Positions 1 to 64,000 of a stretch of DNA of 64,000 bases are shown one piece after another (the stretch's first letter is position 1; every line of letters starts with the position of its first letter). The stretch lies in the NCBI GenBank assembly GCA_937903035.1, contig CALCZP010000003.1:1156-65155 (forward strand), in the 5' to 3' direction. A program made the translations under genes and the position numbers. The DNA comes from an uncultured bacterium (lineage in GTDB: Bacteria; Patescibacteriota; Minisyncoccia; Phycocordibacterales; UBA9973). Under the pieces are notes generated by a model. That model saw only the letters and a list, made by a program, of their open reading frames with translations. It was not told the DNA's origin and made no database searches.

Positions 1-489
1 AAGTTCTGATGGCTTAACCACCGTCCAAGTCATTGAACCTAAAATACCTGTACCCGAAAGCGTTGTACCGTTGAATGTTGTGGCACGAGTACGCCGCGTA
101 TTACCAGCAACTGAAATATTGTCAGTTGACCAGTTTGCCGTAGATGGGAAATAGCTACCAGCAACGGCGGTACTAGCAGTTGCGATAGTATTGTCATAAT
201 CAACCCAAAAGTCAGCAGCAGTCGTTCCTCCTGAATTGATATACATTGTTGTCGTAAATGCTTCTCCGACATAGTAGTAATTGTAATTTGCAGCATTCCC
301 CGTTCCCCCATCTCCAGTATTATCACCTCCAGTAACAAGGCCAGTACGAAATTCGTACCAGTCTGCACCACTTGGAGCACCAGCAAGAAGTGTTGTGGTA
401 CCAAAAAGAATTACTCCAATAACAACAAACACACCTACAACCATTCGTAATGCTTTTATGGAAAAGAGTTGCCGTAAGTTGTGTAACAT
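1..489 (-). CDS. Partial CDS (3' end off window): secreted or membrane-anchored Gly/Thr/Asn-rich protein; N-terminus MLHNLRQLFSIKALRMVVGVFVVIGVILFG...
   Basis: I translated the minus strand by hand from an ATG at 489-487 with no stop down to position 1, using the same reading frame as the next gene. It is absent from the ORF track because no stop lies inside the window. Hydrophobic N-terminal anchor. Confidence 0.5.
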   Translation of the reverse strand, partial: MLHNLRQLFSIKALRMVVGVFVVIGVILFGTTTLLAGAPSGADWYEFRTGLVTGGDNTGDGGTGNAANYNYYYVGEAFTTTMYINSGGTTAADFWVDYDNTIATASTAVAGSYFPSTANWSTDNISVAGNTRRTRATTFNGTTLSGTGILGSMTWTVVKPSEL

Positions 490-490
490 G

Positions 491-1258
491 TTAATCACCG
501 GTTTCATTGAGATGTTGGACTACGATACTAATATCATTTGCATTCACGGTCGTGTCTTGGTTAATGTTGCCTCGGTATGCATTCCCCGTAGCATCATTCA
601 CATTGAGACTTCCGATAACAATTGAAATATCATTTGCATTAACAGTGTTATCACCAAACACTCCAGGTGTTGGCGAAGGATTCACATCTCCACCAATAAT
701 GCGTCCCGTTCCATACGTTGATGAGTTATTAGATTGGGTAAAGTTAAGAGTAGTCTCCCCTGAGGTGAATGCAATGTTCGAAAGTTTCTTTCGGAGATGT
801 TGGCTAGTCTTTACATATACATCGTAGTTTCCTGGTGTTATAGCAGACAAATCAATCGGTGTAAGATAGGTACCATCCTCGCTCGTTCGGAGCGTACTAC
901 TTGTATCTTGGGGTATACGAATTGAAGATCCACCACCAGTAGGTGTAAATGTTAAGTAAAATTCACTGTCGTAGTTAGGATTTGGAGGTGTTGCACGCGT
1001 ATCATACGGAATCAACCATTGAATAAGCGCAGTAAGTCCTGTATCACCACCCCAAAACATGCCATGGTCATAGATGTAGTTCGTACTACTTGATCGTCCT
1101 GCACCGGGCGCTCCAACTTCGGCGTTGAACTGATAGTTACTCGATGCACCATTGAGCACTGTACTTGCACCTGTTTCTTGCTTGGAGACCGTGTCAGCAA
1201 AGAGTGCCGTCGGCACTGAAAGCGCGAGCAAATACACAAGCAACGGCATACGTTTCAT
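491..1258 (-). CDS. Secreted protein with C-terminal tandem dockerin-like Ca-binding repeats
   Basis: Signal peptide MKRMPLLVYLLALSVPTALFA. Two repeats (DNTVNANDISIVIGSL / DTTVNANDISIVVQHL) resemble the dockerin segment VN-x-x-D-[IL]-x-[IL]-[LV]. Confidence 0.6.
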   Translation of the reverse strand: MKRMPLLVYLLALSVPTALFADTVSKQETGASTVLNGASSNYQFNAEVGAPGAGRSSSTNYIYDHGMFWGGDTGLTALIQWLIPYDTRATPPNPNYDSEFYLTFTPTGGGSSIRIPQDTSSTLRTSEDGTYLTPIDLSAITPGNYDVYVKTSQHLRKKLSNIAFTSGETTLNFTQSNNSSTYGTGRIIGGDVNPSPTPGVFGDNTVNANDISIVIGSLNVNDATGNAYRGNINQDTTVNANDISIVVQHLNETGD

Positions 1259-1294
1259 TGTGCAAAGTATATCACGAGAAGTTCAAACAATGCG

Positions 1295-1687
1295 TTACTT
1301 TGTCGAAGCGTACTGTGCAATCGCAGTCGCAACCTTACCTTCATCCGTCAATGACTCATAGAAAACGATATCATCCTTGCGAATCCTCATTTCATCAGTC
1401 GGTGCATGGATTTCATTGCCAAGTTTTACAAGATCGAGGTTGCCACCCTGTGTTGAGAGCTGGTCAATCCCTGTTGTTGATGACGTCCCAGGGCGAAGGT
1501 AGTAAATATCCTTGAGTTTCGCATATCCACCAATCCCCCACGTCAGCTTGCCAAAATACACCTGGCCATTCGATAGAAATACTGCTTTGTATCCATTGTA
1601 CGGATAGAGTCTTCCCGGAAGACCGAGAGTAATAAACAATAGTACGACGATACCGACACCTGCGAGAATTTTATGCGTGAATTTCAT
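1295..1687 (-). CDS. Hypothetical membrane-anchored protein (130 aa)
   Basis: ORF with an N-terminal TM helix (ILAGVGIVVLLFITLGL). No recognisable family. Confidence 0.45.
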   Translation of the reverse strand: MKFTHKILAGVGIVVLLFITLGLPGRLYPYNGYKAVFLSNGQVYFGKLTWGIGGYAKLKDIYYLRPGTSSTTGIDQLSTQGGNLDLVKLGNEIHAPTDEMRIRKDDIVFYESLTDEGKVATAIAQYASTK

Positions 1688-1705
1688 ACAAGCTAGTGTA
1701 CCACA

Positions 1706-3499
1706 CTAGCGAATCTCAAAAGATGCATTTTTTTGGACGTTTTCAACAAGTGTTGCAAATGTTTTCTCTACTTCCTCATTCGTGAGTGTCTTGTCCATTG
1801 ATTGAAACACGAGTCGATATGCCACACTCGTGCGTCCGTCTTTGATAAAGGTATCAAGCAGTGTTGGTGGTCTAACACAGTGCTCTGCTGCAAATATACC
1901 AAGCACTTGCTCAAGGTTTTTTTGGTCATCAGAAGCTTTAAGCCATACCGCAATGTCACGTGTGATAAATGGATAGAGTGACCACGGCTTGAATGTGCCA
2001 GCAACTGCAAAGCTGTTCGCAACCGGAGCATGCACCTCAATACTGTGATCAGCGACAAACTGCTCAAGTGATATCTCCTGAATAACACCCCCATCAACAG
2101 TTGCAACATGGAGTATTTCTTGTGGTTCGGCGATGTCTTTTTTCACTGAAAAAACAGTACCGATCTCAAAAAGTTTGATACTCTGTACACCAAGAAGTGC
2201 TGCGTTTGTTTTGTTGAGATCGTAGCTTTCTTTGAGTCCATCAGAGAGATTGGTGCGCAGCGCTGACTTACCTTTCGGACCACGAGCAACTTCGATATCC
2301 CCTTTTGGACGAAACGCATAGGTGAGGACTTCAGAAAATCCCTGTGCAGTGAGATATGCTTTGACTGCACGAATAGCAGCAAATGTTGGATGTGATTCAA
2401 CTGCTGGGGTAAATGGTAATGTCTTTGCCTCAATCGTATCGTAGCCAGTCACACGACCAATCTCCTCTGCGATGTCATGCGCACCAGTGATATCTTGGCG
2501 GTAGTATGGGATGGTAAGTGTAAAATTCTCACCATCTTGGATGTACTCGTAGTTGTATGCGTCAAATACTTTGGCAATATGCGATGCACCGATCGCTAAA
2601 CCGAGGCGTGAAGTGATATCGTTTGTAGTAAATGACAGTGTGCGAGAAGTTTCTGGTGCTGGATAGATATCTTTCACACCAACAACTTCACCTCCAGCAA
2701 TATCCTTGATGAGCGCAACAAGCTGTCCTGCTGCGGGAGCTACAACTTCTGGTGAGAGATTATTTTCAAATCGCTTTGCAGCATCGGTCACAAGATTCAA
2801 TCCTCGCGCGGTCTTGCGTGTTGATGCAGGATCAAAGTTTGCAATTTCAAGAACAATACTCGTCGTATCCTTGGACACTTCTGCGCTCTTGCCACCCTTC
2901 ACACCTGCTATCGCAAGTGCACCGAGATAATCCCCAATGACAATGTTGTCTGACTTGAGCATTTTTTCTTCATCAGAGAGTGTGATGATTTTTTCACTAT
3001 CTTTTGCGGAGCGAACAATAATACCACCGTCAATCTTTGCTCGATCAAATGCGTGCGTAGGCTGCCCGCTATCAAGGAGGACAAAGTTTGTCGCATCGAC
3101 GACATTGTTAATACTGCGCTGTCCTACTGACTCGAGCCTCTCTTTGAGCCATGCCGGTGACGGACCAACTTTTACCCCGTCAATCTGAATGGCAATATAG
3201 CGACGACATACCTCAGTCTTAAGTTCAACTGGAAGTGCGAGCTCTATCGTTGGAAGTTCGTATGATGTTTTTTTGAGTGTGAGATTGAGTAGTCCTGTGA
3301 TCTCGCGCGCAACGCCTATGTGTGAGAGACAGTCTCCTGCACGATCAGGCAATACCTTGATATCCATGACAGTATCGTCGCCATGTGTTTCAACGTCCTC
3401 CACTTCAAATGCATGAAAAATAATTTGCTGCACAAGCTCCTCCAATACAGGAAGCTTTTCTTCGATATGTGTTTGGAGCCAGTTATAGGAAATTTTCAT
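1706..3499 (-). CDS. pheT: Phenylalanine--tRNA ligase beta subunit
   Basis: 597 aa with PheT-like B3/B4, B5 and catalytic-like regions. Lies immediately downstream of pheS on the same strand. Confidence 0.9.
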   Translation of the reverse strand: MKISYNWLQTHIEEKLPVLEELVQQIIFHAFEVEDVETHGDDTVMDIKVLPDRAGDCLSHIGVAREITGLLNLTLKKTSYELPTIELALPVELKTEVCRRYIAIQIDGVKVGPSPAWLKERLESVGQRSINNVVDATNFVLLDSGQPTHAFDRAKIDGGIIVRSAKDSEKIITLSDEEKMLKSDNIVIGDYLGALAIAGVKGGKSAEVSKDTTSIVLEIANFDPASTRKTARGLNLVTDAAKRFENNLSPEVVAPAAGQLVALIKDIAGGEVVGVKDIYPAPETSRTLSFTTNDITSRLGLAIGASHIAKVFDAYNYEYIQDGENFTLTIPYYRQDITGAHDIAEEIGRVTGYDTIEAKTLPFTPAVESHPTFAAIRAVKAYLTAQGFSEVLTYAFRPKGDIEVARGPKGKSALRTNLSDGLKESYDLNKTNAALLGVQSIKLFEIGTVFSVKKDIAEPQEILHVATVDGGVIQEISLEQFVADHSIEVHAPVANSFAVAGTFKPWSLYPFITRDIAVWLKASDDQKNLEQVLGIFAAEHCVRPPTLLDTFIKDGRTSVAYRLVFQSMDKTLTNEEVEKTFATLVENVQKNASFEIR

Positions 3500-3514
3500 C
3501 TATATACCTCTTTA

Positions 3515-4210
3515 TTAAAATTGATTGAACCGGAGATCACCTTGATATGCAAGACGTACATCACTCATACCAAATCTGATCATCATGAGACGATCAAGTC
3601 CCATACCAAATGCAAAGCCGGTGAGCTTCGCATCGTAGCCGACTGATGCAAAGACATTCGGATGCACCATACCTGCACCGCAGACTTCCAGCCATTTTTC
3701 TACGCCATCTTTGACGACTTTTACATCGACTTCAAATCCAGGCTCAACGAATGGAAAGAAGCTTGGACGAAGTCTGATCTCGGTCTCTGCACCAAAAAGC
3801 TCCTTAAAGGATCCAAGCAGTGTTCCCTTGAGATGCTCAACGGTGATTCCCTGGCCGACTACCAACCCTTCGATCTGATGAAATTGCATTTCGTGCGTGG
3901 CATCTGTTGCTTCGTTGCGAAACACTTTGCCGGGAGCAATGATTGCAAACGGCGCTTTGTGCGTTTCCATATAGCGGATCTGCACCGGACTCGTATGTGT
4001 GCGCATCACCTTGCCAGGCATACCCTTGATCCAAAAGGTGTCTTGCATATCGCGTGCCGGATGATCCTTGGGTACGTTGAGTGCATCAAAGTTATGCCAT
4101 TCATCCTCAAGCTCAGGCCCCATTGCGACACTGAACCCTTGCGCAGCAAAAATACGGACGATTTCGTCAGTGACAAGAGTTAACGGGTGTAGTGAGCCAG
4201 TATGTTCCAT
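3515..4210 (-). CDS. pheS: Phenylalanine--tRNA ligase alpha subunit (short form, 231 aa, lacks the N-terminal coiled-coil extension)
   Basis: Class II aaRS core motifs (FRNEATDATHEMQFHQIEGL..., GFAFGMGLDRLMM). Start overlaps the stop of the upstream gene by 1 nt. Confidence 0.9.
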   Translation of the reverse strand: MEHTGSLHPLTLVTDEIVRIFAAQGFSVAMGPELEDEWHNFDALNVPKDHPARDMQDTFWIKGMPGKVMRTHTSPVQIRYMETHKAPFAIIAPGKVFRNEATDATHEMQFHQIEGLVVGQGITVEHLKGTLLGSFKELFGAETEIRLRPSFFPFVEPGFEVDVKVVKDGVEKWLEVCGAGMVHPNVFASVGYDAKLTGFAFGMGLDRLMMIRFGMSDVRLAYQGDLRFNQF

Positions 4211-5166
4211 TATTTTTTGAATACGTTCTGTATCTTATACAAGAAACGCTTGATGAGCGAGCTACTCTTTGGATTTGGTGGACAGCCGTGCGGACAGTGC
4301 GTAAAGCCTTTGGCAGCAATTTGCTTTTGTTCACAATCACCACAGACAATGAACTGCCCATTGCAGCCACGATCACGACAGTCAACAATGCGCTCACTCG
4401 GTGCATCACATCCTGCACATCGTCCCACAATCACATGCTTTGGATCATCGGTATAGAAGCCCATCATGACGCGCCCATCAAAGACATAGAGCTTGCCCTC
4501 GAAGTCTTCGTTCGGATATTTCTCCATATAGGAGACGATACCACCATCAAGTTGATAGACGTCAGTGAAGCCTTGTGTGATGAGGTAGCCACTCGCCTTT
4601 TCACAACGCACCCCTCCAGTACAGACCGTGAGTACAGTTTTGTTTTTGAGATGCTTCAAGCCTTTGGTGATCTTGGGGAGATCGCGAAAGTTATTCATCG
4701 GCGGACAGATGGAGCCTGCAAACTTACCCACTGCATGTTCGTACGCATTTCGCATGTCAACAATATAGAACTCTTTTTTGTCAGCAATCCATTGGTGCAA
4801 ATCCTCTGGTGACAAATGAATCCCTGTAACTTCATTAGGATTCACATCACACACACCGAGATGTGCGGACACAATCTCATCACGCACCTTCACAGAGAGA
4901 CGAGGAAATGCGTCGCCAGTACCCTCACTTTTCTTGTAGTGAATATTGAGGAATCGCTCATCCTTTTCGAGTTCCTTGATGAACGTCTCAGTATTTTCAA
5001 CTGTTCCCTCAAGCGTAAAGTTGAGTCCTTCGGTACCTACGATGAGGCGTCCTTTGAGCTCAAGCTTTTGACAGAGCGCAAAAATATGGTCACGCACCAC
5101 CTGCGGATCACTTATGTGGACATATTTATAAAAGAGAAGGATTTGATACTTCATGACAGAGGTCAC
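4210..5166 (-). CDS. trhO: Rhodanese-domain UPF0176 protein (tRNA U34 hydroxylase TrhO/YceA-like) with Cys-rich C-terminal extension
   Basis: Rhodanese active-site region (TVCTGGVRCEKAS) and UPF0176 N-terminal domain. C-terminal CxxC...CxxC zinc-ribbon-like tail. Confidence 0.7.
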   Translation of the reverse strand: MTSVMKYQILLFYKYVHISDPQVVRDHIFALCQKLELKGRLIVGTEGLNFTLEGTVENTETFIKELEKDERFLNIHYKKSEGTGDAFPRLSVKVRDEIVSAHLGVCDVNPNEVTGIHLSPEDLHQWIADKKEFYIVDMRNAYEHAVGKFAGSICPPMNNFRDLPKITKGLKHLKNKTVLTVCTGGVRCEKASGYLITQGFTDVYQLDGGIVSYMEKYPNEDFEGKLYVFDGRVMMGFYTDDPKHVIVGRCAGCDAPSERIVDCRDRGCNGQFIVCGDCEQKQIAAKGFTHCPHGCPPNPKSSSLIKRFLYKIQNVFKK

Positions 5167-5197
5167 TATAGCGCCAACTGGCTAAAAAATGAAGGGG

Positions 5198-5686
5198 CTA
5201 ACTTTTTAATTCCCTCCGGTGTCTTTGATGAATTTGTACAACATCTCGAAGTGTTGCAACTAGTCGTCCCGCCGCAAATCCTGCAAACATCGCATAGCTC
5301 GTCCCCGATATAACAATCACATCATGAAACTCCGTATCAATGAAATGTTTGGTGACAAACCGAATACAAAGATATATACCCAGAAGCACTACCGCAGCAA
5401 GATCAACACGGCCAAGGGCCACAATTGCCTTTTCTTCATCCCATGATACTTGGGAAAAGAGTTTTGAAAGCACAAGAAGGCCAAGCAGAAATCCGCTACA
5501 CGCAAAGCCAAGCGGTACACCCCACCCGAGTCCACGAAAGAGGATATCAAAGATCGTGAGTGCTCCATAAACAAGTGTTACTAATACGAGAAAATATAGT
5601 CTAAGCCTCAGTTTGAGATGAAGCTTTCCTTTGCGATGAAGATTGCGCACTGTTTCAATATCGATATCAACCTCTGCATTTTCCAT
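5198..5686 (-). CDS. Hypothetical integral membrane protein (4 predicted TM)
   Basis: Hydrophobic segments; no family recognised. Confidence 0.4.
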   Translation of the reverse strand: MENAEVDIDIETVRNLHRKGKLHLKLRLRLYFLVLVTLVYGALTIFDILFRGLGWGVPLGFACSGFLLGLLVLSKLFSQVSWDEEKAIVALGRVDLAAVVLLGIYLCIRFVTKHFIDTEFHDVIVISGTSYAMFAGFAAGRLVATLRDVVQIHQRHRRELKS

Positions 5687-5713
5687 GGGCGAACTATACC
5701 GTCTTTGTCACGA

Positions 5714-7456
5714 CTACGCACGCTCACCTACCTGCTGACGCCACATCGCAAAGTAAAGCCCCTTTTGCGCTAGCAACTCCTCATGTGTTCCTGACTCGCT
5801 CATTGTACCCTTCTCAAGTACATAGATACGATCAGCATGCATGATCGTTGAGAGTCGATGCGCAATGAGTATTGTGATGCGCTCATTTGTTGCAGAGACT
5901 TCTTTGATTGTTTTACTGATTTCTTCTTCGGTCAGACTATCAAGCGCACTTGTCGCTTCATCAAATACGAGAATATTTGGATTGCGAAGGAGTGCTCGGG
6001 CGATTGAGATACGCTGTTTTTCACCACCTGAAACTTTAACCCCACCTTCTCCGATGACAGTATCTAGCTCTTGACCACCACGCTCAAGCAAATTTTGACA
6101 TTGTGCTTTTTGAAGTGCATCGAGACATTCCTCATCAGTTGCAGCAGGGTTCACAAATAACAAATTTTCACGAATCGTTCCAGAAAATAGCTGCGTATCC
6201 TGAGTCACAAACCCTATTTGTTTGCGAAGCTCATCCTTGTTTATATCATCGTACGGAATGTTGTTGTACAAGATGGTACCTTCTGTTGGCTCATAGAGAC
6301 CAACCAACAATTTCACCAAAGACGTCTTGCCAGACCCTGATGGACCAACAAATGCAATCGTTTCTCCCTGCTTAACGTTATAACTAATAGTAGTAAGTGC
6401 TTGTGTTTGTGCAGATGTATATCCAAACGACACCTCCTTGAATGCAAGCTCTGTCACCTCTCCTACGTGCTTTGGATTAGTCGCACGAGGCTCAGGTTTG
6501 GTATCCATAAGCGTCTGATAGTTTGCAAGTGATGCTTCTGCCTGACGATACGTCGCAATATAGCCCGCGATTTGGGTAAGTGGGAAAAACAAGTAGAACG
6601 AATAGATATTGAGAGAGAAATACTGCCCAAGGGTAATCGTGCGCGTAAAGATCATATAGAACAGGAAGAGGTAGATTGCTGCTCGAATAAAGTTTGTGAC
6701 TGTACCCTGAATAAAGTCTAATGTCCGCACATATTTAAGCTTCTTGAGTTCGAGTTTCAATATCTTTTCAGTTGTGGTATTGAGTCTAGCAACTTCTTGA
6801 CCTGTGAGCCCGAGAGATTTCACGAGCTCAATATTACGAAGTGACTCGGTCGTTGATCCAGCGAGCGCGGTCGTCTCTGCAACAATCAACATCTGCACTG
6901 TTTTGATTTTTTTTGAAAAGACGAGCGTGATCGTGCCAATAATGATCACCATCGCTCCATAGATTACAGGGATTGCCCAGTACACGGTTGCCGCATACAC
7001 CATTACGAAGACAAGAATAATCCCCGAGAGAAAGAGCACATTAATCGTATCTTGAATCAGTTTTTCAGTGTCTTGTCGAGCTTTCTGGAGCTTACCGAGT
7101 GTTTCCCCACTTCGCTCGTCTTCAAACAATGCATACGGGAGACCAAGTGAATGCTCAACACCAGCACTGTACATATCTGCCCCACTTCGCTGACTGACGC
7201 GATTGAGATAGTAGTCTTGGAAATTTTTTGCAACACGAGAAACAAATGCAGTTCCTATGAATACCAACAAAAGGCCGATTGTTCCTTGCAGAAATGCTGA
7301 GCGTGTGAGCACGTCATATCTGAGCGCATAGGTATCAATGATGCGCTGATAGATGAGTGGCTCGACGAGTGAGAACACTTGGTTGATGATGGCAAGTACC
7401 ACCACAAGAGTGCACATCTTCCAATATTTACGGAGATATTGTTGGAGAATTTGCAT
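5714..7456 (-). CDS. ABC transporter, fused permease/ATP-binding protein (MsbA/exporter type)
   Basis: Six-TM N-terminal domain. Walker A GPSGSGKTS, ABC signature VSGGEKQRISIARA, Walker B ILVFDEATSALD. Confidence 0.85.
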   Translation of the reverse strand: MQILQQYLRKYWKMCTLVVVLAIINQVFSLVEPLIYQRIIDTYALRYDVLTRSAFLQGTIGLLLVFIGTAFVSRVAKNFQDYYLNRVSQRSGADMYSAGVEHSLGLPYALFEDERSGETLGKLQKARQDTEKLIQDTINVLFLSGIILVFVMVYAATVYWAIPVIYGAMVIIIGTITLVFSKKIKTVQMLIVAETTALAGSTTESLRNIELVKSLGLTGQEVARLNTTTEKILKLELKKLKYVRTLDFIQGTVTNFIRAAIYLFLFYMIFTRTITLGQYFSLNIYSFYLFFPLTQIAGYIATYRQAEASLANYQTLMDTKPEPRATNPKHVGEVTELAFKEVSFGYTSAQTQALTTISYNVKQGETIAFVGPSGSGKTSLVKLLVGLYEPTEGTILYNNIPYDDINKDELRKQIGFVTQDTQLFSGTIRENLLFVNPAATDEECLDALQKAQCQNLLERGGQELDTVIGEGGVKVSGGEKQRISIARALLRNPNILVFDEATSALDSLTEEEISKTIKEVSATNERITILIAHRLSTIMHADRIYVLEKGTMSESGTHEELLAQKGLYFAMWRQQVGERA

Positions 7457-7459
7457 AGA

Positions 7460-7954
7460 CTACTGTGCAGGCATGTCCATACCACCCCAAAGATTCGCGG
7501 TCCCAAGTGCGGTATTGCCAGATGACTTGATATAGAGGAAGAGCTGCATCTTGTACGCCGCGAGCCATTTGAGAAGATTTTCAACAAGGTATCGTCCTTT
7601 TGACATTTCCCCCATCCCATAGATATTGATCACCTTGGCAAGCTCTTCATCAGTAAAGAGCTCCATAGTCGCCTTGAAATCTGCGAGCTGCTTGTCCATC
7701 ATGTCAGCAAAGTTTGAAAGTGTGGTTGGCTCAGTTGGTTGAGGCAGTGTCTTGTACGCGTCAGTCGTCCCCGCAAGAATAACCTTAGTTGCATTTACAA
7801 AGACTTCTGAGAGGTACTGCAATAGCTCGCTTGTCGTCCGCTGCCCGTCAGTAGGCTTGTAGCCCTCGGTGTCAGCGGGGATTTTGGTCGCCAAGTGCTT
7901 GATAATACGGAATTCGTTGCTGACTGAGTCAATAAGGTCTTGTTTGGTGTACAT
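7460..7954 (-). CDS. Hypothetical protein (164 aa), possibly a DinB-like helical bundle
   Basis: ORF co-directional with the ABC exporter. Weak resemblance only. Confidence 0.35.
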   Translation of the reverse strand: MYTKQDLIDSVSNEFRIIKHLATKIPADTEGYKPTDGQRTTSELLQYLSEVFVNATKVILAGTTDAYKTLPQPTEPTTLSNFADMMDKQLADFKATMELFTDEELAKVINIYGMGEMSKGRYLVENLLKWLAAYKMQLFLYIKSSGNTALGTANLWGGMDMPAQ

Positions 7955-8046
7955 ATATATGATGATTGGCTGCTAGTGCCGCAAGTATAGCTGATATGCT
8001 ACGATGACACCAAACATATTCTTTTCACCTCAAAAACATAAAAACT

Positions 8047-9111
8047 ATGGCAAAAGCATTGGTTAAGTTTAGTATCAAAGATGACTTCTTTGACGAACTT
8101 CGTTTAGAAGTGAAAAATTATTTCACTTCTAATAAAATCGCAATAACCGGAGATTATCGTTTACATCTAAAAACAGCGATATTACTAACGCTTGCAATTG
8201 CAACGTATACTCATTTGGTATTCTACACGCCACCACTATGGCCAGCATTGATTGAATGTATTTTTCTCGGCACCTTATTTGTATCAATCGGATTCAATGT
8301 GATGCATGATGCATCACATGGAAGTTATTCCTCCAAACCCTGGGTGAATGAACTTATGGTACTTACTGCTGAGATGATGGGTGCTAGTTCTTTTTTGTGG
8401 ATTAAAAAGCATGATGGTATTCATCATATTCTTACTAACACTGAACATGACGACGATCTTCAAGCGGGTAAGGTTATGCGAATGCATCCTAGTCAAAAAC
8501 GATTATGGATCCATCGATATCAACATATATATGCATGGTTTGCGTATATGTTGTTGTATCTCAATTGGATTTGGATCAATGATTTCAACAAATATATCTT
8601 TCGTAAAATACATACGACTGAAATAAAAGAAGTTAAAAGATCAGACCATATCAAATTTTTGTCAGGCAAAGTATTCCATGGAGTATTTATGATTTGGATT
8701 CCGTGGCATCGTCTTGGTTTCACTTCATGGCTCATTGGATATCTTTCCTTTGCATTTGCTCTCGGACTTATCATGAGTGTTGTGTTCCAACTTGCTCACG
8801 TAGTAGAAAAAAGTACTTTCCCTACTTCAGAAAATGGAAGAATTATCTCTCCTACATGGGCAAGAATACAAATTCTGGAAACATGCGATTTTAGTACGAA
8901 GAATAAAGTTCTAACTTGGCTCCTTGGAGGATTAAACTTTCAAGTAATTCATCATTTATTCAGAGATATTAGCCATGTTCATTATCCTGCAATACAGCCT
9001 ATAGTGAAAAGAAAGTGTGAGAAGTATCAAATACCTTACACTGAACTACCTATTCTCTTTGCGATAAAATCACATTTCCGAGTAATTAAAACACTCGGAC
9101 AAGAAGCCTGA
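8047..9111 (+). CDS. Membrane fatty-acid desaturase (front-end/sphingolipid-type His-box desaturase)
   Basis: Three histidine boxes (HDASHG; HDGIHHILTNTEHDDD; QVIHHLF) and four TM segments. The gene is very AT-rich. Confidence 0.8.
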   Translation: MAKALVKFSIKDDFFDELRLEVKNYFTSNKIAITGDYRLHLKTAILLTLAIATYTHLVFYTPPLWPALIECIFLGTLFVSIGFNVMHDASHGSYSSKPWVNELMVLTAEMMGASSFLWIKKHDGIHHILTNTEHDDDLQAGKVMRMHPSQKRLWIHRYQHIYAWFAYMLLYLNWIWINDFNKYIFRKIHTTEIKEVKRSDHIKFLSGKVFHGVFMIWIPWHRLGFTSWLIGYLSFAFALGLIMSVVFQLAHVVEKSTFPTSENGRIISPTWARIQILETCDFSTKNKVLTWLLGGLNFQVIHHLFRDISHVHYPAIQPIVKRKCEKYQIPYTELPILFAIKSHFRVIKTLGQEA

Positions 9112-9128
9112 AAAGGCTTCTTTTTTTA
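9103..9128 (+). terminator. Rho-independent terminator of the desaturase gene
   Basis: Hairpin gaagcc-tgaaaa-ggcttc followed by T7. Confidence 0.6.
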
Positions 9129-9164
9129 TATAAAACTGTAAGTACATCAAAATAATTTAGAGAG

Positions 9165-9695
9165 TTATTCTTTATTCTCCGCCCACTCATTAGCCAGTCG
9201 TGCAGTCTCTTGAAGAAACGTAAATTTCCCTGGACGGTATGATAAATAATCATCAGGATGCTCGATCTTCAATTTTTCTTTCAAAGCACTATATTGCCCT
9301 GCCCGTTCTGAATGAGTTCGAAGATAATCTCTCACATTGATGAACTGTTTAATCCGTGGAGCACCTGTTTCAAATACATGAATATTCTCAATCTTTTCAG
9401 TACCCACTATTTTCTCAAATAACACTGAGCGCTCATCTAAAACATTTTCTCTTAAAATATATCCGGTAGAAATCATCTCTTCTTTTACTCTCTCAAGACT
9501 CGTAATATTCTCAACTATTACCAAGACATCAATAAGAGGTTTTGCTTTCATACCCACAACTGAAGTACTCCCTACATGCTCAATAGACAACGCCATTGTT
9601 CCAAAAACTTCTTCAAGTACTTTTTTAATAGTATTAAATTTTGTAACCCAGTCGGGATTATAAGGCTCGATGGAGTAAGTTCTTTCAGAATTCAT
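9165..9695 (-). CDS. GrpB-family protein (UPF0157, nucleotidyltransferase-like)
   Basis: Motif EHVGSTSVVGMKAKPLIDVLVIVENI. The track ORF extends to 9788 across tRNA-His, so the start was trimmed to the internal ATG (MNSERTYSIEPYNPDWV). Confidence 0.65.
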   Translation of the reverse strand: MNSERTYSIEPYNPDWVTKFNTIKKVLEEVFGTMALSIEHVGSTSVVGMKAKPLIDVLVIVENITSLERVKEEMISTGYILRENVLDERSVLFEKIVGTEKIENIHVFETGAPRIKQFINVRDYLRTHSERAGQYSALKEKLKIEHPDDYLSYRPGKFTFLQETARLANEWAENKE

Positions 9696-9731
9696 ATTTT
9701 TACTATAACGAATCTTTATTCGTCTTGCTTG

Positions 9732-9803
9732 GGTGCCCAGAGGGAATTGAACCCTCGATGTCGGAACCACAACCCGAAGTTTTACCACTAAACTATGGGC
9801 ACC
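9732..9803 (-). tRNA. tRNA-His (anticodon GTG) with G-1
   Basis: Hand-folded cloverleaf: G-1 pairs with C73, acceptor GTGCCCA/TGGGCAC, anticodon loop TTGTGGT, T-arm GAGGG-TTCAATT-CCCTC. Confidence 0.85.
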
Positions 9804-9879
9804 ATGTGTGGATGCTGTCCGTTCATCGAGAGCTGACAGCGTTCTCGTTATACCAGAAAAGACTGATGAAATCTAGACC

Positions 9880-10296
9880 TTAGAGAAAGAGTGCAATCGC
9901 AAGGAGGAGTGTGGCAAATGCCGATCCGAGACACCAATGACACCAGTGCTTGATAACAAATGCCTGAAGACCTACTAGGTAGAGCGTAAACAACACCCCT
10001 GCCCCGGTAATACCTCTGATGAGATTATGTACCAGTGGCGTATCCATACACGGAAGGATGAGTAGTCCAGCATAGAGAAGTCCTATCACGATATAGTACC
10101 CAAGTCCCATCAATTCATTCGGGATACCAAGGGTTGTCGCATGCGTGCTATGAACCACATATTCGCAACCATTTCGAGGGCAGACGAGCTTGGTATTGGA
10201 CTTCTTTTTGCGGTAGATATGGCTTGCTACCCCCAAACCAATCACTGAGGCCAATAGGCCGAGATATATGTTCATGACAGAAAGTATATCATGCAC
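9880..10296 (-). CDS. Vitamin K epoxide reductase (VKOR) family membrane protein
   Basis: Four TM helices. Loop Cys pair (CPRNGC) and TM CxxC (CHWC) are characteristic of bacterial VKOR homologues. Confidence 0.65.
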   Translation of the reverse strand: MHDILSVMNIYLGLLASVIGLGVASHIYRKKKSNTKLVCPRNGCEYVVHSTHATTLGIPNELMGLGYYIVIGLLYAGLLILPCMDTPLVHNLIRGITGAGVLFTLYLVGLQAFVIKHWCHWCLGSAFATLLLAIALFL

Positions 10297-10386
10297 ATAT
10301 TGACTTTCCCCTCTTAATAAAGGATAGTTATGGTATTAGAAATAGAATGTTTCGATAATAATTTTAAATGTATGGAAGGAGGAGAA

Positions 10387-10920
10387 ATGAACTGGAAAGA
10401 AAAGCTTGAGTCAAAATCAGAAGATCTACTCGATCAATACAATGCACTCTGGAGTGAACTTACTGCTACAGAAGGAATTGCTGATGATAAGTATGAGCAA
10501 TGGAAAAAAGATATTGCTGCAATTAGCGCAGAGCGTGAAATGATCAGTACCGAGATCAAAGACAAGGAGGCTCTCCGTGTCGTATTGCTTGCAAAAAAAC
10601 ACCGTCTTCAAGCGGCAGCGCAATGGTCATGGGAAGATATGGAACATGATGCAAAAGGCGCTATCAATCCTGATGAATGGGCAGATCAGCGTACTAAAAT
10701 CCAGATGGAACTCGCGAAAACAATTGACGAACTCAAAGCAATTGAACAAGGGATCCCTCAGGTTGCATCAACTACTTCTCAAGAAGACATTGATACTCTC
10801 AAAGATGAGCTTGCATCAAATGCTGAGGGTGGTGCAAACTTCGAAGCCAATATTGTAAAAATGAACAAAGAACTCGGTATTGATACAAAAGATGCTGATG
10901 ATGTAGCAAAAGCTGCATAA
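10387..10920 (+). CDS. Hypothetical acidic coiled-coil protein
   Basis: Start placed at MNWKEKLE after the SD-like aaggaggagaa. The track ORF begins 57 nt earlier. Confidence 0.4.
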   Translation: MNWKEKLESKSEDLLDQYNALWSELTATEGIADDKYEQWKKDIAAISAEREMISTEIKDKEALRVVLLAKKHRLQAAAQWSWEDMEHDAKGAINPDEWADQRTKIQMELAKTIDELKAIEQGIPQVASTTSQEDIDTLKDELASNAEGGANFEANIVKMNKELGIDTKDADDVAKAA

Positions 10921-10962
10921 ACTACCCCCCTACTCAAAAAGAACCCTCTCACGAGGGTTCTT

Positions 10963-11940
10963 TTGTTTACAGAACAAAGTGCTACACTTGGATATATGGA
11001 ACATATAAAACAGAACCAGGAATCAATCGAAAATTCAGCATCTACTCCTCTGGAGACCATTCCGGAGATACAGCATATTCAGGCCACAGACAAAGAGAAT
11101 CCTGAGAAGCTCCTTAAAGAAATTCAGGATATGAGCCAACATATCAAGGAGACTGCTCAAAAACTTTCAAGCGCTCCTCATGAAGAACTATCAGCACCAG
11201 CAATACCGCTCTACGATGAGCAGCCAAAGTCATCTTCAAAGCCAGGGTTTTTTAGTGGGTTATTCAAAAAAGTAGCTCTAATTACCGGCCTTGGCCTTAC
11301 AACAATGAGTGCACAAGCAACCGAAAAAGACAGTACCATTGCAAAGACTGGCAAACCTACAACAACAGAAGTAAAAGGTTCTACAAAAGAGTCACTAAAG
11401 CAGATCAGCTTTAGTCGAGAAAACCAGAAAGCAGAGTCACTTACTCTCGTTGGAAAGCTCAACATACCAATGAATGACCCGGATATCGAAGTCGTTATCC
11501 TTGGACTTACCGGAGATGAGCATGCGACTAACAAGATAGACCAGATCAACGCTGCAATCAAAAAGCTTGGCTACACCCCTGCCTCAGCAGAGCTTGCTGA
11601 ACGTGCAATGGATGAACACGGGATGAACCTCGTCAAATCTATTTCATCAGTAATGGCTACTGGTGAGTATTATCGATCAAATGATGATACAAACCCTACC
11701 GAAACTATTTCGATCAAGAAAGACAGTACGGGCATCAACTCAGGTGAAGCACGCAAAGGAGGTAATACAACAGTTGCTATTGTTGCAAACATTGGAAATG
11801 GCGCAAAGTTTCAATCACGAGAAATTGGCAGTGATACTGCACTAGAGCAATTCAAATACACTGAGTATGGCTATCTCGCCTACCGACTCAAGTCTCCTAC
11901 CACTGCACAATACGCGGATGGTATTGCGAAAGTAAAATAG
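10963..11940 (+). CDS. Hypothetical protein with a central TM segment (325 aa)
   Basis: ORF followed by a strong terminator. One TM segment (GFFSGLFKKVALITGLGL). Confidence 0.45.
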   Translation: MFTEQSATLGYMEHIKQNQESIENSASTPLETIPEIQHIQATDKENPEKLLKEIQDMSQHIKETAQKLSSAPHEELSAPAIPLYDEQPKSSSKPGFFSGLFKKVALITGLGLTTMSAQATEKDSTIAKTGKPTTTEVKGSTKESLKQISFSRENQKAESLTLVGKLNIPMNDPDIEVVILGLTGDEHATNKIDQINAAIKKLGYTPASAELAERAMDEHGMNLVKSISSVMATGEYYRSNDDTNPTETISIKKDSTGINSGEARKGGNTTVAIVANIGNGAKFQSREIGSDTALEQFKYTEYGYLAYRLKSPTTAQYADGIAKVK

Positions 11941-11946
11941 TCAACC

Positions 11947-11975
11947 AAAAACCTCCCCAATCGGGGAGGTTTTTT
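11947..11975 (+). terminator. Rho-independent terminator
   Basis: aaacctcccc-aatc-ggggaggttt plus T-run. Confidence 0.7.
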
Positions 11976-11977
11976 AA

Positions 11978-13003
11978 TTAGACCATTTCAGTTTTATAGG
12001 TAGATACCAATGCATAGATAAACGAGACCACAAGCGGTCCGATGATGATACCAACTGGTCCCATAAATGCAATACCGCCGAGCACCGCAAACAGAACGAG
12101 GAGTGGGTGGATATCAATCGATCGCCCTACAATGAGCGGATTGAGGAAGTTATCAAGCATACCTACCAAAAGTGCTGACCAAAGGGCAAATCCGATTGCT
12201 GCTGCATCACGCCCTACTGCAGCCAAAAAGAGTACTGCGGGGACTGAGATAAGTGATGTACCAATGGTAGGGATGAGTGAGGCTACCCCAGCAACAACAC
12301 CCCAAAGCGCTGCATGTGGGATACCAAAGATATACATACCAAATCCCATCAAAAGCCCCTGGGCTACCGCGATCAATAGATAGCCTTTGATAATACCGTT
12401 TGCTGAGACACGGAGCTTCTGAATAATTTGATTGCTGGCATCATCAGAGAGTGGACTAATGTTTACGAGCATTGCCTTCCACTGCTTTCCATCTTTGAAG
12501 AGATAGAACATACACAGTGCGACCAAGAGCAATGAAAAGATAGTTGAGATGGTAGCCGTAAATATTGACCCTACCCCACTCGTGATCCGAGACACGAGAG
12601 CACTGATGTTTGAACTTACATCAATCGATGCCGGGAAAAATCGAGAGACTACATGGTTGACTGCAGTAGTTACTTTCCCTACACCGCCGTTCTCAGCAAT
12701 CCATTGTGTGAGGTTTTGTGATTGAGTAAATACTGCCGATCCAACTGCAAAGATTGGTACACACAAAATAAGGATAAAACATATTACCGTGAGCAATGCC
12801 GCAAGCCATGAGATATTGCGAGTCACCCGACGGAGAAACCATTTGTAGAGCGGTGTGAATACTGAGGCAAGTGCAAGTGAGAGTAATATCACCGTTGCAA
12901 ACGGCCAGAGCATCAGTACCAACAATACTGACGAAACGAGAAAGAGTGAGAAGAATACGTATTTTTTCATTGAGTTGTCATGCATAGATCGATTGTACCC
13001 CAA
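11978..13003 (-). CDS. AI-2E family transporter (PerM/YhhT-like, UPF0118)
   Basis: Eight-TM profile typical of the AI-2E family. The start may be the internal MKKYV at ~12970. Confidence 0.75.
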   Translation of the reverse strand: MGYNRSMHDNSMKKYVFFSLFLVSSVLLVLMLWPFATVILLSLALASVFTPLYKWFLRRVTRNISWLAALLTVICFILILCVPIFAVGSAVFTQSQNLTQWIAENGGVGKVTTAVNHVVSRFFPASIDVSSNISALVSRITSGVGSIFTATISTIFSLLLVALCMFYLFKDGKQWKAMLVNISPLSDDASNQIIQKLRVSANGIIKGYLLIAVAQGLLMGFGMYIFGIPHAALWGVVAGVASLIPTIGTSLISVPAVLFLAAVGRDAAAIGFALWSALLVGMLDNFLNPLIVGRSIDIHPLLVLFAVLGGIAFMGPVGIIIGPLVVSFIYALVSTYKTEMV

Positions 13004-13038
13004 AACAAAAAGCCGGCCTAGCCGACTATCTGTATCTG

Positions 13039-13122
13039 TGCGTGAGAGAGGACTTGAACCTCCAAGGGATTACTCCCGCTACCACCTCAAGGTAGTGCGT
13101 CTACCAGTTTCGCCACCCACGC
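13039..13122 (-). tRNA. tRNA-Leu (anticodon GAG), long variable arm
   Basis: Acceptor GCGTGGG/CTCACGC, anticodon stem-loop CTACC-TTGAGGT-GGTAG, 16-nt variable arm, T-loop TTCAAGT. Confidence 0.85.
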
Positions 13123-13202
13123 ATTCACTTCAATTGAAGTACTCCGTACTATACCAAAATACAGGCCAAGCGCAACACCGTCCTTGTGGGACGGTGTTTG
13201 TA

Positions 13203-13613
13203 TTACGCTTCAGTGTTTTCTACTGGAGCAACTTCGGTCTCTGTTTCTTCGACAGGAGCCTTGCCAGTGAGAATGCGCTTCATCTTACGACGGATTTCCT
13301 TTGCAGCCTTTTCTCGAACGTAGTAGAGCTTTGCACGTCGAGTCTTTGCCTTTTTAGTAACCTCGATCTTGTCCACGAGTGGAGAGTAGAGTGGAAATAC
13401 ACGTTCAACACCCACACCACTTGCGATCTTGCGAACCGTAAAGGTCGCTGATACACCAGTACCATGCTTGCGCGCGAGTACGAGACCTTCGAATGCCTGA
13501 AGACGGTATTTGCCCTTATCTTCGATTTTTGACCAGACGCGAACCGTGTCGCCTGATACAAAATCAAGCTTTTTTCGTGCTTCGACGTCTACTGGGCTGA
13601 ATGTTGTTGCCAT
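13203..13613 (-). CDS. rplS: 50S ribosomal protein L19 with C-terminal extension
   Basis: The L19 core ([44 protein letters not shown]) is recognisable. Confidence 0.9.
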
Positions 13614-13628
13614 AGAGCCCTTACTCTA

Positions 13629-14351
13629 TCACGCTCCTGTGTAGTTCGCAAGAGCCCGGCTGAAGTCCTCTGGATAGGGTGCTGTGACGGAAACCTGGGC
13701 TCCGTCGGGTGCTGTAAAGCTAATAGTTCTGGCATGGAGTGCAACCCGAGCAAAGCCAAGTGCCATTGGATGACTCTCGCCATAGAGCCTGTCCCCCACA
13801 ATTGGCCGCTGCAGGTATTTGAGATGCACCCTGATCTGATGGGTTCGTCCTGTTTTCGGAAATGCCTGTACCAATGAGAACTTCTCACCTTCTGTTTCAA
13901 ACTGGATAAGCGGCTTGACGAGTGTCACCGCATCTCGCATCTCACCGCGCGTGCCACGACCCGCATGCCATCGACGAAAGTCAGTCTTGTTGCGACCAAT
14001 CGGCACATCGACTGTCACCGCAAGATCTTTGAAGTGCCCCCAGACAAATGCGTGGTACTCCTTGTCGATATTGCGATCTTTGAACTGCTGCTTGAGGTAT
14101 TCAAATGAGTCTTGGGTCTTGGCAAGGACGAGTGCACCACTCGTCTCTTCATCGAGGCGATGCACAATACCTGGACGATCAATAGACTTCCCATCCACAA
14201 GCATCGGCTCACCCACTCCTTTCATTTCAGGATGAGTCTTAAGTATCCAGTCTACCAAACTCGGTTTGTTTCCCTTCCCATCAGCATGAACCATCAGCCC
14301 AGCAGGTTTGTTGATGATGAGCAGATCATCGTTTTCAAAAAGTATTTCCAT
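13629..14351 (-). CDS. RluA-family pseudouridine synthase
   Basis: Catalytic motif HRLDEETSGALVLAKT. Confidence 0.85.
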   Translation of the reverse strand: MEILFENDDLLIINKPAGLMVHADGKGNKPSLVDWILKTHPEMKGVGEPMLVDGKSIDRPGIVHRLDEETSGALVLAKTQDSFEYLKQQFKDRNIDKEYHAFVWGHFKDLAVTVDVPIGRNKTDFRRWHAGRGTRGEMRDAVTLVKPLIQFETEGEKFSLVQAFPKTGRTHQIRVHLKYLQRPIVGDRLYGESHPMALGFARVALHARTISFTAPDGAQVSVTAPYPEDFSRALANYTGA

Positions 14352-14374
14352 AAAAAGTAAACGACCCCTAATTA

Positions 14375-14587
14375 CTAATTAAGAGGTCGTTTTGGGAGGC
14401 TTCCGCCAACATAGAGTTTATCATCATCAATTTCGTATGAAGCAATAAAACCTTCTGGCACTTCGTTGATATAAAGAGTTAGACCACCAAGTGTGTTTTC
14501 GTCGATAACGATTTCAGCAAGATTGCTTTTTTTTGCTTCTTCATACTTTTTTTCGACAAGATCTGTAAATGCTGGATTTGTATGCAT
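14375..14587 (-). CDS. Hypothetical small protein (70 aa)
   Basis: ORF lying between rluA and the kinase on the same strand. Confidence 0.35.
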   Translation of the reverse strand: MHTNPAFTDLVEKKYEEAKKSNLAEIVIDENTLGGLTLYINEVPEGFIASYEIDDDKLYVGGSLPKRPLN

Positions 14588-14617
14588 AAAATAATTTGTT
14601 TTATTATTATATATAAT

Positions 14618-15319
14618 CTATTTTTTGTCAATAGAATGTCTCAATCCGGTCGGACGAAGTGCACTTTTGAGGCTTCGCACCATCTGAAGATCATCCTTGA
14701 AGACACCAGAAACTTGATCATACTTTCCTGTTTTTTGATTATAGACAGTTGCAAGTTGCTCATAGGTAAAATCACTTCCTGTCCCTTCAGTTGCAGTACC
14801 AAAGTCAATAATAACAGGCATGCCTTGATTATTAATCATGACATTTCGAACATGTAAGTCCCGATGATAGATACCTGCATTATGCATTTTTAGGATCTGG
14901 TCATCTAAATCATTTGCAAATATTTGATATGAAAAATTTTCTGGTAACTGAGATGGATCTTGAATTGCTTGTTCTACCGTACAGCCATCAACACGTTCCA
15001 TAATAAGAAAACTTCCTTTATCTGTATCAATAGAAATCAATGCAAGTGGAGTACGAACACCTGCCTCGCGAGCTTTTCCTTGGAATTTATTTTCTTCGTC
15101 AATACTATTACAAATGAGCTGCTGCTTCTCCTTGATGCGCTTTAGACAAACCTTACTAAACTGACCGCCTTCTATCGCAAAAACTTCTGCATTTCCTCCT
15201 TCGCCAATTGATTCAGCATGTATTTCAAGAGAATTAATACATTCAAGCAATGCTTCAGTTTCTTTTGTCTCAACAATCTTTCTTACTTTTCGCATTTCGA
15301 AAGGTTGAATGTGTTCCAT
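14618..15319 (-). CDS. Small eukaryotic-like protein kinase (RIO/Bud32/Kdo-kinase-like, 233 aa)
   Basis: Gly-rich loop IGEGGNAEVF, VAIK-like lysine (KVCLKRIK), catalytic loop HRDLHVRNVMI, and DFG (IDFGTA). Confidence 0.6.
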   Translation of the reverse strand: MEHIQPFEMRKVRKIVETKETEALLECINSLEIHAESIGEGGNAEVFAIEGGQFSKVCLKRIKEKQQLICNSIDEENKFQGKAREAGVRTPLALISIDTDKGSFLIMERVDGCTVEQAIQDPSQLPENFSYQIFANDLDDQILKMHNAGIYHRDLHVRNVMINNQGMPVIIDFGTATEGTGSDFTYEQLATVYNQKTGKYDQVSGVFKDDLQMVRSLKSALRPTGLRHSIDKK

Positions 15320-15325
15320 ATGTTG

Positions 15326-15398
15326 TGCGCCCTGAGGGATTCGAACCCCCGACCTTCGCTGTGTAAAAGCGCTGCTCTACCAACTGAGCTAAGAGCGC
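15326..15398 (-). tRNA. tRNA-Val (anticodon TAC)
   Basis: Acceptor GCGCTCT/AGGGCGC, D-arm GCTCAGTTGGTAGAGC, anticodon loop TTTACAC, T-arm GGGGG-TTCGAAT-CCCTC. Confidence 0.85.
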
Positions 15399-15481
15399 AT
15401 TGTGTGCGCTTCGTCAATATACTGAAAATCCTCCTGTTTTGCAAATCACTTTCACTACGCTACTATACGAGTGTACTGTTT

Positions 15482-15553
15482 GCCCCTGTAGTTAAATGGA
15501 TATAACTGCGGACTTCTAAGCCGTTATTGTAGGTTCGATTCCTACCGGGGGCA
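15482..15553 (+). tRNA. tRNA-Arg (anticodon TCT)
   Basis: Acceptor GCCCCTG/CGGGGGC, anticodon loop CTTCTAA, T-arm GTAGG-TTCGATT-CCTAC. Confidence 0.8.
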
Positions 15554-15555
15554 CC

Positions 15556-15831
15556 TTAGTTTTGATTTGAAACCGTACTAGTACGCTTTTGGATCGTACT
15601 TTCAATCGTATCAAGACGATCCTCTATCGCTTTAATGGTTGCACCATTGGTTTCAAGTGTTGGGACAGCTTGTGCATCGAGTTCTTGCACGGTCTGGGTA
15701 AAGAACCAGCTAAAATACAGAAGCTCAGCCGCGAGGACGAGAATAAAGCATGACAAAAAGTATGTCCAAAACCGATGCGGATTGAACTGTTGGTTTCTAT
15801 GATGACTTGTTTTGAATGCGTGATGAACCAT
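15556..15831 (-). CDS. Hypothetical single-TM protein, last gene of the pilMNO operon (PilP-like position)
   Basis: One TM helix followed by a coiled-coil tail. Immediately follows the PilO-like gene. Confidence 0.4.
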   Translation of the reverse strand: MVHHAFKTSHHRNQQFNPHRFWTYFLSCFILVLAAELLYFSWFFTQTVQELDAQAVPTLETNGATIKAIEDRLDTIESTIQKRTSTVSNQN

Positions 15832-15836
15832 AGATA

Positions 15837-16367
15837 TTAAAAGCTTATCACCTCAAACCCTCCAAGCACATCCCATGCTGGACCACCCTTTGCCTCTTTA
15901 TCCAAATACAATGAGAAGCTCGTAAAGCGCACTTGATACACCTGATGATTAATATCTGACAGAAATGCCTGGAGATTCACGAGTGACCCTTGTGCTGAAA
16001 ATGAAATCGTAAGCTTCTGTGGCCCCGTCTCAACGAGTGGAGTTTCGACCTGTGTGATAGCAAACGTAACACTTCGATTGAGTGCAAGGGTTTCAAGGGA
16101 TGAGAGAAGTGTTGGCAAGTTTTCAGTAGTCACCCGAGCGGCCTCAAGCATAGCTACCCTCTCTCCTGCACGCCCAAGTCTTTTGGTTTCGTCTTGAAAT
16201 ATCTTTTTATTCTGTTCGTATGATGCGAGCCGCTCCTTGATATCAATCACTTGCTGCTTTTTGTACTCCATACTGCGCGCAAATATCGCAAGCACCAATA
16301 TGAGCACTGCGAGCAAGAGCGCGGAGAGGATGACATACATGAGTTTTTTCTTATACAGAGATTCCAT
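15837..16367 (-). CDS. pilO: Type IV pilus assembly protein PilO-like
   Basis: N-terminal TM then coiled-coil and periplasmic domain. Sits in the PilO position after pilM-pilN. Confidence 0.5.
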   Translation of the reverse strand: MESLYKKKLMYVILSALLLAVLILVLAIFARSMEYKKQQVIDIKERLASYEQNKKIFQDETKRLGRAGERVAMLEAARVTTENLPTLLSSLETLALNRSVTFAITQVETPLVETGPQKLTISFSAQGSLVNLQAFLSDINHQVYQVRFTSFSLYLDKEAKGGPAWDVLGGFEVISF

Positions 16368-16368
16368 A

Positions 16369-16923
16369 TTATTTGGTGAATGTTACAGTTATGACAAATT
16401 GCACATCACGACTTTTGACCAAGTTCGACAAAGGACTATCGACATTTGTAATGCCCTTTGTCGAACGAAGCATTTCAACAAAACGCTGCACCCCTTCACG
16501 ACTCAGAGAAGTTCCCGTGATTTGCATGGTTGGTGTGTCACCTTGCTGCATTACAAATCCTGTAAGGGTAATACCTGTAGTCAGTACGCTTCGCACGAGC
16601 GCAACATATGTTGCAGGAGCCTGGACTACAGGTGTTGCAAACTTTTCAACTAAGACCGTTGTTCGAGCCTGGAGATTGCTGACATCAGAAGGACTCACTA
16701 CTGCCCCACTTGCACGAAACTGCTCTACCTGTTTTGTTGCAAGCTCATAGCGAGTATTAATACTCATCAGTGTCGGAATAAACAACAGCATTCCCGCAGC
16801 AATAAGTACTGCAAGCGATATCATTACCGCCATCAAAACCCTGAACATGCGAAGTCGGTCCACCAATTTCTTTTGATTGTATGGGAGAAGATTAATCATG
16901 GTAGTCAGCAAGTGCGAGTCCAA
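16369..16923 (-). CDS. pilN: Type IV pilus assembly protein PilN
   Basis: Canonical MINLLP start, single TM and periplasmic domain. Overlaps pilM. Confidence 0.65.
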   Translation of the reverse strand: MDSHLLTTMINLLPYNQKKLVDRLRMFRVLMAVMISLAVLIAAGMLLFIPTLMSINTRYELATKQVEQFRASGAVVSPSDVSNLQARTTVLVEKFATPVVQAPATYVALVRSVLTTGITLTGFVMQQGDTPTMQITGTSLSREGVQRFVEMLRSTKGITNVDSPLSNLVKSRDVQFVITVTFTK

Positions 16924-17965
16924 TAGCAGTCACATAACTCATTGCAGCTGCTCGAGGAAGCTCAGGGATTGCATGTTCAAATGACATGCAGTTAACCCAT
17001 GGATTTGCCTGAATAACAGTGAGCTTAAGCATCACACTGAGGTAGTCACAAATACCGTTGATATTACTATTCCCTCCGCAAAGATAGATTGTCTTGATAT
17101 TCGGCAATGCCCCATATTGATCTTTACGTTCGTGCCAATACACATAGCGACGATTGATTTCGTCTTTCAAAATTGAGATACCACCAATCAAACTTGAAAA
17201 TATATCTTTATGTTCGCCAATCGTCGAAAGACCGAACTCACGCATGAGACGACCTGCCTCTGGAGTATCAATAGCAAGCTCTTTTGCAAGTGAGTCGATC
17301 AATGTCTCACCGCCAAATTCAAGTGTTGAGGTGTAGACTGCTGTTCCATTGGTCACAATAGTAATACTGCTGCGATGTGCCCCAAAGTCTACAATCATCG
17401 CACTATCTGGATCTCCTGGTTTGAGCACTGCCCGTGCAATCGCCTGCCCATCAAGTTCAAACGATACTGGAATGAGTCCTGCATTATTGAAACATCCAAA
17501 GTAACTCTGTGCGACGACTTCAGACACTGCCATCACTTGTACAACGATCGTTGTCTCATTTTCAAATAGTACTTCATAATCAAATACAGTTTCGACTGCA
17601 CGCAGCGGAATATTTTCTTCGAGCACAAGCTCGATCGCACCTCTTAAGTCTTCTTTTGCTGCCACATCGAGCGGGAGTGTAAATGAATACACCTGACTTT
17701 CAGGGATTGATACGCGCACATAGCTGAGCTTGTATTTCTTGCGAACGTCGGTGAGAAAGTTTGTAAATGCGCGCTCGTTCACGACGCGACCACTTTGCAT
17801 GCAACCTTCAGGGATAGACATTTCAGCGAATGCTACAGGCATGAGTCCATGACGTCGCTCAGCGAGACGAACAAAACGCATCGTCGCATCAGAAAAATCC
17901 AACCCCACAGTTGGAGCTGCAATGAATGTTGGTGTTGGGAACAAGCGAGAGAGAAGCGGTGGCAC
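16892..17965 (-). CDS. pilM: Type IV pilus assembly protein PilM (actin-like ATPase fold)
   Basis: 357 aa with FtsA/PilM-like sequence throughout. Heads a pilM-N-O arrangement. Confidence 0.75.
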   Translation of the reverse strand: MPPLLSRLFPTPTFIAAPTVGLDFSDATMRFVRLAERRHGLMPVAFAEMSIPEGCMQSGRVVNERAFTNFLTDVRKKYKLSYVRVSIPESQVYSFTLPLDVAAKEDLRGAIELVLEENIPLRAVETVFDYEVLFENETTIVVQVMAVSEVVAQSYFGCFNNAGLIPVSFELDGQAIARAVLKPGDPDSAMIVDFGAHRSSITIVTNGTAVYTSTLEFGGETLIDSLAKELAIDTPEAGRLMREFGLSTIGEHKDIFSSLIGGISILKDEINRRYVYWHERKDQYGALPNIKTIYLCGGNSNINGICDYLSVMLKLTVIQANPWVNCMSFEHAIPELPRAAAMSYVTAIGLALADYHD

Positions 17966-17991
17966 GCGTATAGTATACGACAGCGCGCGTA

Positions 17992-18372
17992 CTATCGCAC
18001 GGTAGATCCGGGTGAAACAGTAGTATCAGGTACGAGAAACACCGGTGCACCATCACTACCATCGACTGCCATGAGCATGCCATTTGATTCAAGTCCGCGA
18101 ATTTTGCGCGGTGCAAGGTTTACAACATACAGGAGCTGTCTGCCGATGAGTTGCTCGGGCTGATACCACTCTCTGATACCAGAGAGAATCTGACGCGGTG
18201 TGTCCTCACCAAAGTCAATTTCACATCTGATGAGTTTGTCTGAGTCAGGCACTGCTTCTGCATGAAGCACGGTCCCGATCTTTGCAACGACCTTCTTGAA
18301 ATCATCAAGGGTGATGAAGGGATCAACCTTTGGTTCTTCTGTTTTTACTTCTTCAGGTTCAGTATGTTCCAT
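17992..18372 (-). CDS. tRNA-binding domain protein (CsaA/Trbp111/EMAP-like OB fold)
   Basis: C-terminal OB-fold motif LRCEIDFGEDTPRQILSGIREWYQPEQLIGRQLLYVVNLAPRKIRGLESNGMLMA, as in the MetRS C-terminal/CsaA family. Confidence 0.7.
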   Translation of the reverse strand: MEHTEPEEVKTEEPKVDPFITLDDFKKVVAKIGTVLHAEAVPDSDKLIRCEIDFGEDTPRQILSGIREWYQPEQLIGRQLLYVVNLAPRKIRGLESNGMLMAVDGSDGAPVFLVPDTTVSPGSTVR

Positions 18373-18400
18373 ACGTGCAGTCTAACAGAAGAACACAAAT

Positions 18401-18428
18401 AAAAAAGCCATCCAGGAAAAGGATGGCC
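18401..18428 (-). terminator. Terminator of ruvX (minus strand)
   Basis: On the minus strand: gccatcc-ttttcct-ggatggc followed by T6. Confidence 0.6.
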
Positions 18429-18562
18429 TAAAGCACTAAGAGCACACAAGTGAACCATTGCATAATGAAGGAACGACCGGAATGATACTTTACAGCATGT
18501 GCCCGGGTAAGCTGTGGAGCGGAACTAAGCGTGTTCTGTCTCTTCAGATTTCATACTTTACA

Positions 18563-18946
18563 CTATTTCTTCTGCCTATCAAGAAAGCGCTGGAGGATCA
18601 CCGCAGCTGCAGAGTCGTCCCTGTTCCCCGCTTTGGTCTGGTAGCGGTGTGCTTCAACACTTGAAAAGTCTTCCCTTTGGAAAAAGATCGGGAGCTCTGT
18701 CGCGACTGCAAGCTTTGCTTTGAATGCCTGCACCTTATTCGCGACAGTATTTGAGACTTCATTGCTCGCAATCGATTCGCCTATGATGATCGCACTGACT
18801 TTTTCTGCTGTTGCAATACCAATGATTTCTTCGATGAGTGTACTACCTGATTCGAGAATTGCCTTCGGGAATGCAAACGAGCCATCCTCATCAGAGATGG
18901 CGATACCGACGTGCTTGGTACCATAGTCGATGCCCATGTATTTCAT
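18563..18946 (-). CDS. ruvX: Putative pre-16S rRNA nuclease / Holliday-junction-resolvase-like YqgF
   Basis: MKYMGIDYGTKHVGIAISD N-terminus typical of YqgF/RuvX; 127 aa. Confidence 0.85.
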   Translation of the reverse strand: MKYMGIDYGTKHVGIAISDEDGSFAFPKAILESGSTLIEEIIGIATAEKVSAIIIGESIASNEVSNTVANKVQAFKAKLAVATELPIFFQREDFSSVEAHRYQTKAGNRDDSAAAVILQRFLDRQKK

Positions 18947-19026
18947 GTAGGCATCCTACCATGCGAGTATTGAAAATCCATGGCCTGCATGATAGAGTGC
19001 ATCTGCATCACCGAATGTGAACGCTT

Positions 19027-19116
19027 GGAGGCGTGGCAGAGTGGTCGATTGCACCTGTCTTGAAAACAGGAGTCCTCGTAAGGGGACCGTGAGTTCGAAT
19101 CTCACCGCCTCCGCCA
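19027..19116 (+). tRNA. tRNA-Ser (anticodon TGA), CCA encoded
   Basis: Acceptor GGAGGCG/CGCCTCC, anticodon stem-loop CCTGT-CTTGAAA-ACAGG, long variable arm, T-loop TTCGAAT, 3' GCCA. Confidence 0.9.
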
Positions 19117-19148
19117 TTAACAGGTAGCACGACATGCTATCTGAAATA

Positions 19149-19190
19149 GGTAAACAAAAAGAGCGGATATCCGCTCTTTTTGTTTACCTA
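19149..19190. terminator. Perfect 42-nt palindrome; bidirectional intrinsic terminator between tRNA-Ser and the minus-strand operon
   Basis: aggtaaacaaaaagagcggatat|atatccgctctttttgtttacct is a perfect inverted repeat with U-runs on both strands. It overlaps the stop of the DHH gene. Confidence 0.6.
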
Positions 19191-20111
19191 TTCAAGCTCC
19201 TGTTTTAGAAGTGGGACTATTTGCTTCCGCATAATTAGATTCGGTCTTTCTGCGACAGTACCCTCAAATTTAACATCGAGGACTTTCTCCAATAGACTCT
19301 TTGTAGCTTCATCTTCGGCGACAAAGAAGTTCCTACTATCTTCAAGCTCTATGGTGTTCTGGAAAATATAATCTAAGCTCATTTCACTTTTTATTTTATT
19401 GAGAACTTTCACGATATCTTGATCTCGTTCAGTTACCAGTTTTCTTGCGCCAATGATTTCGATTTGAGCAATACCGACTTTTTTGTCTCCCATTACAAAC
19501 CATGCAAAATCTCCCTCGATTCTTTCAGCTAGTTTTGCTCCTGAAAGATCAGATTTTGCTTCAAATAGTTCTTTCCAGAAAATGTCTGGCAACTGGGCTG
19601 TTTCATTTAAATACTCAGCAACCTTTCTATCTCGATCGGTGGTTACTCCACCTTTAAAGTTCAAGGTGTTTGAGATAACTGCTCCATAGAGCAATACTGC
19701 CGATTCTTTTGAAATAGGAGTATTTGTCTCCATAAACTTCTCAGCGATAAGACTTGCAGCAGCCCCGACAAGTTCTATTTGAACTTTTGCATTGGGAAAT
19801 TTATCAGCCTCGTGTATTTTTCTGTGATCAATGATCTCAATTACTTTCTCGGGTGCGATCTTACCCTCGATACCATTCAGATCGCTTGCATCAACGAGTA
19901 TCACTTCATCAAAGTCGTCTGCGTTTGGTATTGATTGAGGATATGCAAAATTATAACGATCGAGGATGTATTTAACTTCATCGTGAGGTTCTCCAATAAT
20001 TCCGACAACAGCATTCTTGCCGATCTTTTGTAAATATTCTGCATAGGCAATAGCACCAGCAACGCCGTCTAAGTCAGGATTTACATAGCAAGTGACAAGG
20101 ATAGGTTTCAT
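19188..20111 (-). CDS. DHH-family phosphoesterase, most like family II (Mn-dependent) inorganic pyrophosphatase
   Basis: N-terminus KPILVTCYVNPDLDGVAGAIAYAEYL matches the DHH motif region of PpaC/NrnA-type enzymes. 307 aa with a DHHA2-like C-terminus. Confidence 0.55.
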   Translation of the reverse strand: MKPILVTCYVNPDLDGVAGAIAYAEYLQKIGKNAVVGIIGEPHDEVKYILDRYNFAYPQSIPNADDFDEVILVDASDLNGIEGKIAPEKVIEIIDHRKIHEADKFPNAKVQIELVGAAASLIAEKFMETNTPISKESAVLLYGAVISNTLNFKGGVTTDRDRKVAEYLNETAQLPDIFWKELFEAKSDLSGAKLAERIEGDFAWFVMGDKKVGIAQIEIIGARKLVTERDQDIVKVLNKIKSEMSLDYIFQNTIELEDSRNFFVAEDEATKSLLEKVLDVKFEGTVAERPNLIMRKQIVPLLKQELE

Positions 20112-20115
20112 AAAC

Positions 20116-20805
20116 TTATTTGGTGGGTCGCTTAATTATTAAATCAATTTCAGGACTTTCAGATTTTAAATTAGCTATGACTTTCTCTACAACAGTTCCA
20201 ACTTCCATATAATCCTTAAGATCATCAGGATACTTTTCTTTATAAATATCTGTTTGCATACCACCAGGGAATATTCCGTAAACTTTGATATCCGTATCTT
20301 GAATTTCCTTGCGGATAGATTCAGTTAAACCTTTGATCGCAAACTTAGACGAAGCGTAGGCAGATATGCCTTGCTTACCATCAAGTCCAGCTGTTGAGTT
20401 TATATTTATAATTGCGCCGTTTCCTTGGCTTTTCATTTGGGTAAGAGCTACCTGGCATCCATAGAAATAACCAAAGAAATTTATATCAAACAAGTGATGT
20501 AATTTCTGAATATCAACTTCTTCTACCAAACTAGGAGCAATCTGAATTCCTGCATTATTTATCCAACAATCGATCTTTCCGTATTTCTTTACCGCGTAGT
20601 CAGATAAATTCTTAATATCCTCAAAAGAGGTTACGTCAGCAAGAAAATGATCAACAGCCAATTCTTGTGCTGTTGCTTCTAAATGTTCTATTTCATGACT
20701 GGAGATAATAACCCGAGCGTTTTCATTTTTAAATGCCTCAGCAAGTGCCTTGCCAAAACCCTGACTTCCGCCTGTTACTATAATTACCTTATCTTGAATC
20801 TTCAT
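20116..20805 (-). CDS. SDR-family short-chain dehydrogenase/reductase
   Basis: Rossmann motif IIVTGGSQGFGKALA and catalytic YxxxK (YASSKFAIK). Confidence 0.8.
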   Translation of the reverse strand: MKIQDKVIIVTGGSQGFGKALAEAFKNENARVIISSHEIEHLEATAQELAVDHFLADVTSFEDIKNLSDYAVKKYGKIDCWINNAGIQIAPSLVEEVDIQKLHHLFDINFFGYFYGCQVALTQMKSQGNGAIININSTAGLDGKQGISAYASSKFAIKGLTESIRKEIQDTDIKVYGIFPGGMQTDIYKEKYPDDLKDYMEVGTVVEKVIANLKSESPEIDLIIKRPTK

Positions 20806-20829
20806 AAGCCCATTTTATCATTTTTGAAC

Positions 20830-22149
20830 TTATTTCTCTAGACTGATCTTCTTCTGGCTCAACAATATCTTGCTCTTCAAACAACCGAGCATTTCTCGTT
20901 TTTCAAGATTCGATCCCTCTTTCAAAACGTACTTTGCATATCCTCGAATATCGATACTTGGAATATCAATCTTTTCCTTTGTTCCAAGGAGGAATTTTTG
21001 CAGTTTGGAGAATCGTTCAACATCAGCTTTTATTCTTTCCTTAACTTCGATCTCATTCAGATTGATTTTGTTGATCAGTTCCTCAAATTGTTTTAAGATT
21101 TCTTTCTCTTCGGTATAGCCACATTTGCAATCAGCACCTCGGGCTTTGGTGCATCCGTAATAGACATATCTTTGAACCGTTCCATTTTTATACTTCTTGA
21201 ATTTCTCATCGGCAGATATACCAGATCCGCAAAGTCCGCAGACCATCATCTTTGTGAAAGCGAATTCTTTGCCCTCGACTCGCAACACCTGACTTTTTAT
21301 TTGTTCTTGTACGAGGGTAAACAATTCTTTGGTGATAATCGGCTCGTGTTTTCCTGTATACCAGTTACCCGAACTGCGAGGATATTCAAATACGCCATAG
21401 TAGAAAGTGTTATCTAAAATTCTGTAGATATTCCCAAGGCTCAAATGTTTCTTTCCGTAAGCGCTTCTGAAGTTGAGATTGAATCTGAGCCAGTTGTATA
21501 TCTTTCTTCCGCTCCAATGCTCGTAGGCGACTTTCTCAAATATCTTCTTGATAGTCGGCGCCCGTTCTGGATCGATAAGCGTTTCGCATTTCCGATCTGT
21601 GCGTTTTTCTTTCATGTATCCAGTCGGAGCAGGACCAGGCCATAATCCCATCTCGACTCTGGTTCTCAAACCTCGCTTCACATTGATACTCTTATTGTCA
21701 TTTTCGAGCTTAGCTTGTGAACACAAAATCATCAAAAGGAATTTCTCGTTCGGTGAGTTTTTGAATTGCTGTCCATAGGTACGAATCTCCATAAGCAACT
21801 GTTGATCCATAAGATCGACGATTGAACCAAGGTCACCTGCGTTACGAGAAAGTCGATCAGGTGCCCAAGTTAGAATCCCATTAAACCGTCCTCGTCGTAC
21901 ATCCTCCAAGATTTCCTTATAGACAGGTCGTTGTCCTGATTCTTTTGCACTATGAGATTCTCTTCGTATCTCTACAACTTCCAAACCATCTCGTTCGGCA
22001 AGTTCAAGCATTTCCTTAATCTGAGAATCAATTGAAAGCACTTGTCGTTCTTCTGATTCGGTAGATTTTCGAGCATATAGTACATATTTTATTTTTTGTA
22101 CTGGTGCTATGACCTCCTTACCAATCCTGGCTGTGGTGTATGTTTCCAT
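20830..22149 (-). CDS. Large serine recombinase (resolvase/integrase family with recombinase and zinc-ribbon domains)
   Basis: N-terminal catalytic domain (YVLYARKSTESEERQVLSIDSQ...), central recombinase domain, Cys-rich zinc ribbon (CGLCGSG...CTKARGADCKCGY), coiled-coil tail. Confidence 0.8.
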   Translation of the reverse strand: METYTTARIGKEVIAPVQKIKYVLYARKSTESEERQVLSIDSQIKEMLELAERDGLEVVEIRRESHSAKESGQRPVYKEILEDVRRGRFNGILTWAPDRLSRNAGDLGSIVDLMDQQLLMEIRTYGQQFKNSPNEKFLLMILCSQAKLENDNKSINVKRGLRTRVEMGLWPGPAPTGYMKEKRTDRKCETLIDPERAPTIKKIFEKVAYEHWSGRKIYNWLRFNLNFRSAYGKKHLSLGNIYRILDNTFYYGVFEYPRSSGNWYTGKHEPIITKELFTLVQEQIKSQVLRVEGKEFAFTKMMVCGLCGSGISADEKFKKYKNGTVQRYVYYGCTKARGADCKCGYTEEKEILKQFEELINKINLNEIEVKERIKADVERFSKLQKFLLGTKEKIDIPSIDIRGYAKYVLKEGSNLEKREMLGCLKSKILLSQKKISLEK

Positions 22150-22178
22150 GTATTAATTAATGACAGACCAGTTGGTGG

Positions 22179-22192
22179 TGCATAGCTATGCA
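22179..22192. promoter_or_regulatory. Perfect 14-bp palindrome tgcatagctatgca between the recombinase and the ABC operon (candidate operator)
   Basis: Read directly from the sequence. Lies ~50 nt upstream of the predicted ABC-operon promoter. Confidence 0.35.
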
Positions 22193-22227
22193 GAACTAGA
22201 AATGCGTCGCATACTCGCAGGCTAGGC

Positions 22228-22256
22228 TTAGCAAAAAAATAAAATATGGTATAATT
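22228..22256 (+). promoter_or_regulatory. Sigma70-like promoter of the ABC transporter operon
   Basis: -35 ttagca, 17-nt spacer, extended -10 tggtataat. Lies ~40 nt upstream of the SBP start. Confidence 0.5.
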
Positions 22257-22293
22257 TGATCGTATAAAATTATTAGTTTAACTTAGAAAATAC

Positions 22294-23121
22294 ATGAACA
22301 AATACGGGAATTTAATTATAGGCGCATTGGCAATAGTTGCATTAATTGTTGGCTTTTCCGCACTAAGACAAAACAACAGTCAGTCGGTTGCGGACAAAGT
22401 AGTCGACCGTGGGGAAATTCGAATTGGGTACATTGTTTACCCACCACTTCTGTACAAAGACGAAGCAACAGGAAAATTGTCAGGTGTTTCCTATGATCTC
22501 GTAGAAGCGGCGGCAGCTAAGTTAAACCTCAAAACAAACTGGGTTGAAGAAGTAGGCTGGGGTTCTGCTATCGAAGGACTCAAAACCAAGCGCTATGATA
22601 TTCTCGGAACTCAAATGTGGCCAAACTCTGCGCGAGCGCGGGAAGCAGTATTTTCTATCGCACCATTCAATAGTGTTATTTATCCGTATGTAAAAGCGGG
22701 CGATACTCGATTTGAGGGTAACCTTGCAAAGTTAAACTCGAATCAGTACACGATCAGTGCTGTTGACGGAGAAATGGCAACATTTATTGCAGCACAAGAT
22801 TATCCAAACGCAAAAATGAATGCATTGCCACAACTTACTTCATACGCAGAGGTGTTGCTAAATATCGTAAATGGAAAAGCTGATATTGGTTTCATTGAAC
22901 CGTCTACTGCCAATGACTTCTTAAAAACAAATCCTGGGAAAATTGTTCGCGTTGGAACCACCCCTGTTCGCACATTTGGAAATAGCTTTGCATTTGCGCG
23001 TGGTCAGGAATCCATGGTTTCAATGTGGAATGTTGCGATCGGCGAACTTATCAACGATGGAACCGTAACGCGAACGCTAGAAAAATATGGCGTTGCTAGA
23101 GACTACACGTTGAACAAATAA
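22294..23121 (+). CDS. ABC transporter substrate-binding protein, family 3 (polar amino-acid type), membrane-anchored
   Basis: N-terminal anchor and SBP_bac_3-like fold. First gene of an SBP-permease-ATPase operon. Confidence 0.75.
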   Translation: MNKYGNLIIGALAIVALIVGFSALRQNNSQSVADKVVDRGEIRIGYIVYPPLLYKDEATGKLSGVSYDLVEAAAAKLNLKTNWVEEVGWGSAIEGLKTKRYDILGTQMWPNSARAREAVFSIAPFNSVIYPYVKAGDTRFEGNLAKLNSNQYTISAVDGEMATFIAAQDYPNAKMNALPQLTSYAEVLLNIVNGKADIGFIEPSTANDFLKTNPGKIVRVGTTPVRTFGNSFAFARGQESMVSMWNVAIGELINDGTVTRTLEKYGVARDYTLNK

Positions 23122-23129
23122 TAATCATT

Positions 23130-23783
23130 ATGTTTCAAGTTTTGATTCAATATCATCACTTGTTGCTACAAGGATTTCTGACAACCTTGAAACTTCTTGG
23201 ATGCATCATGCTTATCGGGGTTCCGTTTGGAACCCTTTTAGGCGTGATAGGAGGAAGATACAGTTTTGAGGTTGGAAAAGTGGTAAAAGTTGCTCGTTTT
23301 ATTACTAAAGTTATCCCTGTTCTTGTGCTCTTATTCTGGCTTCATTATCCCTTACAAGGCATGCTTGGTATCGTGATAGATCCATTCTGGACAACAATTT
23401 TTGCTCTCGGACTTATTAATATCATCGCAGTTGCTAATATTGTGACAAGCGAACTGGAACTACTCCCGAAATCATATCGTGAAGCAGGAATCACACTTGG
23501 TATGTCTAAAAATCAAATAGTGAAACATATCGAAATTCCATTGCTTGTAAGAAGGACTCTCCCTCAATTGTTACTTACTCAAGCCGCAATGCTCGAATAT
23601 ACTCTGTTTGCAAGTCTTATTTCAGTACCAGAATTATTTCGTACGGCGCAAACTATCAATGCGATGATTTATAAACCTGTAGAAATTTATTCGCTTCTCG
23701 TCTTGTTCTTCTTGATCATTCTTGCACCGCTCCATTTGCTTATTTCATGGTTGCAGAAAAGATATATCGCAGAATATGCTTAA
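23130..23783 (+). CDS. Amino-acid ABC transporter permease (HisM/GlnP family)
   Basis: Five TM helices and an EAA-like loop (MSKNQIVKHIEIPLLVRRTLPQL). Confidence 0.8.
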   Translation: MFQVLIQYHHLLLQGFLTTLKLLGCIMLIGVPFGTLLGVIGGRYSFEVGKVVKVARFITKVIPVLVLLFWLHYPLQGMLGIVIDPFWTTIFALGLINIIAVANIVTSELELLPKSYREAGITLGMSKNQIVKHIEIPLLVRRTLPQLLLTQAAMLEYTLFASLISVPELFRTAQTINAMIYKPVEIYSLLVLFFLIILAPLHLLISWLQKRYIAEYA

Positions 23784-24897
23784 AATTACTCACGCTACAA
23801 AAAAATATACTGATACCGTGGATATTCGTGGAATTAACGATGTATCTTTTTCTATTTCGAGCGGAGAAATTGTATGTGTATTAGGACAAAGCGGCTCAGG
23901 AAAAAGTACATTACTTCGGGTACTTGCAGAACTTGAAACACTAGATAAAGGCACAGTATCAGTAAATGGAAATGCTCTTGCAAGTTATGTATCCCAAGAT
24001 TATACTCTCTGGCCTCACTTAACGGTTTTGGAAAATCTTACGCTTGCACCAAAACTAAAATCAATTGGTAAAGAAAAAAATATTGCAGAGGAAGCCAAAA
24101 AGCTATTACACCGTTTCGGTTTGGAAGATTATGCAAATAACTATCCATCAGAATTGTCTGGCGGACAAAGGCAAAGAGTTGCGCTTTTGCGAGCAATAAT
24201 GATCAAGCCAAAAATACTTTTGCTCGACGAAATAACATCCGCTCTTGATCCAGAACTCACAAAAAGCGTACTCGATCTTATACGAGCTTTAGCAAAGGAC
24301 GGTTATACGATGATTATCGTCACACACCACATGTCCTTCGCTATGTCCGTAGCTGATCGGATAATCTTTCTCAAGAATGGCTCTATTTTACAAGACGAGA
24401 AAATGATCCAATTTTTCACAGCGCAATCTAATCCAGAAATTCAATCCTTCATCCTCGATATTGCAAAACGCGATGAGTCAATCGAAGTTTTCAAGGGTCT
24501 TGAGCAGTTCCAAGCATATCATCTGGGACTTATGAAAAGATTGCCAGAAAATTCTACAATCTATGTGGCTGGGGCTGTCGGGGATGCCTGGTATAGTCCA
24601 ATGGGTGAATTTTATAAACACTACGAAGATTTGAGAATCAAAAAGCATATTGCATGGAAAATGGTAACCTACGATCAAGGGGAAACTGATCGAAGATTAG
24701 TAAAAGATTTCCCAGAGCTTAATCAGTTCCGCAGTATGCCAAGAAATATTCAAAACCCTGCCAACTATAATGTTTTTGGAGATACCGTTATTACGCAGAT
24801 TTTCGAGAACGAGCCAACCATTATTCAAATAAAAAATCAGTCAATTGCGGATGCATACATGAGATTTTTTGAAGAATTATGGAATGCCGGAAAATAA
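23776..24897 (+). CDS. Amino-acid ABC transporter ATP-binding protein with a ~130-aa C-terminal extension of unknown function
   Basis: Walker A GQSGSGKST, signature LSGGQRQRVALLRA, Walker B LLLDEITSALD, H-loop. Start set at MLKITHATKKY, overlapping the permease stop by 8 nt. Confidence 0.85.
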   Translation: MLKITHATKKYTDTVDIRGINDVSFSISSGEIVCVLGQSGSGKSTLLRVLAELETLDKGTVSVNGNALASYVSQDYTLWPHLTVLENLTLAPKLKSIGKEKNIAEEAKKLLHRFGLEDYANNYPSELSGGQRQRVALLRAIMIKPKILLLDEITSALDPELTKSVLDLIRALAKDGYTMIIVTHHMSFAMSVADRIIFLKNGSILQDEKMIQFFTAQSNPEIQSFILDIAKRDESIEVFKGLEQFQAYHLGLMKRLPENSTIYVAGAVGDAWYSPMGEFYKHYEDLRIKKHIAWKMVTYDQGETDRRLVKDFPELNQFRSMPRNIQNPANYNVFGDTVITQIFENEPTIIQIKNQSIADAYMRFFEELWNAGK

Positions 24898-24920
24898 TTA
24901 TCAATTTAAATCCAAAAAAC

Positions 24921-25634
24921 ATGACAACAAATAACAATTTTTCAGATACTTTAGTCGAGGAATATGATCTTTTTGGAAAAGTGTTTCCTTTTCATGACGA
25001 CTTGCAAAATACGATTCCTGAATCATTGAAAGAACATTTTGCAGGTGAAACTAATGGGGGGGCTTCACTCAACTTTCTTGATATTGGAGCTGGATACGGT
25101 TTTACAACAAAATTAGTTGCAAAGGAATTTCCAAAGGCACATTTTATCCTTAATGAATACGATTCTGAACTTATCAGCCGAGCCGATGCTTACTTAAGTG
25201 ATTATAGTCATGAGAAAAAAGTTGGCGATATAGAAGAAATAATAAAAGCGATCCCAGATCAGTCGATTGATGGGGTTTATACCGCATGGGTTATACACAA
25301 TTTTCCTCCAAATAAACGCGAAGTGATCTATCGCGAAATTTCCCGCGTCTTAAAACCAGGAGGTGTATTTGTTGCATTAGAAAAAGTTGGAAATACTGGT
25401 GAGCAGAGATTGAAAGACCTTTCACAGTCAATCGTTGATTTGTATCCTTTTGTCACAAAGTACAACAGACCCGACTTGTTTATTGAATGGGTTAAGCACG
25501 ATCTAAGAGATGAAGATATGGATTTAGTCTTTACGGATGATGAAAACAAAAAACTCCTCGACGAGAATAATTTTGATTGGAAATACATCAAACATATTTT
25601 ATTGGAGAAAGTTGTCGTGGCTGTTAAAAACTAA
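24921..25634 (+). CDS. Class I SAM-dependent methyltransferase
   Basis: Motif I LDIGAGYGFTT and motif post-II VLKPGGVFV. AT-rich. Start trimmed to the internal ATG. Confidence 0.65.
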   Translation: MTTNNNFSDTLVEEYDLFGKVFPFHDDLQNTIPESLKEHFAGETNGGASLNFLDIGAGYGFTTKLVAKEFPKAHFILNEYDSELISRADAYLSDYSHEKKVGDIEEIIKAIPDQSIDGVYTAWVIHNFPPNKREVIYREISRVLKPGGVFVALEKVGNTGEQRLKDLSQSIVDLYPFVTKYNRPDLFIEWVKHDLRDEDMDLVFTDDENKKLLDENNFDWKYIKHILLEKVVVAVKN

Positions 25635-25639
25635 ATAAA

Positions 25640-25677
25640 AAAAGACCTCGTGATCTACGAGGTCTTTTTCTGTTTTA
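25640..25677 (+). terminator. Rho-independent terminator ending the ABC/methyltransferase operon
   Basis: gacctcgt-gatc-tacgaggtc followed by tttttctgtttt. Confidence 0.7.
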
Positions 25678-25785
25678 ACTTGTCTCAAAAATAGTTACAG
25701 TGCCTTGTAACAAAACACCTCAAGTACTGTCACTTTTGTCACTTTTTGGTACGCTCGAGACGCGTCGATTTTAAATCTGAAAAAA

Positions 25786-25794
25786 TGCTAAAAT
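25786..25794 (+). promoter_or_regulatory. Extended -10 element (TGcTAAAAT) upstream of mscL
   Basis: tgctaaaat lies ~50 nt before the mscL start. Confidence 0.4.
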
Positions 25795-25845
25795 AGCCTT
25801 ACAGGGCTTGTCGGGGTTTAGTTCTAACACGACGCTCTCCGCAAA

Positions 25846-26190
25846 ATGGATGAACTTCGAGCAAAAGCAAAAGAGCGTATGAAAGCCCGCGTTGGTGGAT
25901 TCGCCGACTTTATTCGTGAACAAGGTGTTATTGGACTTGCGATCGGTTTTATTCTTGGAGGAGCAGTATCCAAGACGGTCACTTCCCTCGTCGACAATAT
26001 TATCAACCCACTTGTCGGCATCATGCTTGGCAAGGTTGACCTCAAAGACAAGGTACTCACCGTAGATCACACTATTATTCACTACGGCGCATTCATCTCA
26101 AGTATTGTCGACTTCATCATTGTGGCAGCGGTCATCTACTTTGTATTCAAAGGACTTAGACTCGATCGTATCGATAAAAAGAACGTGTAG
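25846..26190 (+). CDS. mscL: Large-conductance mechanosensitive channel
   Basis: FADFIREQGVIGLAIGFILGGAVSKTVTSLVDNIINPLVG matches the MscL TM1/periplasmic-loop consensus. Confidence 0.85.
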   Translation: MDELRAKAKERMKARVGGFADFIREQGVIGLAIGFILGGAVSKTVTSLVDNIINPLVGIMLGKVDLKDKVLTVDHTIIHYGAFISSIVDFIIVAAVIYFVFKGLRLDRIDKKNV

Positions 26191-26209
26191 TCCATGGTAC
26201 ACTTTATCC

Positions 26210-26668
26210 ATGGAAAACATCTCGTGGACCACACTTGAATTTCAAGAAAAAGACCGCCATCCTGACTGGATCTGGTATGCAGGACTCATATTTGCTGTCG
26301 CTGCTACCCTCTCTTTTTTCTACAAGAACATTTTCTTTGGAATTTTCCTCGTTATTGCAGGTGTATGCACGGTTATGTTCGCCGGACACGCACCTAAAAA
26401 GCTGCTTGTAACCATTGCCGAGAAAGAAGTGACGGTAAACGAGGAGTCATTTGAATACCCACGGATAAAACAGTTTTGGATTGACGAAACCGGAAAACAA
26501 GATAAGCTGTTACTGCTCGTCAAAGGTTCCTTTGTGCCAGTGATCGGCCTTGATCTAGAGGGCGTCACCGCAGAGACCGTACGAGCAGCACTCATTGCCC
26601 GAGGTGTCGCAGAGGTCGCAATGCGCGAATCCTTTGGCATCAAGATTGCCGAACGCCTCGGCTTTTAA
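26210..26668 (+). CDS. Hypothetical 2-TM membrane protein
   Basis: Start trimmed to MENISWTTLEF, because the track ORF overlaps mscL. Confidence 0.4.
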   Translation: MENISWTTLEFQEKDRHPDWIWYAGLIFAVAATLSFFYKNIFFGIFLVIAGVCTVMFAGHAPKKLLVTIAEKEVTVNEESFEYPRIKQFWIDETGKQDKLLLLVKGSFVPVIGLDLEGVTAETVRAALIARGVAEVAMRESFGIKIAERLGF

Positions 26669-26673
26669 TACCC

Positions 26674-26745
26674 CCTCTCGTCGTTCAATGGATAGGACAC
26701 AACTTTGCGGAAGTTGTGATGTAGGTTCGATTCCTACCGAGAGGA
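26674..26745 (+). tRNA. tRNA with anticodon GCG (Arg-decoding), unusual C1:G72 and A73
   Basis: Cloverleaf CCTCTCG-TC-GTTC-AATGGATA-GGAC-A-CAACT-TTGCGGA-AGTTG-TGAT-GTAGG-TTCGATT-CCTAC-CGAGAGG-A. All stems perfect. Bacteria normally use ACG (inosine) for this box. Confidence 0.65.
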
Positions 26746-26752
26746 CAATAAG

Positions 26753-26783
26753 AAAAAACACTGATTTTATGTCAGTGTTTTTT
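26753..26783. terminator. Bidirectional hairpin terminator
   Basis: aaaaaacactga-ttttat-tcagtgtttttt. Confidence 0.55.
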
Positions 26784-26795
26784 CTTATATGACCC

Positions 26796-26822
26796 CCGAA
26801 GGTAGGAATCGAACCGTAGGCA
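26796..26822 (-). other. Inverted tRNA 3'-fragment (T-loop plus acceptor-like CGGGGG) resembling the 3' end of tRNA-Arg(TCT)
   Basis: Minus strand reads CCTACGGTTCGATTCCTACCTTCGGGGGTCA. It shares GGTTCGATTCCTAC(C) with both Arg tRNAs but has no complementary T-stem, so it is not a functional tRNA. Confidence 0.3.
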
Positions 26823-26909
26823 CACATATTTTTAAGGAGTGCGAGCGATTATAAAAATAGTGTGTTTCGAGCGGAAGTATGGAGCGAGAAACGATTCCCT
26901 ACCGAGAAA

Positions 26910-27176
26910 CTATTCCTTCACTCCCGCCCACTTCTTCAATTCATCATACGTCACTTCCCCACAGAGCCACTCTTTGTTCTCACTGCTGTAGAAAAACGGT
27001 ACACCGCCACATTCCCCACTACTATCGCACTCCTCCACAAATGCCATGTTTGCCTTGTCATGCCAGACTTCTTTGCGCTCAATATGCACCGACGGATACT
27101 CTTTCATGAGTTTGTCAGTTAGTTCTCGCATTCTCTGACAGTGCGGACATTCAAGACCATAGAATTCGTATAACAT
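26910..27176 (-). CDS. Glutaredoxin-like protein (NrdH/thioredoxin-fold, CPHC active site)
   Basis: MLYEFYGLECPHCQRMRELTDKLMKEY. The track ORF begins at an upstream TTG; the ATG at 27176-27174 fits the family better. Frame checked codon by codon. Confidence 0.6.
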   Translation of the reverse strand: MLYEFYGLECPHCQRMRELTDKLMKEYPSVHIERKEVWHDKANMAFVEECDSSGECGGVPFFYSSENKEWLCGEVTYDELKKWAGVKE

Positions 27177-27230
27177 GACCAAAGTATAGCAAATAAAAAA
27201 CAACCTCTTTCGAAGTTGTTTTTTGAATCT

Positions 27231-27491
27231 TTACTTTTCTTTCGCCATTCGAGAAAGACGAGCTTTCTTGCGGCTTGCGGTGTTCTTTTTGATGACACCT
27301 TTCTTTGCAGCCTTGTCGATTGCACTATAGGCAGCTGAGAGACTTTCTTTTGCAGTCTTCCATTCCTTTGCAAGTGCAAGTTTCTGCACCTTCTTGACGC
27401 CCTCCTTGAGGACTTTCTTGGTGCGGTCGTTTACCTCCTTTTTGCGGAGTGAGACGCGATGCGCTTTGTGAGCTGATTTGGTGATTGGCAT
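27231..27491 (-). CDS. rpsT: 30S ribosomal protein S20
   Basis: MPITKSAHKAHRVSLRKKEVNDRTK... is typical S20, 86 aa. Confidence 0.9.
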   Translation of the reverse strand: MPITKSAHKAHRVSLRKKEVNDRTKKVLKEGVKKVQKLALAKEWKTAKESLSAAYSAIDKAAKKGVIKKNTASRKKARLSRMAKEK

Positions 27492-27559
27492 AACGGCAAA
27501 ACTATAGCAGACGAAGCCTTAAATGGCAACCCGGAGTCCTTATTTGCTATGATACAAGC

Positions 27560-28105
27560 ATGATTGCTCGAATTACTGGTACTGTTGTTGAAATCCTTGA
27601 AAAAGGTGTTGTCGTTGAAACCGGCGGTATTGGCTACCTCATATATACCCCATCAGCCACACCTATCGGTTCAACTGCAACATTTCATACCCATCTAGTG
27701 ATTCGCGACGATGCACACGAACTCTTTGGATTTGAAACGCCAGAAGAAAAGTTACTCTTCTCTATTCTCATTAGTGTCTCAGGCGTTGGTCCAAAAACAG
27801 CACTTCAGATGCTCACCCTCTATCCTCTGAGTGAGCTCGTTGGTGCGATCCGCAATGGTGATGCCAAGACTATCTCTATGGTTCCCGGTATCGGCAAGAA
27901 AACTGCCGAGAAGGTCGTGATTGATCTCAAAGACAAACTCGGTGGATTTGCTGCAAGCGAGTCTGCTCCGCATAACGATCTCGTCGAAGCACTTATATCA
28001 CTGGGCTACAAAGATACCCAAATTCGTCCTGTGGTAGGATCAATCGATGCCAACCTTCCTATTGAAAAACAGATCACCCAAGCTCTCCAGTTAATTCAAA
28101 AATAA
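27560..28105 (+). CDS. ruvA: Holliday junction DNA helicase RuvA
   Basis: MIARITGTVVE... OB-fold N-terminus, HhH motifs (SGVGPKTALQML, PGIGKKTAEKVV), C-terminal domain III. Confidence 0.9.
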   Translation: MIARITGTVVEILEKGVVVETGGIGYLIYTPSATPIGSTATFHTHLVIRDDAHELFGFETPEEKLLFSILISVSGVGPKTALQMLTLYPLSELVGAIRNGDAKTISMVPGIGKKTAEKVVIDLKDKLGGFAASESAPHNDLVEALISLGYKDTQIRPVVGSIDANLPIEKQITQALQLIQK

Positions 28106-28139
28106 AAACTACCTCATCGATATGAAGTAGTTAAACTTA

Positions 28140-28400
28140 TTAGTATTGCAAACAGTATTGTACTGTTGTCACAAACCTGAAACAAACGATCTGTATTTTT
28201 TGCAATAGCGTTATTTTTACAGGATGCATGACCACGATCGGTGCCTCATTAGTAATTTCAGCAAACGAGATATCAATCCTAATCATACCATCGGAAGATT
28301 GTTCAAAACTGATAAGTTTTTGATTTTCTTCATGTTTCAAATAAGCAGCTACTGCTTTTCTAAGGAAATCAATTCCTACGGTTTTTGTACTATATTGCAT
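28140..28400 (-). CDS. Hypothetical small protein (86 aa)
   Basis: ORF only. Confidence 0.3.
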   Translation of the reverse strand: MQYSTKTVGIDFLRKAVAAYLKHEENQKLISFEQSSDGMIRIDISFAEITNEAPIVVMHPVKITLLQKIQIVCFRFVTTVQYCLQY

Positions 28401-28640
28401 AGGGTTAGTTTTTCATTATTTTGCACCATATACCACCACTGTCAAACTTTGGTATACTTTGTGTATTATGGGTGAATTAAAATGGTTTCTCTTGGCATTC
28501 TTCGGACTCTGGGCACTATGGGTACTTACTGGTGGACCGGCACGTATCGAGAACAGAAAACGTCCGTTTCTCGAGCAACCTTCTCCTATTGAAAGCGGCA
28601 AACCATACACCGTCCAAGAACTCAAGACCAAAAACAACCG

Positions 28641-29159
28641 CTAGCGACCAAGCATCCGAAAGAGTGCGATACCTCCGGCAACTGACACATTGAGCGACTC
28701 TTTCATACCATTCATCGGAATTTCAGCGACACTATCTACAAGCGAAAGAATTTCTAGGGATATACCTGCAACTTCATTTCCGAGGATAAATGCCACTTTC
28801 TCTCCTACTTCAATATCCTTATAATCAATTGATCGATCAGATTGCTCAATTGCAATTATTTGAAATCCCTGCACATGAAGGCTTGCAAGCAATGATTCTA
28901 TCGATTCGTACTGTTCCCAAGGTACCGACAGTTCTGCACCAAGTGCAGTTTTTATAACTTTCGTATTTGGTCTACCAAAACGATCAATGGGTGTCGATGT
29001 GATCCGAGAAAGATAGATTTTGGTAATACCCACAGCATCAGCGGTACGAAAGAGTGATCCCACGTTTTCAGCGCTTCGAATATCATGCAGTAGTAAAACA
29101 GCATTTGGAGCCTTTGCTTTCATATCAAAGCATGGTATAGTTTTTGACACATTTTGCAA
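28641..29159 (-). CDS. TrmH/SpoU-family RNA 2'-O-methyltransferase
   Basis: SPOUT motifs (LLLHDIRSAENVGSLFRTADAVG; ILGNEVAGIS; IPMNGMKESLNVSVAGGIALF). Confidence 0.8.
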   Translation of the reverse strand: MQNVSKTIPCFDMKAKAPNAVLLLHDIRSAENVGSLFRTADAVGITKIYLSRITSTPIDRFGRPNTKVIKTALGAELSVPWEQYESIESLLASLHVQGFQIIAIEQSDRSIDYKDIEVGEKVAFILGNEVAGISLEILSLVDSVAEIPMNGMKESLNVSVAGGIALFRMLGR

Positions 29160-29181
29160 ATCAAAGTGTGATGATCAATAT

Positions 29182-29254
29182 GCCCCTATAGCTCAGTCGG
29201 TAGAGCAGCTCCCTTTTAAGGAGACGGTCGTAGGTTCGAATCCTACTGGGGGCA
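29182..29254 (+). tRNA. tRNA-Lys (anticodon TTT)
   Basis: Acceptor GCCCCTA/TGGGGGC, D-arm GCTCAGTCGGTAGAGC, anticodon loop CTTTTAA, T-arm GTAGG-TTCGAAT-CCTAC. Confidence 0.9.
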
Positions 29255-29298
29255 CTAGCGAACCGAATCCTCCTTTTACTAAGTAAAAAAGCCGTCAC

Positions 29299-29964
29299 CT
29301 AGTGAGCACTAGTAATGAGCATCATACCTACCCCAAGGAGTATTCCTCCGACAAACAATACCGTATCTTTTTTGTTTGCATGTTTCGTACCGATGAAGTA
29401 GAACTCGGCAATCACAAAACTGTATGAAAAGAGTGTTGCAATATCTGCAACAAATTCATAGCGGTGCAAAAAGTCTGCACCAAAAAATCCAGCAACAATA
29501 CCTGTTGTAATACCAATGCATGCAGTACCAACTACCCATATCCATCCAACATTCACAACCGTAAGGGCAGTACTCAAAAATGATTGCCGAACGATTTCAT
29601 GAAGTATGATACTTCCTGCAAACAACATTCCTGCAATCACACCACCAATACGAAAAGTTTCGACGGCAGTAAATCCATCGATTGCAGGATGTGCAATGTT
29701 TGCAAAGATGAGCACTGCGACAGGGATGACATCGATCGCCGAATCCCCTACATGATGATGACTATGTCCGAAATGACGAGACGTCAAGTATGCCATAAGT
29801 ATCCCAAGTGCAATTGCGGCTACCGCAATACCAACATAGATGGTGGGCAATAGCTCCAAAAACACATGCACCAGAAATACTGCCACGAGACCTGCCATGA
29901 CAGTGCGATATTGTTCAATTCGATCAAAAAAGATATTACGCATACAATTGCAAGTTATTCGCAT
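29299..29964 (-). CDS. ZIP-family divalent metal (zinc) transporter-like membrane protein
   Basis: Multi-TM protein with His-rich segment SRHFGHSHHHVGDS and an HEI motif. Divergent from a Fur/Zur regulator. Start may be the internal M8. Confidence 0.55.
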   Translation of the reverse strand: MRITCNCMRNIFFDRIEQYRTVMAGLVAVFLVHVFLELLPTIYVGIAVAAIALGILMAYLTSRHFGHSHHHVGDSAIDVIPVAVLIFANIAHPAIDGFTAVETFRIGGVIAGMLFAGSIILHEIVRQSFLSTALTVVNVGWIWVVGTACIGITTGIVAGFFGADFLHRYEFVADIATLFSYSFVIAEFYFIGTKHANKKDTVLFVGGILLGVGMMLITSAH

Positions 29965-29982
29965 TTGAGTATACTTTTGTGT

Positions 29983-30414
29983 ATGAAGAAGTCAACACCA
30001 ATTGATCCCGAATCAGTACTTATCGAACATGGATTCAAGCGAACCCCGCTCAGACTTGCACTTCTAGAGCTTTTCTCTCAATCAACCAAACCCTTCACTG
30101 CTACTGACCTCATCAAAAAAACAAAAAAAGTTGGCACTGATACTGCAACACTGTATCGAGCACTCACCGCATTTCTCGAGGCTGGTATTATCCAAAGTCT
30201 TGCACTCCAGAAAGACAAGGTTTCATACCAACTCAAATCATCACATACACACCACATCGTATGTAACAAATGCGGTACGATCGAGACGGTACCCTTTTGC
30301 ATTAGAGATATTACAAAAAAAGCTGTACTTACCTCCAAACTTTTCAAAGTGATCAACGAGCATCGACTCGAGTTTTTTGGAACTTGCAGAAAATGTATCC
30401 GCGCGGTACGGTGA
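29983..30414 (+). CDS. Fur-family metalloregulator (Zur-like)
   Basis: Winged-helix N-terminus, metal site SSHTHHIVCNKCG...CxxC. Start trimmed to MKKSTPIDPE. Confidence 0.8.
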   Translation: MKKSTPIDPESVLIEHGFKRTPLRLALLELFSQSTKPFTATDLIKKTKKVGTDTATLYRALTAFLEAGIIQSLALQKDKVSYQLKSSHTHHIVCNKCGTIETVPFCIRDITKKAVLTSKLFKVINEHRLEFFGTCRKCIRAVR

Positions 30415-30418
30415 TACT

Positions 30419-30796
30419 ATGTCTATGAAAAAGAAACAAATCATTACGTTCGCTGTTATCATACTCGTTGTTGCGGGACTCATTTCATTACTCGTTGTAC
30501 AAGCAAAAAAGCCCGGCAAGTATGATACCTTTGCGCAGTGCATCTCAGACAGTGGTGCAAAGTTTTATGGCGCATGGTGGTGTCCTCACTGTCAGGCAAC
30601 AAAGGCAATGTTTGGCAAGTCTGCAAAACTCCTTCCGTATGTTGAATGCTCAACCCCTGATTCAAAACCAATCCAGCAATGTACCGACCTCGGTATCAAA
30701 GGATATCCAACATGGAAGTTCGCTGATGGCAGTGAACTAAGCGGTGAACGCACTATGACCGAACTCGCCGAGAAAACGAATTGTGCCATCCAATAA
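30419..30796 (+). CDS. Membrane-anchored thioredoxin-fold oxidoreductase (DsbA/VKOR-associated Trx-like, WCPHC active site)
   Basis: N-terminal TM anchor then FYGAWWCPHCQATKAMF. Start 4 nt after the zur stop. Confidence 0.7.
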   Translation: MSMKKKQIITFAVIILVVAGLISLLVVQAKKPGKYDTFAQCISDSGAKFYGAWWCPHCQATKAMFGKSAKLLPYVECSTPDSKPIQQCTDLGIKGYPTWKFADGSELSGERTMTELAEKTNCAIQ

Positions 30797-30797
30797 T

Positions 30798-31337
30798 ATG
30801 TCAGTCGAACTCTTCAACACACTTGCTGCCGTCAGTGTTATCGCGATCCAGATCGGTATCGTCGCACTGATTCTCGGCATGATTACCAAAGCTCCATTTG
30901 TACAGTGGATTGCTTGCTATGCACATATCATCCTTGGCGCACTTTTCATTGGTGGCTCGGTTGCAAGTTTTATCTACCAATACGGCTTCAGCTATGAGCC
31001 ATGTCTCCTCTGTTGGTACCAGCGCATTGCCATCATTCCGATTGCAATCCTCACTCTCACTGGCGACATCCGCAAGAGCTCACTCATGCGTAAACAGGTT
31101 CTCACGCTTGCGATCATCGGCTTTCTTGTCGCACTTTTTCACAACTATATCGACATCTTCCCGAGCGGCCTTGATGTGTGTGGTGCAGAAGGTGTGAGCT
31201 GTCTAAAGCGCTATGTGTATGAATTCGGCTATATCACCATTCCCATGATGTCGGCAACAATACTCCTTGCAGGCATACTCCTCTCCTTGATCACCAAGCG
31301 TTATCCACAGAACGACATTGTTACAACCACTAAGTAG
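30798..31337 (+). CDS. Disulfide bond formation protein B (DsbB/BdbC family)
   Basis: Four TM helices. First Cys pair CLLCWYQR in the TM1-TM2 loop, second pair CGAEGVSC. Start 1 nt after the Trx stop. Confidence 0.7.
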   Translation: MSVELFNTLAAVSVIAIQIGIVALILGMITKAPFVQWIACYAHIILGALFIGGSVASFIYQYGFSYEPCLLCWYQRIAIIPIAILTLTGDIRKSSLMRKQVLTLAIIGFLVALFHNYIDIFPSGLDVCGAEGVSCLKRYVYEFGYITIPMMSATILLAGILLSLITKRYPQNDIVTTTK

Positions 31338-31474
31338 GTCTATACTATAAGGAGTTGCTCTTTTGCATCCCAAACCTGTCAGTGCAGGATGCGCCAAAAC
31401 TCCCTGTTCCTCAATAGACGCTCTTTAAAAAGTACGCAACAAATAAAAACAAAAACTCATCGTTATATAGATAC

Positions 31475-31510
31475 AAAAAGCTCCCTTAACTAAGGAGCTT
31501 TTTCTTTTTT
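31475..31510. terminator. Bidirectional rho-independent terminator
   Basis: aaaaagctccctta-ac-taaggagcttttt with T-runs on both sides. Confidence 0.65.
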
Positions 31511-31519
31511 CTATTTCAG

Positions 31520-32137
31520 TTAGGAAAGCAGTACTTTTTCAAGTGCGAGTTCAAGTGGTACTCCCCCTTTCCATGCATCAGCATGCGCAGTGATGAGTCG
31601 CTCATACAATGCCTTGTATACACCCGTAGTATCTTTCAACATCATGTCACGAACTTTCCAGTAGATAATACCAAGCATCGCTTCGGCTGAGTGATGTTCT
31701 GCAATCGCATAATATTTCAACCATCGGCTTTTTTTATCAGAGGTAGTGATCATATTCGATACATCATTGAACATCGTCTCTTTTTTTGTAACTGATTCTT
31801 TTCCTCCAGTGTGTACTACCGCTCCAGTTTTTTTGAACAATGCCACCAGTGGTGATGAAAGAGTAATTTCTTCAAAAATAAATATTGTCGGACTTGCAAG
31901 AAGTTTTTTTACAAACGGAAGACCAACATCATCAGCATGAGAACTTACTACAAATCGTGTATGTATTACTGGTAGTGTCGGACTAAAAAGTGATGGGTAG
32001 AGATACTGTTCAAGTTCACTAAATGTCACATCGGTGTCATGGAGCACAATGACCTCATCGCTTCCCGATTGCTTGATTGCTTCTGCAATATAAGAAGATC
32101 GAACTGTTTTATTATCAGCAACTACAAGAATAATCAT
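31520..32137 (-). CDS. Hypothetical protein, possibly a minimal DNA polymerase III delta (HolA)-like protein
   Basis: 205 aa with weak pattern similarity to the HolA N-terminal region (…VIVLHDTDVTFSELEQYLY…RFVV). Uncertain. Confidence 0.3.
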   Translation of the reverse strand: MIILVVADNKTVRSSYIAEAIKQSGSDEVIVLHDTDVTFSELEQYLYPSLFSPTLPVIHTRFVVSSHADDVGLPFVKKLLASPTIFIFEEITLSSPLVALFKKTGAVVHTGGKESVTKKETMFNDVSNMITTSDKKSRWLKYYAIAEHHSAEAMLGIIYWKVRDMMLKDTTGVYKALYERLITAHADAWKGGVPLELALEKVLLS

Positions 32138-32598
32138 TAGAGTATTTTTTGTACGGATGATCGATATGTTTTGTATTCTCCATCTGCAGTAGTCGCAAGG
32201 ATCGACTCATACTTTTTGAAAAAAATATTTGAGACAAGGTACCCGATCAAGGTCGAAAGAAAAAGCATGAGCGAACCTGAGACCAGTGTGTAGCCCGCTA
32301 CAAGAATGAGGAGCCCAAGATGGGTTGGATTGCGCATATACCGATACGGACCAAAATGAAAGTATTTCTTTCCATACCCATGCGTTTGCTCGACATAACG
32401 AGATGTGTACTGTGCCCAGAAAATAAGTATTGGCCCAATAATGAAAAAAGTTATCGCAATATATAGTGCATAGGGAACATTCATTTCAAACCCAAGAAAA
32501 TAATCAGCAAACAATCCAAGCATACTACATACAAAGTGTACGAGATATGACTTCGCCAGCACAATATGGATAGATTCGTGTCGTTTCATAGCTTTCAT
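32137..32598 (-). CDS. Isoprenylcysteine carboxyl methyltransferase (ICMT/PEMT) family membrane methyltransferase
   Basis: Family motif GPYRYMRNPTHLG in a 4-5 TM protein. Confidence 0.65.
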   Translation of the reverse strand: MKAMKRHESIHIVLAKSYLVHFVCSMLGLFADYFLGFEMNVPYALYIAITFFIIGPILIFWAQYTSRYVEQTHGYGKKYFHFGPYRYMRNPTHLGLLILVAGYTLVSGSLMLFLSTLIGYLVSNIFFKKYESILATTADGEYKTYRSSVQKIL

Positions 32599-32607
32599 TG
32601 TATAGAT

Positions 32608-34962
32608 TTACTTGAGCTCATCAAGTCGTGCACCTTGTCCTACTGATACCTCAAGTGGAACCGGATCAACAGCTATGTCGATTGGTGTTCTGACAAAAAC
32701 GTCTTTCATTGCAGACTCAATGATCGCTCGTGCCTCATCCGCTACCGACGCATCAACCTCATAGACAAGCTCATCATGCACCTGAAGCACTAAGTGTACT
32801 TTGTCAATTAACCCCGCAGTTGCAAGATCTCTTTCGATCATCGGGATCGCGATCTTAATAATATCTGCCGCTGTTCCCTGAATTGGGGCATTACCCGCCA
32901 TACGTTCTGCAAATGCGCGAAGGAATGGTGCACTTGAGGTAATACCTGGAAAATAGCGACGTCGACCAAACAGTGTGGTTGTATATCCATGCTCTTTGGC
33001 ACCGGTTCGTACACTATCCATGTATGCGGCAATACTTGGAAATGCAGCAAAGTAGTCATTATAAAATATTGTTGCCTTTTCTTTCGTTGTACTGAGGTTT
33101 TTCTGAAGTGCTGATATACCCATACCGTAGATAATGCCAAAGTTGATCACCTTCGCTGCTCGTCGCATATCTTGAGTTACCTCAGAAGCTTCAACACCAA
33201 AGACTGATGATGCCACCGTCGTATGGATATCATCTCCGCGTTCAAATGTTGCGCGAAGTTTGCTGTCATTAGAGAGCATAGCAAGTACTCGAAGCTCTAT
33301 TTGTGAATAGTCACTTCCAATAAATACATGCCCGGGGGCAGCCATAAAGCCATGGCGAATCTCTTTTCCACCCTCCCCTTTTGCTGGAATATTTTGAAGA
33401 TTTGGATTGATTGATGAGAAACGTCCGGTTGTCGTCCCATGCTGGAGAAATGTTGCATGCACCCGGTCATGCTCATCTGCACAGCCAAGCAATGCTTCGA
33501 CATAGGTTGAGAGAAGCTTCTGTACTTCACGATGTTCGAGAATCATCGCAACTACTTCATGTTCTTCGCGAAGTGACTCGAGTGTTTCTGCGTTAGTCGT
33601 AAATGCACCACTAGCCTTTTTCTTTCCTTTTGGTTTAAGTTCAAGCTTTGTAAACAACAATTCAGAAAGTTGTTTTGGGGAATTGAGATTAATCGGACCA
33701 CTATTCACGGCATGTACCCTCTCTTCAATACCTTTCAATTGTAGCAACATTTTATCGCGAAGTGTTTCGAAATACGGTCGGTCGATCCTGATGCCACGCT
33801 TTTGCATCGTATCAATCACCGGCACCAGTGGTAGCTCAATGAGTCCAAAAACATCCCATAATCCGCGCTTTTTAAGCTCTGCCTCAATCGTCTCATACGC
33901 CTCTTTAAGCGTATGCTTGCGGGCACGAGTAAGAATAGCTTCGTATCCTGGTGCAGTGTCTTCTGAATAAAGCACCCACATCGCAATGGACGCCTTACGC
34001 AACAATTCAGGATCAATATCTTCCTCTGGTTTATCATCACTCACTGCAAAGAGTTTTTTGACGCGAGGAATCAAACTCCGGAATTCATATTCACCAAATA
34101 TTGCGAGAAGTTTTTCAGTATCAATATGATCTATATACGCAGCTGTTGGCATATCATAGACAATAGGCGCATCTCGTCTGATTGTTGCAAGCGTCTTTGA
34201 GAAAAATGCATCATCACGATGATCTCTCAAAATACCAATCATACGTTCAGAGATTCCTGCTGTTCGTACCCCTTCAGGATCGGTATCAAGTGCCTCATAG
34301 AGCCCTTCAATAGAACCCCATGTTGCAATAATAGTAGTTGCTGTCTTTTCGCCTATTCCAGGCACTCCTTTGATATTGTCGGATGGATCACCACGAAGCC
34401 CTTTGTAGTCGACGAGTTGGGATGGTTTGAATCCATAGCGTTCAACTACTCCTACTTCGTCATACAGCACCGTATCAGTCACTCCCTTTTTAAGGGTAAA
34501 GACTCTGATCTTGGTACCCTCAACAAGCTGAAGTGTATCCATATCCCCTGACGCAATCACGATATTGACTCCATCAACTGCACGATACTTCTCTACAAGT
34601 GTGCCTATTACGTCGTCAGCTTCAAATCCTTCTGCATCAAGACATGGAATACCAAACGCTTCAAATATGGTGCGAGAACGTATGAGCTGATCGCGCAGAT
34701 CATCATCAGTCTTTGCACGACCTGCCTTGTACGCATCATATGCTTGATGGCGAAACGTTGGTTTTGGCAAATCATATGCCGCAACAATCGCATCAGGTTT
34801 GAGCTCCTCAACAATACGAATGATCATTGATGCAAGACCGTAAAGCGCACCGGTCACCATACCATCACTCCGGGTGAAGCTCGGCAACGCATGATAGGCA
34901 CGATGGATAATCGCATGTGCGTCGAGAATGACGAGCGTTTTGGTGTTAGCTGTTTTTTTCAT
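32608..34962 (-). CDS. polA: DNA polymerase I (5'-3' exonuclease, degenerate 3'-5' exo, and polymerase domains)
   Basis: 5' nuclease N-terminus (LVILDAHAIIHRAYHALP), Pol A motifs (DYSQIELRVLA, motif B RRAAKVINFGIIYGM, motif C VHDELVYE). Start trimmed to MKKTANTKT. The track ORF is extended 234 nt and overlaps tsaE. Confidence 0.9.
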   Translation of the reverse strand: MKKTANTKTLVILDAHAIIHRAYHALPSFTRSDGMVTGALYGLASMIIRIVEELKPDAIVAAYDLPKPTFRHQAYDAYKAGRAKTDDDLRDQLIRSRTIFEAFGIPCLDAEGFEADDVIGTLVEKYRAVDGVNIVIASGDMDTLQLVEGTKIRVFTLKKGVTDTVLYDEVGVVERYGFKPSQLVDYKGLRGDPSDNIKGVPGIGEKTATTIIATWGSIEGLYEALDTDPEGVRTAGISERMIGILRDHRDDAFFSKTLATIRRDAPIVYDMPTAAYIDHIDTEKLLAIFGEYEFRSLIPRVKKLFAVSDDKPEEDIDPELLRKASIAMWVLYSEDTAPGYEAILTRARKHTLKEAYETIEAELKKRGLWDVFGLIELPLVPVIDTMQKRGIRIDRPYFETLRDKMLLQLKGIEERVHAVNSGPINLNSPKQLSELLFTKLELKPKGKKKASGAFTTNAETLESLREEHEVVAMILEHREVQKLLSTYVEALLGCADEHDRVHATFLQHGTTTGRFSSINPNLQNIPAKGEGGKEIRHGFMAAPGHVFIGSDYSQIELRVLAMLSNDSKLRATFERGDDIHTTVASSVFGVEASEVTQDMRRAAKVINFGIIYGMGISALQKNLSTTKEKATIFYNDYFAAFPSIAAYMDSVRTGAKEHGYTTTLFGRRRYFPGITSSAPFLRAFAERMAGNAPIQGTAADIIKIAIPMIERDLATAGLIDKVHLVLQVHDELVYEVDASVADEARAIIESAMKDVFVRTPIDIAVDPVPLEVSVGQGARLDELK

Positions 34963-35380
34963 AGGTAATTCGTCGTCCAGCTCCTTCATGACTGATATGA
35001 TACTGTGCGATATCATGCGGAAGTGCGTCCTTGATACGCTCTGGCCATTCAACAACAAGGACTGTCTTTGGTCGCGCAAGAAGTGATTCAAACCCAAGCG
35101 ATGCAAGCTCATCGAGCGATTCAATCCGATAGGCGTCCATATGCGCAAGCATATCAAATCCCGGATGATTCGCATCATAAAACTTCGCAATAACAAATGT
35201 TGGACTTACGACTGTCTCACTTATACCCATCAATCGGGCGATTTCCTGGGTAAGGGTGGTCTTCCCCGCTCCCAAATCCCCGGTGAGTCCGATGACTGTA
35301 GCGCCTTCTTTAGTCGCCAAATCTGAGACAATCATCTGTGCAATTCGAGAGATTTCTGTAGGATCGTAATACTCGTTCAT
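34946..35380 (-). CDS. tsaE: tRNA threonylcarbamoyladenosine biosynthesis ATPase TsaE
   Basis: Walker A LTGDLGAGKTT and the YjeE fold. 144 aa. Confidence 0.85.
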   Translation of the reverse strand: MNEYYDPTEISRIAQMIVSDLATKEGATVIGLTGDLGAGKTTLTQEIARLMGISETVVSPTFVIAKFYDANHPGFDMLAHMDAYRIESLDELASLGFESLLARPKTVLVVEWPERIKDALPHDIAQYHISHEGAGRRITYEKNS

Positions 35381-35396
35381 ACCCCCATACTAGCAC

Positions 35397-35427
35397 AAAG
35401 GCCGGCCCCATTGGGGCCGGCCTTTGA
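35397..35427. terminator. GC-rich palindromic hairpin between tsaE and the upstream surface-protein gene
   Basis: aaaggccggcccca-tt-ggggccggccttt is a perfect stem, but the U-run is weak. Confidence 0.4.
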
Positions 35428-35446
35428 TACGTAATTCTCCTAGCGT

Positions 35447-37408
35447 TTAGTACTTATTTTCTTCACGCTTTTTGTAGAACTGACGTGCTACAAGGATAAG
35501 CGCAAGGATCACAAGGATGAGGAGCAACCATTCGAGCAATGTATCAGGAAGGAATGAACCAAAACCAAATGCATTTGCAACAAGAAGGTTTGGGCAATCC
35601 TCAGAGATCGTGAGCAATGAGTACGCAATTGCATCTTCTTGTCCACGAGTAAGACTATTAGTGTAGACCACTGAAGCAGTTGTTACTGCAAGGTTTCCAC
35701 GGATTGCGTCACTATTCACGCGAGCATGAATGATGACTGTACCTGACTCACCTGGAGCTACTGTACCAAGATCAAGCGTGAGCGCACGATCCACTACTTC
35801 ATAATGTCCGAGAGAAGATGACAAGTAAGTAATCTCTTTTGGATGAGTGATTCGAAGTACTGTATCAGTAAGGCTCTGGTTTGAGATGTTACGATACGTC
35901 ACTGTATAGTCGATTGTTCCACCTACACACATACGTTCATATGATGTTTGAACTTTGAGTTCAAGCAATGATGCTTCACTCTTTGCTGTTACGGTATCTT
36001 TTACGGTAACAGTCTTGATGATCACATTAGGAGTAGTGGTTACAGTAGTCGAACGAGTAGTCTGAAATCGAACAATATCACCATAGGCGGTACCGTTTTG
36101 ATTTTGGACAGCTGCACGATAGTAGTACACAGCTCCAGGAGTGAGGCCTGAAACAGTGGCATTGTAGTAAGTAGTACCACCATTTGAAGGGATTGACTGA
36201 CTTTGTGTTCGTGAACCAAGGTTTCCATTTGTTCCCCATTCAAACCATGCGGTTGTAGAACCAGTAGTTGTATTAGGAACAGCAATACCATTGAGCTGTG
36301 CAGAGTATCCACCAAGGACACTTGCAACAGTCGTGATCGCCTGAGGTGCACTATTGGTTACCTTTGTACCAACATTGATCGTAATACTCTTTGAACGACT
36401 ACAATCATCAGCAGTGAGCGTATAGGTTGTTGTTGAAGACGGACTTACGCGCACACTACCATCTTCACTTTTGTTCAAGAAATCTTGATCGTTTGATTCA
36501 ATATCAACTGATCCAGTATTGGTTGTTTTCCACGTAAGGGTAACTGTATCTCCACGAGAGATTGAGGTATCACTTGCTGAAAATGAATCAATACTACATG
36601 AGCTACTCTTACCAACAGTAACCTTTTCGGTATCAGTGTCTCCAAGATGACCGTCAAAGTCATATGCACGAAGGGTATAGGTTGTAGTTGCATCAGGACT
36701 GATAGTTACACTTCCATCAGCATCTTCATCATTGAAGTCCTGATCGTTTGATTCAATATCAACATATTCACAACCAGTAGTTGTCCATCGAAGTTTTGTT
36801 GAGTCACCATCATCGATTGACGTATCATCAGCACTAAAGCTATTGATCACACAGTCATTATTATTTGATGATGAGCCACCCACACGGTACTGCACAACAA
36901 CACTTCCCTGACCCTCCCATCCAGGAGCTACGTCACCAATTGACTGACCGTAGTTGTCATAGATATTACTTGCACTAATCGTTTGACCTGAAGTGCTCTG
37001 GTTTGGGTACCAAATTGCACCAATAAGCTGAAGGCTTGCAGATGAACTAAGATTCACGGTTGCAGATCCTTTTGCAACGACATAGCCGTTTGCAAGAACG
37101 CCACCACGAATCGTATGAGTTGAAGATACATTCGTAATTTCAGCTTGGTTCAATCCAACTGCTACATTAGCAGCTGTATAGTCACTCGTATTGTGATAAT
37201 AAATGTGAACACCAATAGTGTCACCAGGATTTGCCGTTACTGACGACTTCCAACATCCATCAACGGGACCAGGGGTACAACCGCTTTTTGACACAAGGAT
37301 TGTCGCCATGTCTTTTGCATCATTATTGAATGACTGCGCGTGTGCAACGGACACGGACATGCCAAGACCGATCACGAGAGCAATCATTGAAAAGATAATT
37401 TTTTTCAT
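35447..37408 (-). CDS. Large cell-surface protein (653 aa): signal peptide, tandem Ig-like repeats, FN3-like region, C-terminal TM anchor
   Basis: Signal peptide MKKIIFSMIALVIGLGMSVSVAHA. Two ~75-aa internal repeats (…DTSIDDGDSTKLRWTTTGCEYVDIESNDQDF… / …DTSISRGDTVTLTWKTTNTGSVDIESNDQDF…). C-terminal LLEWLLLILVILALILVARQFYKKRE anchor. Confidence 0.6.
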   Translation of the reverse strand: MKKIIFSMIALVIGLGMSVSVAHAQSFNNDAKDMATILVSKSGCTPGPVDGCWKSSVTANPGDTIGVHIYYHNTSDYTAANVAVGLNQAEITNVSSTHTIRGGVLANGYVVAKGSATVNLSSSASLQLIGAIWYPNQSTSGQTISASNIYDNYGQSIGDVAPGWEGQGSVVVQYRVGGSSSNNNDCVINSFSADDTSIDDGDSTKLRWTTTGCEYVDIESNDQDFNDEDADGSVTISPDATTTYTLRAYDFDGHLGDTDTEKVTVGKSSSCSIDSFSASDTSISRGDTVTLTWKTTNTGSVDIESNDQDFLNKSEDGSVRVSPSSTTTYTLTADDCSRSKSITINVGTKVTNSAPQAITTVASVLGGYSAQLNGIAVPNTTTGSTTAWFEWGTNGNLGSRTQSQSIPSNGGTTYYNATVSGLTPGAVYYYRAAVQNQNGTAYGDIVRFQTTRSTTVTTTPNVIIKTVTVKDTVTAKSEASLLELKVQTSYERMCVGGTIDYTVTYRNISNQSLTDTVLRITHPKEITYLSSSLGHYEVVDRALTLDLGTVAPGESGTVIIHARVNSDAIRGNLAVTTASVVYTNSLTRGQEDAIAYSLLTISEDCPNLLVANAFGFGSFLPDTLLEWLLLILVILALILVARQFYKKREENKY

Positions 37409-37539
37409 ATAATACTTACTTTTTTCTCACTTTATAATAACTACCACGTTTCAGCTCCTTATCGTTCGACCGATACGGAACTAAAATATAGAAAGGATGA
37501 TGATATACATCACCCTTTGTATTTTTTGGAAAGATACTG

Positions 37540-38628
37540 TTACCACCCATTTGAACCAGGGCCTAAGCCACCACCAGTTGAGGTATAGCTAGTGCCTCCT
37601 GCGATAGGATTACCACCTTGAGAAGGACCGCCACTACGAATGATTGGTGTACCACTTTGAAATCCTTGGCCATAATATCCAGTAGATCTCCTGTTGCCAA
37701 AAACCAATTGAGTGCCAACATTCGCAATGAAACCTCCAACAGCGTTTGAAATAATGCCACCTGTTAGTGTCTCACCAAAAGTGTGATCAGTCTTCACGAC
37801 AATTTGCTGAGATCCAGCAGTACTTGCAGTAGTTCCTGAAGTAGCAACTTCTCTAATGTAGATATTACCGGCTGGTTGAACAGCAGAAGAAACAGTTGTT
37901 ACTCCTTTGTTTCCACAACATTGATTGGCATCTTCAACAGCTCTGAATGTTTGAAAATTCATCGCCATTAATGCTTGACCATCATAGAGTGCCAAGCGGT
38001 ACCCATTGATACCATTTTGTTCAATTGCCTTTCCAATACTGTACGGAACTTCTGGTGTCGTAGTGTTTAAGACAAGACTATTGTTGCCATTACTGGCAAG
38101 TGCAGTTGATCCAGTAGAAGTAGGTGCGGAAGTAGGCATAGAAGGAGGCGTGTAGACTGTTGTTGTTCCAGTACCAGTAGATGCAGGAGTAACAGCTCTA
38201 AATGCAGTAAGGTTTGCACATGAGAACGATAGCCAATAAATGCCTGTCGCTGTGTGATAGAAACCTTTCTCGCCATCATATGCATCACGCTTAAACCATT
38301 TAATATCACCACCACCGATGCCGTGCGTTTGCACCTTAACACCTGCAGGGAAATCCTTTACGGTAGAGTTTTGCATTGCAGCCTCAATTGAAGGTTCTTT
38401 CAATGTGTTTTTTACAAAGTTTTCAACCAAAACCAGATAGTCTTTTAACGGAATATTTGATTTAGCTTCAAATTTTGCAGCATTTTTGCCTGCCATAAAA
38501 CTTTCATAATCGTTACCAGTGAAGGCACCATAATGATCTTTTTGCAGAACACCTGTTTTTTGCTGACAGTAACTTTCCATATGTATGGCTAAAGCCATTA
38601 CAACAAGGAACATACATACTTTTTTCAT
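37540..38628 (-). CDS. Secreted Gly/Thr-rich hypothetical protein (362 aa)
   Basis: Signal peptide MKKVCMFLVVMALAIHMESYC and a low-complexity Gly-rich C-terminus. Confidence 0.45.
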   Translation of the reverse strand: MKKVCMFLVVMALAIHMESYCQQKTGVLQKDHYGAFTGNDYESFMAGKNAAKFEAKSNIPLKDYLVLVENFVKNTLKEPSIEAAMQNSTVKDFPAGVKVQTHGIGGGDIKWFKRDAYDGEKGFYHTATGIYWLSFSCANLTAFRAVTPASTGTGTTTVYTPPSMPTSAPTSTGSTALASNGNNSLVLNTTTPEVPYSIGKAIEQNGINGYRLALYDGQALMAMNFQTFRAVEDANQCCGNKGVTTVSSAVQPAGNIYIREVATSGTTASTAGSQQIVVKTDHTFGETLTGGIISNAVGGFIANVGTQLVFGNRRSTGYYGQGFQSGTPIIRSGGPSQGGNPIAGGTSYTSTGGGLGPGSNGW

Positions 38629-38779
38629 AATTATTGTTTTTAGTTTTTGAAAAATGTTGTTTTAGATTTGTATGTATCTTAGCATATATGACATCTTTTG
38701 TCAATGCCTTGCACATGCCTGTATTTTAGGGTCTGATTTACCCGCACAACCCACCGTTCTAGGGTATACTTGGTATACA

Positions 38780-40489
38780 ATGCTTCATTTTGATGAAAAT
38801 GCTCAAAACAAACGGGTCAATGATCTTCGTGATCGCGATGAGGAGAACTTGGTCGCAATGCTTGCACAAGATCGATACGGTATCCCCTACGCAGATCTCA
38901 GTTCAATGGCCATCGACAATGACGCCATCAGACTTCTCACCGAAAAAGATGCGCGAGAAATGGATGTTGGTCCGTACAAACTTATCGGAAAGCGACTCTC
39001 ACTCGCCGTACGCTCTCCTGTTGCAGATGGTGCAATCAAAGCTCGTGGCATGCTCGAGGGAATGGGCTATGAAGTCCAGTATGTAATGGCAAGTCGCAAG
39101 AGTATCGAAAAAGTTTGGAGTCGATACCAGGATCTCTCCTTTGCAACTACTAGTCGTGCCGGTGGACTTGATGTATCTGAAGACGTTCTCGAAAATCTCA
39201 GTAAAACCGTCAAAAACATCGACGATGCAATCCGTGAAATTGAATATGCTATAGCAGACACCTCTGCACACCACCTCTCGCGCATTCTCGAGATTATCCT
39301 TGGTGCAGGTATCGGTATTGGTGCCTCTGACGTACATATCGAGCCGATGCAAGATGAAGTTGAGCTTCGCTTTCGACTTGATGGCGTCCTTCGCGTTATT
39401 ACCAAGTTTGATCATCATACCTACAAACAAATCAATACCCGTATCAAACTTCTCTCGGGCCTCAAACTTACCATTGCGAGCAATCCCCAGGACGGGCGTT
39501 TTAGTGCATTTATGGGGAAAGACAGGGACCAGATCGAGATTAGCTTCCGAACTTCACTGATGCCTGGCGCCTATGGCGAAAGTATCGTGCTTCGTATCTT
39601 GAATCCAAAGTCTATCCGCGTTGAACTCGAAAGCATGGGTATCTCTTCACAAATGTATGAAATCTTTATGAAAGGTATTCATAAACCCAACGGTATGATC
39701 CTCCTCACCGGACCGACTGGAAGCGGTAAAACCACGAGTTTGTATGCCTTCTTGCAAAAAATCTATTCTCCTGAGCTCAAGATCATCACGATCGAAGACC
39801 CGATTGAATACCACCTCGCTGGTATCTCTCAGACACAAGTCGATCATAAAAAAGGTTACACGTTCCTTGAAGGACTTCGCAGTGCACTTCGTCAGGACCC
39901 TGATGTGGTAATGGTGGGAGAAATCCGCGACCCCGAGACTGCAAAGATTGCAGTCGAGTCTGCACTTACCGGTCACTTGGTGTTCTCAACACTCCACACT
40001 AACAATGCAGCCGGTGTGATTCCTCGCTTGATCGATCTTGATGTAAATCCGAACATTATGGTGTCTGCACTCACCCTCTCGATTGCACAACGTCTCGTGC
40101 GAAAACTTTGTAAAGAATGCAAGCACGAACGACCAGTGACTCCTGAAGAAAAAACATTGATCGAAAAACTCTGGGATGAAGCCATCACGAAAGGTAAAAA
40201 TATGGAGCAGTTTGGGGTGAAGCGCGATACACCAACTGTCTGGGAGGCAAAAGGTTGTGCTGCATGTGGCAACACCGGCTACAAAGGACGACTTGGTATT
40301 TTTGAAGTGATTCAAACCGATGAAGCGATCGAGAAAATCATTCCGACCAGTCCAAGCGAGCGCGACATCAAGACGATCGCTGACAAACAAGGCACACTCG
40401 ATATGCGCCAGGACGGGCTTGTGAAAATTCTCCAAGGCATCACTGACTTTGCCGAAGTTGAATCAGTCGTTGACTGGGCACAAAATTAA
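38780..40489 (+). CDS. pilB: Type IV pilus assembly / type II secretion ATPase (GspE/PilB family)
   Basis: GspE N-domain, Walker A LLTGPTGSGKTT, Asp box, Walker B, His box, tetracysteine motif (CKEC...CAAC). Start trimmed to MLHFDENAQ. Confidence 0.85.
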   Translation: MLHFDENAQNKRVNDLRDRDEENLVAMLAQDRYGIPYADLSSMAIDNDAIRLLTEKDAREMDVGPYKLIGKRLSLAVRSPVADGAIKARGMLEGMGYEVQYVMASRKSIEKVWSRYQDLSFATTSRAGGLDVSEDVLENLSKTVKNIDDAIREIEYAIADTSAHHLSRILEIILGAGIGIGASDVHIEPMQDEVELRFRLDGVLRVITKFDHHTYKQINTRIKLLSGLKLTIASNPQDGRFSAFMGKDRDQIEISFRTSLMPGAYGESIVLRILNPKSIRVELESMGISSQMYEIFMKGIHKPNGMILLTGPTGSGKTTSLYAFLQKIYSPELKIITIEDPIEYHLAGISQTQVDHKKGYTFLEGLRSALRQDPDVVMVGEIRDPETAKIAVESALTGHLVFSTLHTNNAAGVIPRLIDLDVNPNIMVSALTLSIAQRLVRKLCKECKHERPVTPEEKTLIEKLWDEAITKGKNMEQFGVKRDTPTVWEAKGCAACGNTGYKGRLGIFEVIQTDEAIEKIIPTSPSERDIKTIADKQGTLDMRQDGLVKILQGITDFAEVESVVDWAQN

Positions 40490-40494
40490 CAACA

Positions 40495-40522
40495 AAACCC
40501 TCTCAGGATTGAGAGGGTTTTG
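40495..40522 (+). terminator. Rho-independent terminator of pilB
   Basis: aaaaccctctc-aggatt-gagagggtttt. Confidence 0.7.
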
Positions 40523-40555
40523 TGAAGAATCAAAAAAGCATTAATCTCTAAACAG

Positions 40556-40582
40556 TCCGTATACGGACAAGGCCGTATACGT
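40556..40582. promoter_or_regulatory. Two copies of the palindromic motif CCGTATACGG in a 250-nt non-coding region upstream of ruvB (candidate operator or structured RNA)
   Basis: gtccgtatacggac is a perfect 14-bp palindrome, followed 4 nt later by ggccgtatacg. Confidence 0.35.
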
Positions 40583-40740
40583 AAAGAATAGTTGTAGGAT
40601 AGCACCAGTCGAAACCAGAACGTCCTTCGCGTAAGCTTAGAACCGGTGGCTGACTGCTTAGAGATTGATGCCTTCTTAACGAAGAGTGATAGAATGTCGG
40701 TGTAGCGATTTCTAGAGACAATATAGCATATCCTAAAATA

Positions 40741-41718
40741 ATGTCAAGTACTCCCACCCCACCACCAAAAGACGAGCAATTTAGCGACACTATCCTACGT
40801 CCTTCATCATTTGATGAGTATGTTGGCCAAGACCACATCAAAAAAAATCTCTGGGTACTCATTGGTGCTGCACAAGCACGGGGACAGACACCAGAACATG
40901 TTCTTTTTTATGGTCCACCAGGACTCGGCAAGACCACACTCGCTCATGTCATCGCCAAAGAAGTCGGTGCAAACCTTCGCATCACGTCCGGTCCCTCAAT
41001 TGAGCGAGTTGGCGACCTTGCAGCAATCCTCACCAACCTGCAGCCGGGTGATATGTTGTTTATCGACGAGATTCATCGTCTCAACAAATCCATCGAGGAG
41101 ATTCTCTACCCTGTTATGGAGACGGGTAAACTCGACATTATGATCGGCAAAGGTCCTTCAGCACGCACTGTCCAACTTGATCTTCCCCCATTCACCCTTG
41201 TGGGTGCAACTACTCGCTATGGCATGCTCTCAGCTCCCCTTCGTTCACGTTTCTCTGGTGGTGCATTTCGTTTAGAGTTTTATCAACCCGAAGAAATTGC
41301 CACCATCCTTGATCGTTCTGCAAAGATTCTTAATATTGAACTTCCTGCCGAGATGCTCGCATCTATTGCTGGGCGCAGTCGACAGACGCCACGCATCGCC
41401 AACTACCTCCTTCGTCGAGTACGGGACTATGCACAGATGCACAAGCTCGATATCGACCATGCGACAGTTTCCAAAGCATTTTCCATGCTCGGCCTCGATG
41501 ACAACGGCCTCTCATCGAACGATATCGCTATCATGAAAGCACTCCGTGATAAATTTAGCGGTGGTCCTGCTGGTATTAAAAACCTTGCAGCGGCGACTGG
41601 TGAAGATGAAGGAACGATTGAAGATGTAGTTGAGCCATACCTCATTCAACTCGGACTGATTGAGCGCACCCCTCGTGGTCGAGTACTCACTGACAAAGGT
41701 CGTGACTATCTCTCGTAA
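40741..41718 (+). CDS. ruvB: Holliday junction branch-migration helicase RuvB
   Basis: AAA+ Walker A GPPGLGKTT, Walker B LFIDEIHRL, sensor motifs, winged-helix C-terminus. Confidence 0.95.
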   Translation: MSSTPTPPPKDEQFSDTILRPSSFDEYVGQDHIKKNLWVLIGAAQARGQTPEHVLFYGPPGLGKTTLAHVIAKEVGANLRITSGPSIERVGDLAAILTNLQPGDMLFIDEIHRLNKSIEEILYPVMETGKLDIMIGKGPSARTVQLDLPPFTLVGATTRYGMLSAPLRSRFSGGAFRLEFYQPEEIATILDRSAKILNIELPAEMLASIAGRSRQTPRIANYLLRRVRDYAQMHKLDIDHATVSKAFSMLGLDDNGLSSNDIAIMKALRDKFSGGPAGIKNLAAATGEDEGTIEDVVEPYLIQLGLIERTPRGRVLTDKGRDYLS

Positions 41719-41719
41719 T

Positions 41720-42205
41720 ATGTCGACACTCCTTGCGATTGATCCTGGGTATGACCGGTGCGGCGTGGCACTCATCGATACAACAACGATACCTAGTCTA
41801 ATAAAGTCATGGTGCATCATCACCAATAAAAAAGACCCTCACAGTGTGCGCATTGCACAGATTTTTACAGAGCTTCAATTATCAATAGCTGAGTACCAAC
41901 CTGAAGCAATCGCATTAGAAACATTATTCTTTTCAGTAAACAAGAAAAGTGTCATGGCAGTTGCTGAAGCACGTGGGGTGATTAGCCTGATTGCAGGACT
42001 TCATACCATCCCCCTCATTGAGCTCTCACCGCAAGAAGTAAAGCTTGGTATGACAGGTACCGGCAATGCCGACAAAAAAATGGTTGAAAAAATGGTCGAG
42101 CTTACACTCAAGATTGATACAAAGAGCAAACTTGATGATGAAATCGACGCAATTGCGCTCGGTATGGCAGCAGCTGGGACACTCCGTCTTAAAAAAATGT
42201 CCTAA
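41720..42205 (+). CDS. ruvC: Crossover junction endodeoxyribonuclease RuvC
   Basis: N-terminus LAIDPGYDRCGVAL with the catalytic Asp, and RNase H-like fold. Start 1 nt after the ruvB stop. Confidence 0.85.
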   Translation: MSTLLAIDPGYDRCGVALIDTTTIPSLIKSWCIITNKKDPHSVRIAQIFTELQLSIAEYQPEAIALETLFFSVNKKSVMAVAEARGVISLIAGLHTIPLIELSPQEVKLGMTGTGNADKKMVEKMVELTLKIDTKSKLDDEIDAIALGMAAAGTLRLKKMS

Positions 42206-42281
42206 TACTCTTGCAAAGGAAAAGAGTATTTGATACAACTTATTGCATTAGAAAATTAGTAATAATAGTAACACCACCCCC

Positions 42282-42518
42282 ATGGATGATGAGACACCGG
42301 AAATCGTAGCAGAAGAAGAATTAGTAGAAGCAGGACTACACGCCGTCGAAGAGGGTGAAGAAGAAGTCTCCGAAATCGACCCTATCATTGATACCGATGA
42401 CCTTCTCGGTGAGAAAAAAAAGATTAGTGATGATACTGAGGAAGAAGAAGATCCTGAGTTAAGTGATGAAAAAGAAGTCGAAGATTATATGTTCGACGCA
42501 CTCTACGGAGATCGATAA
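42282..42518 (+). CDS. Hypothetical highly acidic small protein (78 aa, ~45% Asp/Glu)
   Basis: ORF with its own terminator. Acidic low-complexity sequence. Confidence 0.4.
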   Translation: MDDETPEIVAEEELVEAGLHAVEEGEEEVSEIDPIIDTDDLLGEKKKISDDTEEEEDPELSDEKEVEDYMFDALYGDR

Positions 42519-42520
42519 TG

Positions 42521-42549
42521 AAAAAACCCGCCACCGTGCGGGTTTTTTT
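42521..42549 (+). terminator. Rho-independent terminator
   Basis: aaaaaacccgc-caccgt-gcgggttttttt. Confidence 0.7.
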
Positions 42550-42614
42550 CTTGAGATTTTTTTGAAAGTACTTTTCTATACTAGAAGAAAATTGTTCACC
42601 ATAAACCACCTCAT

Positions 42615-43157
42615 ATGAAAAAGTATCTATTCTTTGTATGTAGTATTGCTTTCTTCTCATGCAGAAAAACACTTGTAGTAAAAGAATCATTTGATGAAAA
42701 CGGTACTGGTTGGCCGTATTACATCGTACGACATCCGATTGAGACACTCACTAACTCACTTGTCGGTGAATTCACGTTTGATGCAAAAATGTACGCAGCA
42801 ATTGGTCAGTCTATCGATGGAAATCATGGGGTTGATACCGTATATTTTGTAACTGCTCCTGTCCCACTTTCTCCTGCTCAAGCAGATGAACACTTTGATA
42901 AACGAGGATTCAAACTTGCTGGTGTCGGATATCTCCTTGGGGCAGCTCGCGAATATGCTGACTTGTTTAAACGACAGTATCGATTTCTCGCAGCAGGTAG
43001 TACGGGAAACCTCTCTACTTTTTATGGTGGTACTTCAACAGTAATCAAAAATGTTATGCTCTACACTGCAATCAATGGCCCTCCAACATTGTGGTGTCTG
43101 ACGAGTAATGCTGCACCTAATACGCAAACTGAGTACGCATGTTTTAGAAAACGATAA
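42615..43157 (+). CDS. Putative secreted lipoprotein, hypothetical
   Basis: Signal peptide with lipobox-like IAFFSC. Confidence 0.45.
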   Translation: MKKYLFFVCSIAFFSCRKTLVVKESFDENGTGWPYYIVRHPIETLTNSLVGEFTFDAKMYAAIGQSIDGNHGVDTVYFVTAPVPLSPAQADEHFDKRGFKLAGVGYLLGAAREYADLFKRQYRFLAAGSTGNLSTFYGGTSTVIKNVMLYTAINGPPTLWCLTSNAAPNTQTEYACFRKR

Positions 43158-43177
43158 CCGCCCTCGGGCGGTTTTTT
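43156..43177. terminator. Hairpin terminator between convergent genes
   Basis: aaccgccc-tcg-ggcggtt followed by T6. Confidence 0.55.
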
Positions 43178-43180
43178 GTT

Positions 43181-43564
43181 TTACTTTTTTTCTTCAAAAT
43201 CTAGACTCGCAGAATTAATACAGTATCGCTTCCCTGTTGTTTCTCTCGGACCATCATTAAATACATGCCCAAGATGTGCACCACAATTGGCACAGACTGC
43301 CTCGATACGACTCATACCATGCGTCGTATCCTCAATATACTTGATTGCATCGGCTTTGACTGGCTGGTCATAGGATGGCCATCCGGTACCTGAGTCGAAC
43401 TTGGTCTTTGCATCAAAAAGCGCTGCGCCACAGACCTTACACCGATACATACCATCAGCATGGTTATCCCAATACTTGTTGCGAAATGGTGCTTCAGTAC
43501 CCTTCTCTTGGGTTACGTAGCGTTCTTCATCACTGAGTGTTTTTAGCTTTTCTTCCTTGTTCAT
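43181..43564 (-). CDS. msrB: Peptide methionine sulfoxide reductase MsrB
   Basis: SelR motifs: zinc-binding CxxC pairs ([18 protein letters not shown]) and catalytic RYCINS. Confidence 0.9.
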
Positions 43565-43688
43565 AGTATGGAGTATACGCTTGAAATAATTAAAAGTATT
43601 CCTCTAAAACCACAAAAATATTCTGCTGAATATTTTCTCCGTCCGTCGCCAGTCGCTCCTACCGAGGGTTTTTTCGCAATACCTTTAA

Positions 43689-44126
43689 TTATTTCGTCGC
43701 AAGTTTCTCTCGCTTCTCAGTACATTTTTCACAGCCACATCCTTTTGGCTTGATATGTTCGTTCCAATATTCCTTGCCATAGTCATAGAAAAGCTCTTCT
43801 CCTTCTTTGATATTGCGCTTCGCGTAGATAAAGACGCGCCCTTTGATGATGTCGACTTCACAGTTTGGACGACATGAGTGGTTTACATAGCGGGCAGTAT
43901 TTTTGCGGGTCGTACCATCGATATGACGAGTTTTGGTGGTCTGAAAGAGGTATCGCCCACCACGTCGATTTGCTTCATCCTCATCAATCACATCCCCGAT
44001 GTACTCAATAATACAGTCACCCTTTTTCATTGGTACCTTTGCAAAAAGTCCAAGACCGTTTACCCCTCGTTTAACAGCAAGCTCTTTTGGATATGTATAA
44101 ATAGGTGTTGATTTTGATACTGCCAT
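43689..44126 (-). CDS. SET-domain protein (putative protein-lysine methyltransferase)
   Basis: SET motifs GLGLFAKVPMKKGDCIIEYIG, NHSCRPNCEV, ELFYDYG; post-SET Cys cluster CGCEKC. Confidence 0.75.
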   Translation of the reverse strand: MAVSKSTPIYTYPKELAVKRGVNGLGLFAKVPMKKGDCIIEYIGDVIDEDEANRRGGRYLFQTTKTRHIDGTTRKNTARYVNHSCRPNCEVDIIKGRVFIYAKRNIKEGEELFYDYGKEYWNEHIKPKGCGCEKCTEKREKLATK

Positions 44127-44141
44127 AGTCGAGAGAGTATA

Positions 44142-44999
44142 TCATGCTTGCCATTTAGCATAGATACCTGTTGAAAGAATACGACCGCTGTTATTTTGCG
44201 CAATCCCAACATCACCATAAGAAATTGATCCATGGGGTAATGCCTCAGCGAGTATTTCACCAAATGTCCGTGCTGAGTACCCCGCAGCGTAGCCATTCAG
44301 TATCACAAGCTTTGCGTGTGGTGCTACAAGCTTTGGAAGTAAACTAACAAGCTCTGCGAGTGATTCTTCAATCTTCCATACTTCTCCTTTTGGACCACGA
44401 CCAAACGCTGGTGGATCCATCACAATGATATCGAATGTCTCCCCTCGTGTCACCAAACGCTTTGCGTATTTAAGCGCATCTTCACAAACCAGACGAATAC
44501 TATCTGCGGGGAGTTGTGAAAGCATCATATTCTCTTTCACTGTACTAATCGTTTGTTTTGAGGCATCAATATGCGTCACCTTTGCACCCGCTTGTGCAGC
44601 AACAATACTTGCAGCACCTGTATAACCAAACAAATTGAGCATTGTTAAACCCTGATTTTTATGCACAAGACTTGCTACTTCTTCCCATTGCGCTGCATGT
44701 TCAGGGAAAATACCGATATGCTTGAAATTGCCAAGTGCGATATGGAGCTTCATTTCAGTATATGAGAGTTCCCATGATTCAGGAGCTCCCTTGGTTATAC
44801 TCCACTTCTCTTTCTTATCGGTCCATGAAAATTGTGCCTGTGCATTATTCCAAAGATCAGGAGTTGATTTTGACCAAATTGCTTGTGGGTCAGGGCGATC
44901 AAGTATCATTGTTCCAAACCGTTCAAGTTTGCGATTATTTCCTGTATCGAGGAGTTCATAATCACCCCATGCTTTTGTAACAATATCGATTCGTTTCAT
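44142..44999 (-). CDS. Class I SAM-dependent rRNA methyltransferase (RlmI/RlmK-like catalytic domain)
   Basis: SAM motif NLFGYTGAASIVAAQAGAKVTHIDAS and the DPPAF catalytic motif (FDIIVMDPPAFGRG). Confidence 0.7.
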   Translation of the reverse strand: MKRIDIVTKAWGDYELLDTGNNRKLERFGTMILDRPDPQAIWSKSTPDLWNNAQAQFSWTDKKEKWSITKGAPESWELSYTEMKLHIALGNFKHIGIFPEHAAQWEEVASLVHKNQGLTMLNLFGYTGAASIVAAQAGAKVTHIDASKQTISTVKENMMLSQLPADSIRLVCEDALKYAKRLVTRGETFDIIVMDPPAFGRGPKGEVWKIEESLAELVSLLPKLVAPHAKLVILNGYAAGYSARTFGEILAEALPHGSISYGDVGIAQNNSGRILSTGIYAKWQA

Positions 45000-45008
45000 A
45001 TACTGAGA

Positions 45009-45923
45009 CTACTTCTTTTTTGAAAAAATCGTGTGAAATGCACCTGAAAGTGTCGGATGAGTAAATGTGAACCCTTTATCAATCAATCGACGAGGTTGTA
45101 CTTGCTGACTTTTAGTAAGTTCATCGAATAACTCTCCAAATAACCGCTTTGCAATAAATGGTGGCACAACACCAAGAACCTTTCGATGTACTGATTTGCC
45201 AAGCATTTGCATAAACATATGATGATGAATACGATCAGGCGCACAAGCGTTCACAACACCTTGCAGTGTCGTTGTTTCAAGTGCAAAAAGATATACTGCA
45301 ACAATATCATCTTCATGAATCCATGACATCCAAAAATCTTTTTTTGATAGCCGGAGGAGAAAGCCAAACTTTACTGTTTTCATCAATGAAGCAAGCATCC
45401 CACCTTGACCAATCACTGGTGCAGTACGGATAAGGACAGTGCGAACACCCGCAGATTCTGCCTTGATCGCTTCTTGTTCCCACAATGCAACAACATCTGA
45501 AAGAAAACCAGTACCCTTACTTCCCTGTTCATCAACAACTAATTCTCCTGTATCGCCATAGTATCCAATCGCTGATGCATTGATAAATGTAGTTGGGCGA
45601 CTTTGTGCAGCAACCAATGCCTCAACAAGTGTTTGAGTTGATCGAATACGACTCTCTTTGATGATGTTTTTATAGCTTGATGTCCATTTTTGCGAAATCG
45701 GTGCACCTATTAGATTGATAACAGCATCAGTCTTCTCAAGTACATTATATGGAAGGGCTTGCATTGAAAGATCACATTGAATAAAAAACAAGTTCTTGTC
45801 AGTAAAGCGGGGTGAACGAATATCAATAACAATAACCGTATACCCTTTGGCAATAAGCACCTTGGTGAGACTGGTTCCAATAAATCCTGATCCGCCAGCT
45901 AGTACAATAGTCATAAATGTCAT
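45009..45923 (-). CDS. NAD-dependent epimerase/dehydratase family protein (YfcH/TIGR01777-like with DUF1731-type C-terminus)
   Basis: Rossmann motif IVLAGGSGFIGTSL. ~300 aa, atypical SDR. Confidence 0.7.
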   Translation of the reverse strand: MTFMTIVLAGGSGFIGTSLTKVLIAKGYTVIVIDIRSPRFTDKNLFFIQCDLSMQALPYNVLEKTDAVINLIGAPISQKWTSSYKNIIKESRIRSTQTLVEALVAAQSRPTTFINASAIGYYGDTGELVVDEQGSKGTGFLSDVVALWEQEAIKAESAGVRTVLIRTAPVIGQGGMLASLMKTVKFGFLLRLSKKDFWMSWIHEDDIVAVYLFALETTTLQGVVNACAPDRIHHHMFMQMLGKSVHRKVLGVVPPFIAKRLFGELFDELTKSQQVQPRRLIDKGFTFTHPTLSGAFHTIFSKKK

Positions 45924-46161
45924 TCTACCACGGAGGTTTCCTTATATACTGCCATGCAACAAAAAACCATTCTCGTCATCTTTTACAAATTACCTAGATA
46001 GAGGTAGGATGCCGTCATATGGAAACGGTCGAAAAAATCCTTCTAAGTATTGGTAACTTTATCTTTTTTATCTTTTTAACCCTTCTTTTCTTACCTTCTT
46101 TTTTGATCGTAACCTATCTTGAAGGGGTATGGAAAAAGAAGCTTGGAGAGGTATTTGGACT

Positions 46162-47379
46162 CTAAGAAATCTTAATGAAGCGACTTTTACCTATCTTATA
46201 GGTTGAAAAATGAGGAATTTGTCGTGACTGTAGATCTGTCATTTTCTCTTTGGTCTCAAAATTCATAACCGCACCAGCTGCAATAAGTCTTCGCAATTCA
46301 CTTTTTGACCCAACGAACCCTTCTTCAAGGAGAATAGTTTCAAATGTTCGCCCATTTGCAGTAATAGTCTGTATATCCTGATCAACTTCTTTTTGTTGGA
46401 ATGTTGCAATAAATGATGCTTCAGCCCGAGATGCTAATACCTCACCATGAATCGATCGAGTAACTTCGTACGCGAGTCGCATTTTAATATCACGAGGATT
46501 GATACCTTTTTTTAATTCATCACTAATTGTTTCAATTTGTGACATTGTGTAGTCAGTACAAAGTTCAAATCCAGGAATGATCAATCCATCAGTCCAACTC
46601 ATGATCTTGCCATAGATATCCTGTGGTGTATCAATCATACTGATCATATTTCCTGTAGTCTTACCCATTTTTGCACCTGTTGAGTCTTCAAGGAGTTTTG
46701 TTGTAATAACGAATTTATCCTTATTTTTCAATTGTTTTAGAAGTGTTCGTCCGGTTAACATATTGAAAAGTTGGTCGTTACCACCGACTTCACCATCAAC
46801 ATCCATCATGACTGAGTCATACCCTTGCATGAGTGGGTACATAAATTCATGAATATAAATTGGCTTATCTTCAGCGATACGGCGTGCAAACATATCGCGC
46901 TTGAGCATCTGATCCACTGTCATATGTGATGCAAGATTAAGCACCTCAGCAAACTTCATTTTGCCAAGCCATTTATTATTGAATTTAACCACCGCAGCAT
47001 TCGTTCCTGAAAAGCGAATAAACTTACTTGCTTGTTTTTTGTAGAGTTTTAAATTTGTTTTAATCTCTTTCTCAGTAAGAGGCTTACGAGCAGAAAGTTT
47101 ATCTGGATCACCAATACGTGCAGTGAAATCTCCAATCAAGAAAATAATCTTGTGTCCAAGGTCTTGAAAATGTCTGAGCTTGCGAAGTTGGATTGCATGA
47201 CCAATATGGAGGGTTGGAGCAGTTGGGTCAAAACCTGCATAAATACTCAACTTCTTTCCTGAGAGCAACAATGACTCCAAAAAACCCTTACTTGGCAAAA
47301 TATCTGCGACTCCTTTTGAAAGGAGTAGTTCGATGCGCTCATGTTTTTCCATATTGGCTGATTGTAGCATTTTTTCCAT
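46162..47379 (-). CDS. tyrS: Tyrosine--tRNA ligase with C-terminal S4 domain
   Basis: HIGH (TLHIGHAI) and KMSKS-type (KMGKTTGN) motifs, Tyr-binding residues, S4-like C-terminus. Confidence 0.9.
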   Translation of the reverse strand: MEKMLQSANMEKHERIELLLSKGVADILPSKGFLESLLLSGKKLSIYAGFDPTAPTLHIGHAIQLRKLRHFQDLGHKIIFLIGDFTARIGDPDKLSARKPLTEKEIKTNLKLYKKQASKFIRFSGTNAAVVKFNNKWLGKMKFAEVLNLASHMTVDQMLKRDMFARRIAEDKPIYIHEFMYPLMQGYDSVMMDVDGEVGGNDQLFNMLTGRTLLKQLKNKDKFVITTKLLEDSTGAKMGKTTGNMISMIDTPQDIYGKIMSWTDGLIIPGFELCTDYTMSQIETISDELKKGINPRDIKMRLAYEVTRSIHGEVLASRAEASFIATFQQKEVDQDIQTITANGRTFETILLEEGFVGSKSELRRLIAAGAVMNFETKEKMTDLQSRQIPHFSTYKIGKSRFIKIS

Positions 47380-47399
47380 TATTTTCTTATGATGTACCT

Positions 47400-49865
47400 A
47401 TGCCTAAAACTCACTGGTTCTCATTGAAAAAAATAGCTCTTATTGGTGTCGCAGTCGTTCTCTTTTTCATCGGCGCAGGGCTCATCTGGGCAAGTACCAT
47501 CAAACTCCCCGATATCTCAACCTTTGAAGCGCGCAAGATCGCCAATTCATCTAAAATTACTGATCGAACCGGTGAAGTGGTTCTCTATGATATTCATCAA
47601 TCAGTACGTCGTACTGAAATTCCACTCGATCAAATGGGAGATAATATCAAAAATGCAGTCATTGCAGTTGAAGATGCACACTTCTATGAACACAAAGGTA
47701 TCCGTCCAACCTCAATCATTCGAGTAATCTTTGTAAATCTCTTTAAGGGAAGCTTTGAACAAGGAGGATCCACTATCACGCAGCAAATTATTAAAAATAC
47801 ACTTTTGAATACTGATAAAACTATCATCCGAAAAGCAAAGGAGTGGATCCTTGCAGTGAAACTTGAGCGCTATTTTACTAAGGATCAAATCCTGCAAATC
47901 TATCTCAATGACGCACCATTTGGAAGCACCATCTATGGTGTTGAAGAAGCATCAAAAGCGTTCTTTAATAAAAGTGCAAAAGATCTCACTATTGCTGAAT
48001 CAGCATATCTTGCAGCAATGCTTCCAGCACCGAGCTACTACTCCCCTCTCGGTTCACACAAAGACAAACTTGATGCACGCAAGAATCTTGTGCTCAAGAA
48101 AATGAATCAGTACGAGTATATTACCGACGAAGAACTCACCTCAGCAACAAAAACAGTAGTTGTTTTTAATCCTGCAGCATCAAATAGTATCAAGGCACCA
48201 CATTTTGTATTTTATATTTTAGATTATCTCCAGAAGAAATATGGTGAGGATGTAATGGAAACAGGTGGCTATACTATTAAAACAACACTTGATTATGAGC
48301 TCCAACAAAAAGGAGAAGAAATTGTTAAAACAAAAGCACTAGAAAACGAAAAGAAATTTCGTGCATCAAACTCAAGTTTAGTAGCAATAGATCCAACAAC
48401 AGGACAAATACTCACCATGGTTGGGTCACGCGACTATTTTGATAAAACAATTGATGGTGCCTACAATATTGCAACTGCACAACGTCAACCAGGCTCATCA
48501 TTTAAACCTTTTATTTATGCCACTGCATTTGGTAAGGGGTATACACCTGAAACAGTTCTCTTTGATGTACCAACTGAGTTCTCTACCACATGTAGTAATA
48601 ATCCTGATACTTGTTATCACCCAGGCAACTTTGATGATAAATTTAAAGGGCCAATAAGTCTTCGAAGTGCACTTGCTGAATCACGAAACGTACCAGCAGT
48701 GAAACTTCTCTATCTTGTAGGTATTGACGATGCTGTTGATACAGCTCATAAACTTGGTATTACAACACTTACTGATCCAAAAGAATTTGGCCTCTCACTT
48801 GTGCTCGGAGGTGGTGAAGTTACTCTTCTTGATATGACTGGTGCATATGGTGGATTTGCAAATAGTGGGATCAAAAATCCTACAACAGGCATTCTTGAAA
48901 TACGAGATATGAAAGGAACTATTATTGAACAATATGAACAAAATCCTTTTGAAGCAATACAAAAGAATGAAGCATTAACCCTTAATGATGTTCTAAGTGA
49001 TGCAAATGCTCGTATCCCAACATTTGGAAGTCAAATTACTATACCTGGCGTTGCAGTAAAAACTGGTACTACTAACGATGATCGTGACGCATGGATTGTT
49101 GGCTACACTCCTACCCTTTCAGTTGGTGTATGGAGTGGTAATAATAATAATGCAAAGACTACTAGTGGTGGCGCAGCAATTTCAGGTCCTATTTGGAAAG
49201 CTTTTATGGAAGAAGCGCTCAAGAAAATTCCTGCAACACCGTTTGAGAAACCAATTCCAAATCCTGAATATGACAAACTTAAGCCAGTACTTCGTGGACA
49301 ATGGATGGGTAATCGAAGTGTCTGGATCGACAAAGTTACCGGACTTCTCGCAACCAAAGACACACCTCCTGAAGCTCGTATAGAAAAAGTTATTACTGAT
49401 GTCCAAGATATTCTCTATTGGATAAATAAAAAAGATCCAACTGGACCGGTACCATCAAACCCTGCGAGTGATCCACAATTTTATTTATGGAATACTCCTG
49501 TGCAGAAATGGTGGGAAGCAAATAAAGGTAAATACGGTATTACCACTGAAAATGATCTCCCAACCTCTTATGAAACAATTCATTCATCAAATACAAGTAC
49601 ATTATCAATTAAGGGATTAAAAGATGACATGAAAACAACTGATACAGCAACAGTAATGGTTTCAATAAGTGGACAGTACCCTCTCACTTCAGTCGACCTC
49701 TTTATGAATGAGAACTATCTCACTACCCTCTCTGCTCCGTTTCGATTTGTATTCACTCCAAAAGAATATGGATATCTACCAGGTAATTACACCTTTAAAG
49801 CCATAGGAACAAACTCTGTATACTCAAAAACAACAGCAACAAGCTCTATTACACTTACCCAATAG
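47400..49865 (+). CDS. Class A penicillin-binding protein (glycosyltransferase + transpeptidase, PBP1A-type) with C-terminal extension
   Basis: GT51 motifs (EDAHFYEHKGI, RQ...GGSTITQQ), transpeptidase SxxK (SSFKP), SxN, KTGT. Start trimmed to MPKTHWF; the track ORF is extended 207 nt into tyrS. Confidence 0.9.
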   Translation: MPKTHWFSLKKIALIGVAVVLFFIGAGLIWASTIKLPDISTFEARKIANSSKITDRTGEVVLYDIHQSVRRTEIPLDQMGDNIKNAVIAVEDAHFYEHKGIRPTSIIRVIFVNLFKGSFEQGGSTITQQIIKNTLLNTDKTIIRKAKEWILAVKLERYFTKDQILQIYLNDAPFGSTIYGVEEASKAFFNKSAKDLTIAESAYLAAMLPAPSYYSPLGSHKDKLDARKNLVLKKMNQYEYITDEELTSATKTVVVFNPAASNSIKAPHFVFYILDYLQKKYGEDVMETGGYTIKTTLDYELQQKGEEIVKTKALENEKKFRASNSSLVAIDPTTGQILTMVGSRDYFDKTIDGAYNIATAQRQPGSSFKPFIYATAFGKGYTPETVLFDVPTEFSTTCSNNPDTCYHPGNFDDKFKGPISLRSALAESRNVPAVKLLYLVGIDDAVDTAHKLGITTLTDPKEFGLSLVLGGGEVTLLDMTGAYGGFANSGIKNPTTGILEIRDMKGTIIEQYEQNPFEAIQKNEALTLNDVLSDANARIPTFGSQITIPGVAVKTGTTNDDRDAWIVGYTPTLSVGVWSGNNNNAKTTSGGAAISGPIWKAFMEEALKKIPATPFEKPIPNPEYDKLKPVLRGQWMGNRSVWIDKVTGLLATKDTPPEARIEKVITDVQDILYWINKKDPTGPVPSNPASDPQFYLWNTPVQKWWEANKGKYGITTENDLPTSYETIHSSNTSTLSIKGLKDDMKTTDTATVMVSISGQYPLTSVDLFMNENYLTTLSAPFRFVFTPKEYGYLPGNYTFKAIGTNSVYSKTTATSSITLTQ

Positions 49866-50106
49866 AGTGTATTGAGGAATCGAATGCCTGAACTTTCTTC
49901 AATAAAACATCTTGATTAAGTTTAAGCGCCATCTTTACTGTCGAAGGAATACGAAGTGAGAGCTTCCCCTTAGTAATACTAATTTGTGTTGGAGTGATAG
50001 TGATATGGAGTACTTCACTACAAATAGCTGCAAGTGTTTCAGTGTACGTAGTTTGCTTGTCGATGTTTTTCTTGAGATCGGCAAGAATAGACTGAAAGAG
50101 TGACAT
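49855..50106 (-). CDS. Small hypothetical protein after dnaN (83 aa; YaaA/S4-like position)
   Basis: ORF only; assignment based on conserved position downstream of dnaN. Confidence 0.35.
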   Translation of the reverse strand: MSLFQSILADLKKNIDKQTTYTETLAAICSEVLHITITPTQISITKGKLSLRIPSTVKMALKLNQDVLLKKVQAFDSSIHSIG

Positions 50107-50107
50107 A

Positions 50108-51205
50108 TTAACGGTTTGTTGGCATGATCAAATATAGGAAGGAGGTATCCTGTACACTTCGTACTACAATAGGCTTATTTGGCGCTGTAAATGATATTGA
50201 GACACTATCGCCAGAGAGTGCTTGAAAGACATCGAGAAAGTACTTTAGATTGAAACTAACCTCAATCCCCTCACCTTCAACAACGGCATCAATTGATGAA
50301 ACCGATGAACCGACATCATTATTCTTTGAATCAATTGTAATTCTCTTATTAACAGGAGAAACAGAAAAAAGTACTTGGAAAAATTTGTCAGCAAAAATAG
50401 TTGAGAGGCGAAGTGTTGAAATAAGCTCTTGTTTCATAAGTACCACCTTAGTTGTTTCAGTTTTTGGAATAATAAGTTGATACTGTGGAAAGGCCCCATC
50501 AATCAGTCGAGTAGTAAAGTAAATACCATTTCCCGAAAGTGATAACTGGTTTCGAGTAAATGTTAATTGAAGATTCTCTGGTGCATTATCAAGTACTTTT
50601 AATATATCAGCAATATTTTTATATGGAATCAATATTTTTGGAATATCAGGAATATTCTTAACCTTTAATTTCTTTTCAGCGAGACGGAATGAGTCGGTTG
50701 CGACAAAACAGAGGTTAGTATCTTCACTATAAATAAAAATACTTGCAATCTCAGGCTTAATCTCAGTGATAGCAGCAGAAAAGTACACCGAACGAATACC
50801 TTCTTGAAATACCGTACTTTTAATTTCAAAACTTTCACCTTCAACAGTAGGAAGTGTTGGGAAGTCATCATGGTTAAGACATTTAAGTACAGTCTTTGAT
50901 TGTAGGGTCGCAATAGTGAGATTATCTGCTTCAAGTGTAAGTGAGAGCTCTAGATTATCCTTTAAATTTCCACAAACATTTGATAGTAAGTCCCCTTTTA
51001 CAAGTACAATACCTTCTTCTTCAATCGTTGCAGGGATATCTATCTCAATTCCAACATTGAGATTAGTAGCTCTGATCTTGAGAGATTTTCCTGAAGCATT
51101 AATAAGGAGTCCATGAAGTGATGGGAGAGTGAGATTCTTGCCAGTCATACGCTCTGCAAGGGATACTGCTTGTTTTATTTTTTCTACGGTACATCGAGCT
51201 TTCAT
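50108..51205 (-). CDS. dnaN: DNA polymerase III beta sliding clamp
   Basis: 365 aa with a three-domain beta-clamp pattern. Immediately downstream of dnaA. Confidence 0.9.
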   Translation of the reverse strand: MKARCTVEKIKQAVSLAERMTGKNLTLPSLHGLLINASGKSLKIRATNLNVGIEIDIPATIEEEGIVLVKGDLLSNVCGNLKDNLELSLTLEADNLTIATLQSKTVLKCLNHDDFPTLPTVEGESFEIKSTVFQEGIRSVYFSAAITEIKPEIASIFIYSEDTNLCFVATDSFRLAEKKLKVKNIPDIPKILIPYKNIADILKVLDNAPENLQLTFTRNQLSLSGNGIYFTTRLIDGAFPQYQLIIPKTETTKVVLMKQELISTLRLSTIFADKFFQVLFSVSPVNKRITIDSKNNDVGSSVSSIDAVVEGEGIEVSFNLKYFLDVFQALSGDSVSISFTAPNKPIVVRSVQDTSFLYLIMPTNR

Positions 51206-51401
51206 AGTAGTGTTTTATTTTTTATTAATTGATTGAGTAGTTAGTATGTGTTGTGGATTGGGGAAAAGATGATTGTACGTTTTTAAATAAGGATTTTTTA
51301 AATATGAGCACTGTGTGCGAATTGGTGATATATCCTCCCTTTTTCTTATACCTAGTATTTTTCCGCAAGTTATTCATCGTGGTATTAGGATGTTTTCCAC
51401 A
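51206..51401. promoter_or_regulatory. dnaA-dnaN intergenic region with DnaA-box-like motifs and an AT-rich tract (candidate oriC/DUE)
   Basis: ttttccaca (51394-51402) and tgtggattg (51253-51261) match TTWTNCACA. AT-rich run tttttaaataaggattttttaaatat. Confidence 0.45.
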
Positions 51402-52763
51402 TCATTTAAACAATATGCGGATATCCTCAATCTCTTTCATTAGACTCGGGTTATGTACTAACTCACTTTTAATTTTTTCATACGAATGAATGACTGTACT
51501 ATGATCTTTACCACCAAGTTTTGAACCGATTGATGGGTATGACTCATTGAAATCCTCTCGAAGGACGAACATAATGACTTGTCGTGCTCGAACAATTTCT
51601 TTACGCCGTGTTTTCTCATAAATAGTACGTTCATCAAGATTGTAATACCCTGATACAAGTTTCACTACTGTATCAAAAGACACCATTTTCTTTGGTTTAA
51701 CACTATTTTTAATAAGTAATTTAATCTCACTGAGTGCAACAGGTTTTTGACGCATTTCAGAATGCATTGCAATAACATTGAGTATTCCTTCAAGTTCACG
51801 GATACTTCCGGTTGCAACTGAAGAGATATATTGGAGAACCTCATTATCAAGTGGATATGGAAGTGTTGCAGCCTTTTCTCGAATAATAGCAAGACGTGAC
51901 TCCATATCTGGTTCTTGAATATCAATAGTCATACCTGCATTAAATCGTGTTTTAAGACGATCTTCGAGACCGAGGATGTGGTTTGGATGTTTATCAGATG
52001 AAAAGATAATATTCTTCCCTTGCTCATAGAGCGTATTAAAGAGGTGAAATAGTTCGTTCTGAGTACCATCTTTTCCTGAGATAAATTGGATATCATCAAT
52101 GATTAATACGTCTATTTTTCGAAACTTCTCACGGAATGACTGCTGACGATTGTTTTGTACTGAAGTCACAAACTCATTCATAAACTTTTCAAGTGAGGTA
52201 TAGAGTACATGCTTTTCAGGGAATGCTTTTTTAATCTCATTACCAATAGCTTGGATAAGGTGAGTCTTCCCTAAACCACTCTCACCATAGATAAAGAGTG
52301 GATTGTAGGCACTCTGAGGACGTTTTACCACTGCCTGGGAGGCTGCGTATGCAAGCTCGTTGAATGAGCCAACAATAAAACGATCAAAGGTGTATCGAGG
52401 GTTAAGGTTATCATCTCTATTAATATAGAGATCTTGCATTGGAAGTTGTGTTTTCTCTGTAAAAAGTGAATCGGTTGTTGTAGTTGTTGTAGGAGGAGTA
52501 AAGCGGCTGATAACAAATTCAACCCCTCGAATATTGTCGATATGGTTTACTAATGTCTTTAAAATAACTTTTTGGTATTTGGTTACCATCCATTCTCGTA
52601 CAAATTCGTTTGGTACTCCTATGTAAATAATACCCTCCTCTTCTTTAGTGATAGTGGTGTTCTTAAACCAGGTACTGAAATTACCTTTTGTGACTTCCTG
52701 TTCTATTTCTCCTAGGCAAGTGTTCCAGAGTGTGGAGAGGTCGTAGTGCATGGTATCTATCAT
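51402..52763 (-). CDS. dnaA: Chromosomal replication initiator protein DnaA
   Basis: AAA+ Walker A GESGLGKTHL, Walker B VLIIDDIQF, sensor/arginine finger, C-terminal HTH (…ARQVIMFVLRE…). Start trimmed to MIDTMHYD; the track ORF is extended across rpmH. Confidence 0.9.
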   Translation of the reverse strand: MIDTMHYDLSTLWNTCLGEIEQEVTKGNFSTWFKNTTITKEEEGIIYIGVPNEFVREWMVTKYQKVILKTLVNHIDNIRGVEFVISRFTPPTTTTTTDSLFTEKTQLPMQDLYINRDDNLNPRYTFDRFIVGSFNELAYAASQAVVKRPQSAYNPLFIYGESGLGKTHLIQAIGNEIKKAFPEKHVLYTSLEKFMNEFVTSVQNNRQQSFREKFRKIDVLIIDDIQFISGKDGTQNELFHLFNTLYEQGKNIIFSSDKHPNHILGLEDRLKTRFNAGMTIDIQEPDMESRLAIIREKAATLPYPLDNEVLQYISSVATGSIRELEGILNVIAMHSEMRQKPVALSEIKLLIKNSVKPKKMVSFDTVVKLVSGYYNLDERTIYEKTRRKEIVRARQVIMFVLREDFNESYPSIGSKLGGKDHSTVIHSYEKIKSELVHNPSLMKEIEDIRILFK

Positions 52764-52876
52764 ACCGAGTATTGGGTAGCTATCAAAATTGTGTATATCA
52801 TGTGGATAGTGTTGATTATAGCAATATATATCAGGCTTGATTAAATAAACCTTTTTGTGTATAGTGAGCGAGTTAT
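52764..52876. promoter_or_regulatory. rpmH-dnaA divergent intergenic region with three DnaA-box-like motifs (dnaA promoter/autoregulation, possible oriC part)
   Basis: tgtggatag (52801-52809, reverse complement CTATCCACA), gtgtatata (~52791) and tgtgtatag (~52858). Confidence 0.45.
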
Positions 52877-53011
52877 ATGTCTCAAACATACCAACCTAAA
52901 AAACGAAAGCGCGCAACTACTCATGGATTTCTCGTCCGTAGCGCTAGTGCGACTGGTCAGAAAGTCCTTCAGGCACGTCGCCGTAAGGGACGCGCTAAAA
53001 TCGCTGTCTAG
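52877..53011 (+). CDS. rpmH: 50S ribosomal protein L34
   Basis: Hand translation gives [44 protein letters not shown]. It is absent from the ORF track because it is shorter than 60 aa. Confidence 0.85.
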
Positions 53012-53013
53012 CT

Positions 53014-53337
53014 ATGTTGCCGTCAACTGAACGGCTTACTCGCCTCGAGTTTCCTCTTGTACTTACTAATCCGTCTCTTAAAACGGTCTATAATGCGCTT
53101 GGTACCCTTAAATATACCACTACACTACCTTTGAAATGTGCTGTAATTACAAGCTCAAAACACGAAAAACGCGCTGTTATACGCAATAAACTTCGCCGAC
53201 GCATCTATACACAAATGGTTGGTTTTCCAGGGTCTGCTGTTTTGTATGTTTCAAAACAAAGTTATGGTATGGAATATCAACAAATAGAGCAGCTTTGGCA
53301 TGAATTACTCTCAAAAATTCAAAAAAATACCAAATAA
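53014..53337 (+). CDS. rnpA: Ribonuclease P protein component
   Basis: RNR motif RNKLRRRI, 107 aa, directly after rpmH. Confidence 0.85.
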   Translation: MLPSTERLTRLEFPLVLTNPSLKTVYNALGTLKYTTTLPLKCAVITSSKHEKRAVIRNKLRRRIYTQMVGFPGSAVLYVSKQSYGMEYQQIEQLWHELLSKIQKNTK

Positions 53338-53566
53338 TATAGCTATTTTAGCTATTAAGGTATATCGAGGACTACTCTCGCCTTCAGTCGGATTGTTGCG
53401 ATTTTTACCTCTATATCCGACTAATACCTGTATTTTTCATCCAACATGTTCTCAGTATGCCATTATGGCCTATACAAAATACGGGTTTTTTGACGCAACC
53501 CATAAAACAATAGGTCGTATTGGTCGTTGTCATCCTAGAAATACACCTTCTGTTGACTATCCTTAA
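53300..53566 (+). CDS. yidD: Membrane protein insertion efficiency factor YidD
   Basis: YRGLLSP…CIFHPTCSQYA motif. The 5' end overlaps rnpA, so the true start is probably downstream of 53300. Confidence 0.7.
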   Translation: MNYSQKFKKIPNNIAILAIKVYRGLLSPSVGLLRFLPLYPTNTCIFHPTCSQYAIMAYTKYGFFDATHKTIGRIGRCHPRNTPSVDYP

Positions 53567-53595
53567 GGTAGGTTTTAGACTACACTACCCTTTAT

Positions 53596-54300
53596 ATGCA
53601 AACATTGTGGACCAACTTCATTTACGACCCTATTTATAACGCCCTTATTTTTATTGCACAGAACTTAACCTGGCAAGACGTTGGTGTGGCGGTTATCGTC
53701 CTTACTATCCTTATTCGGCTCATATTGATGCCCCTTTCTAAGAAAAGTATTGCTGGACAGTATAAAATGAAGCTTTTAGAGCCAAAGCTTGCTGCTATCA
53801 AGGCAAAAGGTCTTTCAAAAGAAGAAGAAGCAAAAGAAACCTTTGCACTTTATAAGACTGAGAAAATTAACCCGTTTTCAGGATGTCTTTATCTCTTAAT
53901 CCAACTTCCAATTCTTTTTGCCCTCTACTTCACGTTTATGCGTGGTGTGATTCAGCCGGAGCACTTGTACTCATTCCTTTCAACTGAAGGTCTCCATAAT
54001 ACACTATTTGGACTTATTGATATCACTAAGCCATTTCTACCACTCGCTATCCTTGCGGGTATTAGTCAGGGTGTACAGGCATATTTTGCACCAAAACCGT
54101 CGATTCCAACTGATGGAAAAGGATTTCAGGCACAATTTGCGCAGAGTCTTTCACTCCAGACTAAATATATCCTCCCAATTATCATTATCCTTATCGCTAG
54201 TCGTCTTGCCGCCGCTGTCGCGCTCTATTGGACCATTACCAATATCTTTTCTATTGTTCAGGAATACTATCTCCGAAAACGTTTTGCCGTTAGTTCTTAA
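53596..54300 (+). CDS. yidC: Membrane protein insertase YidC (short Oxa1-type, 234 aa)
   Basis: Five-TM Oxa1 core with a charged first loop (KLLEPKLAAIKAKG) and the conserved YWTITNIFSI C-terminal region. Confidence 0.8.
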   Translation: MQTLWTNFIYDPIYNALIFIAQNLTWQDVGVAVIVLTILIRLILMPLSKKSIAGQYKMKLLEPKLAAIKAKGLSKEEEAKETFALYKTEKINPFSGCLYLLIQLPILFALYFTFMRGVIQPEHLYSFLSTEGLHNTLFGLIDITKPFLPLAILAGISQGVQAYFAPKPSIPTDGKGFQAQFAQSLSLQTKYILPIIIILIASRLAAAVALYWTITNIFSIVQEYYLRKRFAVSS

Positions 54301-55545
54301 TTAAAACGAGAGCTGCCATAACAGGCCAGTTGGCTTGTCGATAAAAAAGACGATATCTTGGTTCTCATCTACCTGAAGATTAGTTGCATCAGGTGCTCGC
54401 TCTGTACCATCTGAAAGAATCGTGTAGGTATTACTTGTTGTATAGATACGATAGAACTTATCTTTAAAGCTAACAAGTCCGCTATACCACATGTCAGGGT
54501 AGCTTCCGGGTGCCATTTCCCCATTTCCTGCACAGATGAGATCCTCATTTTTAAGCCAAGTACATTTTTCAGGGAGTAGTGCAATATTTAGATTGTTTGA
54601 TACCCCTGTTTTCGTATTTAAAAGCCGAGTAATAAAGCCAGTACTTGTGCTTTGTGAGTATAAAATATAGGTCCCACTTGGACTTACTGATGTGGTAAGA
54701 CCTTTAATATTCCCAAGTACGCGAACAAGTCTTCGATCAGTTGTATCTATTTTATAGAGAAAACCATCTGCAATAGCTGCTGCTTTGGTTTGGAGCCAAA
54801 CTGTTTTTGGTGTTGATTGAATAATTATCCATTCATGAAACGGTGTTCGAAGGAGCTCTTTTCTACCTGTATTTTGACTAGTTGCGCTCAAAATACTAGC
54901 GTTTTGAGTATCACTTGTGAGATATGTAATCTGTTTTTGGTCGGCATAAACTGAAAGGTTGGTGATTTTTTCAGGAAGATATATCCCCTGTTTTTGCGTT
55001 CTAGTACCATCTTGGTTTTCAGGTGGAATCGGAACACTATATGTTGCGATTGTGCGCTGGTCATCACGAAGAAAACGAAGGATTGCAGTATTGTTTGTAT
55101 CCGCAAAGTGTCCTTCATAAACGTTAGGAATATAGATATTACTGATCTGAAGCGGTGTTGTACTGTTTCGGATCTCATACACATAGCCATTCCCTCGAGC
55201 AATATAGCGAATAACACGATCAACCACTGTTTCTGTTGTTGGTTTTTTCTTGGGATCCTCTGAAGGGATCGTCTTTGATAGGGTTTGAGTAAATGCAGAA
55301 AAACCCGCAACAGGGCTTTGGCTAAGCTGTTTGAACTTTAGTGATGTATTCTGACCTGTTTGAACGCCAGTACTACCATCATTGATAATGAGATCGCTTC
55401 CGGGTGCTACCAATGCATCACTAGGAAAGAATGTTGTTGCACCTGGAGGTTGTTCAGTACTAGTTGGTTGTTTTTTACTGTACCAATACAAAATTCCTGT
55501 GCTAACCAATAGAATTATTACTATCACAATAAGTACTTTTCGCAT
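54301..55545 (-). CDS. Hypothetical membrane-anchored extracellular protein (414 aa), first gene after the origin block in the T4SS-like cluster
   Basis: N-terminal TM, Thr/Ser-rich sequence, possibly a beta-propeller-like domain. Confidence 0.4.
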   Translation of the reverse strand: MRKVLIVIVIILLVSTGILYWYSKKQPTSTEQPPGATTFFPSDALVAPGSDLIINDGSTGVQTGQNTSLKFKQLSQSPVAGFSAFTQTLSKTIPSEDPKKKPTTETVVDRVIRYIARGNGYVYEIRNSTTPLQISNIYIPNVYEGHFADTNNTAILRFLRDDQRTIATYSVPIPPENQDGTRTQKQGIYLPEKITNLSVYADQKQITYLTSDTQNASILSATSQNTGRKELLRTPFHEWIIIQSTPKTVWLQTKAAAIADGFLYKIDTTDRRLVRVLGNIKGLTTSVSPSGTYILYSQSTSTGFITRLLNTKTGVSNNLNIALLPEKCTWLKNEDLICAGNGEMAPGSYPDMWYSGLVSFKDKFYRIYTTSNTYTILSDGTERAPDATNLQVDENQDIVFFIDKPTGLLWQLSF

Positions 55546-55570
55546 ACAAGTATTGTACTATATGTAGAAT

Positions 55571-57271
55571 TTATATTCTTCGAATGTATAAAGAATATTT
55601 CTTCTGAATACGAGTATTTGCCCATTTAACAATAGGGTTTTCTCCTACAGAAGGGTTTGGGGATGAACGGACATCCATAAGGGTTCCATCTCCTATATAG
55701 ATGAGTACATGCCCCCCTGATGTATAAGGTTTAGCACCACCCGCTTGCCATCCTATTAAATCGCCAACCTTAACCTCAATACCATTTATAAGATATTTAC
55801 CGTTTTTATTTTCGACAGTTATTATTTTTTCTGTTCCATTAAAAATATCACCAGTAAATGCTTCTGTTTTTGGTGTTATTCCCGCACATGAAAGTACTGT
55901 ATTTACATATGAACTACAATCAAGATTGATTACGGTAGATGAATATGCGGTTCCTCGTGCATCTTGTGAATAAGATACTCTACCCTTAAAACTCTGTGCA
56001 ATAGTAGGTATTGTACCAGCGCCAATATTTTTTGCGGGACAAATAATTCCTGCTGGGAATTTAATACTTTTAAAATCATATCCAGTTCCACCTTTTCCTG
56101 ACCCCACTGATCCTGATTTTGGTGGTATATCCCCTCCTTCTTCAAAATCTACCCCCACCGCCACCTTATTCAAGCTAATACTATTCTCTACAAGCTTCGG
56201 ATTGATGGTATTTAATATCAGATAGGCAGACAATGCCAACGCAAGCCCTCCTAATGCCTCAAAGAAGCCACTCTTGGCACTTGCCTTCAAAAACGGTATA
56301 TCAGTCACAATATACTGATATCCCTCATAGACGAGACGAAGCACCAACAATACTGCCGCCAAACTCACCAACAGTTTGAACATATAGTTCAGAAAGTCAT
56401 TAATGTCACAGATCTCCCCTCCCTTTCCCTTCTGAGATCGTTGTTCTTCACACAGGTCAGGATCCAAAAGTACTGAGAGTCCTGGAAATGGTGCAAGGAG
56501 ACGGTATGAGCGGGAGTCGAAGTCGGATTGAACAGAAGCTGCGTCTGTTGCAACTTTTCCTTTGTCAGAAGTGAGTATGCCAACATCAGTAACCATCTGC
56601 TTCCCTGTTGGAGAAGTGAGAAGTATTTTATAGTAGTACTTCACTTCGGTACCAAGGTCATTCAATGACCAATAGAGAGATCCGTCTGCGGCAACACCTT
56701 CAGTACTTCCTGAGATATCTGTTTTTGATTTAAAGAGCTTAGTACTACCCGAAGCATTCATTACTCCATCAGGAAGTGGTACGGTATCTAGATATAATGT
56801 CGCGGTGAATTTCTTGAAATCAGGGTGAATTGTTGTATTAATTTTACTACTAACAATTAGTGGAGTGCCTTTGGTTATTGTTGCAGGATCTGCTGCAAGG
56901 AATGTTTCTTGTGGAGTAACGATATAAAAGTCTTTCCCTTGGGCGTCACGTGCGGCAAGTCCAACAAAATAGCGTTTATCGGTCGGTATAGTGGTAACTA
57001 CTTGTGAGGCAGTTGCACCAGGCTTCAAATTGTTAATAGCGACAGTACTACTGCCTGAAACTTTAGTGTCCTGATTTAGTATTGTTGTCGTTGAAGGCGT
57101 AAAAACAAGATAGAATAACTTGTTTTTGTCAGTTGTCGGTAGGGTATATGTTACTAAAAGGCCACCTTGTTGTAATTGAGATGTAAGTGTATATCCATTA
57201 CCAGCGTGCACTAGATTGATCGGAATAACTACAAGGAGAAAGCCAAGAAGTGCAATAAAGCCCTTTTTCAT
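55571..57271 (-). CDS. T4SS-associated cell-wall hydrolase-like protein: signal peptide, extracellular domain, shared 2-TM module, C-terminal NlpC/P60-CHAP-like domain
   Basis: The C-terminus has a Cys...His pattern (DCSSYVNTVLSCAGI … GGHVLIYIGDG) like CHAP/NlpC-P60. The central 124 aa are identical to the paralogue. Confidence 0.55.
   Translation of the reverse strand: MKKGFIALLGFLLVVIPINLVHAGNGYTLTSQLQQGGLLVTYTLPTTDKNKLFYLVFTPSTTTILNQDTKVSGSSTVAINNLKPGATASQVVTTIPTDKRYFVGLAARDAQGKDFYIVTPQETFLAADPATITKGTPLIVSSKINTTIHPDFKKFTATLYLDTVPLPDGVMNASGSTKLFKSKTDISGSTEGVAADGSLYWSLNDLGTEVKYYYKILLTSPTGKQMVTDVGILTSDKGKVATDAASVQSDFDSRSYRLLAPFPGLSVLLDPDLCEEQRSQKGKGGEICDINDFLNYMFKLLVSLAAVLLVLRLVYEGYQYIVTDIPFLKASAKSGFFEALGGLALALSAYLILNTINPKLVENSISLNKVAVGVDFEEGGDIPPKSGSVGSGKGGTGYDFKSIKFPAGIICPAKNIGAGTIPTIAQSFKGRVSYSQDARGTAYSSTVINLDCSSYVNTVLSCAGITPKTEAFTGDIFNGTEKIITVENKNGKYLINGIEVKVGDLIGWQAGGAKPYTSGGHVLIYIGDGTLMDVRSSPNPSVGENPIVKWANTRIQKKYSLYIRRI
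56152..56525. repeat. Copy 1 of a perfect ~373-bp direct repeat
   Basis: Identical nucleotide run to 58080-58453 by direct comparison of the sequence lines. It encodes DFDSRSYRLLAPFPGLSVLL…KLVENSISLNKVAVG. Confidence 0.85.
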
Positions 57272-57291
57272 TCTTCAAGTGTACCACGGTA

Positions 57292-58854
57292 TTATTTATA
57301 CCTTCGTTCTGCCTCATCACGTGAAGAAATAATAGTCCCTGTTTTACATTGGTTATATACCCATACTTTCATGGCAATATCTTTTCGAAGTGAAGTACTG
57401 CATCCAAGTCCTGCAAAGTTATTAAAAATTTGGGCAGGTGTCCCACCATTACACGTTTTAACCGCTGCTTGAAAACGAGTGACACTCATCTGAATATTTT
57501 TTTCAGGATCATAGTAGATATTGATTGCATCAGCGACTGTTTTTGCACCAGCCTTAATTAGGTCATCATTGTTTTCTACAGGATCAAGAAGGATTGTTGT
57601 AGGGCTTGCTCGTTTTGGATATAAAACACCATTTTCTTTTGTTGCTGCGAGATAGGTTGTTTCATTGTTGTAAGGTGCAGGAAATACTGTTACCTGCGAA
57701 AGTCCAAACCCTTTTGAAAAGCGCCAGTCATAGTCTTTGTAAATATCGGTACTTGATCGAGGGCACTGGTTAAGAACTTTTTTATCACCATAGAGTGCCG
57801 TTGAGCCAGTAAATTTTTCACCATTAAACTTGATTCCTGATTGTACAAAAATACGACGTGACTTAATACTTGAAAGACTAGTTACATTTTCATCACATGA
57901 AATATTTTTTGCATCCCAGTCTGATTCAACAGTGTTTGAAGCAATCAAGTAACAAGGGTCAAGACCTGCTTTTGTAGCAAGTGTTTTGGTTAGTGTAATG
58001 TACTCCTGTTTTGTTTTTGATGGCTTACCAGTGATTTTAGTGAACTGTGCATCACTAATTGATCCACGGTACTCCTCAATCCCCACCGCCACCTTATTCA
58101 AGCTAATACTATTCTCTACAAGCTTCGGATTGATGGTATTTAATATCAGATAGGCAGACAATGCCAACGCAAGCCCTCCTAATGCCTCAAAGAAGCCACT
58201 CTTGGCACTTGCCTTCAAAAACGGTATATCAGTCACAATATACTGATATCCCTCATAGACGAGACGAAGCACCAACAATACTGCCGCCAAACTCACCAAC
58301 AGTTTGAACATATAGTTCAGAAAGTCATTAATGTCACAGATCTCCCCTCCCTTTCCCTTCTGAGATCGTTGTTCTTCACACAGGTCAGGATCCAAAAGTA
58401 CTGAGAGTCCTGGAAATGGTGCAAGGAGACGGTATGAGCGGGAGTCGAAGTCTTGTTGAGTTGCAGGTATTGCACTTGCGCCTGCGGCGCTGGTTGTTGT
58501 TGTGTTATATACTTTTGATTCTTCGGTTGTTTTCCCGTCTGATACTTTTTGTTTGAAATAGTATGTTGTGCTCGGGGTAAGATCGGTGAATGTCCATCCA
58601 TAGGTACCATCATTCCCTATTGCTTTTGTCGGAGGAATATCAGTTTTGATAACTGTTTTAAAATCTGCAACATTACTTAGATAGCCTTTAATACTAAATG
58701 TTTTGAATGTTGGATGTTTTACGGTATCTATCTTTCCTGCAACAGAAAAAGTACTACCACTAATCTGTGTTACGAGGTCTTGTTCAACAAGTGCCGCATG
58801 AGCAATCGAGTATGGAATTGCTAAAAAAAAGAGTGCAATAACTAAACGCTTCAT
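57292..58854 (-). CDS. T4SS-associated protein: signal peptide, FN3-like extracellular domain, shared 2-TM module, C-terminal lysozyme/lytic-transglycosylase-like domain
   Basis: Same central module as the NlpC/P60 paralogue. The C-terminal domain is rich in conserved-looking acidic and aromatic residues (…LIASNTVESDWDAK…GLSQVT…). Start may be M1 (58887) or M12 (58854). Confidence 0.5.
   Translation of the reverse strand: MKRLVIALFFLAIPYSIAHAALVEQDLVTQISGSTFSVAGKIDTVKHPTFKTFSIKGYLSNVADFKTVIKTDIPPTKAIGNDGTYGWTFTDLTPSTTYYFKQKVSDGKTTEESKVYNTTTTSAAGASAIPATQQDFDSRSYRLLAPFPGLSVLLDPDLCEEQRSQKGKGGEICDINDFLNYMFKLLVSLAAVLLVLRLVYEGYQYIVTDIPFLKASAKSGFFEALGGLALALSAYLILNTINPKLVENSISLNKVAVGIEEYRGSISDAQFTKITGKPSKTKQEYITLTKTLATKAGLDPCYLIASNTVESDWDAKNISCDENVTSLSSIKSRRIFVQSGIKFNGEKFTGSTALYGDKKVLNQCPRSSTDIYKDYDWRFSKGFGLSQVTVFPAPYNNETTYLAATKENGVLYPKRASPTTILLDPVENNDDLIKAGAKTVADAINIYYDPEKNIQMSVTRFQAAVKTCNGGTPAQIFNNFAGLGCSTSLRKDIAMKVWVYNQCKTGTIISSRDEAERRYK
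58080..58453. repeat. Copy 2 of the perfect ~373-bp direct repeat
   Basis: Identical to 56152-56525. Confidence 0.85.
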
Positions 58855-58855
58855 A

Positions 58856-59806
58856 CTAGTTGAACAAAATAGTAAACAGTCGCTCAATATGCTGCAAGCT
58901 ATATGCTACTGTGCTGATTGCGAGATTGACTCTACTCTCCCCTCCTTCATCAGGACGTGAAAGACGAAGTTCGTTTACACGTGGATCTCCTGCGATTGCA
59001 GTATCTCCAGCGCTCATTTCTATATTGAGACTATCCATAATTGATCCAAGAAATGAAAAGAAAAAAGGTTCAAAGTGGAGGATAAGCCCTGCCTGGTTTG
59101 TTGTAATAGATTGAGTACTCCCAATCGCATAGTTGATAAATCCGTCATTATTTTGATACGCAACCAATGATGGAGAGACCGGGGTTATGGTTACTGCATT
59201 TGTGCCGACAAATGAGCCTGATTCAAGGGTTAGTTCAACTGTATCACTCGTCGCTAGTGCACCATTTTGAAATACAAAGCTTGATTTGTTATACCCTGAG
59301 CTATCTTGCTGTATTTCGTCGTTGTGAGACCATTTAAAAACATTATTTTTAGGAGCAGTTGCTGCAGGAATACCTACTACTCGGATAAGGGCTCCATCTG
59401 CAGGAAGTGCTTTTCCTTTATAAAAAGGTGGTGTGTATGAGTCAGCTGCCTCCCACAAGAGATCAACACTTGCAGGTCTCAGTGTTATTGAGGCAGTTGC
59501 GGGGATAATTGTTCCTGAGGTTGTTGCGATAATAATACCTGTCTGACCTGCCTTTGGTGCAGTTACAACAATTTCGGTTTTGCCCGTACCCGAAGTAATC
59601 AAGGCACCATTGTATTTCCACGTAATAACTGTCTGATTTAAATCAAGGCTAAAACTCTGAGCCTTCAAAAAGACTTGCTGGCCAGGGGCAGGATTTCCTG
59701 GAGTAGCAGTAATTGCCATGTCTGCTGACTGCGCAACGACTGTTCGTGGTATGAGTACATATACAGATAGTACGATAGCTGCCACAATGGCTCGATACAT
59801 GTCCAA
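58856..59806 (-). CDS. Secreted hypothetical protein (316 aa) in the T4SS-like cluster
   Basis: Signal peptide MDMYRAIVAAIVLSVYVLIPRTVVAQS. Confidence 0.45.
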   Translation of the reverse strand: MDMYRAIVAAIVLSVYVLIPRTVVAQSADMAITATPGNPAPGQQVFLKAQSFSLDLNQTVITWKYNGALITSGTGKTEIVVTAPKAGQTGIIIATTSGTIIPATASITLRPASVDLLWEAADSYTPPFYKGKALPADGALIRVVGIPAATAPKNNVFKWSHNDEIQQDSSGYNKSSFVFQNGALATSDTVELTLESGSFVGTNAVTITPVSPSLVAYQNNDGFINYAIGSTQSITTNQAGLILHFEPFFFSFLGSIMDSLNIEMSAGDTAIAGDPRVNELRLSRPDEGGESRVNLAISTVAYSLQHIERLFTILFN

Positions 59807-59822
59807 AGTATAGCACTTTTAC

Positions 59823-61637
59823 TTAGTGTTGCTCACGAAACTCCTGCTTTGCACGCTGAATCGAAATCACCTGGGAAGGATCTGATGTAATAATTTGGTC
59901 TTCGGTATATGAGGCAATGATTTTAAGTGCGACATGTTTGAGACCAGCAAAGAATATCCCCTCCCCAACACCTGACTCGAGCAAGAGATATTTTTCTTCA
60001 TCGGTAAGGTTGAATGTCTTTTGGAGGACATCTACCGTTGACGGTGATTGCTTGAGGAGTAGTTGAATGGATGAGTTGGTCACAATCGGTACGCCATACG
60101 GACTCTTCATAAAGTCACCTACGTCTTGGGTGATCGTACAGAGTCCGAGGTAATATTTACGCCCACGTTTTGCAATCGAGTACAAAAATGATGCTGTGTC
60201 ATCTGATTTCATCATCCACCACGCCTCATCAACTACAAGGAGGCGCTTTTTGAGTTGTTTACGGACAGCATTCCAAATAAAGTGTGTCACGATGTACATC
60301 GCTGCTGGTTTGAGATCGTCCTCCATGTCTCGTACCGAAAAGACCACAAATTTTTTGTTAATGTCGACGTTGGTTGGCTGGTTGATGAATGTTGCCCATG
60401 AGCCGTGGGTATATTTGGTGAGACGAGCAAGGATAGACTCTGTGCCCTCCATACCTGAGAGTACCATTTCAAAGTCCGAGAGGAGTGGTGGCTCAATACT
60501 GCGAAAGTCTGACTCCGCAGTGATATCTTTGAGACTATATGTTTCGGTGATCGCACGGTCAATAATAGAGTCTTCCTCAGGAGATAGCCCCCCAAGCATA
60601 ATACGCATGAGTCCGACGATATTGATGATATTGCTTCTGAGGACATCTGATGGAGACTCATCTTCCCGAGGGATTGGTAGGTCAAATGGGTTGATATGGT
60701 GATCTGATGAGAGTGAAATGTTAAAGTATCGCCCACCAATCGCTTCGGCGAGATATTCGTATTCACGTTCAGGGTCGATCACGATCACATCAGTATCAAA
60801 CATGAGGGTTCGCACAATTTCAAGTTTGGTTGCGTATGACTTACCTGCACCGGATTTGGCAAAGATAATTGAGTTATAGTTTTCAAGGGAAAATCGATCG
60901 AAAATCACGAGTGATGAGTTGTGGCGATTCACACCATAGAGAATCCCCGTCTCACTCGTAAGGTCAAATGAAACGAATGGAAACATACTCGAGATTGGCT
61001 CCGAGTTCATCTTTTGAGTCACATTGAGCATATCAGTACCAATCGGTGTCACCGTCTTGAAACCGTCTTCTTGTTGAAAGAGTGTTGGCTTGATATAGAT
61101 CATTTTGGATTCAAGCATGCTCTTGATCTCGCTCTCACTTCGAAACAGATCGGTTTCGTTATCAGCATAAATGGTGATATAGAAACCAATGTTAAACATC
61201 TTTTCTTGTGCTTGAGTTAGGTTGTCACGAAGCTCTTCGAGGTCTTGGTATGCGGTATCAAGCATTGGGTCCCTGACGAGACCTTTTTGTTGACGGACAA
61301 TAATCTGACTTTCAACCTCGGCAATTTTCTTTTGAAAATGTTTAAGGAGCTCTGCTGTTTCGATCGGATTTACGTAGATTGCAATATCAAAGACTTTGTC
61401 GAGGTTGATGATCGGAGTGAGCCAGTTGTCAGTGAGAAAACGCGGGTATGAGATGACAAAAAAGGTACGGACAAGTTTGTCCCCAATACGCATTGCTTTT
61501 GGGGTGATCTCAATCGCTGATGGTGCGATTTTGTCGGAGAGCTCCATTGTTGCCCATTCATGAATATCAGCTGTTGAAATAGGCAGGAGTTTACTTCCAT
61601 TTGTTGGTTCTTGTTTTGCTGAGCCGAATATCGACAT
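59823..61637 (-). CDS. VirB4/TrbE-family type IV secretion ATPase, C-terminal part (ATPase domain)
   Basis: Walker A FAKSGAGKSYATK, Walker B LLVVDEAWWMM, and the VirB4 C-terminal region. Confidence 0.8.
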   Translation of the reverse strand: MSIFGSAKQEPTNGSKLLPISTADIHEWATMELSDKIAPSAIEITPKAMRIGDKLVRTFFVISYPRFLTDNWLTPIINLDKVFDIAIYVNPIETAELLKHFQKKIAEVESQIIVRQQKGLVRDPMLDTAYQDLEELRDNLTQAQEKMFNIGFYITIYADNETDLFRSESEIKSMLESKMIYIKPTLFQQEDGFKTVTPIGTDMLNVTQKMNSEPISSMFPFVSFDLTSETGILYGVNRHNSSLVIFDRFSLENYNSIIFAKSGAGKSYATKLEIVRTLMFDTDVIVIDPEREYEYLAEAIGGRYFNISLSSDHHINPFDLPIPREDESPSDVLRSNIINIVGLMRIMLGGLSPEEDSIIDRAITETYSLKDITAESDFRSIEPPLLSDFEMVLSGMEGTESILARLTKYTHGSWATFINQPTNVDINKKFVVFSVRDMEDDLKPAAMYIVTHFIWNAVRKQLKKRLLVVDEAWWMMKSDDTASFLYSIAKRGRKYYLGLCTITQDVGDFMKSPYGVPIVTNSSIQLLLKQSPSTVDVLQKTFNLTDEEKYLLLESGVGEGIFFAGLKHVALKIIASYTEDQIITSDPSQVISIQRAKQEFREQH

Positions 61638-61685
61638 TGGTAGCTATAGTATAGCAGTATATTACTGCAAGTGGATGGAGTATGA

Positions 61686-62327
61686 CTATGAACCGTTTGC
61701 TTGAGTCGTTGTTTCTCCAGGATTGTATGTCTTGTAGAGTAGTTCGATAACTTCTTGTGTTCCGAGTTGTGCCACGCGAAGACCAAGTCTGGTGAGTCCT
61801 TGTTCTACAACACTCATACGCTGTTCAATTTGTGTTCGTTCTTCTTCAAAGTTTTTAATATCATCTCCTATGGTGTCTTTACCTTTGTTTAAAAACGAAA
61901 GTATTTTTGATACCCCTCCCCCTTTTTGGTTGAGTACTGGTGGAATATATGGGATGACTACAAAGAAATTTTTGCGCATGATGTTGACGTTGTCAGTAAA
62001 TGAGCGGATGAACTCAATGTATTCCCGTGTTTGTACTTGGAGGAGTTGTTCTTGTTGTTCCTTGAGTCTGTTTTCAAGAGTGACGAGGTATGGTCTCACA
62101 TCATAGCGTCGTGATTGGATCACTATTTCGATTGGAAAGTCGAGTGTATTGAGAAAGCTTTGGAACTGCACCAATGTTGCTCGCTGTTCATCATATGACT
62201 TAAGCGAGAGATTGATCGAGGACACGAGTACTACAGATGCAAGTGTCCCATCTTTCAAGACCACGATACCATCGCGTACTTCTTGGACAGGGACAAATTG
62301 TTGGGCTGGAGTACCGATGATTGCCAT
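61686..62327 (-). CDS. VirB4/TrbE N-terminal domain encoded as a separate ORF
   Basis: IVVLKDGTLASVVLVSSINLSLKSYDEQRATLVQFQSFLNTL parallels the VirB4 N-terminus. Same frame as the downstream ATPase ORF, separated by 48 nt containing three stops. Confidence 0.55.
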   Translation of the reverse strand: MAIIGTPAQQFVPVQEVRDGIVVLKDGTLASVVLVSSINLSLKSYDEQRATLVQFQSFLNTLDFPIEIVIQSRRYDVRPYLVTLENRLKEQQEQLLQVQTREYIEFIRSFTDNVNIMRKNFFVVIPYIPPVLNQKGGGVSKILSFLNKGKDTIGDDIKNFEEERTQIEQRMSVVEQGLTRLGLRVAQLGTQEVIELLYKTYNPGETTTQANGS

Positions 62328-62336
62328 ACTGTAGAT

Positions 62337-62753
62337 TTAGTTAGTCGGATTTTGAACGTCGAGGCTCCATGAGAGGGTTTTGAGTTTACTCTCAGAAAGT
62401 GTAGCACGATTTGTAGGAGCAGCCGGGATAGATTTCTTTGTTTCAACTTTTTGTTGTGATCGCCAGAGGTAGAGTCGTGAGCGCAGATAGTATTTGATGA
62501 ATGATTCAACTGTATATATAAAGGGCTTTTCGTTGTACTTGAAAAAAGCGAGCGCAAGTGCAAAGCCTGCAAATGCTGGGACAAGTACGATTGCGACAAA
62601 TGCGGGGAGAAACTTCATCGACAGATAGGCAAATCCTGCTCCCCCGGCAAGGTATGCGAACTGTTTGAAGGTGAGTGGTCCAAAGACCTTGTCTTCGATA
62701 TCAATAAATTGTGGAACCTTAAACTGCATAGGTATAGTATAGCGTGAACGCAT
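62337..62753 (-). CDS. VirB3/PrgI-like small two-TM T4SS membrane protein
   Basis: 138 aa with two adjacent TM helices (FAYLAGGAGFAYLSMKFLPAFVAIVLVPAFAGFALALAFF), immediately upstream of virB4. Confidence 0.5.
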   Translation of the reverse strand: MRSRYTIPMQFKVPQFIDIEDKVFGPLTFKQFAYLAGGAGFAYLSMKFLPAFVAIVLVPAFAGFALALAFFKYNEKPFIYTVESFIKYYLRSRLYLWRSQQKVETKKSIPAAPTNRATLSESKLKTLSWSLDVQNPTN

Positions 62754-62785
62754 ACAAAAAGCGCCTCAGTGGGAGGCGCTTTTTG

Positions 62786-63307
62786 TTAGAGATCGATTGG
62801 TTCGCGGTAGAGATCTGCTGATGCAGGAGGTGTAGTGCTTGTCGGAGTTTTATTGAGACTCACATCGCGCTTCATCGGAGGTGCAATCACTGCTGATTGG
62901 GTGAAGCGGCTCCCCATTGTTTCAAGTGCTGTCTGAGAAATGGTTTGCGTAGATTCAAGTTCTGCTTTTTTGAGCTCTTCTTCTGTCGGGCTAAAAAAGG
63001 TGCTGATCTCTGCTGCACGACTCAGGATTTCGACATTGATAGCATAGAGGATATTGACTGCAAGCTTCTCGTCTACTCCCTGTGCTTTCCATTCTTCCGC
63101 AATATCTTCTACGGTTTTGAGTCCCAGTACCAGCATTTTTGCGGCATGCTCTACCATTGTTTTCTGAGTATCAGAAAGGTTGAGTGCCTTTGCTATGGCA
63201 TTTATGAGGACAGTGAAGCTCTTGCTCGACATGAAGTGGAGCACCTCAGGTGGTGTTGTTGCAAATGCTTCTTCGATCGGGTCTATTGTAGTGGTATCAG
63301 TATCCAT
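62786..63307 (-). CDS. Hypothetical acidic protein (173 aa) in the T4SS-like cluster
   Basis: ORF only. Confidence 0.35.
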   Translation of the reverse strand: MDTDTTTIDPIEEAFATTPPEVLHFMSSKSFTVLINAIAKALNLSDTQKTMVEHAAKMLVLGLKTVEDIAEEWKAQGVDEKLAVNILYAINVEILSRAAEISTFFSPTEEELKKAELESTQTISQTALETMGSRFTQSAVIAPPMKRDVSLNKTPTSTTPPASADLYREPIDL

Positions 63308-63309
63308 GG

Positions 63310-63954
63310 TTATTTTTTGGGTTCTGCTGGCTTCTCATCTCCCCCTTCTTTCTTTTTCTTACTTTCTTCGTCATTATTATACTTTTCAAGCTTTTCTTTT
63401 TGAATGTCACGCTCTTTGATTGCTTCTCGCAGTTCTTTGATTGAAGCTCGTCGTTCTTCGTTGGCAACTCGAGCGGTAATTTTATCAGCATCAGATGATG
63501 ATGGATTTTTGATGATAGCCTCATCCTTCTCGATCTCTGTCTCCAGCTTCGCGACATTTGTTGCAACCGCGCGCTTGAGGTCATGTTGTGGATCATCAAT
63601 CTTGATGTTGTCTGCATCAAGGTGTTCATTACCAGGTATACTCTTGATTGCTTCTTTAAGCGTATTCTCGTACATATCAATCTTTGCCTGTATCTTTGCA
63701 GCGGTCGTACCGGTTTGTTTTTGCGCCGCCTTGATAGTGGCATCGGCTGCTTTGAGATGAATGTTACCGATCTGATCAATAGCTCCACCTGCAAGATCGA
63801 TACCAACTGCTGTACTAATAGTGCCTACCAATCCTGGAGCAACTACGCCTAGCGTGCCAGCCAAAGTCCCTATTGCTGTTCCTAGTGGGGCACGCTCACC
63901 CTCTGTCATCCATAGTGAGTTTGCCTTGAGATTCTCAGCATATTCAGCACGCAT
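63310..63954 (-). CDS. Hypothetical coiled-coil, Lys/Glu-rich protein (may extend beyond the window)
   Basis: ORF with a long coiled-coil and KE-rich tail. An upstream start beyond position 64000 cannot be excluded. Confidence 0.35.
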   Translation of the reverse strand: MRAEYAENLKANSLWMTEGERAPLGTAIGTLAGTLGVVAPGLVGTISTAVGIDLAGGAIDQIGNIHLKAADATIKAAQKQTGTTAAKIQAKIDMYENTLKEAIKSIPGNEHLDADNIKIDDPQHDLKRAVATNVAKLETEIEKDEAIIKNPSSSDADKITARVANEERRASIKELREAIKERDIQKEKLEKYNNDEESKKKKEGGDEKPAEPKK

Positions 63955-64000
63955 TGCAGCTTCAAATGCTTTCTTATTTTTGATAGGACCGTATTGTGCA

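Follow-up and report, generated by a model that had tools for sequence, protein, structure and literature searches.

Results

An exact repeat within two tandem genes downstream of virB4

The sequence analyzed here (the window, meaning the whole stretch of 64,000 nucleotides) comes from a short-read metagenome assembly (NODE_1, coverage 36). It belongs to a Patescibacterium, an ultrasmall, Saccharimonadia-like bacterium, in which a chromosomal type IV secretion system (T4SS) cluster adjoins dnaA/oriC. Two genes of this cluster, designated A and B, are the third and second genes downstream of virB4, respectively, and share one strand, separated by 20 bp (Table 1). Genes for PrgI, TrsD-like, and VirB4 proteins lie upstream of the pair and yidC, rnpA, and dnaA downstream, and synteny of the VirB4/VirB3-type neighborhood is kept in 10 loci. 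The domain search gave no family assignment for the secreted 314-aa protein encoded between virB4 and the pair. No Pfam match was found for the 1260-aa polytopic protein at the window's end, which contains multiple TM segments (L015, 6216-9998).

A repeat search of the window placed one copy of a direct repeat in each gene, 372 bp long with 0 mismatches (100% identity) and an offset of 1928 bp. Each copy comprises exactly 124 codons and encodes the same 124 aa (DFDSRSY...KVAVG), corresponding to residues 250-373 of A. In B, the segment spans residues 146-269 of the longest open reading frame (57292-58887, from a TTG at 58887) and residues 135-258 of the 520-aa product that gene callers begin at the ATG at 58854. 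Beyond the repeat, identity falls sharply to background (10-19 matches per 50 bp), and a tblastn search across the 64-kb window found no third copy. An exact match of 372 bp cannot have arisen by chance. The direct repeat reported in an earlier note is real, although the coordinates given there (56152-56525 and 58080-58453, "373 bp") ran one base over at each end, where the terminal positions mismatch.

Table 1. Positions of the fusion genes, their parts, and neighboring T4SS genes in the window
Feature	Position	Strand	Remarks
Final gene of the cluster, coding for a conserved 414-aa protein, secreted or anchored	54301..55545	-	Unchanged when the upstream C-terminal enzyme is swapped
Gene A, 566 aa: signal peptide, FN3-like N-region (aa ~24-249), pilin-like module, linker, NlpC/P60 endopeptidase	55571..57271	-	
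NlpC/P60 catalytic core of A (aa 448-535)	55667..55930	-	"DCSSYV" Cys motif, "GHVLIYIG" His motif
Repeat copy 1, pilin-like module of A (aa 250-373)	56153..56524	-	Exact match to 58081-58452; PF18895 stretch at aa 290-356
Gene B, 520 aa: signal peptide, FN3-like domain, pilin-like module, linker, SLT-like lytic transglycosylase domain	57292..58854	-	
SLT-like C-terminal domain of B (aa 264-519)	57298..58065	-	Putative catalytic Glu in "NTVES"; AF2 pLDDT 80-95
Repeat copy 2, pilin-like module of B (aa 135-258 of the 520-aa product)	58081..58452	-	PF18895, 20 bits, E = 7e-4
Two TM helices of the B pilin-like hairpin (aa 175-207, 211-241)	58132..58332	-	AF2 pLDDT about 90-94
FN3-like beta-sandwich of B (aa 28-126)	58477..58773	-	AF2 pLDDT about 90
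Secreted protein of 314 aa, conserved; its gene separates virB4 from the fusion pair	58856..59800	-	Same position in all related loci
VirB4-like T4SS ATPase, 604 aa	59823..61637	-	PF19044 TraG P-loop, 87 bits; AAA_10, DUF87
TrsD/TraC-like protein resembling the VirB4 N-terminal region, 213 aa	61686..62327	-	NCBIfam VirB4_plasma stretch, TrsD; PF26593 TraC-like
PrgI/VirB3-like protein	62337..62753	-	PF12666, 42.9 bits
3' part of the gene for a 1260-aa polytopic membrane protein; runs past the window	63310..64000	-	VirB6-like by position and topology

Domains flanking the repeat

A and B had been described as otherwise unrelated proteins. This holds for their C-terminal enzyme domains, the only mutually unrelated parts of the pair, and fails for the remainder: the domains just upstream of the shared module are remotely homologous (38% identity across 89 aa), a single BLASTP alignment spans A115 to A379, and A and B are members of a single family. 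The FN3-like region of B was matched by Foldseek to FN3 domains in the PDB (E = 1.6e-4, target-normalised TM-score up to 0.72). Hydropathy analysis placed TM-like segments at residues 1-26, 292-318, and 335-353 of A and at residues 177-203 and 220-238 of the B hairpin, whose helices are joined by the short basic loop TDIPFLKASAKSG.

Both enzyme types named in the earlier note hold up. For the NlpC/P60-like C-terminus of A, the matches to PF00877 (25.8 bits; cut-off, 23) and PF05382 (26 bits; cut-off, 21) exceed their thresholds, and the alignment to CwlO (8wt3/23tz) covers both the Cys and the His motif. For the lysozyme-like C-terminus of B, five orthologues (P0004, P0005, P0009, P0012, and L002:9245-11059) match PF01464 SLT, and the "ES" catalytic and "DPxxNI" motifs of the A3 family profile align to MltC and Slt70 (E = 0.017). 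The C-terminal domain of B itself matches SLT at E = 0.19 only; this assignment rests on orthologues and motifs. Judged by sequence, A and B together would belong to the VirB1/PrgK class, with SLT and NlpC/P60 domains and their putative catalytic residues.

C-terminal enzymes vary across the family

Across more than 150 representatives of the family, the C-terminal enzyme varies in a cassette-like manner (SLT, SLT_2, NlpC/P60, VanY/M15, YkuD, Amidase_2, and GDSL among them), with at least nine Pfam families following a single conserved junction that consists of "ILNTINPKLVxN" and some 10 further aa. Even strains with 99.5% identity may carry different enzymes. Such a swap is seen at the allelic level between loci L011 and L013, where SLT_2 and SLT follow the module within flanks that are 99.3-99.7% identical; the swapped segment stops at the stop codon, and the next gene (420 aa) is kept in all loci. 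Pairs bring together a predicted glycan-cutting and a predicted peptide-cutting enzyme: SLT and P60 in the window, VanY and SLT in L002, and SLT and VanY in L014/L010. Single-gene loci of "recombinant" architecture were also observed (L008, a Logan contig, and L007).

These findings raise the possibility of a population-level variation system in which the module is mainly a recombination handle for deleting, duplicating, or exchanging enzyme and FN3 cassettes, either to match different host cell walls or to evade host defenses, as in polymorphic effector loci. The range of C-domain types behind a single junction, the allelic swap, the single-gene loci, and the natural competence of Saccharibacteria (PMC10633639) all point in this direction, as do loci L003 and L004, whose N-domains cannot be aligned although their enzymes are 54-68% identical. 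However, no immunity-like gene was found to co-vary with the C-domain, the downstream gene of 414-421 aa being constant across the related loci examined; no orphan cassettes were seen near the loci; and the deletion form L007, which is from the window's own strain, may reflect assembly collapse. We regard such a system as possible but somewhat doubtful, and it is compatible with the explanation that we favor below.

The shared module resembles a VirB2-like pilin

Against PF18895, A and B reach 18.6-20 bits (E = 7e-4 to 2e-3), short of the gathering cut-off of 26.6 bits. Within the family, 52 of 83 members match PF18895 at E <= 0.01 (best E = 1.2e-6), and seven match TrbC (PF04956). An HMM built from the module, which finds 6758 relatives at E <= 1e-3 in a 50% representative library, recovers proteins that pass the PF18895 cut-off (L050, 37.2 bits; L064, 38.5; L057, 30.7; L082, 27.3), and the invariant G68, G93, and L-N-T-x-N-P columns are common to the module and bona fide PF18895 proteins. 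One member, P0008, is named "pilin" by NCBI. The unit is ordered as a "YxLLAPxPG" motif, which is also present ahead of the TM segments in short pilins, a two-Cys loop, TM1, a short basic loop, TM2, and an invariant "ILNTINPKL" end. Overall, these data support reading the module as a complete mature VirB2-like pilin unit, a putative divergent relative of PF18895. Of the two resemblances suggested in the earlier note, that to VirB2/TrbC pilins is thereby supported, while that to the membrane anchor of PrgK is not: PrgK has one N-terminal TM segment and no mid-protein pilin hairpin.

Since a helical hairpin is a simple fold, the name "pilin" rests on remote sequence homology and context. Sequence-profile searches gave no match to solved pilin structures, and Foldseek returned FN3 matches only. 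The fusion proteins have the signal peptide and two-TM hairpin with short basic loop that mark a pilin (AF2, hydropathy); at 520 and 566 aa, with globular domains flanking the hairpin, they are not stand-alone subunits of about 100-140 aa. It could be argued from the subthreshold PF18895 scores, the missing structural match, and a protein size four to five times that of a pilin that the module is a generic two-TM anchor rather than a functional pilin and that the hydrolases are ordinary membrane-tethered autolysins in a T4SS operon by happenstance. We consider this unlikely, as the family invariants (G, G, ILNTINP) recur in bona fide PF18895 proteins, the module covers the whole mature pilin including the pre-TM motif, and the position right after virB4 is kept at every locus examined. 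Moreover, no other pilin-like hairpin and no stand-alone pilin gene were found in the whole T4SS cluster.

Gene conversion recurs in other lineages

The same tandem pair was found in at least six other lineages of Patescibacteria, each with a repeat of its own (79.5-100% identity over 332-820 bp). Identity is 100% over 820 bp in L004 and 99.6% over 755 bp in L003, the repeats of which take in the whole N-domain; it is 96.9% in L037 (where the contig end truncates the repeat), 96.1% over at least 411 bp in L025, 94.5% with indels over 452 bp in L002, 86.6% over 529 bp in L034, and 79.5% over 332 bp in L077. Within a genome, the module dS is 0 in the window, L003, L004, and L034 and 0.11-0.12 in L002 and L025, whereas between genomes it is at least 1.8 and thus saturated. 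All 86 synonymous module sites are identical within the window, L003, and L004.

Loci L003 and L004 have a common X plus P60 pair in the same order with orthologous C-domains (X, 68% over 207 aa; P60, 54% over 199 aa), and the pair is therefore older than the lineage split; their modules are nonetheless only 53-55% identical between the genomes and 100% identical within each. In the window, the N-domains are old paralogues, so that copying was confined to the module, the defining mark of gene conversion. Together, these data demonstrate concerted evolution by recurrent gene conversion, with modules identical within a genome and diverged between genomes. The "recent gene conversion" suggested in the earlier note is thus borne out and proves to be recurrent, and we hold the repeat and gene-conversion part of our explanation with high confidence.

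A one-off recent shuffling or duplication, by which each lineage duplicated the module, or the N-domain plus module, and fused it to a different enzyme, appears improbable. Domain replacement is real, as the L011/L013 swap and N-domain swaps such as P0034/P0065 attest, and the whole N-domain does lie inside the L003 and L004 repeats. Yet the X plus P60 pair predates the split of these two lineages while N-domain and module match exactly only inside either genome; in the window, with its old N-domain paralogues, copying affected the module alone; and the identity within pairs declines by degrees from 100% to 66% among lineages, in keeping with homogenisation that recurs and then decays.

Far less credible still is an assembly artefact, whether a spurious duplication or truly different copies made identical by the assembler, as had earlier been contemplated for the two-copy form. 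The source is a short-read metagenome, and contig L007, from a third sample, is identical to the window minus one 1928-bp unit and is mosaic at both ends; with two differing contig forms, the assembly graph is ambiguous at the repeat. Assembly from short reads can remove a small number of genuine differences between copies this similar, so the "100%" may be slightly overstated, but bubble-popping could hide a few SNPs at most. Both junctions are in frame and yield complete, family-typical proteins, and both copies are present in a 6.5-kb contig of 100% identity from another, independent sample (ERZ650271). Two-gene orthologous loci likewise exist in the other lineages, several of which are free of assembly ambiguity because their repeats are imperfect (94.5% with indels, 96.1%, and 99.6%).

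Strong purifying selection alone is refuted and retains virtually no likelihood: conservation across the family is highest in the module and the L025 pair carries 9 synonymous and 0 non-synonymous differences, but protein-level selection cannot give synonymous identity within genomes together with saturated dS between them.

Discussion

The explanation that we consider likely as a whole is recurrent conversion between tandem T4SS paralogues combined with shared docking of a split VirB1/PrgK-type hydrolase pair; for the functional part, the shared docking, we see the balance as roughly even. In this explanation, each protein consists of a Sec signal peptide, one or more extracellular FN3-like domains, the pilin unit with its basic loop in the cytoplasm, and a peptidoglycan hydrolase outside the cell, attached through a flexible linker. 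The SLT-type lytic transglycosylase of B is predicted to cut glycan strands and the NlpC/P60 endopeptidase of A to cut peptide stems. In monoderm T4SSs, both activities usually reside in a single VirB1-type protein (PrgK, TraG of pIP501); here they would be divided over A and B, with one common membrane or assembly module.

Because the module is a block of DNA homology amid non-homologous flanks, RecA-type recombination would repeatedly copy the module of one gene onto the other, and the conversion tract would end where homology ends, giving the repeat its sharp edges. The same block would also be the junction for exchange of N- and C-terminal domains between strains. We infer that the identical hairpin would give both enzymes the same T4SS docking or assembly site, through incorporation with or as pilin or through binding at its base, and that wall cutting would thereby be placed where the T4SS crosses peptidoglycan (the cell's own wall and possibly that of the host). 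Alternatively, conversion could have made the modules identical as a neutral side effect, with no functional need for identity.

A more far-reaching reading, to which we give a fairly low probability, holds that the fusions are the clade's only T4SS pilins and that their identical hairpins let them assemble together as a short pilus or stalk. Such a stalk would bear FN3 domains and complementary wall-cutting enzymes and breach host peptidoglycan; conversion would be selectively maintained, since only identical hairpins would pack together, and enzyme and FN3 cassettes would be swapped to suit host wall chemistry or surface. In a variant, the flanking domains would be cleaved off at the module borders, by analogy with RP4 TrbC, which undergoes C-terminal processing. 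No pilus has been demonstrated for any Patescibacterium (PMC12857230).

The T4SS is essential in Southlakia epibionticum (PMC10633639), as are, according to PMC12102498 (citing PMC10633639), the peptidase and lysozyme homologues just downstream of virB4. Pilin-hydrolase twins are a concrete clue to the build of this essential but unexplained system in Patescibacteria. The complete mature pilin unit, its recurrence in many lineages, and the exchangeable C-terminal enzymes were missed in the earlier note.

What is new here is best read as a variant arrangement of known parts, a pilin unit and VirB1-type hydrolases. The VirB1-class hydrolases of monoderm systems (PrgK of pCF10, TraG of pIP501; SEML1_0006/0007 of S. 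epibionticum) have the same SLT and NlpC/P60-or-CHAP domains and the same place beside virB4. Unlike in these, the two activities lie here on two proteins rather than one, a mid-protein pilin-like hairpin stands in place of the N-terminal TM anchor of PrgK, the enzyme domain is drawn from at least nine families, and the shared part is in concerted evolution.

Patescibacterial T4SSs near dnaA with VirB2-like pilins have been described (PMC12102498). The PF18895 pilins of S. epibionticum (SEML1_0014-0019) show the same signal peptide, two TMs, basic loop, and "ILNTINP" signature and are likewise encoded in an oriC-proximal T4SS cluster with VirB4 and PrgI (PMC12102498); in contrast, the unit described here is set between FN3-like domains and a 190-260-aa enzyme and fails to reach the Pfam cut-off. 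Other T4SSs are known to carry virB2 paralogues in tandem (PMC12102498; PMC3556328). Published pilin arrays are highly divergent (mean identity, 25%; maximum, 54%) (PMC12102498), and those of Bartonella and Anaplasma virB2 are discussed as diversifying, whereas the paired units here are homogenised (94-100%).

Polymorphic toxin and effector loci such as CdiA-CT and Rhs share with the fusion genes a conserved delivery part, a short invariant motif, and exchangeable C-terminal enzymes (PMC3482391, for the concept), as well as allelic C-domain swaps between close strains. They differ in that the fusion loci have no co-varying immunity gene and no orphan cassettes, that all C-domains here are predicted to target peptidoglycan, and that the carrier is a pilin-like hairpin in a T4SS operon. 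Finally, tufA/tufB and rRNA operons are likewise identical within a genome and diverged between genomes, with tract edges at the end of homology; here, by contrast, conversion is limited to one internal domain of multidomain proteins, the others being non-homologous.

Two tandem genes share an exact 372-bp repeat

Two adjacent genes of the window, A and B, were found each to hold one copy of a 372-bp repeat (family D1 in the repeat search); the copies are identical, lie at an offset of 1,928 bp and encode the same 124 amino acids, a two-TM, pilin-like segment referred to here as the module. The identity of the copies, claimed in the earlier note, was borne out, although the ranges given there extended one base too far on either side. 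Identity drops immediately outside both copies to a background of 10 to 19 matches per 50 bp, and no third copy is present in the 64-kb window. An exact match of this length cannot have arisen by chance. For B, gene callers chose a start from which a canonical signal peptide is encoded (MKRLVIALFFLAIPYSIAHA); the longest reading frame, which opens at TTG 58887, shares 32 nt with the end of the 314-aa gene upstream of it (58856-59806).

Coordinates of the repeat and its genes (window numbering) and predicted elements of protein B (520-aa numbering)
Feature	Position	Strand	Details
Repeat copies	56153-56524 and 58081-58452	-	inside two adjacent ORFs
Gene A	55571-57271	-	566 aa
Gene B	longest ORF 57292-58887; gene callers, from ATG 58854	-	531 aa; 520 aa
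B signal peptide	N-terminal		AF2 model layout
B FN3-like beta-sandwich	aa 28-126		Foldseek E = 1.6e-4, target-normalised TM-score <= 0.72
B small helix/hairpin/helix element	aa 129-166		two invariant cysteines
B long helices	aa 175-207 and 211-241		pLDDT ~90; basic loop TDIPFLKASAKSG between
B disordered linker, then alpha-rich C-domain			AF2 model

The window derives from ENA ERZ650244 NODE_1 (405 kb, coverage 36). A single-gene version of the locus occurs in a third sample, where contig L007 (ENA ERZ650287 NODE_1575) corresponds to window positions 53312-63119 minus 56525-58452 and is identical to the window save for exactly one missing 1,928-bp unit and its ends. Its chimeric gene joins the N-part of B, the module and the NlpC/P60 C-part of A into a protein of 451 aa (P0002). 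At its ends (1-130 and 8011-8429) the contig no longer matches the window and has another rnpA allele, making it a mosaic, and its coverage is 5x. L007 either comes from a strain that arose naturally by deletion or recombination, or was collapsed or chimerically joined during low-coverage assembly; given the mosaic ends and only 5x coverage, it was not taken to prove that the unit was lost in nature. Metagenome assemblies that show one collapsed gene at loci of this kind call for caution, since the single-gene form may be artefactual.

The converse possibility, that the repeat itself is an assembly artefact, had been raised in the earlier note and does not hold. A second sample, ERZ650271, gave a 6.5-kb contig (coverage 4.7) that matches the window at 100% identity and contains both copies, and other lineages carry the pair with repeats of their own, each listed lineage having its own repeat sequence. 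No repeat was detectable at the DNA level in the related loci L066 and L086. Since imperfect repeats leave no assembly ambiguity, the other lineages argue that the arrangement of two genes is authentic and of long standing. The copies are direct repeats and nearby inverted repeats are short and weak, so neither a programmed inversion nor a shufflon was retained as an explanation, and an RNA explanation was dismissed because an Rfam search of the window gave tRNAs only.

Repeats within tandem pairs at related loci
Locus	Repeat length	Identity
L004	820 bp	100%
L003	755 bp	99.6%
L037	cut by contig end	96.9%
L025	at least 411 bp	96.1%
L002	452 bp, with indels	94.5%
L034	529 bp	86.6%
L077	332 bp	79.5%
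L070	319 bp	66%

The repeat encodes a putative pilin unit

AF2 modeled full-length B with a pLDDT of 71, and the B N-domain plus module (from an 83-sequence alignment) with a pLDDT of 81; the hydropathy layout of B agrees with that of the model. By the positive-inside rule, the loop of the hairpin would be cytoplasmic and both flanking domains extracellular. C159 and C173 of B precede TM1 in the putatively extracellular segment 'DPDLC...ICDIN'; both are invariant in module alignments A4 and A2 and suggest a conserved disulfide loop in this pilin-unit subfamily.

The modules of A and B match PF18895 (T4SS_pilin) weakly, at 18.6 to 20 bits against a cut-off of 26.6. Of 83 members of the family of A and B, 52 match PF18895 (E <= 0.01, the best at 1.2e-6); TrbC/VirB2 is matched by 7. 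An HMM of the module recovers proteins above the PF18895 cut-off; in alignment, these have two invariant glycines and LNTxNP in common with the module, and several also contain its pre-TM YxLLAPxPG motif. In Southlakia epibionticum pilins, the PF18895 match stops 4 to 16 residues before the C terminus. Together with the PF18895 homology, these match ends indicate that the 124-aa repeat probably represents a whole mature pilin unit, preceded by inserted FN3 domains and followed by an appended enzyme. A PDB-sequence profile search with the module found no relative, and an NCBIfam search of A and B gave nothing usable. Two related proteins, P0177 (618 aa) and P0179 (612 aa), each contain four separate stretches matching the module and appear to be tandem multi-pilin polypeptides.

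Enzyme domains of the fusion proteins

The C-domain of A is NlpC/P60 (P60), with PF00877 and PF05382 both above cut-off and 'DCSSYV' and 'GHVLIYIG' aligning with catalytic motifs of CwlO. On its own, B matched the lytic transglycosylase domain (SLT) at E = 0.19, and phmmer with B found nothing. Its orthologues match PF01464 (SLT), and in a PDB-sequence profile search the A3 profile aligned 'A-T-I-x-x-E-S' and 'DPExNI' with MltC and Slt70 as weak motif matches (E = 0.017); from orthologues and motif alignment, the B C-domain is predicted to be SLT-like. The window pairs SLT with P60, L002 pairs VanY with SLT, and L014/L010 pair SLT with VanY; judged from these assignments, the enzymes of a tandem pair tend to be one that cuts glycan and one that cuts peptide. 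At the related loci L003 (1270-2766) and L004 (8071-9522), the enzyme position is occupied by a C-terminal domain of 207 aa, here called X, with motifs FEGF...CSWRTNNPGNIGN.DCS and 68% identity between the two. X had no match in Pfam or PDB sequences and could be a wall-acting domain that has so far escaped recognition.

The shared module evolves in concert

Between genomes, modules are just 53 to 67% identical in protein sequence (90% in the nearest lineage, L008), and dS is saturated at >= 1.8. Within genomes, dS between module copies is 0 in the window, L003, L004 and L034, 0.11 to 0.12 in L002 and L025, and 0.5 in L077. Purifying selection alone is excluded as the cause of module identity by the within-genome dS of 0. 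The L025 copies differ at 9 synonymous and 0 non-synonymous sites, a pattern that reveals purifying selection on the module and does not thereby prove selection for identity.

L003 and L004 have in common an X and P60 pair in the same order, and their C-domains are orthologous (68% over 207 aa for X, 54% over 199 aa for P60). Between these loci, modules are 53 to 55% identical and N-domains essentially unalignable, whereas within either locus N-domain plus module is 84 to 100% identical. Orthologous C-domains with genome-specific modules argue that the pair is older than the lineage split and that the shared part was homogenised independently after it. Downstream, the identical tract always stops ~10 to 15 codons past the invariant ILNTINPKLV, at the start of the non-homologous enzyme domains; the upstream edge varies, from the module start in the window, where the N-domains of A and B are only 38% identical, to near the start codon in L004. 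Such edges are what homology-dependent conversion would predict. The locus illustrates cleanly, in a natural setting, concerted evolution confined to one domain.

Enzyme domains vary as cassettes across a large family

A search with full-length B returned 92 relatives, and an exhaustive search returned 6,758 at E <= 1e-3; nearly all of the best 150 of these (representatives) are 400 to 900 aa long with the module mid-protein. When the 124-aa module was the sole query, a word-indexed protein search found nothing, owing to the limitation of the word index. Among 83 members, C-domains comprise VanY/M15 (18), NlpC/P60 (14), SLT (12), SLT_2 (11), Peptidase_M15_4 (3), YkuD (3), GDSL (2), SLT_4 (2) and Amidase_2 (1), with some unassigned. 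Every assigned type acts on peptidoglycan.

Many protein pairs are 93 to 100% identical over N-domain plus module and have unrelated C-domains. At one locus, two strains, L011 and L013, are 99.3 to 99.7% identical over 9 kb of flanks and carry the same module; their difference is confined to a segment from ~10 nt past the module to the stop codon, which encodes SLT_2 in L011 (5886-6534) and SLT in L013 (6886-7465). This difference is an allelic cassette swap. N-domain swaps occur too, for example between proteins P0034 and P0065, and in L008 (~76% DNA identity to the window) one gene alone joins a B-like N-domain to a P60 C-domain. At the loci compared, no immunity-like gene co-varying with the C-domain was seen; a polymorphic toxin with immunity genes was rejected, as no downstream gene co-varies.

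The FN3-like N-domains change much faster than the enzymes (unalignable against 54 to 68% identity for L003/L004). The N-region of A (aa 24-249) is ~115 residues longer than that of B (aa 21-134), and the number of FN3-like domains differs. These features suggest that the N-domains are a surface under diversifying pressure.

The pair lies in an origin-proximal T4SS cluster

Upstream on the same strand are, in order, genes for a polytopic 1,260-aa protein, a 173-aa protein, PrgI/VirB3-like and TrsD-like proteins, a VirB4-like ATPase and the conserved secreted 314-aa protein, followed by B, A and a conserved 414-aa protein. Beyond these lie yidC, yidD, rnpA, rpmH on the other strand, then dnaA and dnaN. 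The cumulative GC skew minimum (window ~48000-60000) falls near dnaA (51402-52889, minus strand) and the rnpA-yidD-yidC group, consistent with a replication origin adjacent to the T4SS cluster, an arrangement described in many Patescibacteria. The cluster is the oriC-proximal Patescibacterial T4SS of Quinonero-Coronel et al. (PMC12102498).

The T4SS gene cluster is essential in S. epibionticum, and Saccharibacteria and other Patescibacteria cannot grow epibiotically without their T4SS (PMC10633639). According to PMC12102498, which cites PMC10633639, the S. epibionticum peptidase and lysozyme homologues just downstream of virB4 are essential too. A 2024 perspective calls the role of this T4SS 'completely unknown' (PMC11665869).

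Model and comparison with known systems

We propose that A and B would be exported through the Sec pathway and anchored in the membrane by a VirB2-type hairpin. This hairpin, being identical in both, would direct the two complementary enzymes to one common docking or assembly site on the T4SS. The pair could act as a split VirB1/PrgK equivalent, opening peptidoglycan where the T4SS crosses. The repeat locus is a real and informative feature: a whole putative pilin unit covalently joined to a peptidoglycan hydrolase is a widespread architecture (at least 150 cluster representatives), and here two fusion proteins with complementary enzymes share an identical unit, kept so by gene conversion. Testable hypotheses follow, namely that the hydrolases enter the assembly pathway of the pilin, that wall-cutting specificity is modular and differs between strains, and that the fast-evolving FN3 part is turned outward.

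The T4SS cluster, its pilin family and nearby hydrolases are already known. The searchable literature yielded no description of the pilin-hydrolase fusion architecture, of domain-restricted concerted evolution in such tandem pairs or of cassette-like enzyme-domain variation in the family, and published surveys handle pilins and wall hydrolases of this T4SS as separate components. The pilin screen of PMC12102498 required an i-Evalue < 0.001 and > 50% profile coverage; as whole proteins, those of the window match PF18895 at E = 0.0017 to 0.002, and the fusions may have been just missed.

With a broadened HMM and filters off, no stand-alone two-TM pilin was found in the cluster (window 54301-64000; 1705-19007 of L015). 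S. epibionticum encodes its hydrolases (SEML1_0006 and 0007) separately from its six short pilins (SEML1_0014-0019), whereas in the fusion cluster and its relatives (L001-L004, L008-L012) pilin-like hairpins were detected solely within fusion proteins. Pilin paralogues were reported to be highly divergent, with <= 54% identity (PMC12102498), in contrast to 94 to 100% for the paired modules described here.

Follow-up and report, generated by a model that had tools for sequence, protein, structure and literature searches.

In the Patescibacteria, chromosomal T4SS have recently been surveyed (Quinonero-Coronel et al. 2025, Microb Genom, PMC12102498), and the parts of that survey available to us report that their gene clusters are often located near dnaA, dnaN and rnpA, and that, among T4SS components, TrsD homologues are the most abundant in these bacteria, with 1,664 of them associated with virB4. 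The same parts assign no function to TrsD, describe its homology to the VirB4 N-terminus as remote, and list the TrsD homologue of Ca. Southlakia epibionticum as essential; fused forms, a split point and a conserved TATACT box are not among the subjects that they discuss. For the homology between TrsD and VirB4 the survey cites Guglielmini et al. 2014, whose main text does not mention TrsD, and the statement rests on the survey's own wording (PMC12102498).

A second point of comparison is the MPF-FATA type of system, represented by TrsD/TrsE of the Staphylococcus aureus plasmid pGO1 and also by TraD/TraE of pSK41/pIP501. In pGO1, a small VirB3-like gene is followed by trsD (227 aa), a gene for a 672-aa ATPase, a membrane protein gene and a gene for a CHAP hydrolase. 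In the CD1110 family, in the VirB4 of Mycoplasma ICEs and in TrwK of R388, by contrast, VirB4 is a single polypeptide.

Here, we examine a T4SS locus within a 64,000-nt stretch of DNA (the window, meaning the whole stretch that was analyzed), and conclude that VirB4 is very probably encoded as two separate functional genes, this being the standard state in the chromosomal T4SS of this Patescibacteria (Paceibacteria/Nomurabacteria-like) lineage. The relevant features of the window are:

62337..62753, minus strand: gene for a PrgI-family (VirB3-like) small membrane protein (Pfam PF12666 PrgI)
61686..62327, minus strand: TrsD-like stand-alone ORF of 213 aa, with its stop codon TAG at 61688-61686
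61685-61638, minus strand: intergenic spacer of 48 nt between the 213-aa and 604-aa ORFs, TCATACTCCATCCACTTGCAGTAATATACTGCTATACTATAGCTACCA
61664-61662 and 61646-61644, minus strand: in-frame stop codons of the spacer, TAA and TAG respectively
61661-61656 and 61653-61648, minus strand: two TATACT hexamers in the spacer
61655-61643, minus strand: palindrome GCTATA-C-TATAGC within the spacer
61648..61653, minus strand: -10-like TATACT box at a distance of 10 nt before the ATPase ATG; it is the core of the palindrome that is conserved
59823..61637, minus strand: gene for a 604-aa VirB4-type ATPase (TrsE-like), with its ATG at 61637 and its end at 59823
60837-60851, minus strand: intact Walker A motif GAGKS, aa 263-267 of the 604-aa ORF
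60219-60242, minus strand: intact Walker B motif LLVVDEAW, aa 466-473 of the 604-aa ORF
54301..59806, minus strand: four downstream T4SS-cluster genes, of 316 aa, 531 aa, 566 aa and 414 aa
53596-54300, plus strand: yidC (Pfam)
53014-53337, plus strand: rnpA (Pfam)
51402-52889, minus strand: dnaA (Pfam)
50108-51205, minus strand: dnaN (Pfam)

An earlier, sequence-only reading of this DNA had reported the coordinates, the 48-nt spacer, the common reading frame of the 213-aa and 604-aa ORFs, the stops and the palindrome, all of which prove exact when read on the minus strand. The prgI product scores 42.9 bits against PF12666 (Pfam cut-off 27), and prgI is the gene immediately before the TrsD-like ORF, with a gap of 9 nt, an order that is kept in six assemblies. 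Downstream of the ATPase gene, two ORFs, of 531 aa and 566 aa, match T4SS_pilin weakly (18.6 and 18.8 bits, below the Pfam cut-off of 26.6), and the 566-aa ORF carries an NlpC/P60 or Amidase_5 hydrolase domain (NlpC_P60 25.8 bits, Pfam cut-off 23). The cluster adjoins the replication-origin neighborhood at 50108..54300 (dnaN, dnaA, rnpA, yidC). Our Pfam scan for T4SS genes covered the ORFs from 54301 to 64000, where the cluster runs off the end of the window, and an Rfam scan of the whole window returned seven tRNAs only, with nothing in the spacer. At the head of the cluster (63310-64000 and beyond; L001 1-3018) stands a very large ORF, 1260 aa by the assembly gene call, upstream of a 173-aa ORF that is in turn followed by prgI; the 1005 aa of this large ORF that are present gave no Pfam match, and it may represent a VirB6-like or surface component.

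The gene content and location of the locus are those of a chromosomal T4SS of the Patescibacteria (MPF-FATA-related clade), with pilin matches below the Pfam cut-off. Like the systems in the available parts of the survey (PMC12102498), it has a small TrsD-like gene beside virB4, a PrgI/VirB3 gene and weak pilin-like matches downstream, and it is chromosomal and lies beside dnaA, dnaN and rnpA. As far as those parts go, the two-gene TrsD-like plus VirB4 arrangement is already described there, and the window, which shows no substantive difference, holds one more, ordinary instance of it.

The two ORFs tile one VirB4 profile. On NCBIfam conju_CD1110 (NF045971, 752 positions), the 213-aa ORF matches positions 2-118 and the 604-aa ORF alone matches positions 174-732, with 384.8 bits against a cut-off of 325. 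In the alignment to full-length VirB4 that the sequence-only reading had proposed, the small ORF thus falls on the first ~120 profile positions and the large ORF on the rest, so that the pair together cover the profile as do the single-chain VirB4 proteins of the CD1110 family and the Mycoplasma ICEs; the difference from these proteins and from TrwK is that there is one polypeptide there and two here. The score of the 604-aa ORF on the generic VirB4 profile TIGR00929 (VirB4_CagE) is below cut-off (118.5 against 643). The VirB4 C-terminal domain structure PDB 4AG5 matches the 604-aa ORF at residues 229-585 (E 6.8e-41), TrwK matches it with E 2.4e-7, and Pfam reports a P-loop_TraG match. From these comparisons, residues 229-585 are the ATPase domain, and residues 1-228 make up the second part of VirB4's N-terminal region. 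The earlier assignment of the 604-aa ORF to the ATPase domain therefore holds for residues 229-585 and has to be given up for the first ~228, which go with the N-terminal region.

The 213-aa product is TrsD-like, the counterpart of the first subdomain in VirB4's N-terminal region. It matches NCBIfam VirB4_plasma (Mycoplasma ICE VirB4) at positions 106-233 of 894 (E 4e-11), and the VirB4 N-terminal similarity that the sequence-only reading had claimed for it is confirmed by NCBIfam profiles, fused homologues and a fold search alike. Its match to the NCBIfam TrsD/TraD family (NF041427) reaches 27.1 bits where the cut-off demands 200 (E 3.1e-6) and covers residues 14-94 only, so that it is best described as a remote homologue of TrsD/TraD and, by the NF041427 cut-off, not a member. 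When the 213-aa family was compared with the single pGO1 TrsD sequence by hhalign, the match was weak (probability 5%) and is given no weight here. The precomputed annotation of the 213-aa protein and of its 120 best homologues carries PF26593 'TraC-like', and our own Pfam scan of the protein, with a copy that probably lacks this model, gave no match at E <= 10. A PDB sequence search with the 213-aa ORF returned chance matches only (best E 0.14). Structure prediction with AlphaFold gave a model of moderate confidence (pLDDT 62, pTM 0.52), which we used solely for the specificity of its top Foldseek matches; in the PDB, all of the top 14 were TrwK/VirB4 chains of R388 (probability 0.91-1.00), at a low TM of ~0.39. 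TrwK is thus the best fold match of the modeled small protein, and the C-terminal domain of the 604-aa product is homologous to both TrwK and 4AG5. Homologues of the 213-aa ORF number 3154 in 90% clusters, and the best 120 of these 3154 are all 207-218 aa long.

Measured against what defines VirB4, the locus departs in one respect, in that the N-terminal region and the ATPase domain are not joined in one polypeptide and are separate genes in all relatives; as expected of VirB4, it adjoins a VirB3-like gene within a T4SS cluster, with PrgI upstream and the hydrolase and weak pilin matches downstream. A stand-alone protein of ~200 aa is found between the VirB3-like gene and an ATPase gene that lacks that N-terminal piece. 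This is the gene order of pGO1, in which a VirB3-like gene, a ~200-aa TrsD, an ATPase, a membrane protein and a hydrolase follow one another. Residue 1 of the window ATPase aligns to residue 3 of TrsE, and since the ATPases align from their first residues, the gene boundary lies at a homologous position in pGO1 and in the window. The two loci differ in other ways: the small protein resembles TrsD only very distantly (27 bits, cut-off 200; hhalign 5%), the trsD-trsE gap in pGO1 is 14 nt, and plasmid pGO1 is conjugative and carries a relaxase and a coupling protein, whereas the window locus is chromosomal and next to the origin. On the basis of the literature, the window T4SS is probably not conjugative.

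Fused homologues are rare. Of the 150 representatives (clustered at 50% identity) that are closest to the small ORF, 95 were of 190-270 aa, 42 of 271-460 aa and 11 were fragments, leaving two fused proteins, P0247 (797 aa) and P0220 (898 aa). In P0247, from Candidatus Colwellbacteria, the small ORF aligns to residues 8-211 and the ATPase ORF to residues 230-796 (52% identity), with a linker of 18 residues between the two regions; the linker of P0220 is P/A-rich and ~100 residues long. As judged from these alignments, the split point coincides with a short or disordered linker in the fused proteins. The nearest relatives of both are stand-alone forms, which leads us to infer that two genes were the ancestral state of the group and that the fusions are secondary. 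Separately, we observe that 42/150 of the closest stand-alone TrsD-like representatives carry P/A/Q/T-rich, apparently disordered C-terminal tails of 60-230 residues (among them P0139, P0155, P0159, P0178, P0179 and P0225), and that the inter-domain linker of P0220 is the same kind of sequence as these tails.

Several explanations other than two functional genes have to be weighed against the conservation of this layout. That the sequence is of metagenomic origin only might suggest an assembly or sequencing artefact, as the sequence-only reading had cautioned, yet the same layout of 213 aa, 48 nt and 604 aa recurs in six independent assemblies from different samples, each time with the exact 213-aa protein, a PrgI-family gene before it and the 48-nt gap and ATPase ORF after it, and an artefact is exceedingly improbable. 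The relatives come from a scan of one genome per species, which gave 24 loci (43-92% identity, 22 of them informative) in genomes named as Paceibacterota, Nomurabacteria, Patescibacteria, Minisyncoccia, Parcubacteria or 'Saccharibacteria'. An uninterrupted gene, which would have spoken for a broken copy in the window, is found in none of these related genomes: the split is present in 22/22 informative species-level loci. Their small ORF ends at ~206-215 aa and is followed by an ATPase ORF of its own, ~595-727 aa long, shorter in two cases (416 and 504 aa, near contig ends), with the ATPase start M-[SAG]-[LI]-F conserved. The notion of a continuous virB4 broken by mutation in a decaying system gains some plausibility from two ORFs that share a frame with stops between them and from the existence of rare fused homologues. 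Against it, all relatives down to 43% identity are split, the ATPase start is conserved, the Walker motifs are intact, and the comparison with L007 gives dN/dS values of 0.031 (small ORF) and 0.010 (ATPase ORF) at a dS of ~1.5, near saturation. Both ORFs are under strong purifying selection, and we consider a pseudogene very improbable. A regulatory insertion into a continuous gene, also entertained earlier, does not fit either, every relative being split with spacers that vary in length and frame; what the split in all relatives and the purifying selection bear out is the earlier suggestion of a genuine two-gene VirB4.

The common frame in this genome might also be taken to mean that read-through, stop-codon reassignment or frameshifting across the spacer yields a single full-length VirB4. 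The ribosome would then have to pass three stops, with both TAG and TAA among them, although TAG and TAA terminate other conserved ORFs in related loci, and the gaps between the ORFs, at 6, 18, 20, 20, 25, 25, 26, 27, 27, 29, 30, 32, 36, 36, 41, 42, 48, 49, 65, 89, 111 and 115 nt, fall in all three frames, including that of the 92%-identical relative. The spacer's 5' part is not conserved, and in one further locus, L030, the spacer is 495 nt long and holds a complete inserted gene. We give this explanation next to no credence. The insert in L030 (4314-4682) is a complete 122-aa 23S_rRNA_IVP (four-helix-bundle) gene between the TrsD-like and ATPase ORFs. The L030 small ORF had looked truncated (88 aa) and a candidate for decay, an interpretation that we rejected on finding that the ORF holds a masked run of N.

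The striking details of the spacer do not exceed chance. Given the composition of the spacer, 16 codons should hold 0.75 stops on average, with a probability of 0.17 for at least two, and the common frame, for which the prior is 1/3, is seen in 11/23 loci with the window included (p = 0.11). In the closest relative, L007 (92% identity), the spacer is 49 nt and the ORFs are out of frame; between it and the window, conservation is confined to the last ~19 nt before the ATG, the 5' 30 nt of the spacer having diverged. The palindrome was considered as an operator and rejected, since the TATACT half alone is conserved among relatives and the second arm is not. The in-frame stops, the common frame and the palindrome are thus incidental, with no role of their own, and the weight that the sequence-only reading had placed on the frame and the three stops finds no echo in the relatives, among which neither is conserved.

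One element of the spacer is conserved. An exact TATACT lies 6-10 nt before the ATPase ATG in 19/19 informative loci with 71-92% protein identity, the window included; the ATPase-gene spacers of these loci are otherwise unalignable, and the box is often preceded by TG or G. The second TATACT of the window (61656-61661), 8 nt upstream of the conserved one and 18 nt from the ATG, is not conserved in L007. Across the window, 10/39 TATACT hexamers have, 6-10 nt further on, an ATG that opens an ORF of at least 80 aa, and in the related loci 41/114 stand 6-10 nt before an ORF-opening ATG, compared with 1-8% for control hexamers. A TAnAnT box also lies ~6 nt before the start in 3/4 downstream T4SS ORFs (316, 566 and 414 aa), and TATACT/TAnAnT boxes 6-10 nt before starts occur in loci L007-L029 as well. 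Genes of the window that are preceded by TATACT/TAnAnT are:

491-1258, minus strand
1295-1687, minus strand
16892-17965, minus strand
43181-43564, minus strand
43689-44126, minus strand
53596-54300, plus strand
54301-55545, minus strand
55571-57271, minus strand
58856-59806, minus strand

In leaderless and short-leader promoters, such as those of Actinobacteria and Deinococcus, the -10 box lies 6-10 nt from the ATG. It is plausible that TATACT serves as the -10 box of the ATPase gene, and its distribution suggests that transcripts with very short leaders, or none, are widespread in this Paceibacteria-like lineage. The internal promoter proposed by the sequence-only reading is to this extent retained, given TATACT in 19/19 closer loci, with the correction that the palindrome is not the conserved element. 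A scan of 59700-62900 for canonical sigma-70 -35/-10 promoters and for terminators found neither in the spacer, and a search of the literature on leaderless transcription in Patescibacteria/CPR returned nothing relevant. In four of the longer spacers (L011 4628-4742, L018 4631-4678, L028 828-916 and L029 4640-4750), we noticed by eye hairpin-like inverted repeats, which sit upstream of the start-proximal box and could be terminators or CPR-typical repeat elements.

A different account of the box accepts both genes as real and holds that TATACT is no promoter: the genes would be co-transcribed from upstream of prgI, and the box would be a translation-initiation or other signal, on the assumption that the genome has no Shine-Dalgarno sites at these starts. 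This account draws on the lack of a -35 partner at canonical spacing, on the short and fixed distance from box to ATG, which resembles that of a ribosome-binding signal, and on the tight packing of the genes on one strand. It has more difficulty with the fit of the hexamer to the -10 consensus TAnAnT, often with TG before it, and with the spacing of 6-10 nt to the ATG, which is typical of leaderless and short-leader promoters; the hairpins seen by eye upstream of the box in L011, L018, L028 and L029 would, moreover, suggest termination followed by re-initiation. We regard it as rather unlikely.

Under the reading that we prefer, of two functional genes, the 213-aa and 604-aa polypeptides would associate non-covalently and so rebuild a complete VirB4 motor. 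The VirB4 N-terminal region is said to contact VirB3 in R388, in work attributed to Mace et al. from 2022, and the probable membrane partner of the TrsD-like piece here is PrgI, the VirB3-like protein encoded next to it. A 1:1 pairing of VirB3 and VirB4 has been mentioned (PMC12857230). The ATPase gene may be started by its own TATACT box, 10 nt before the ATG, to give a very short-leader transcript, as may happen at many other genes of this genome, and could in that way be transcribed on its own. A fuller version of this reading, in which the split is a functional design, the two-gene state is ancestral and, boundary included, common to the pGO1 subclass, and P0247 and P0220 are secondary re-fusions, is possible, and we put it forward tentatively. 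Were it true, TATACT would give the ATPase its own short-leader transcript, the amounts of the ATPase and of the TrsD-like piece (made together with PrgI/VirB3) would be set independently, and the P/A/Q-rich tail present on many stand-alone TrsD-like proteins would have been the route to the re-fusions.

For genome annotation, these results mean that a naive or automated reading may flag the locus as a disrupted virB4, though it is an intact and selected form. T4SS of this type are reported, in the available parts of the survey, to be essential for epibiotic growth in a cultivated relative (PMC12102498). To that survey our analysis makes two modest additions. One is evidence that the TrsD-like protein, there of unassigned function, is the detached first subdomain of VirB4, a view that we base on the profile tiling, the linker in the fused forms, the gene boundary shared with pGO1 and the TrwK fold match. 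The other is the -10-like box conserved before the ATPase gene, which may allow the motor's two parts to be expressed from separate starts.
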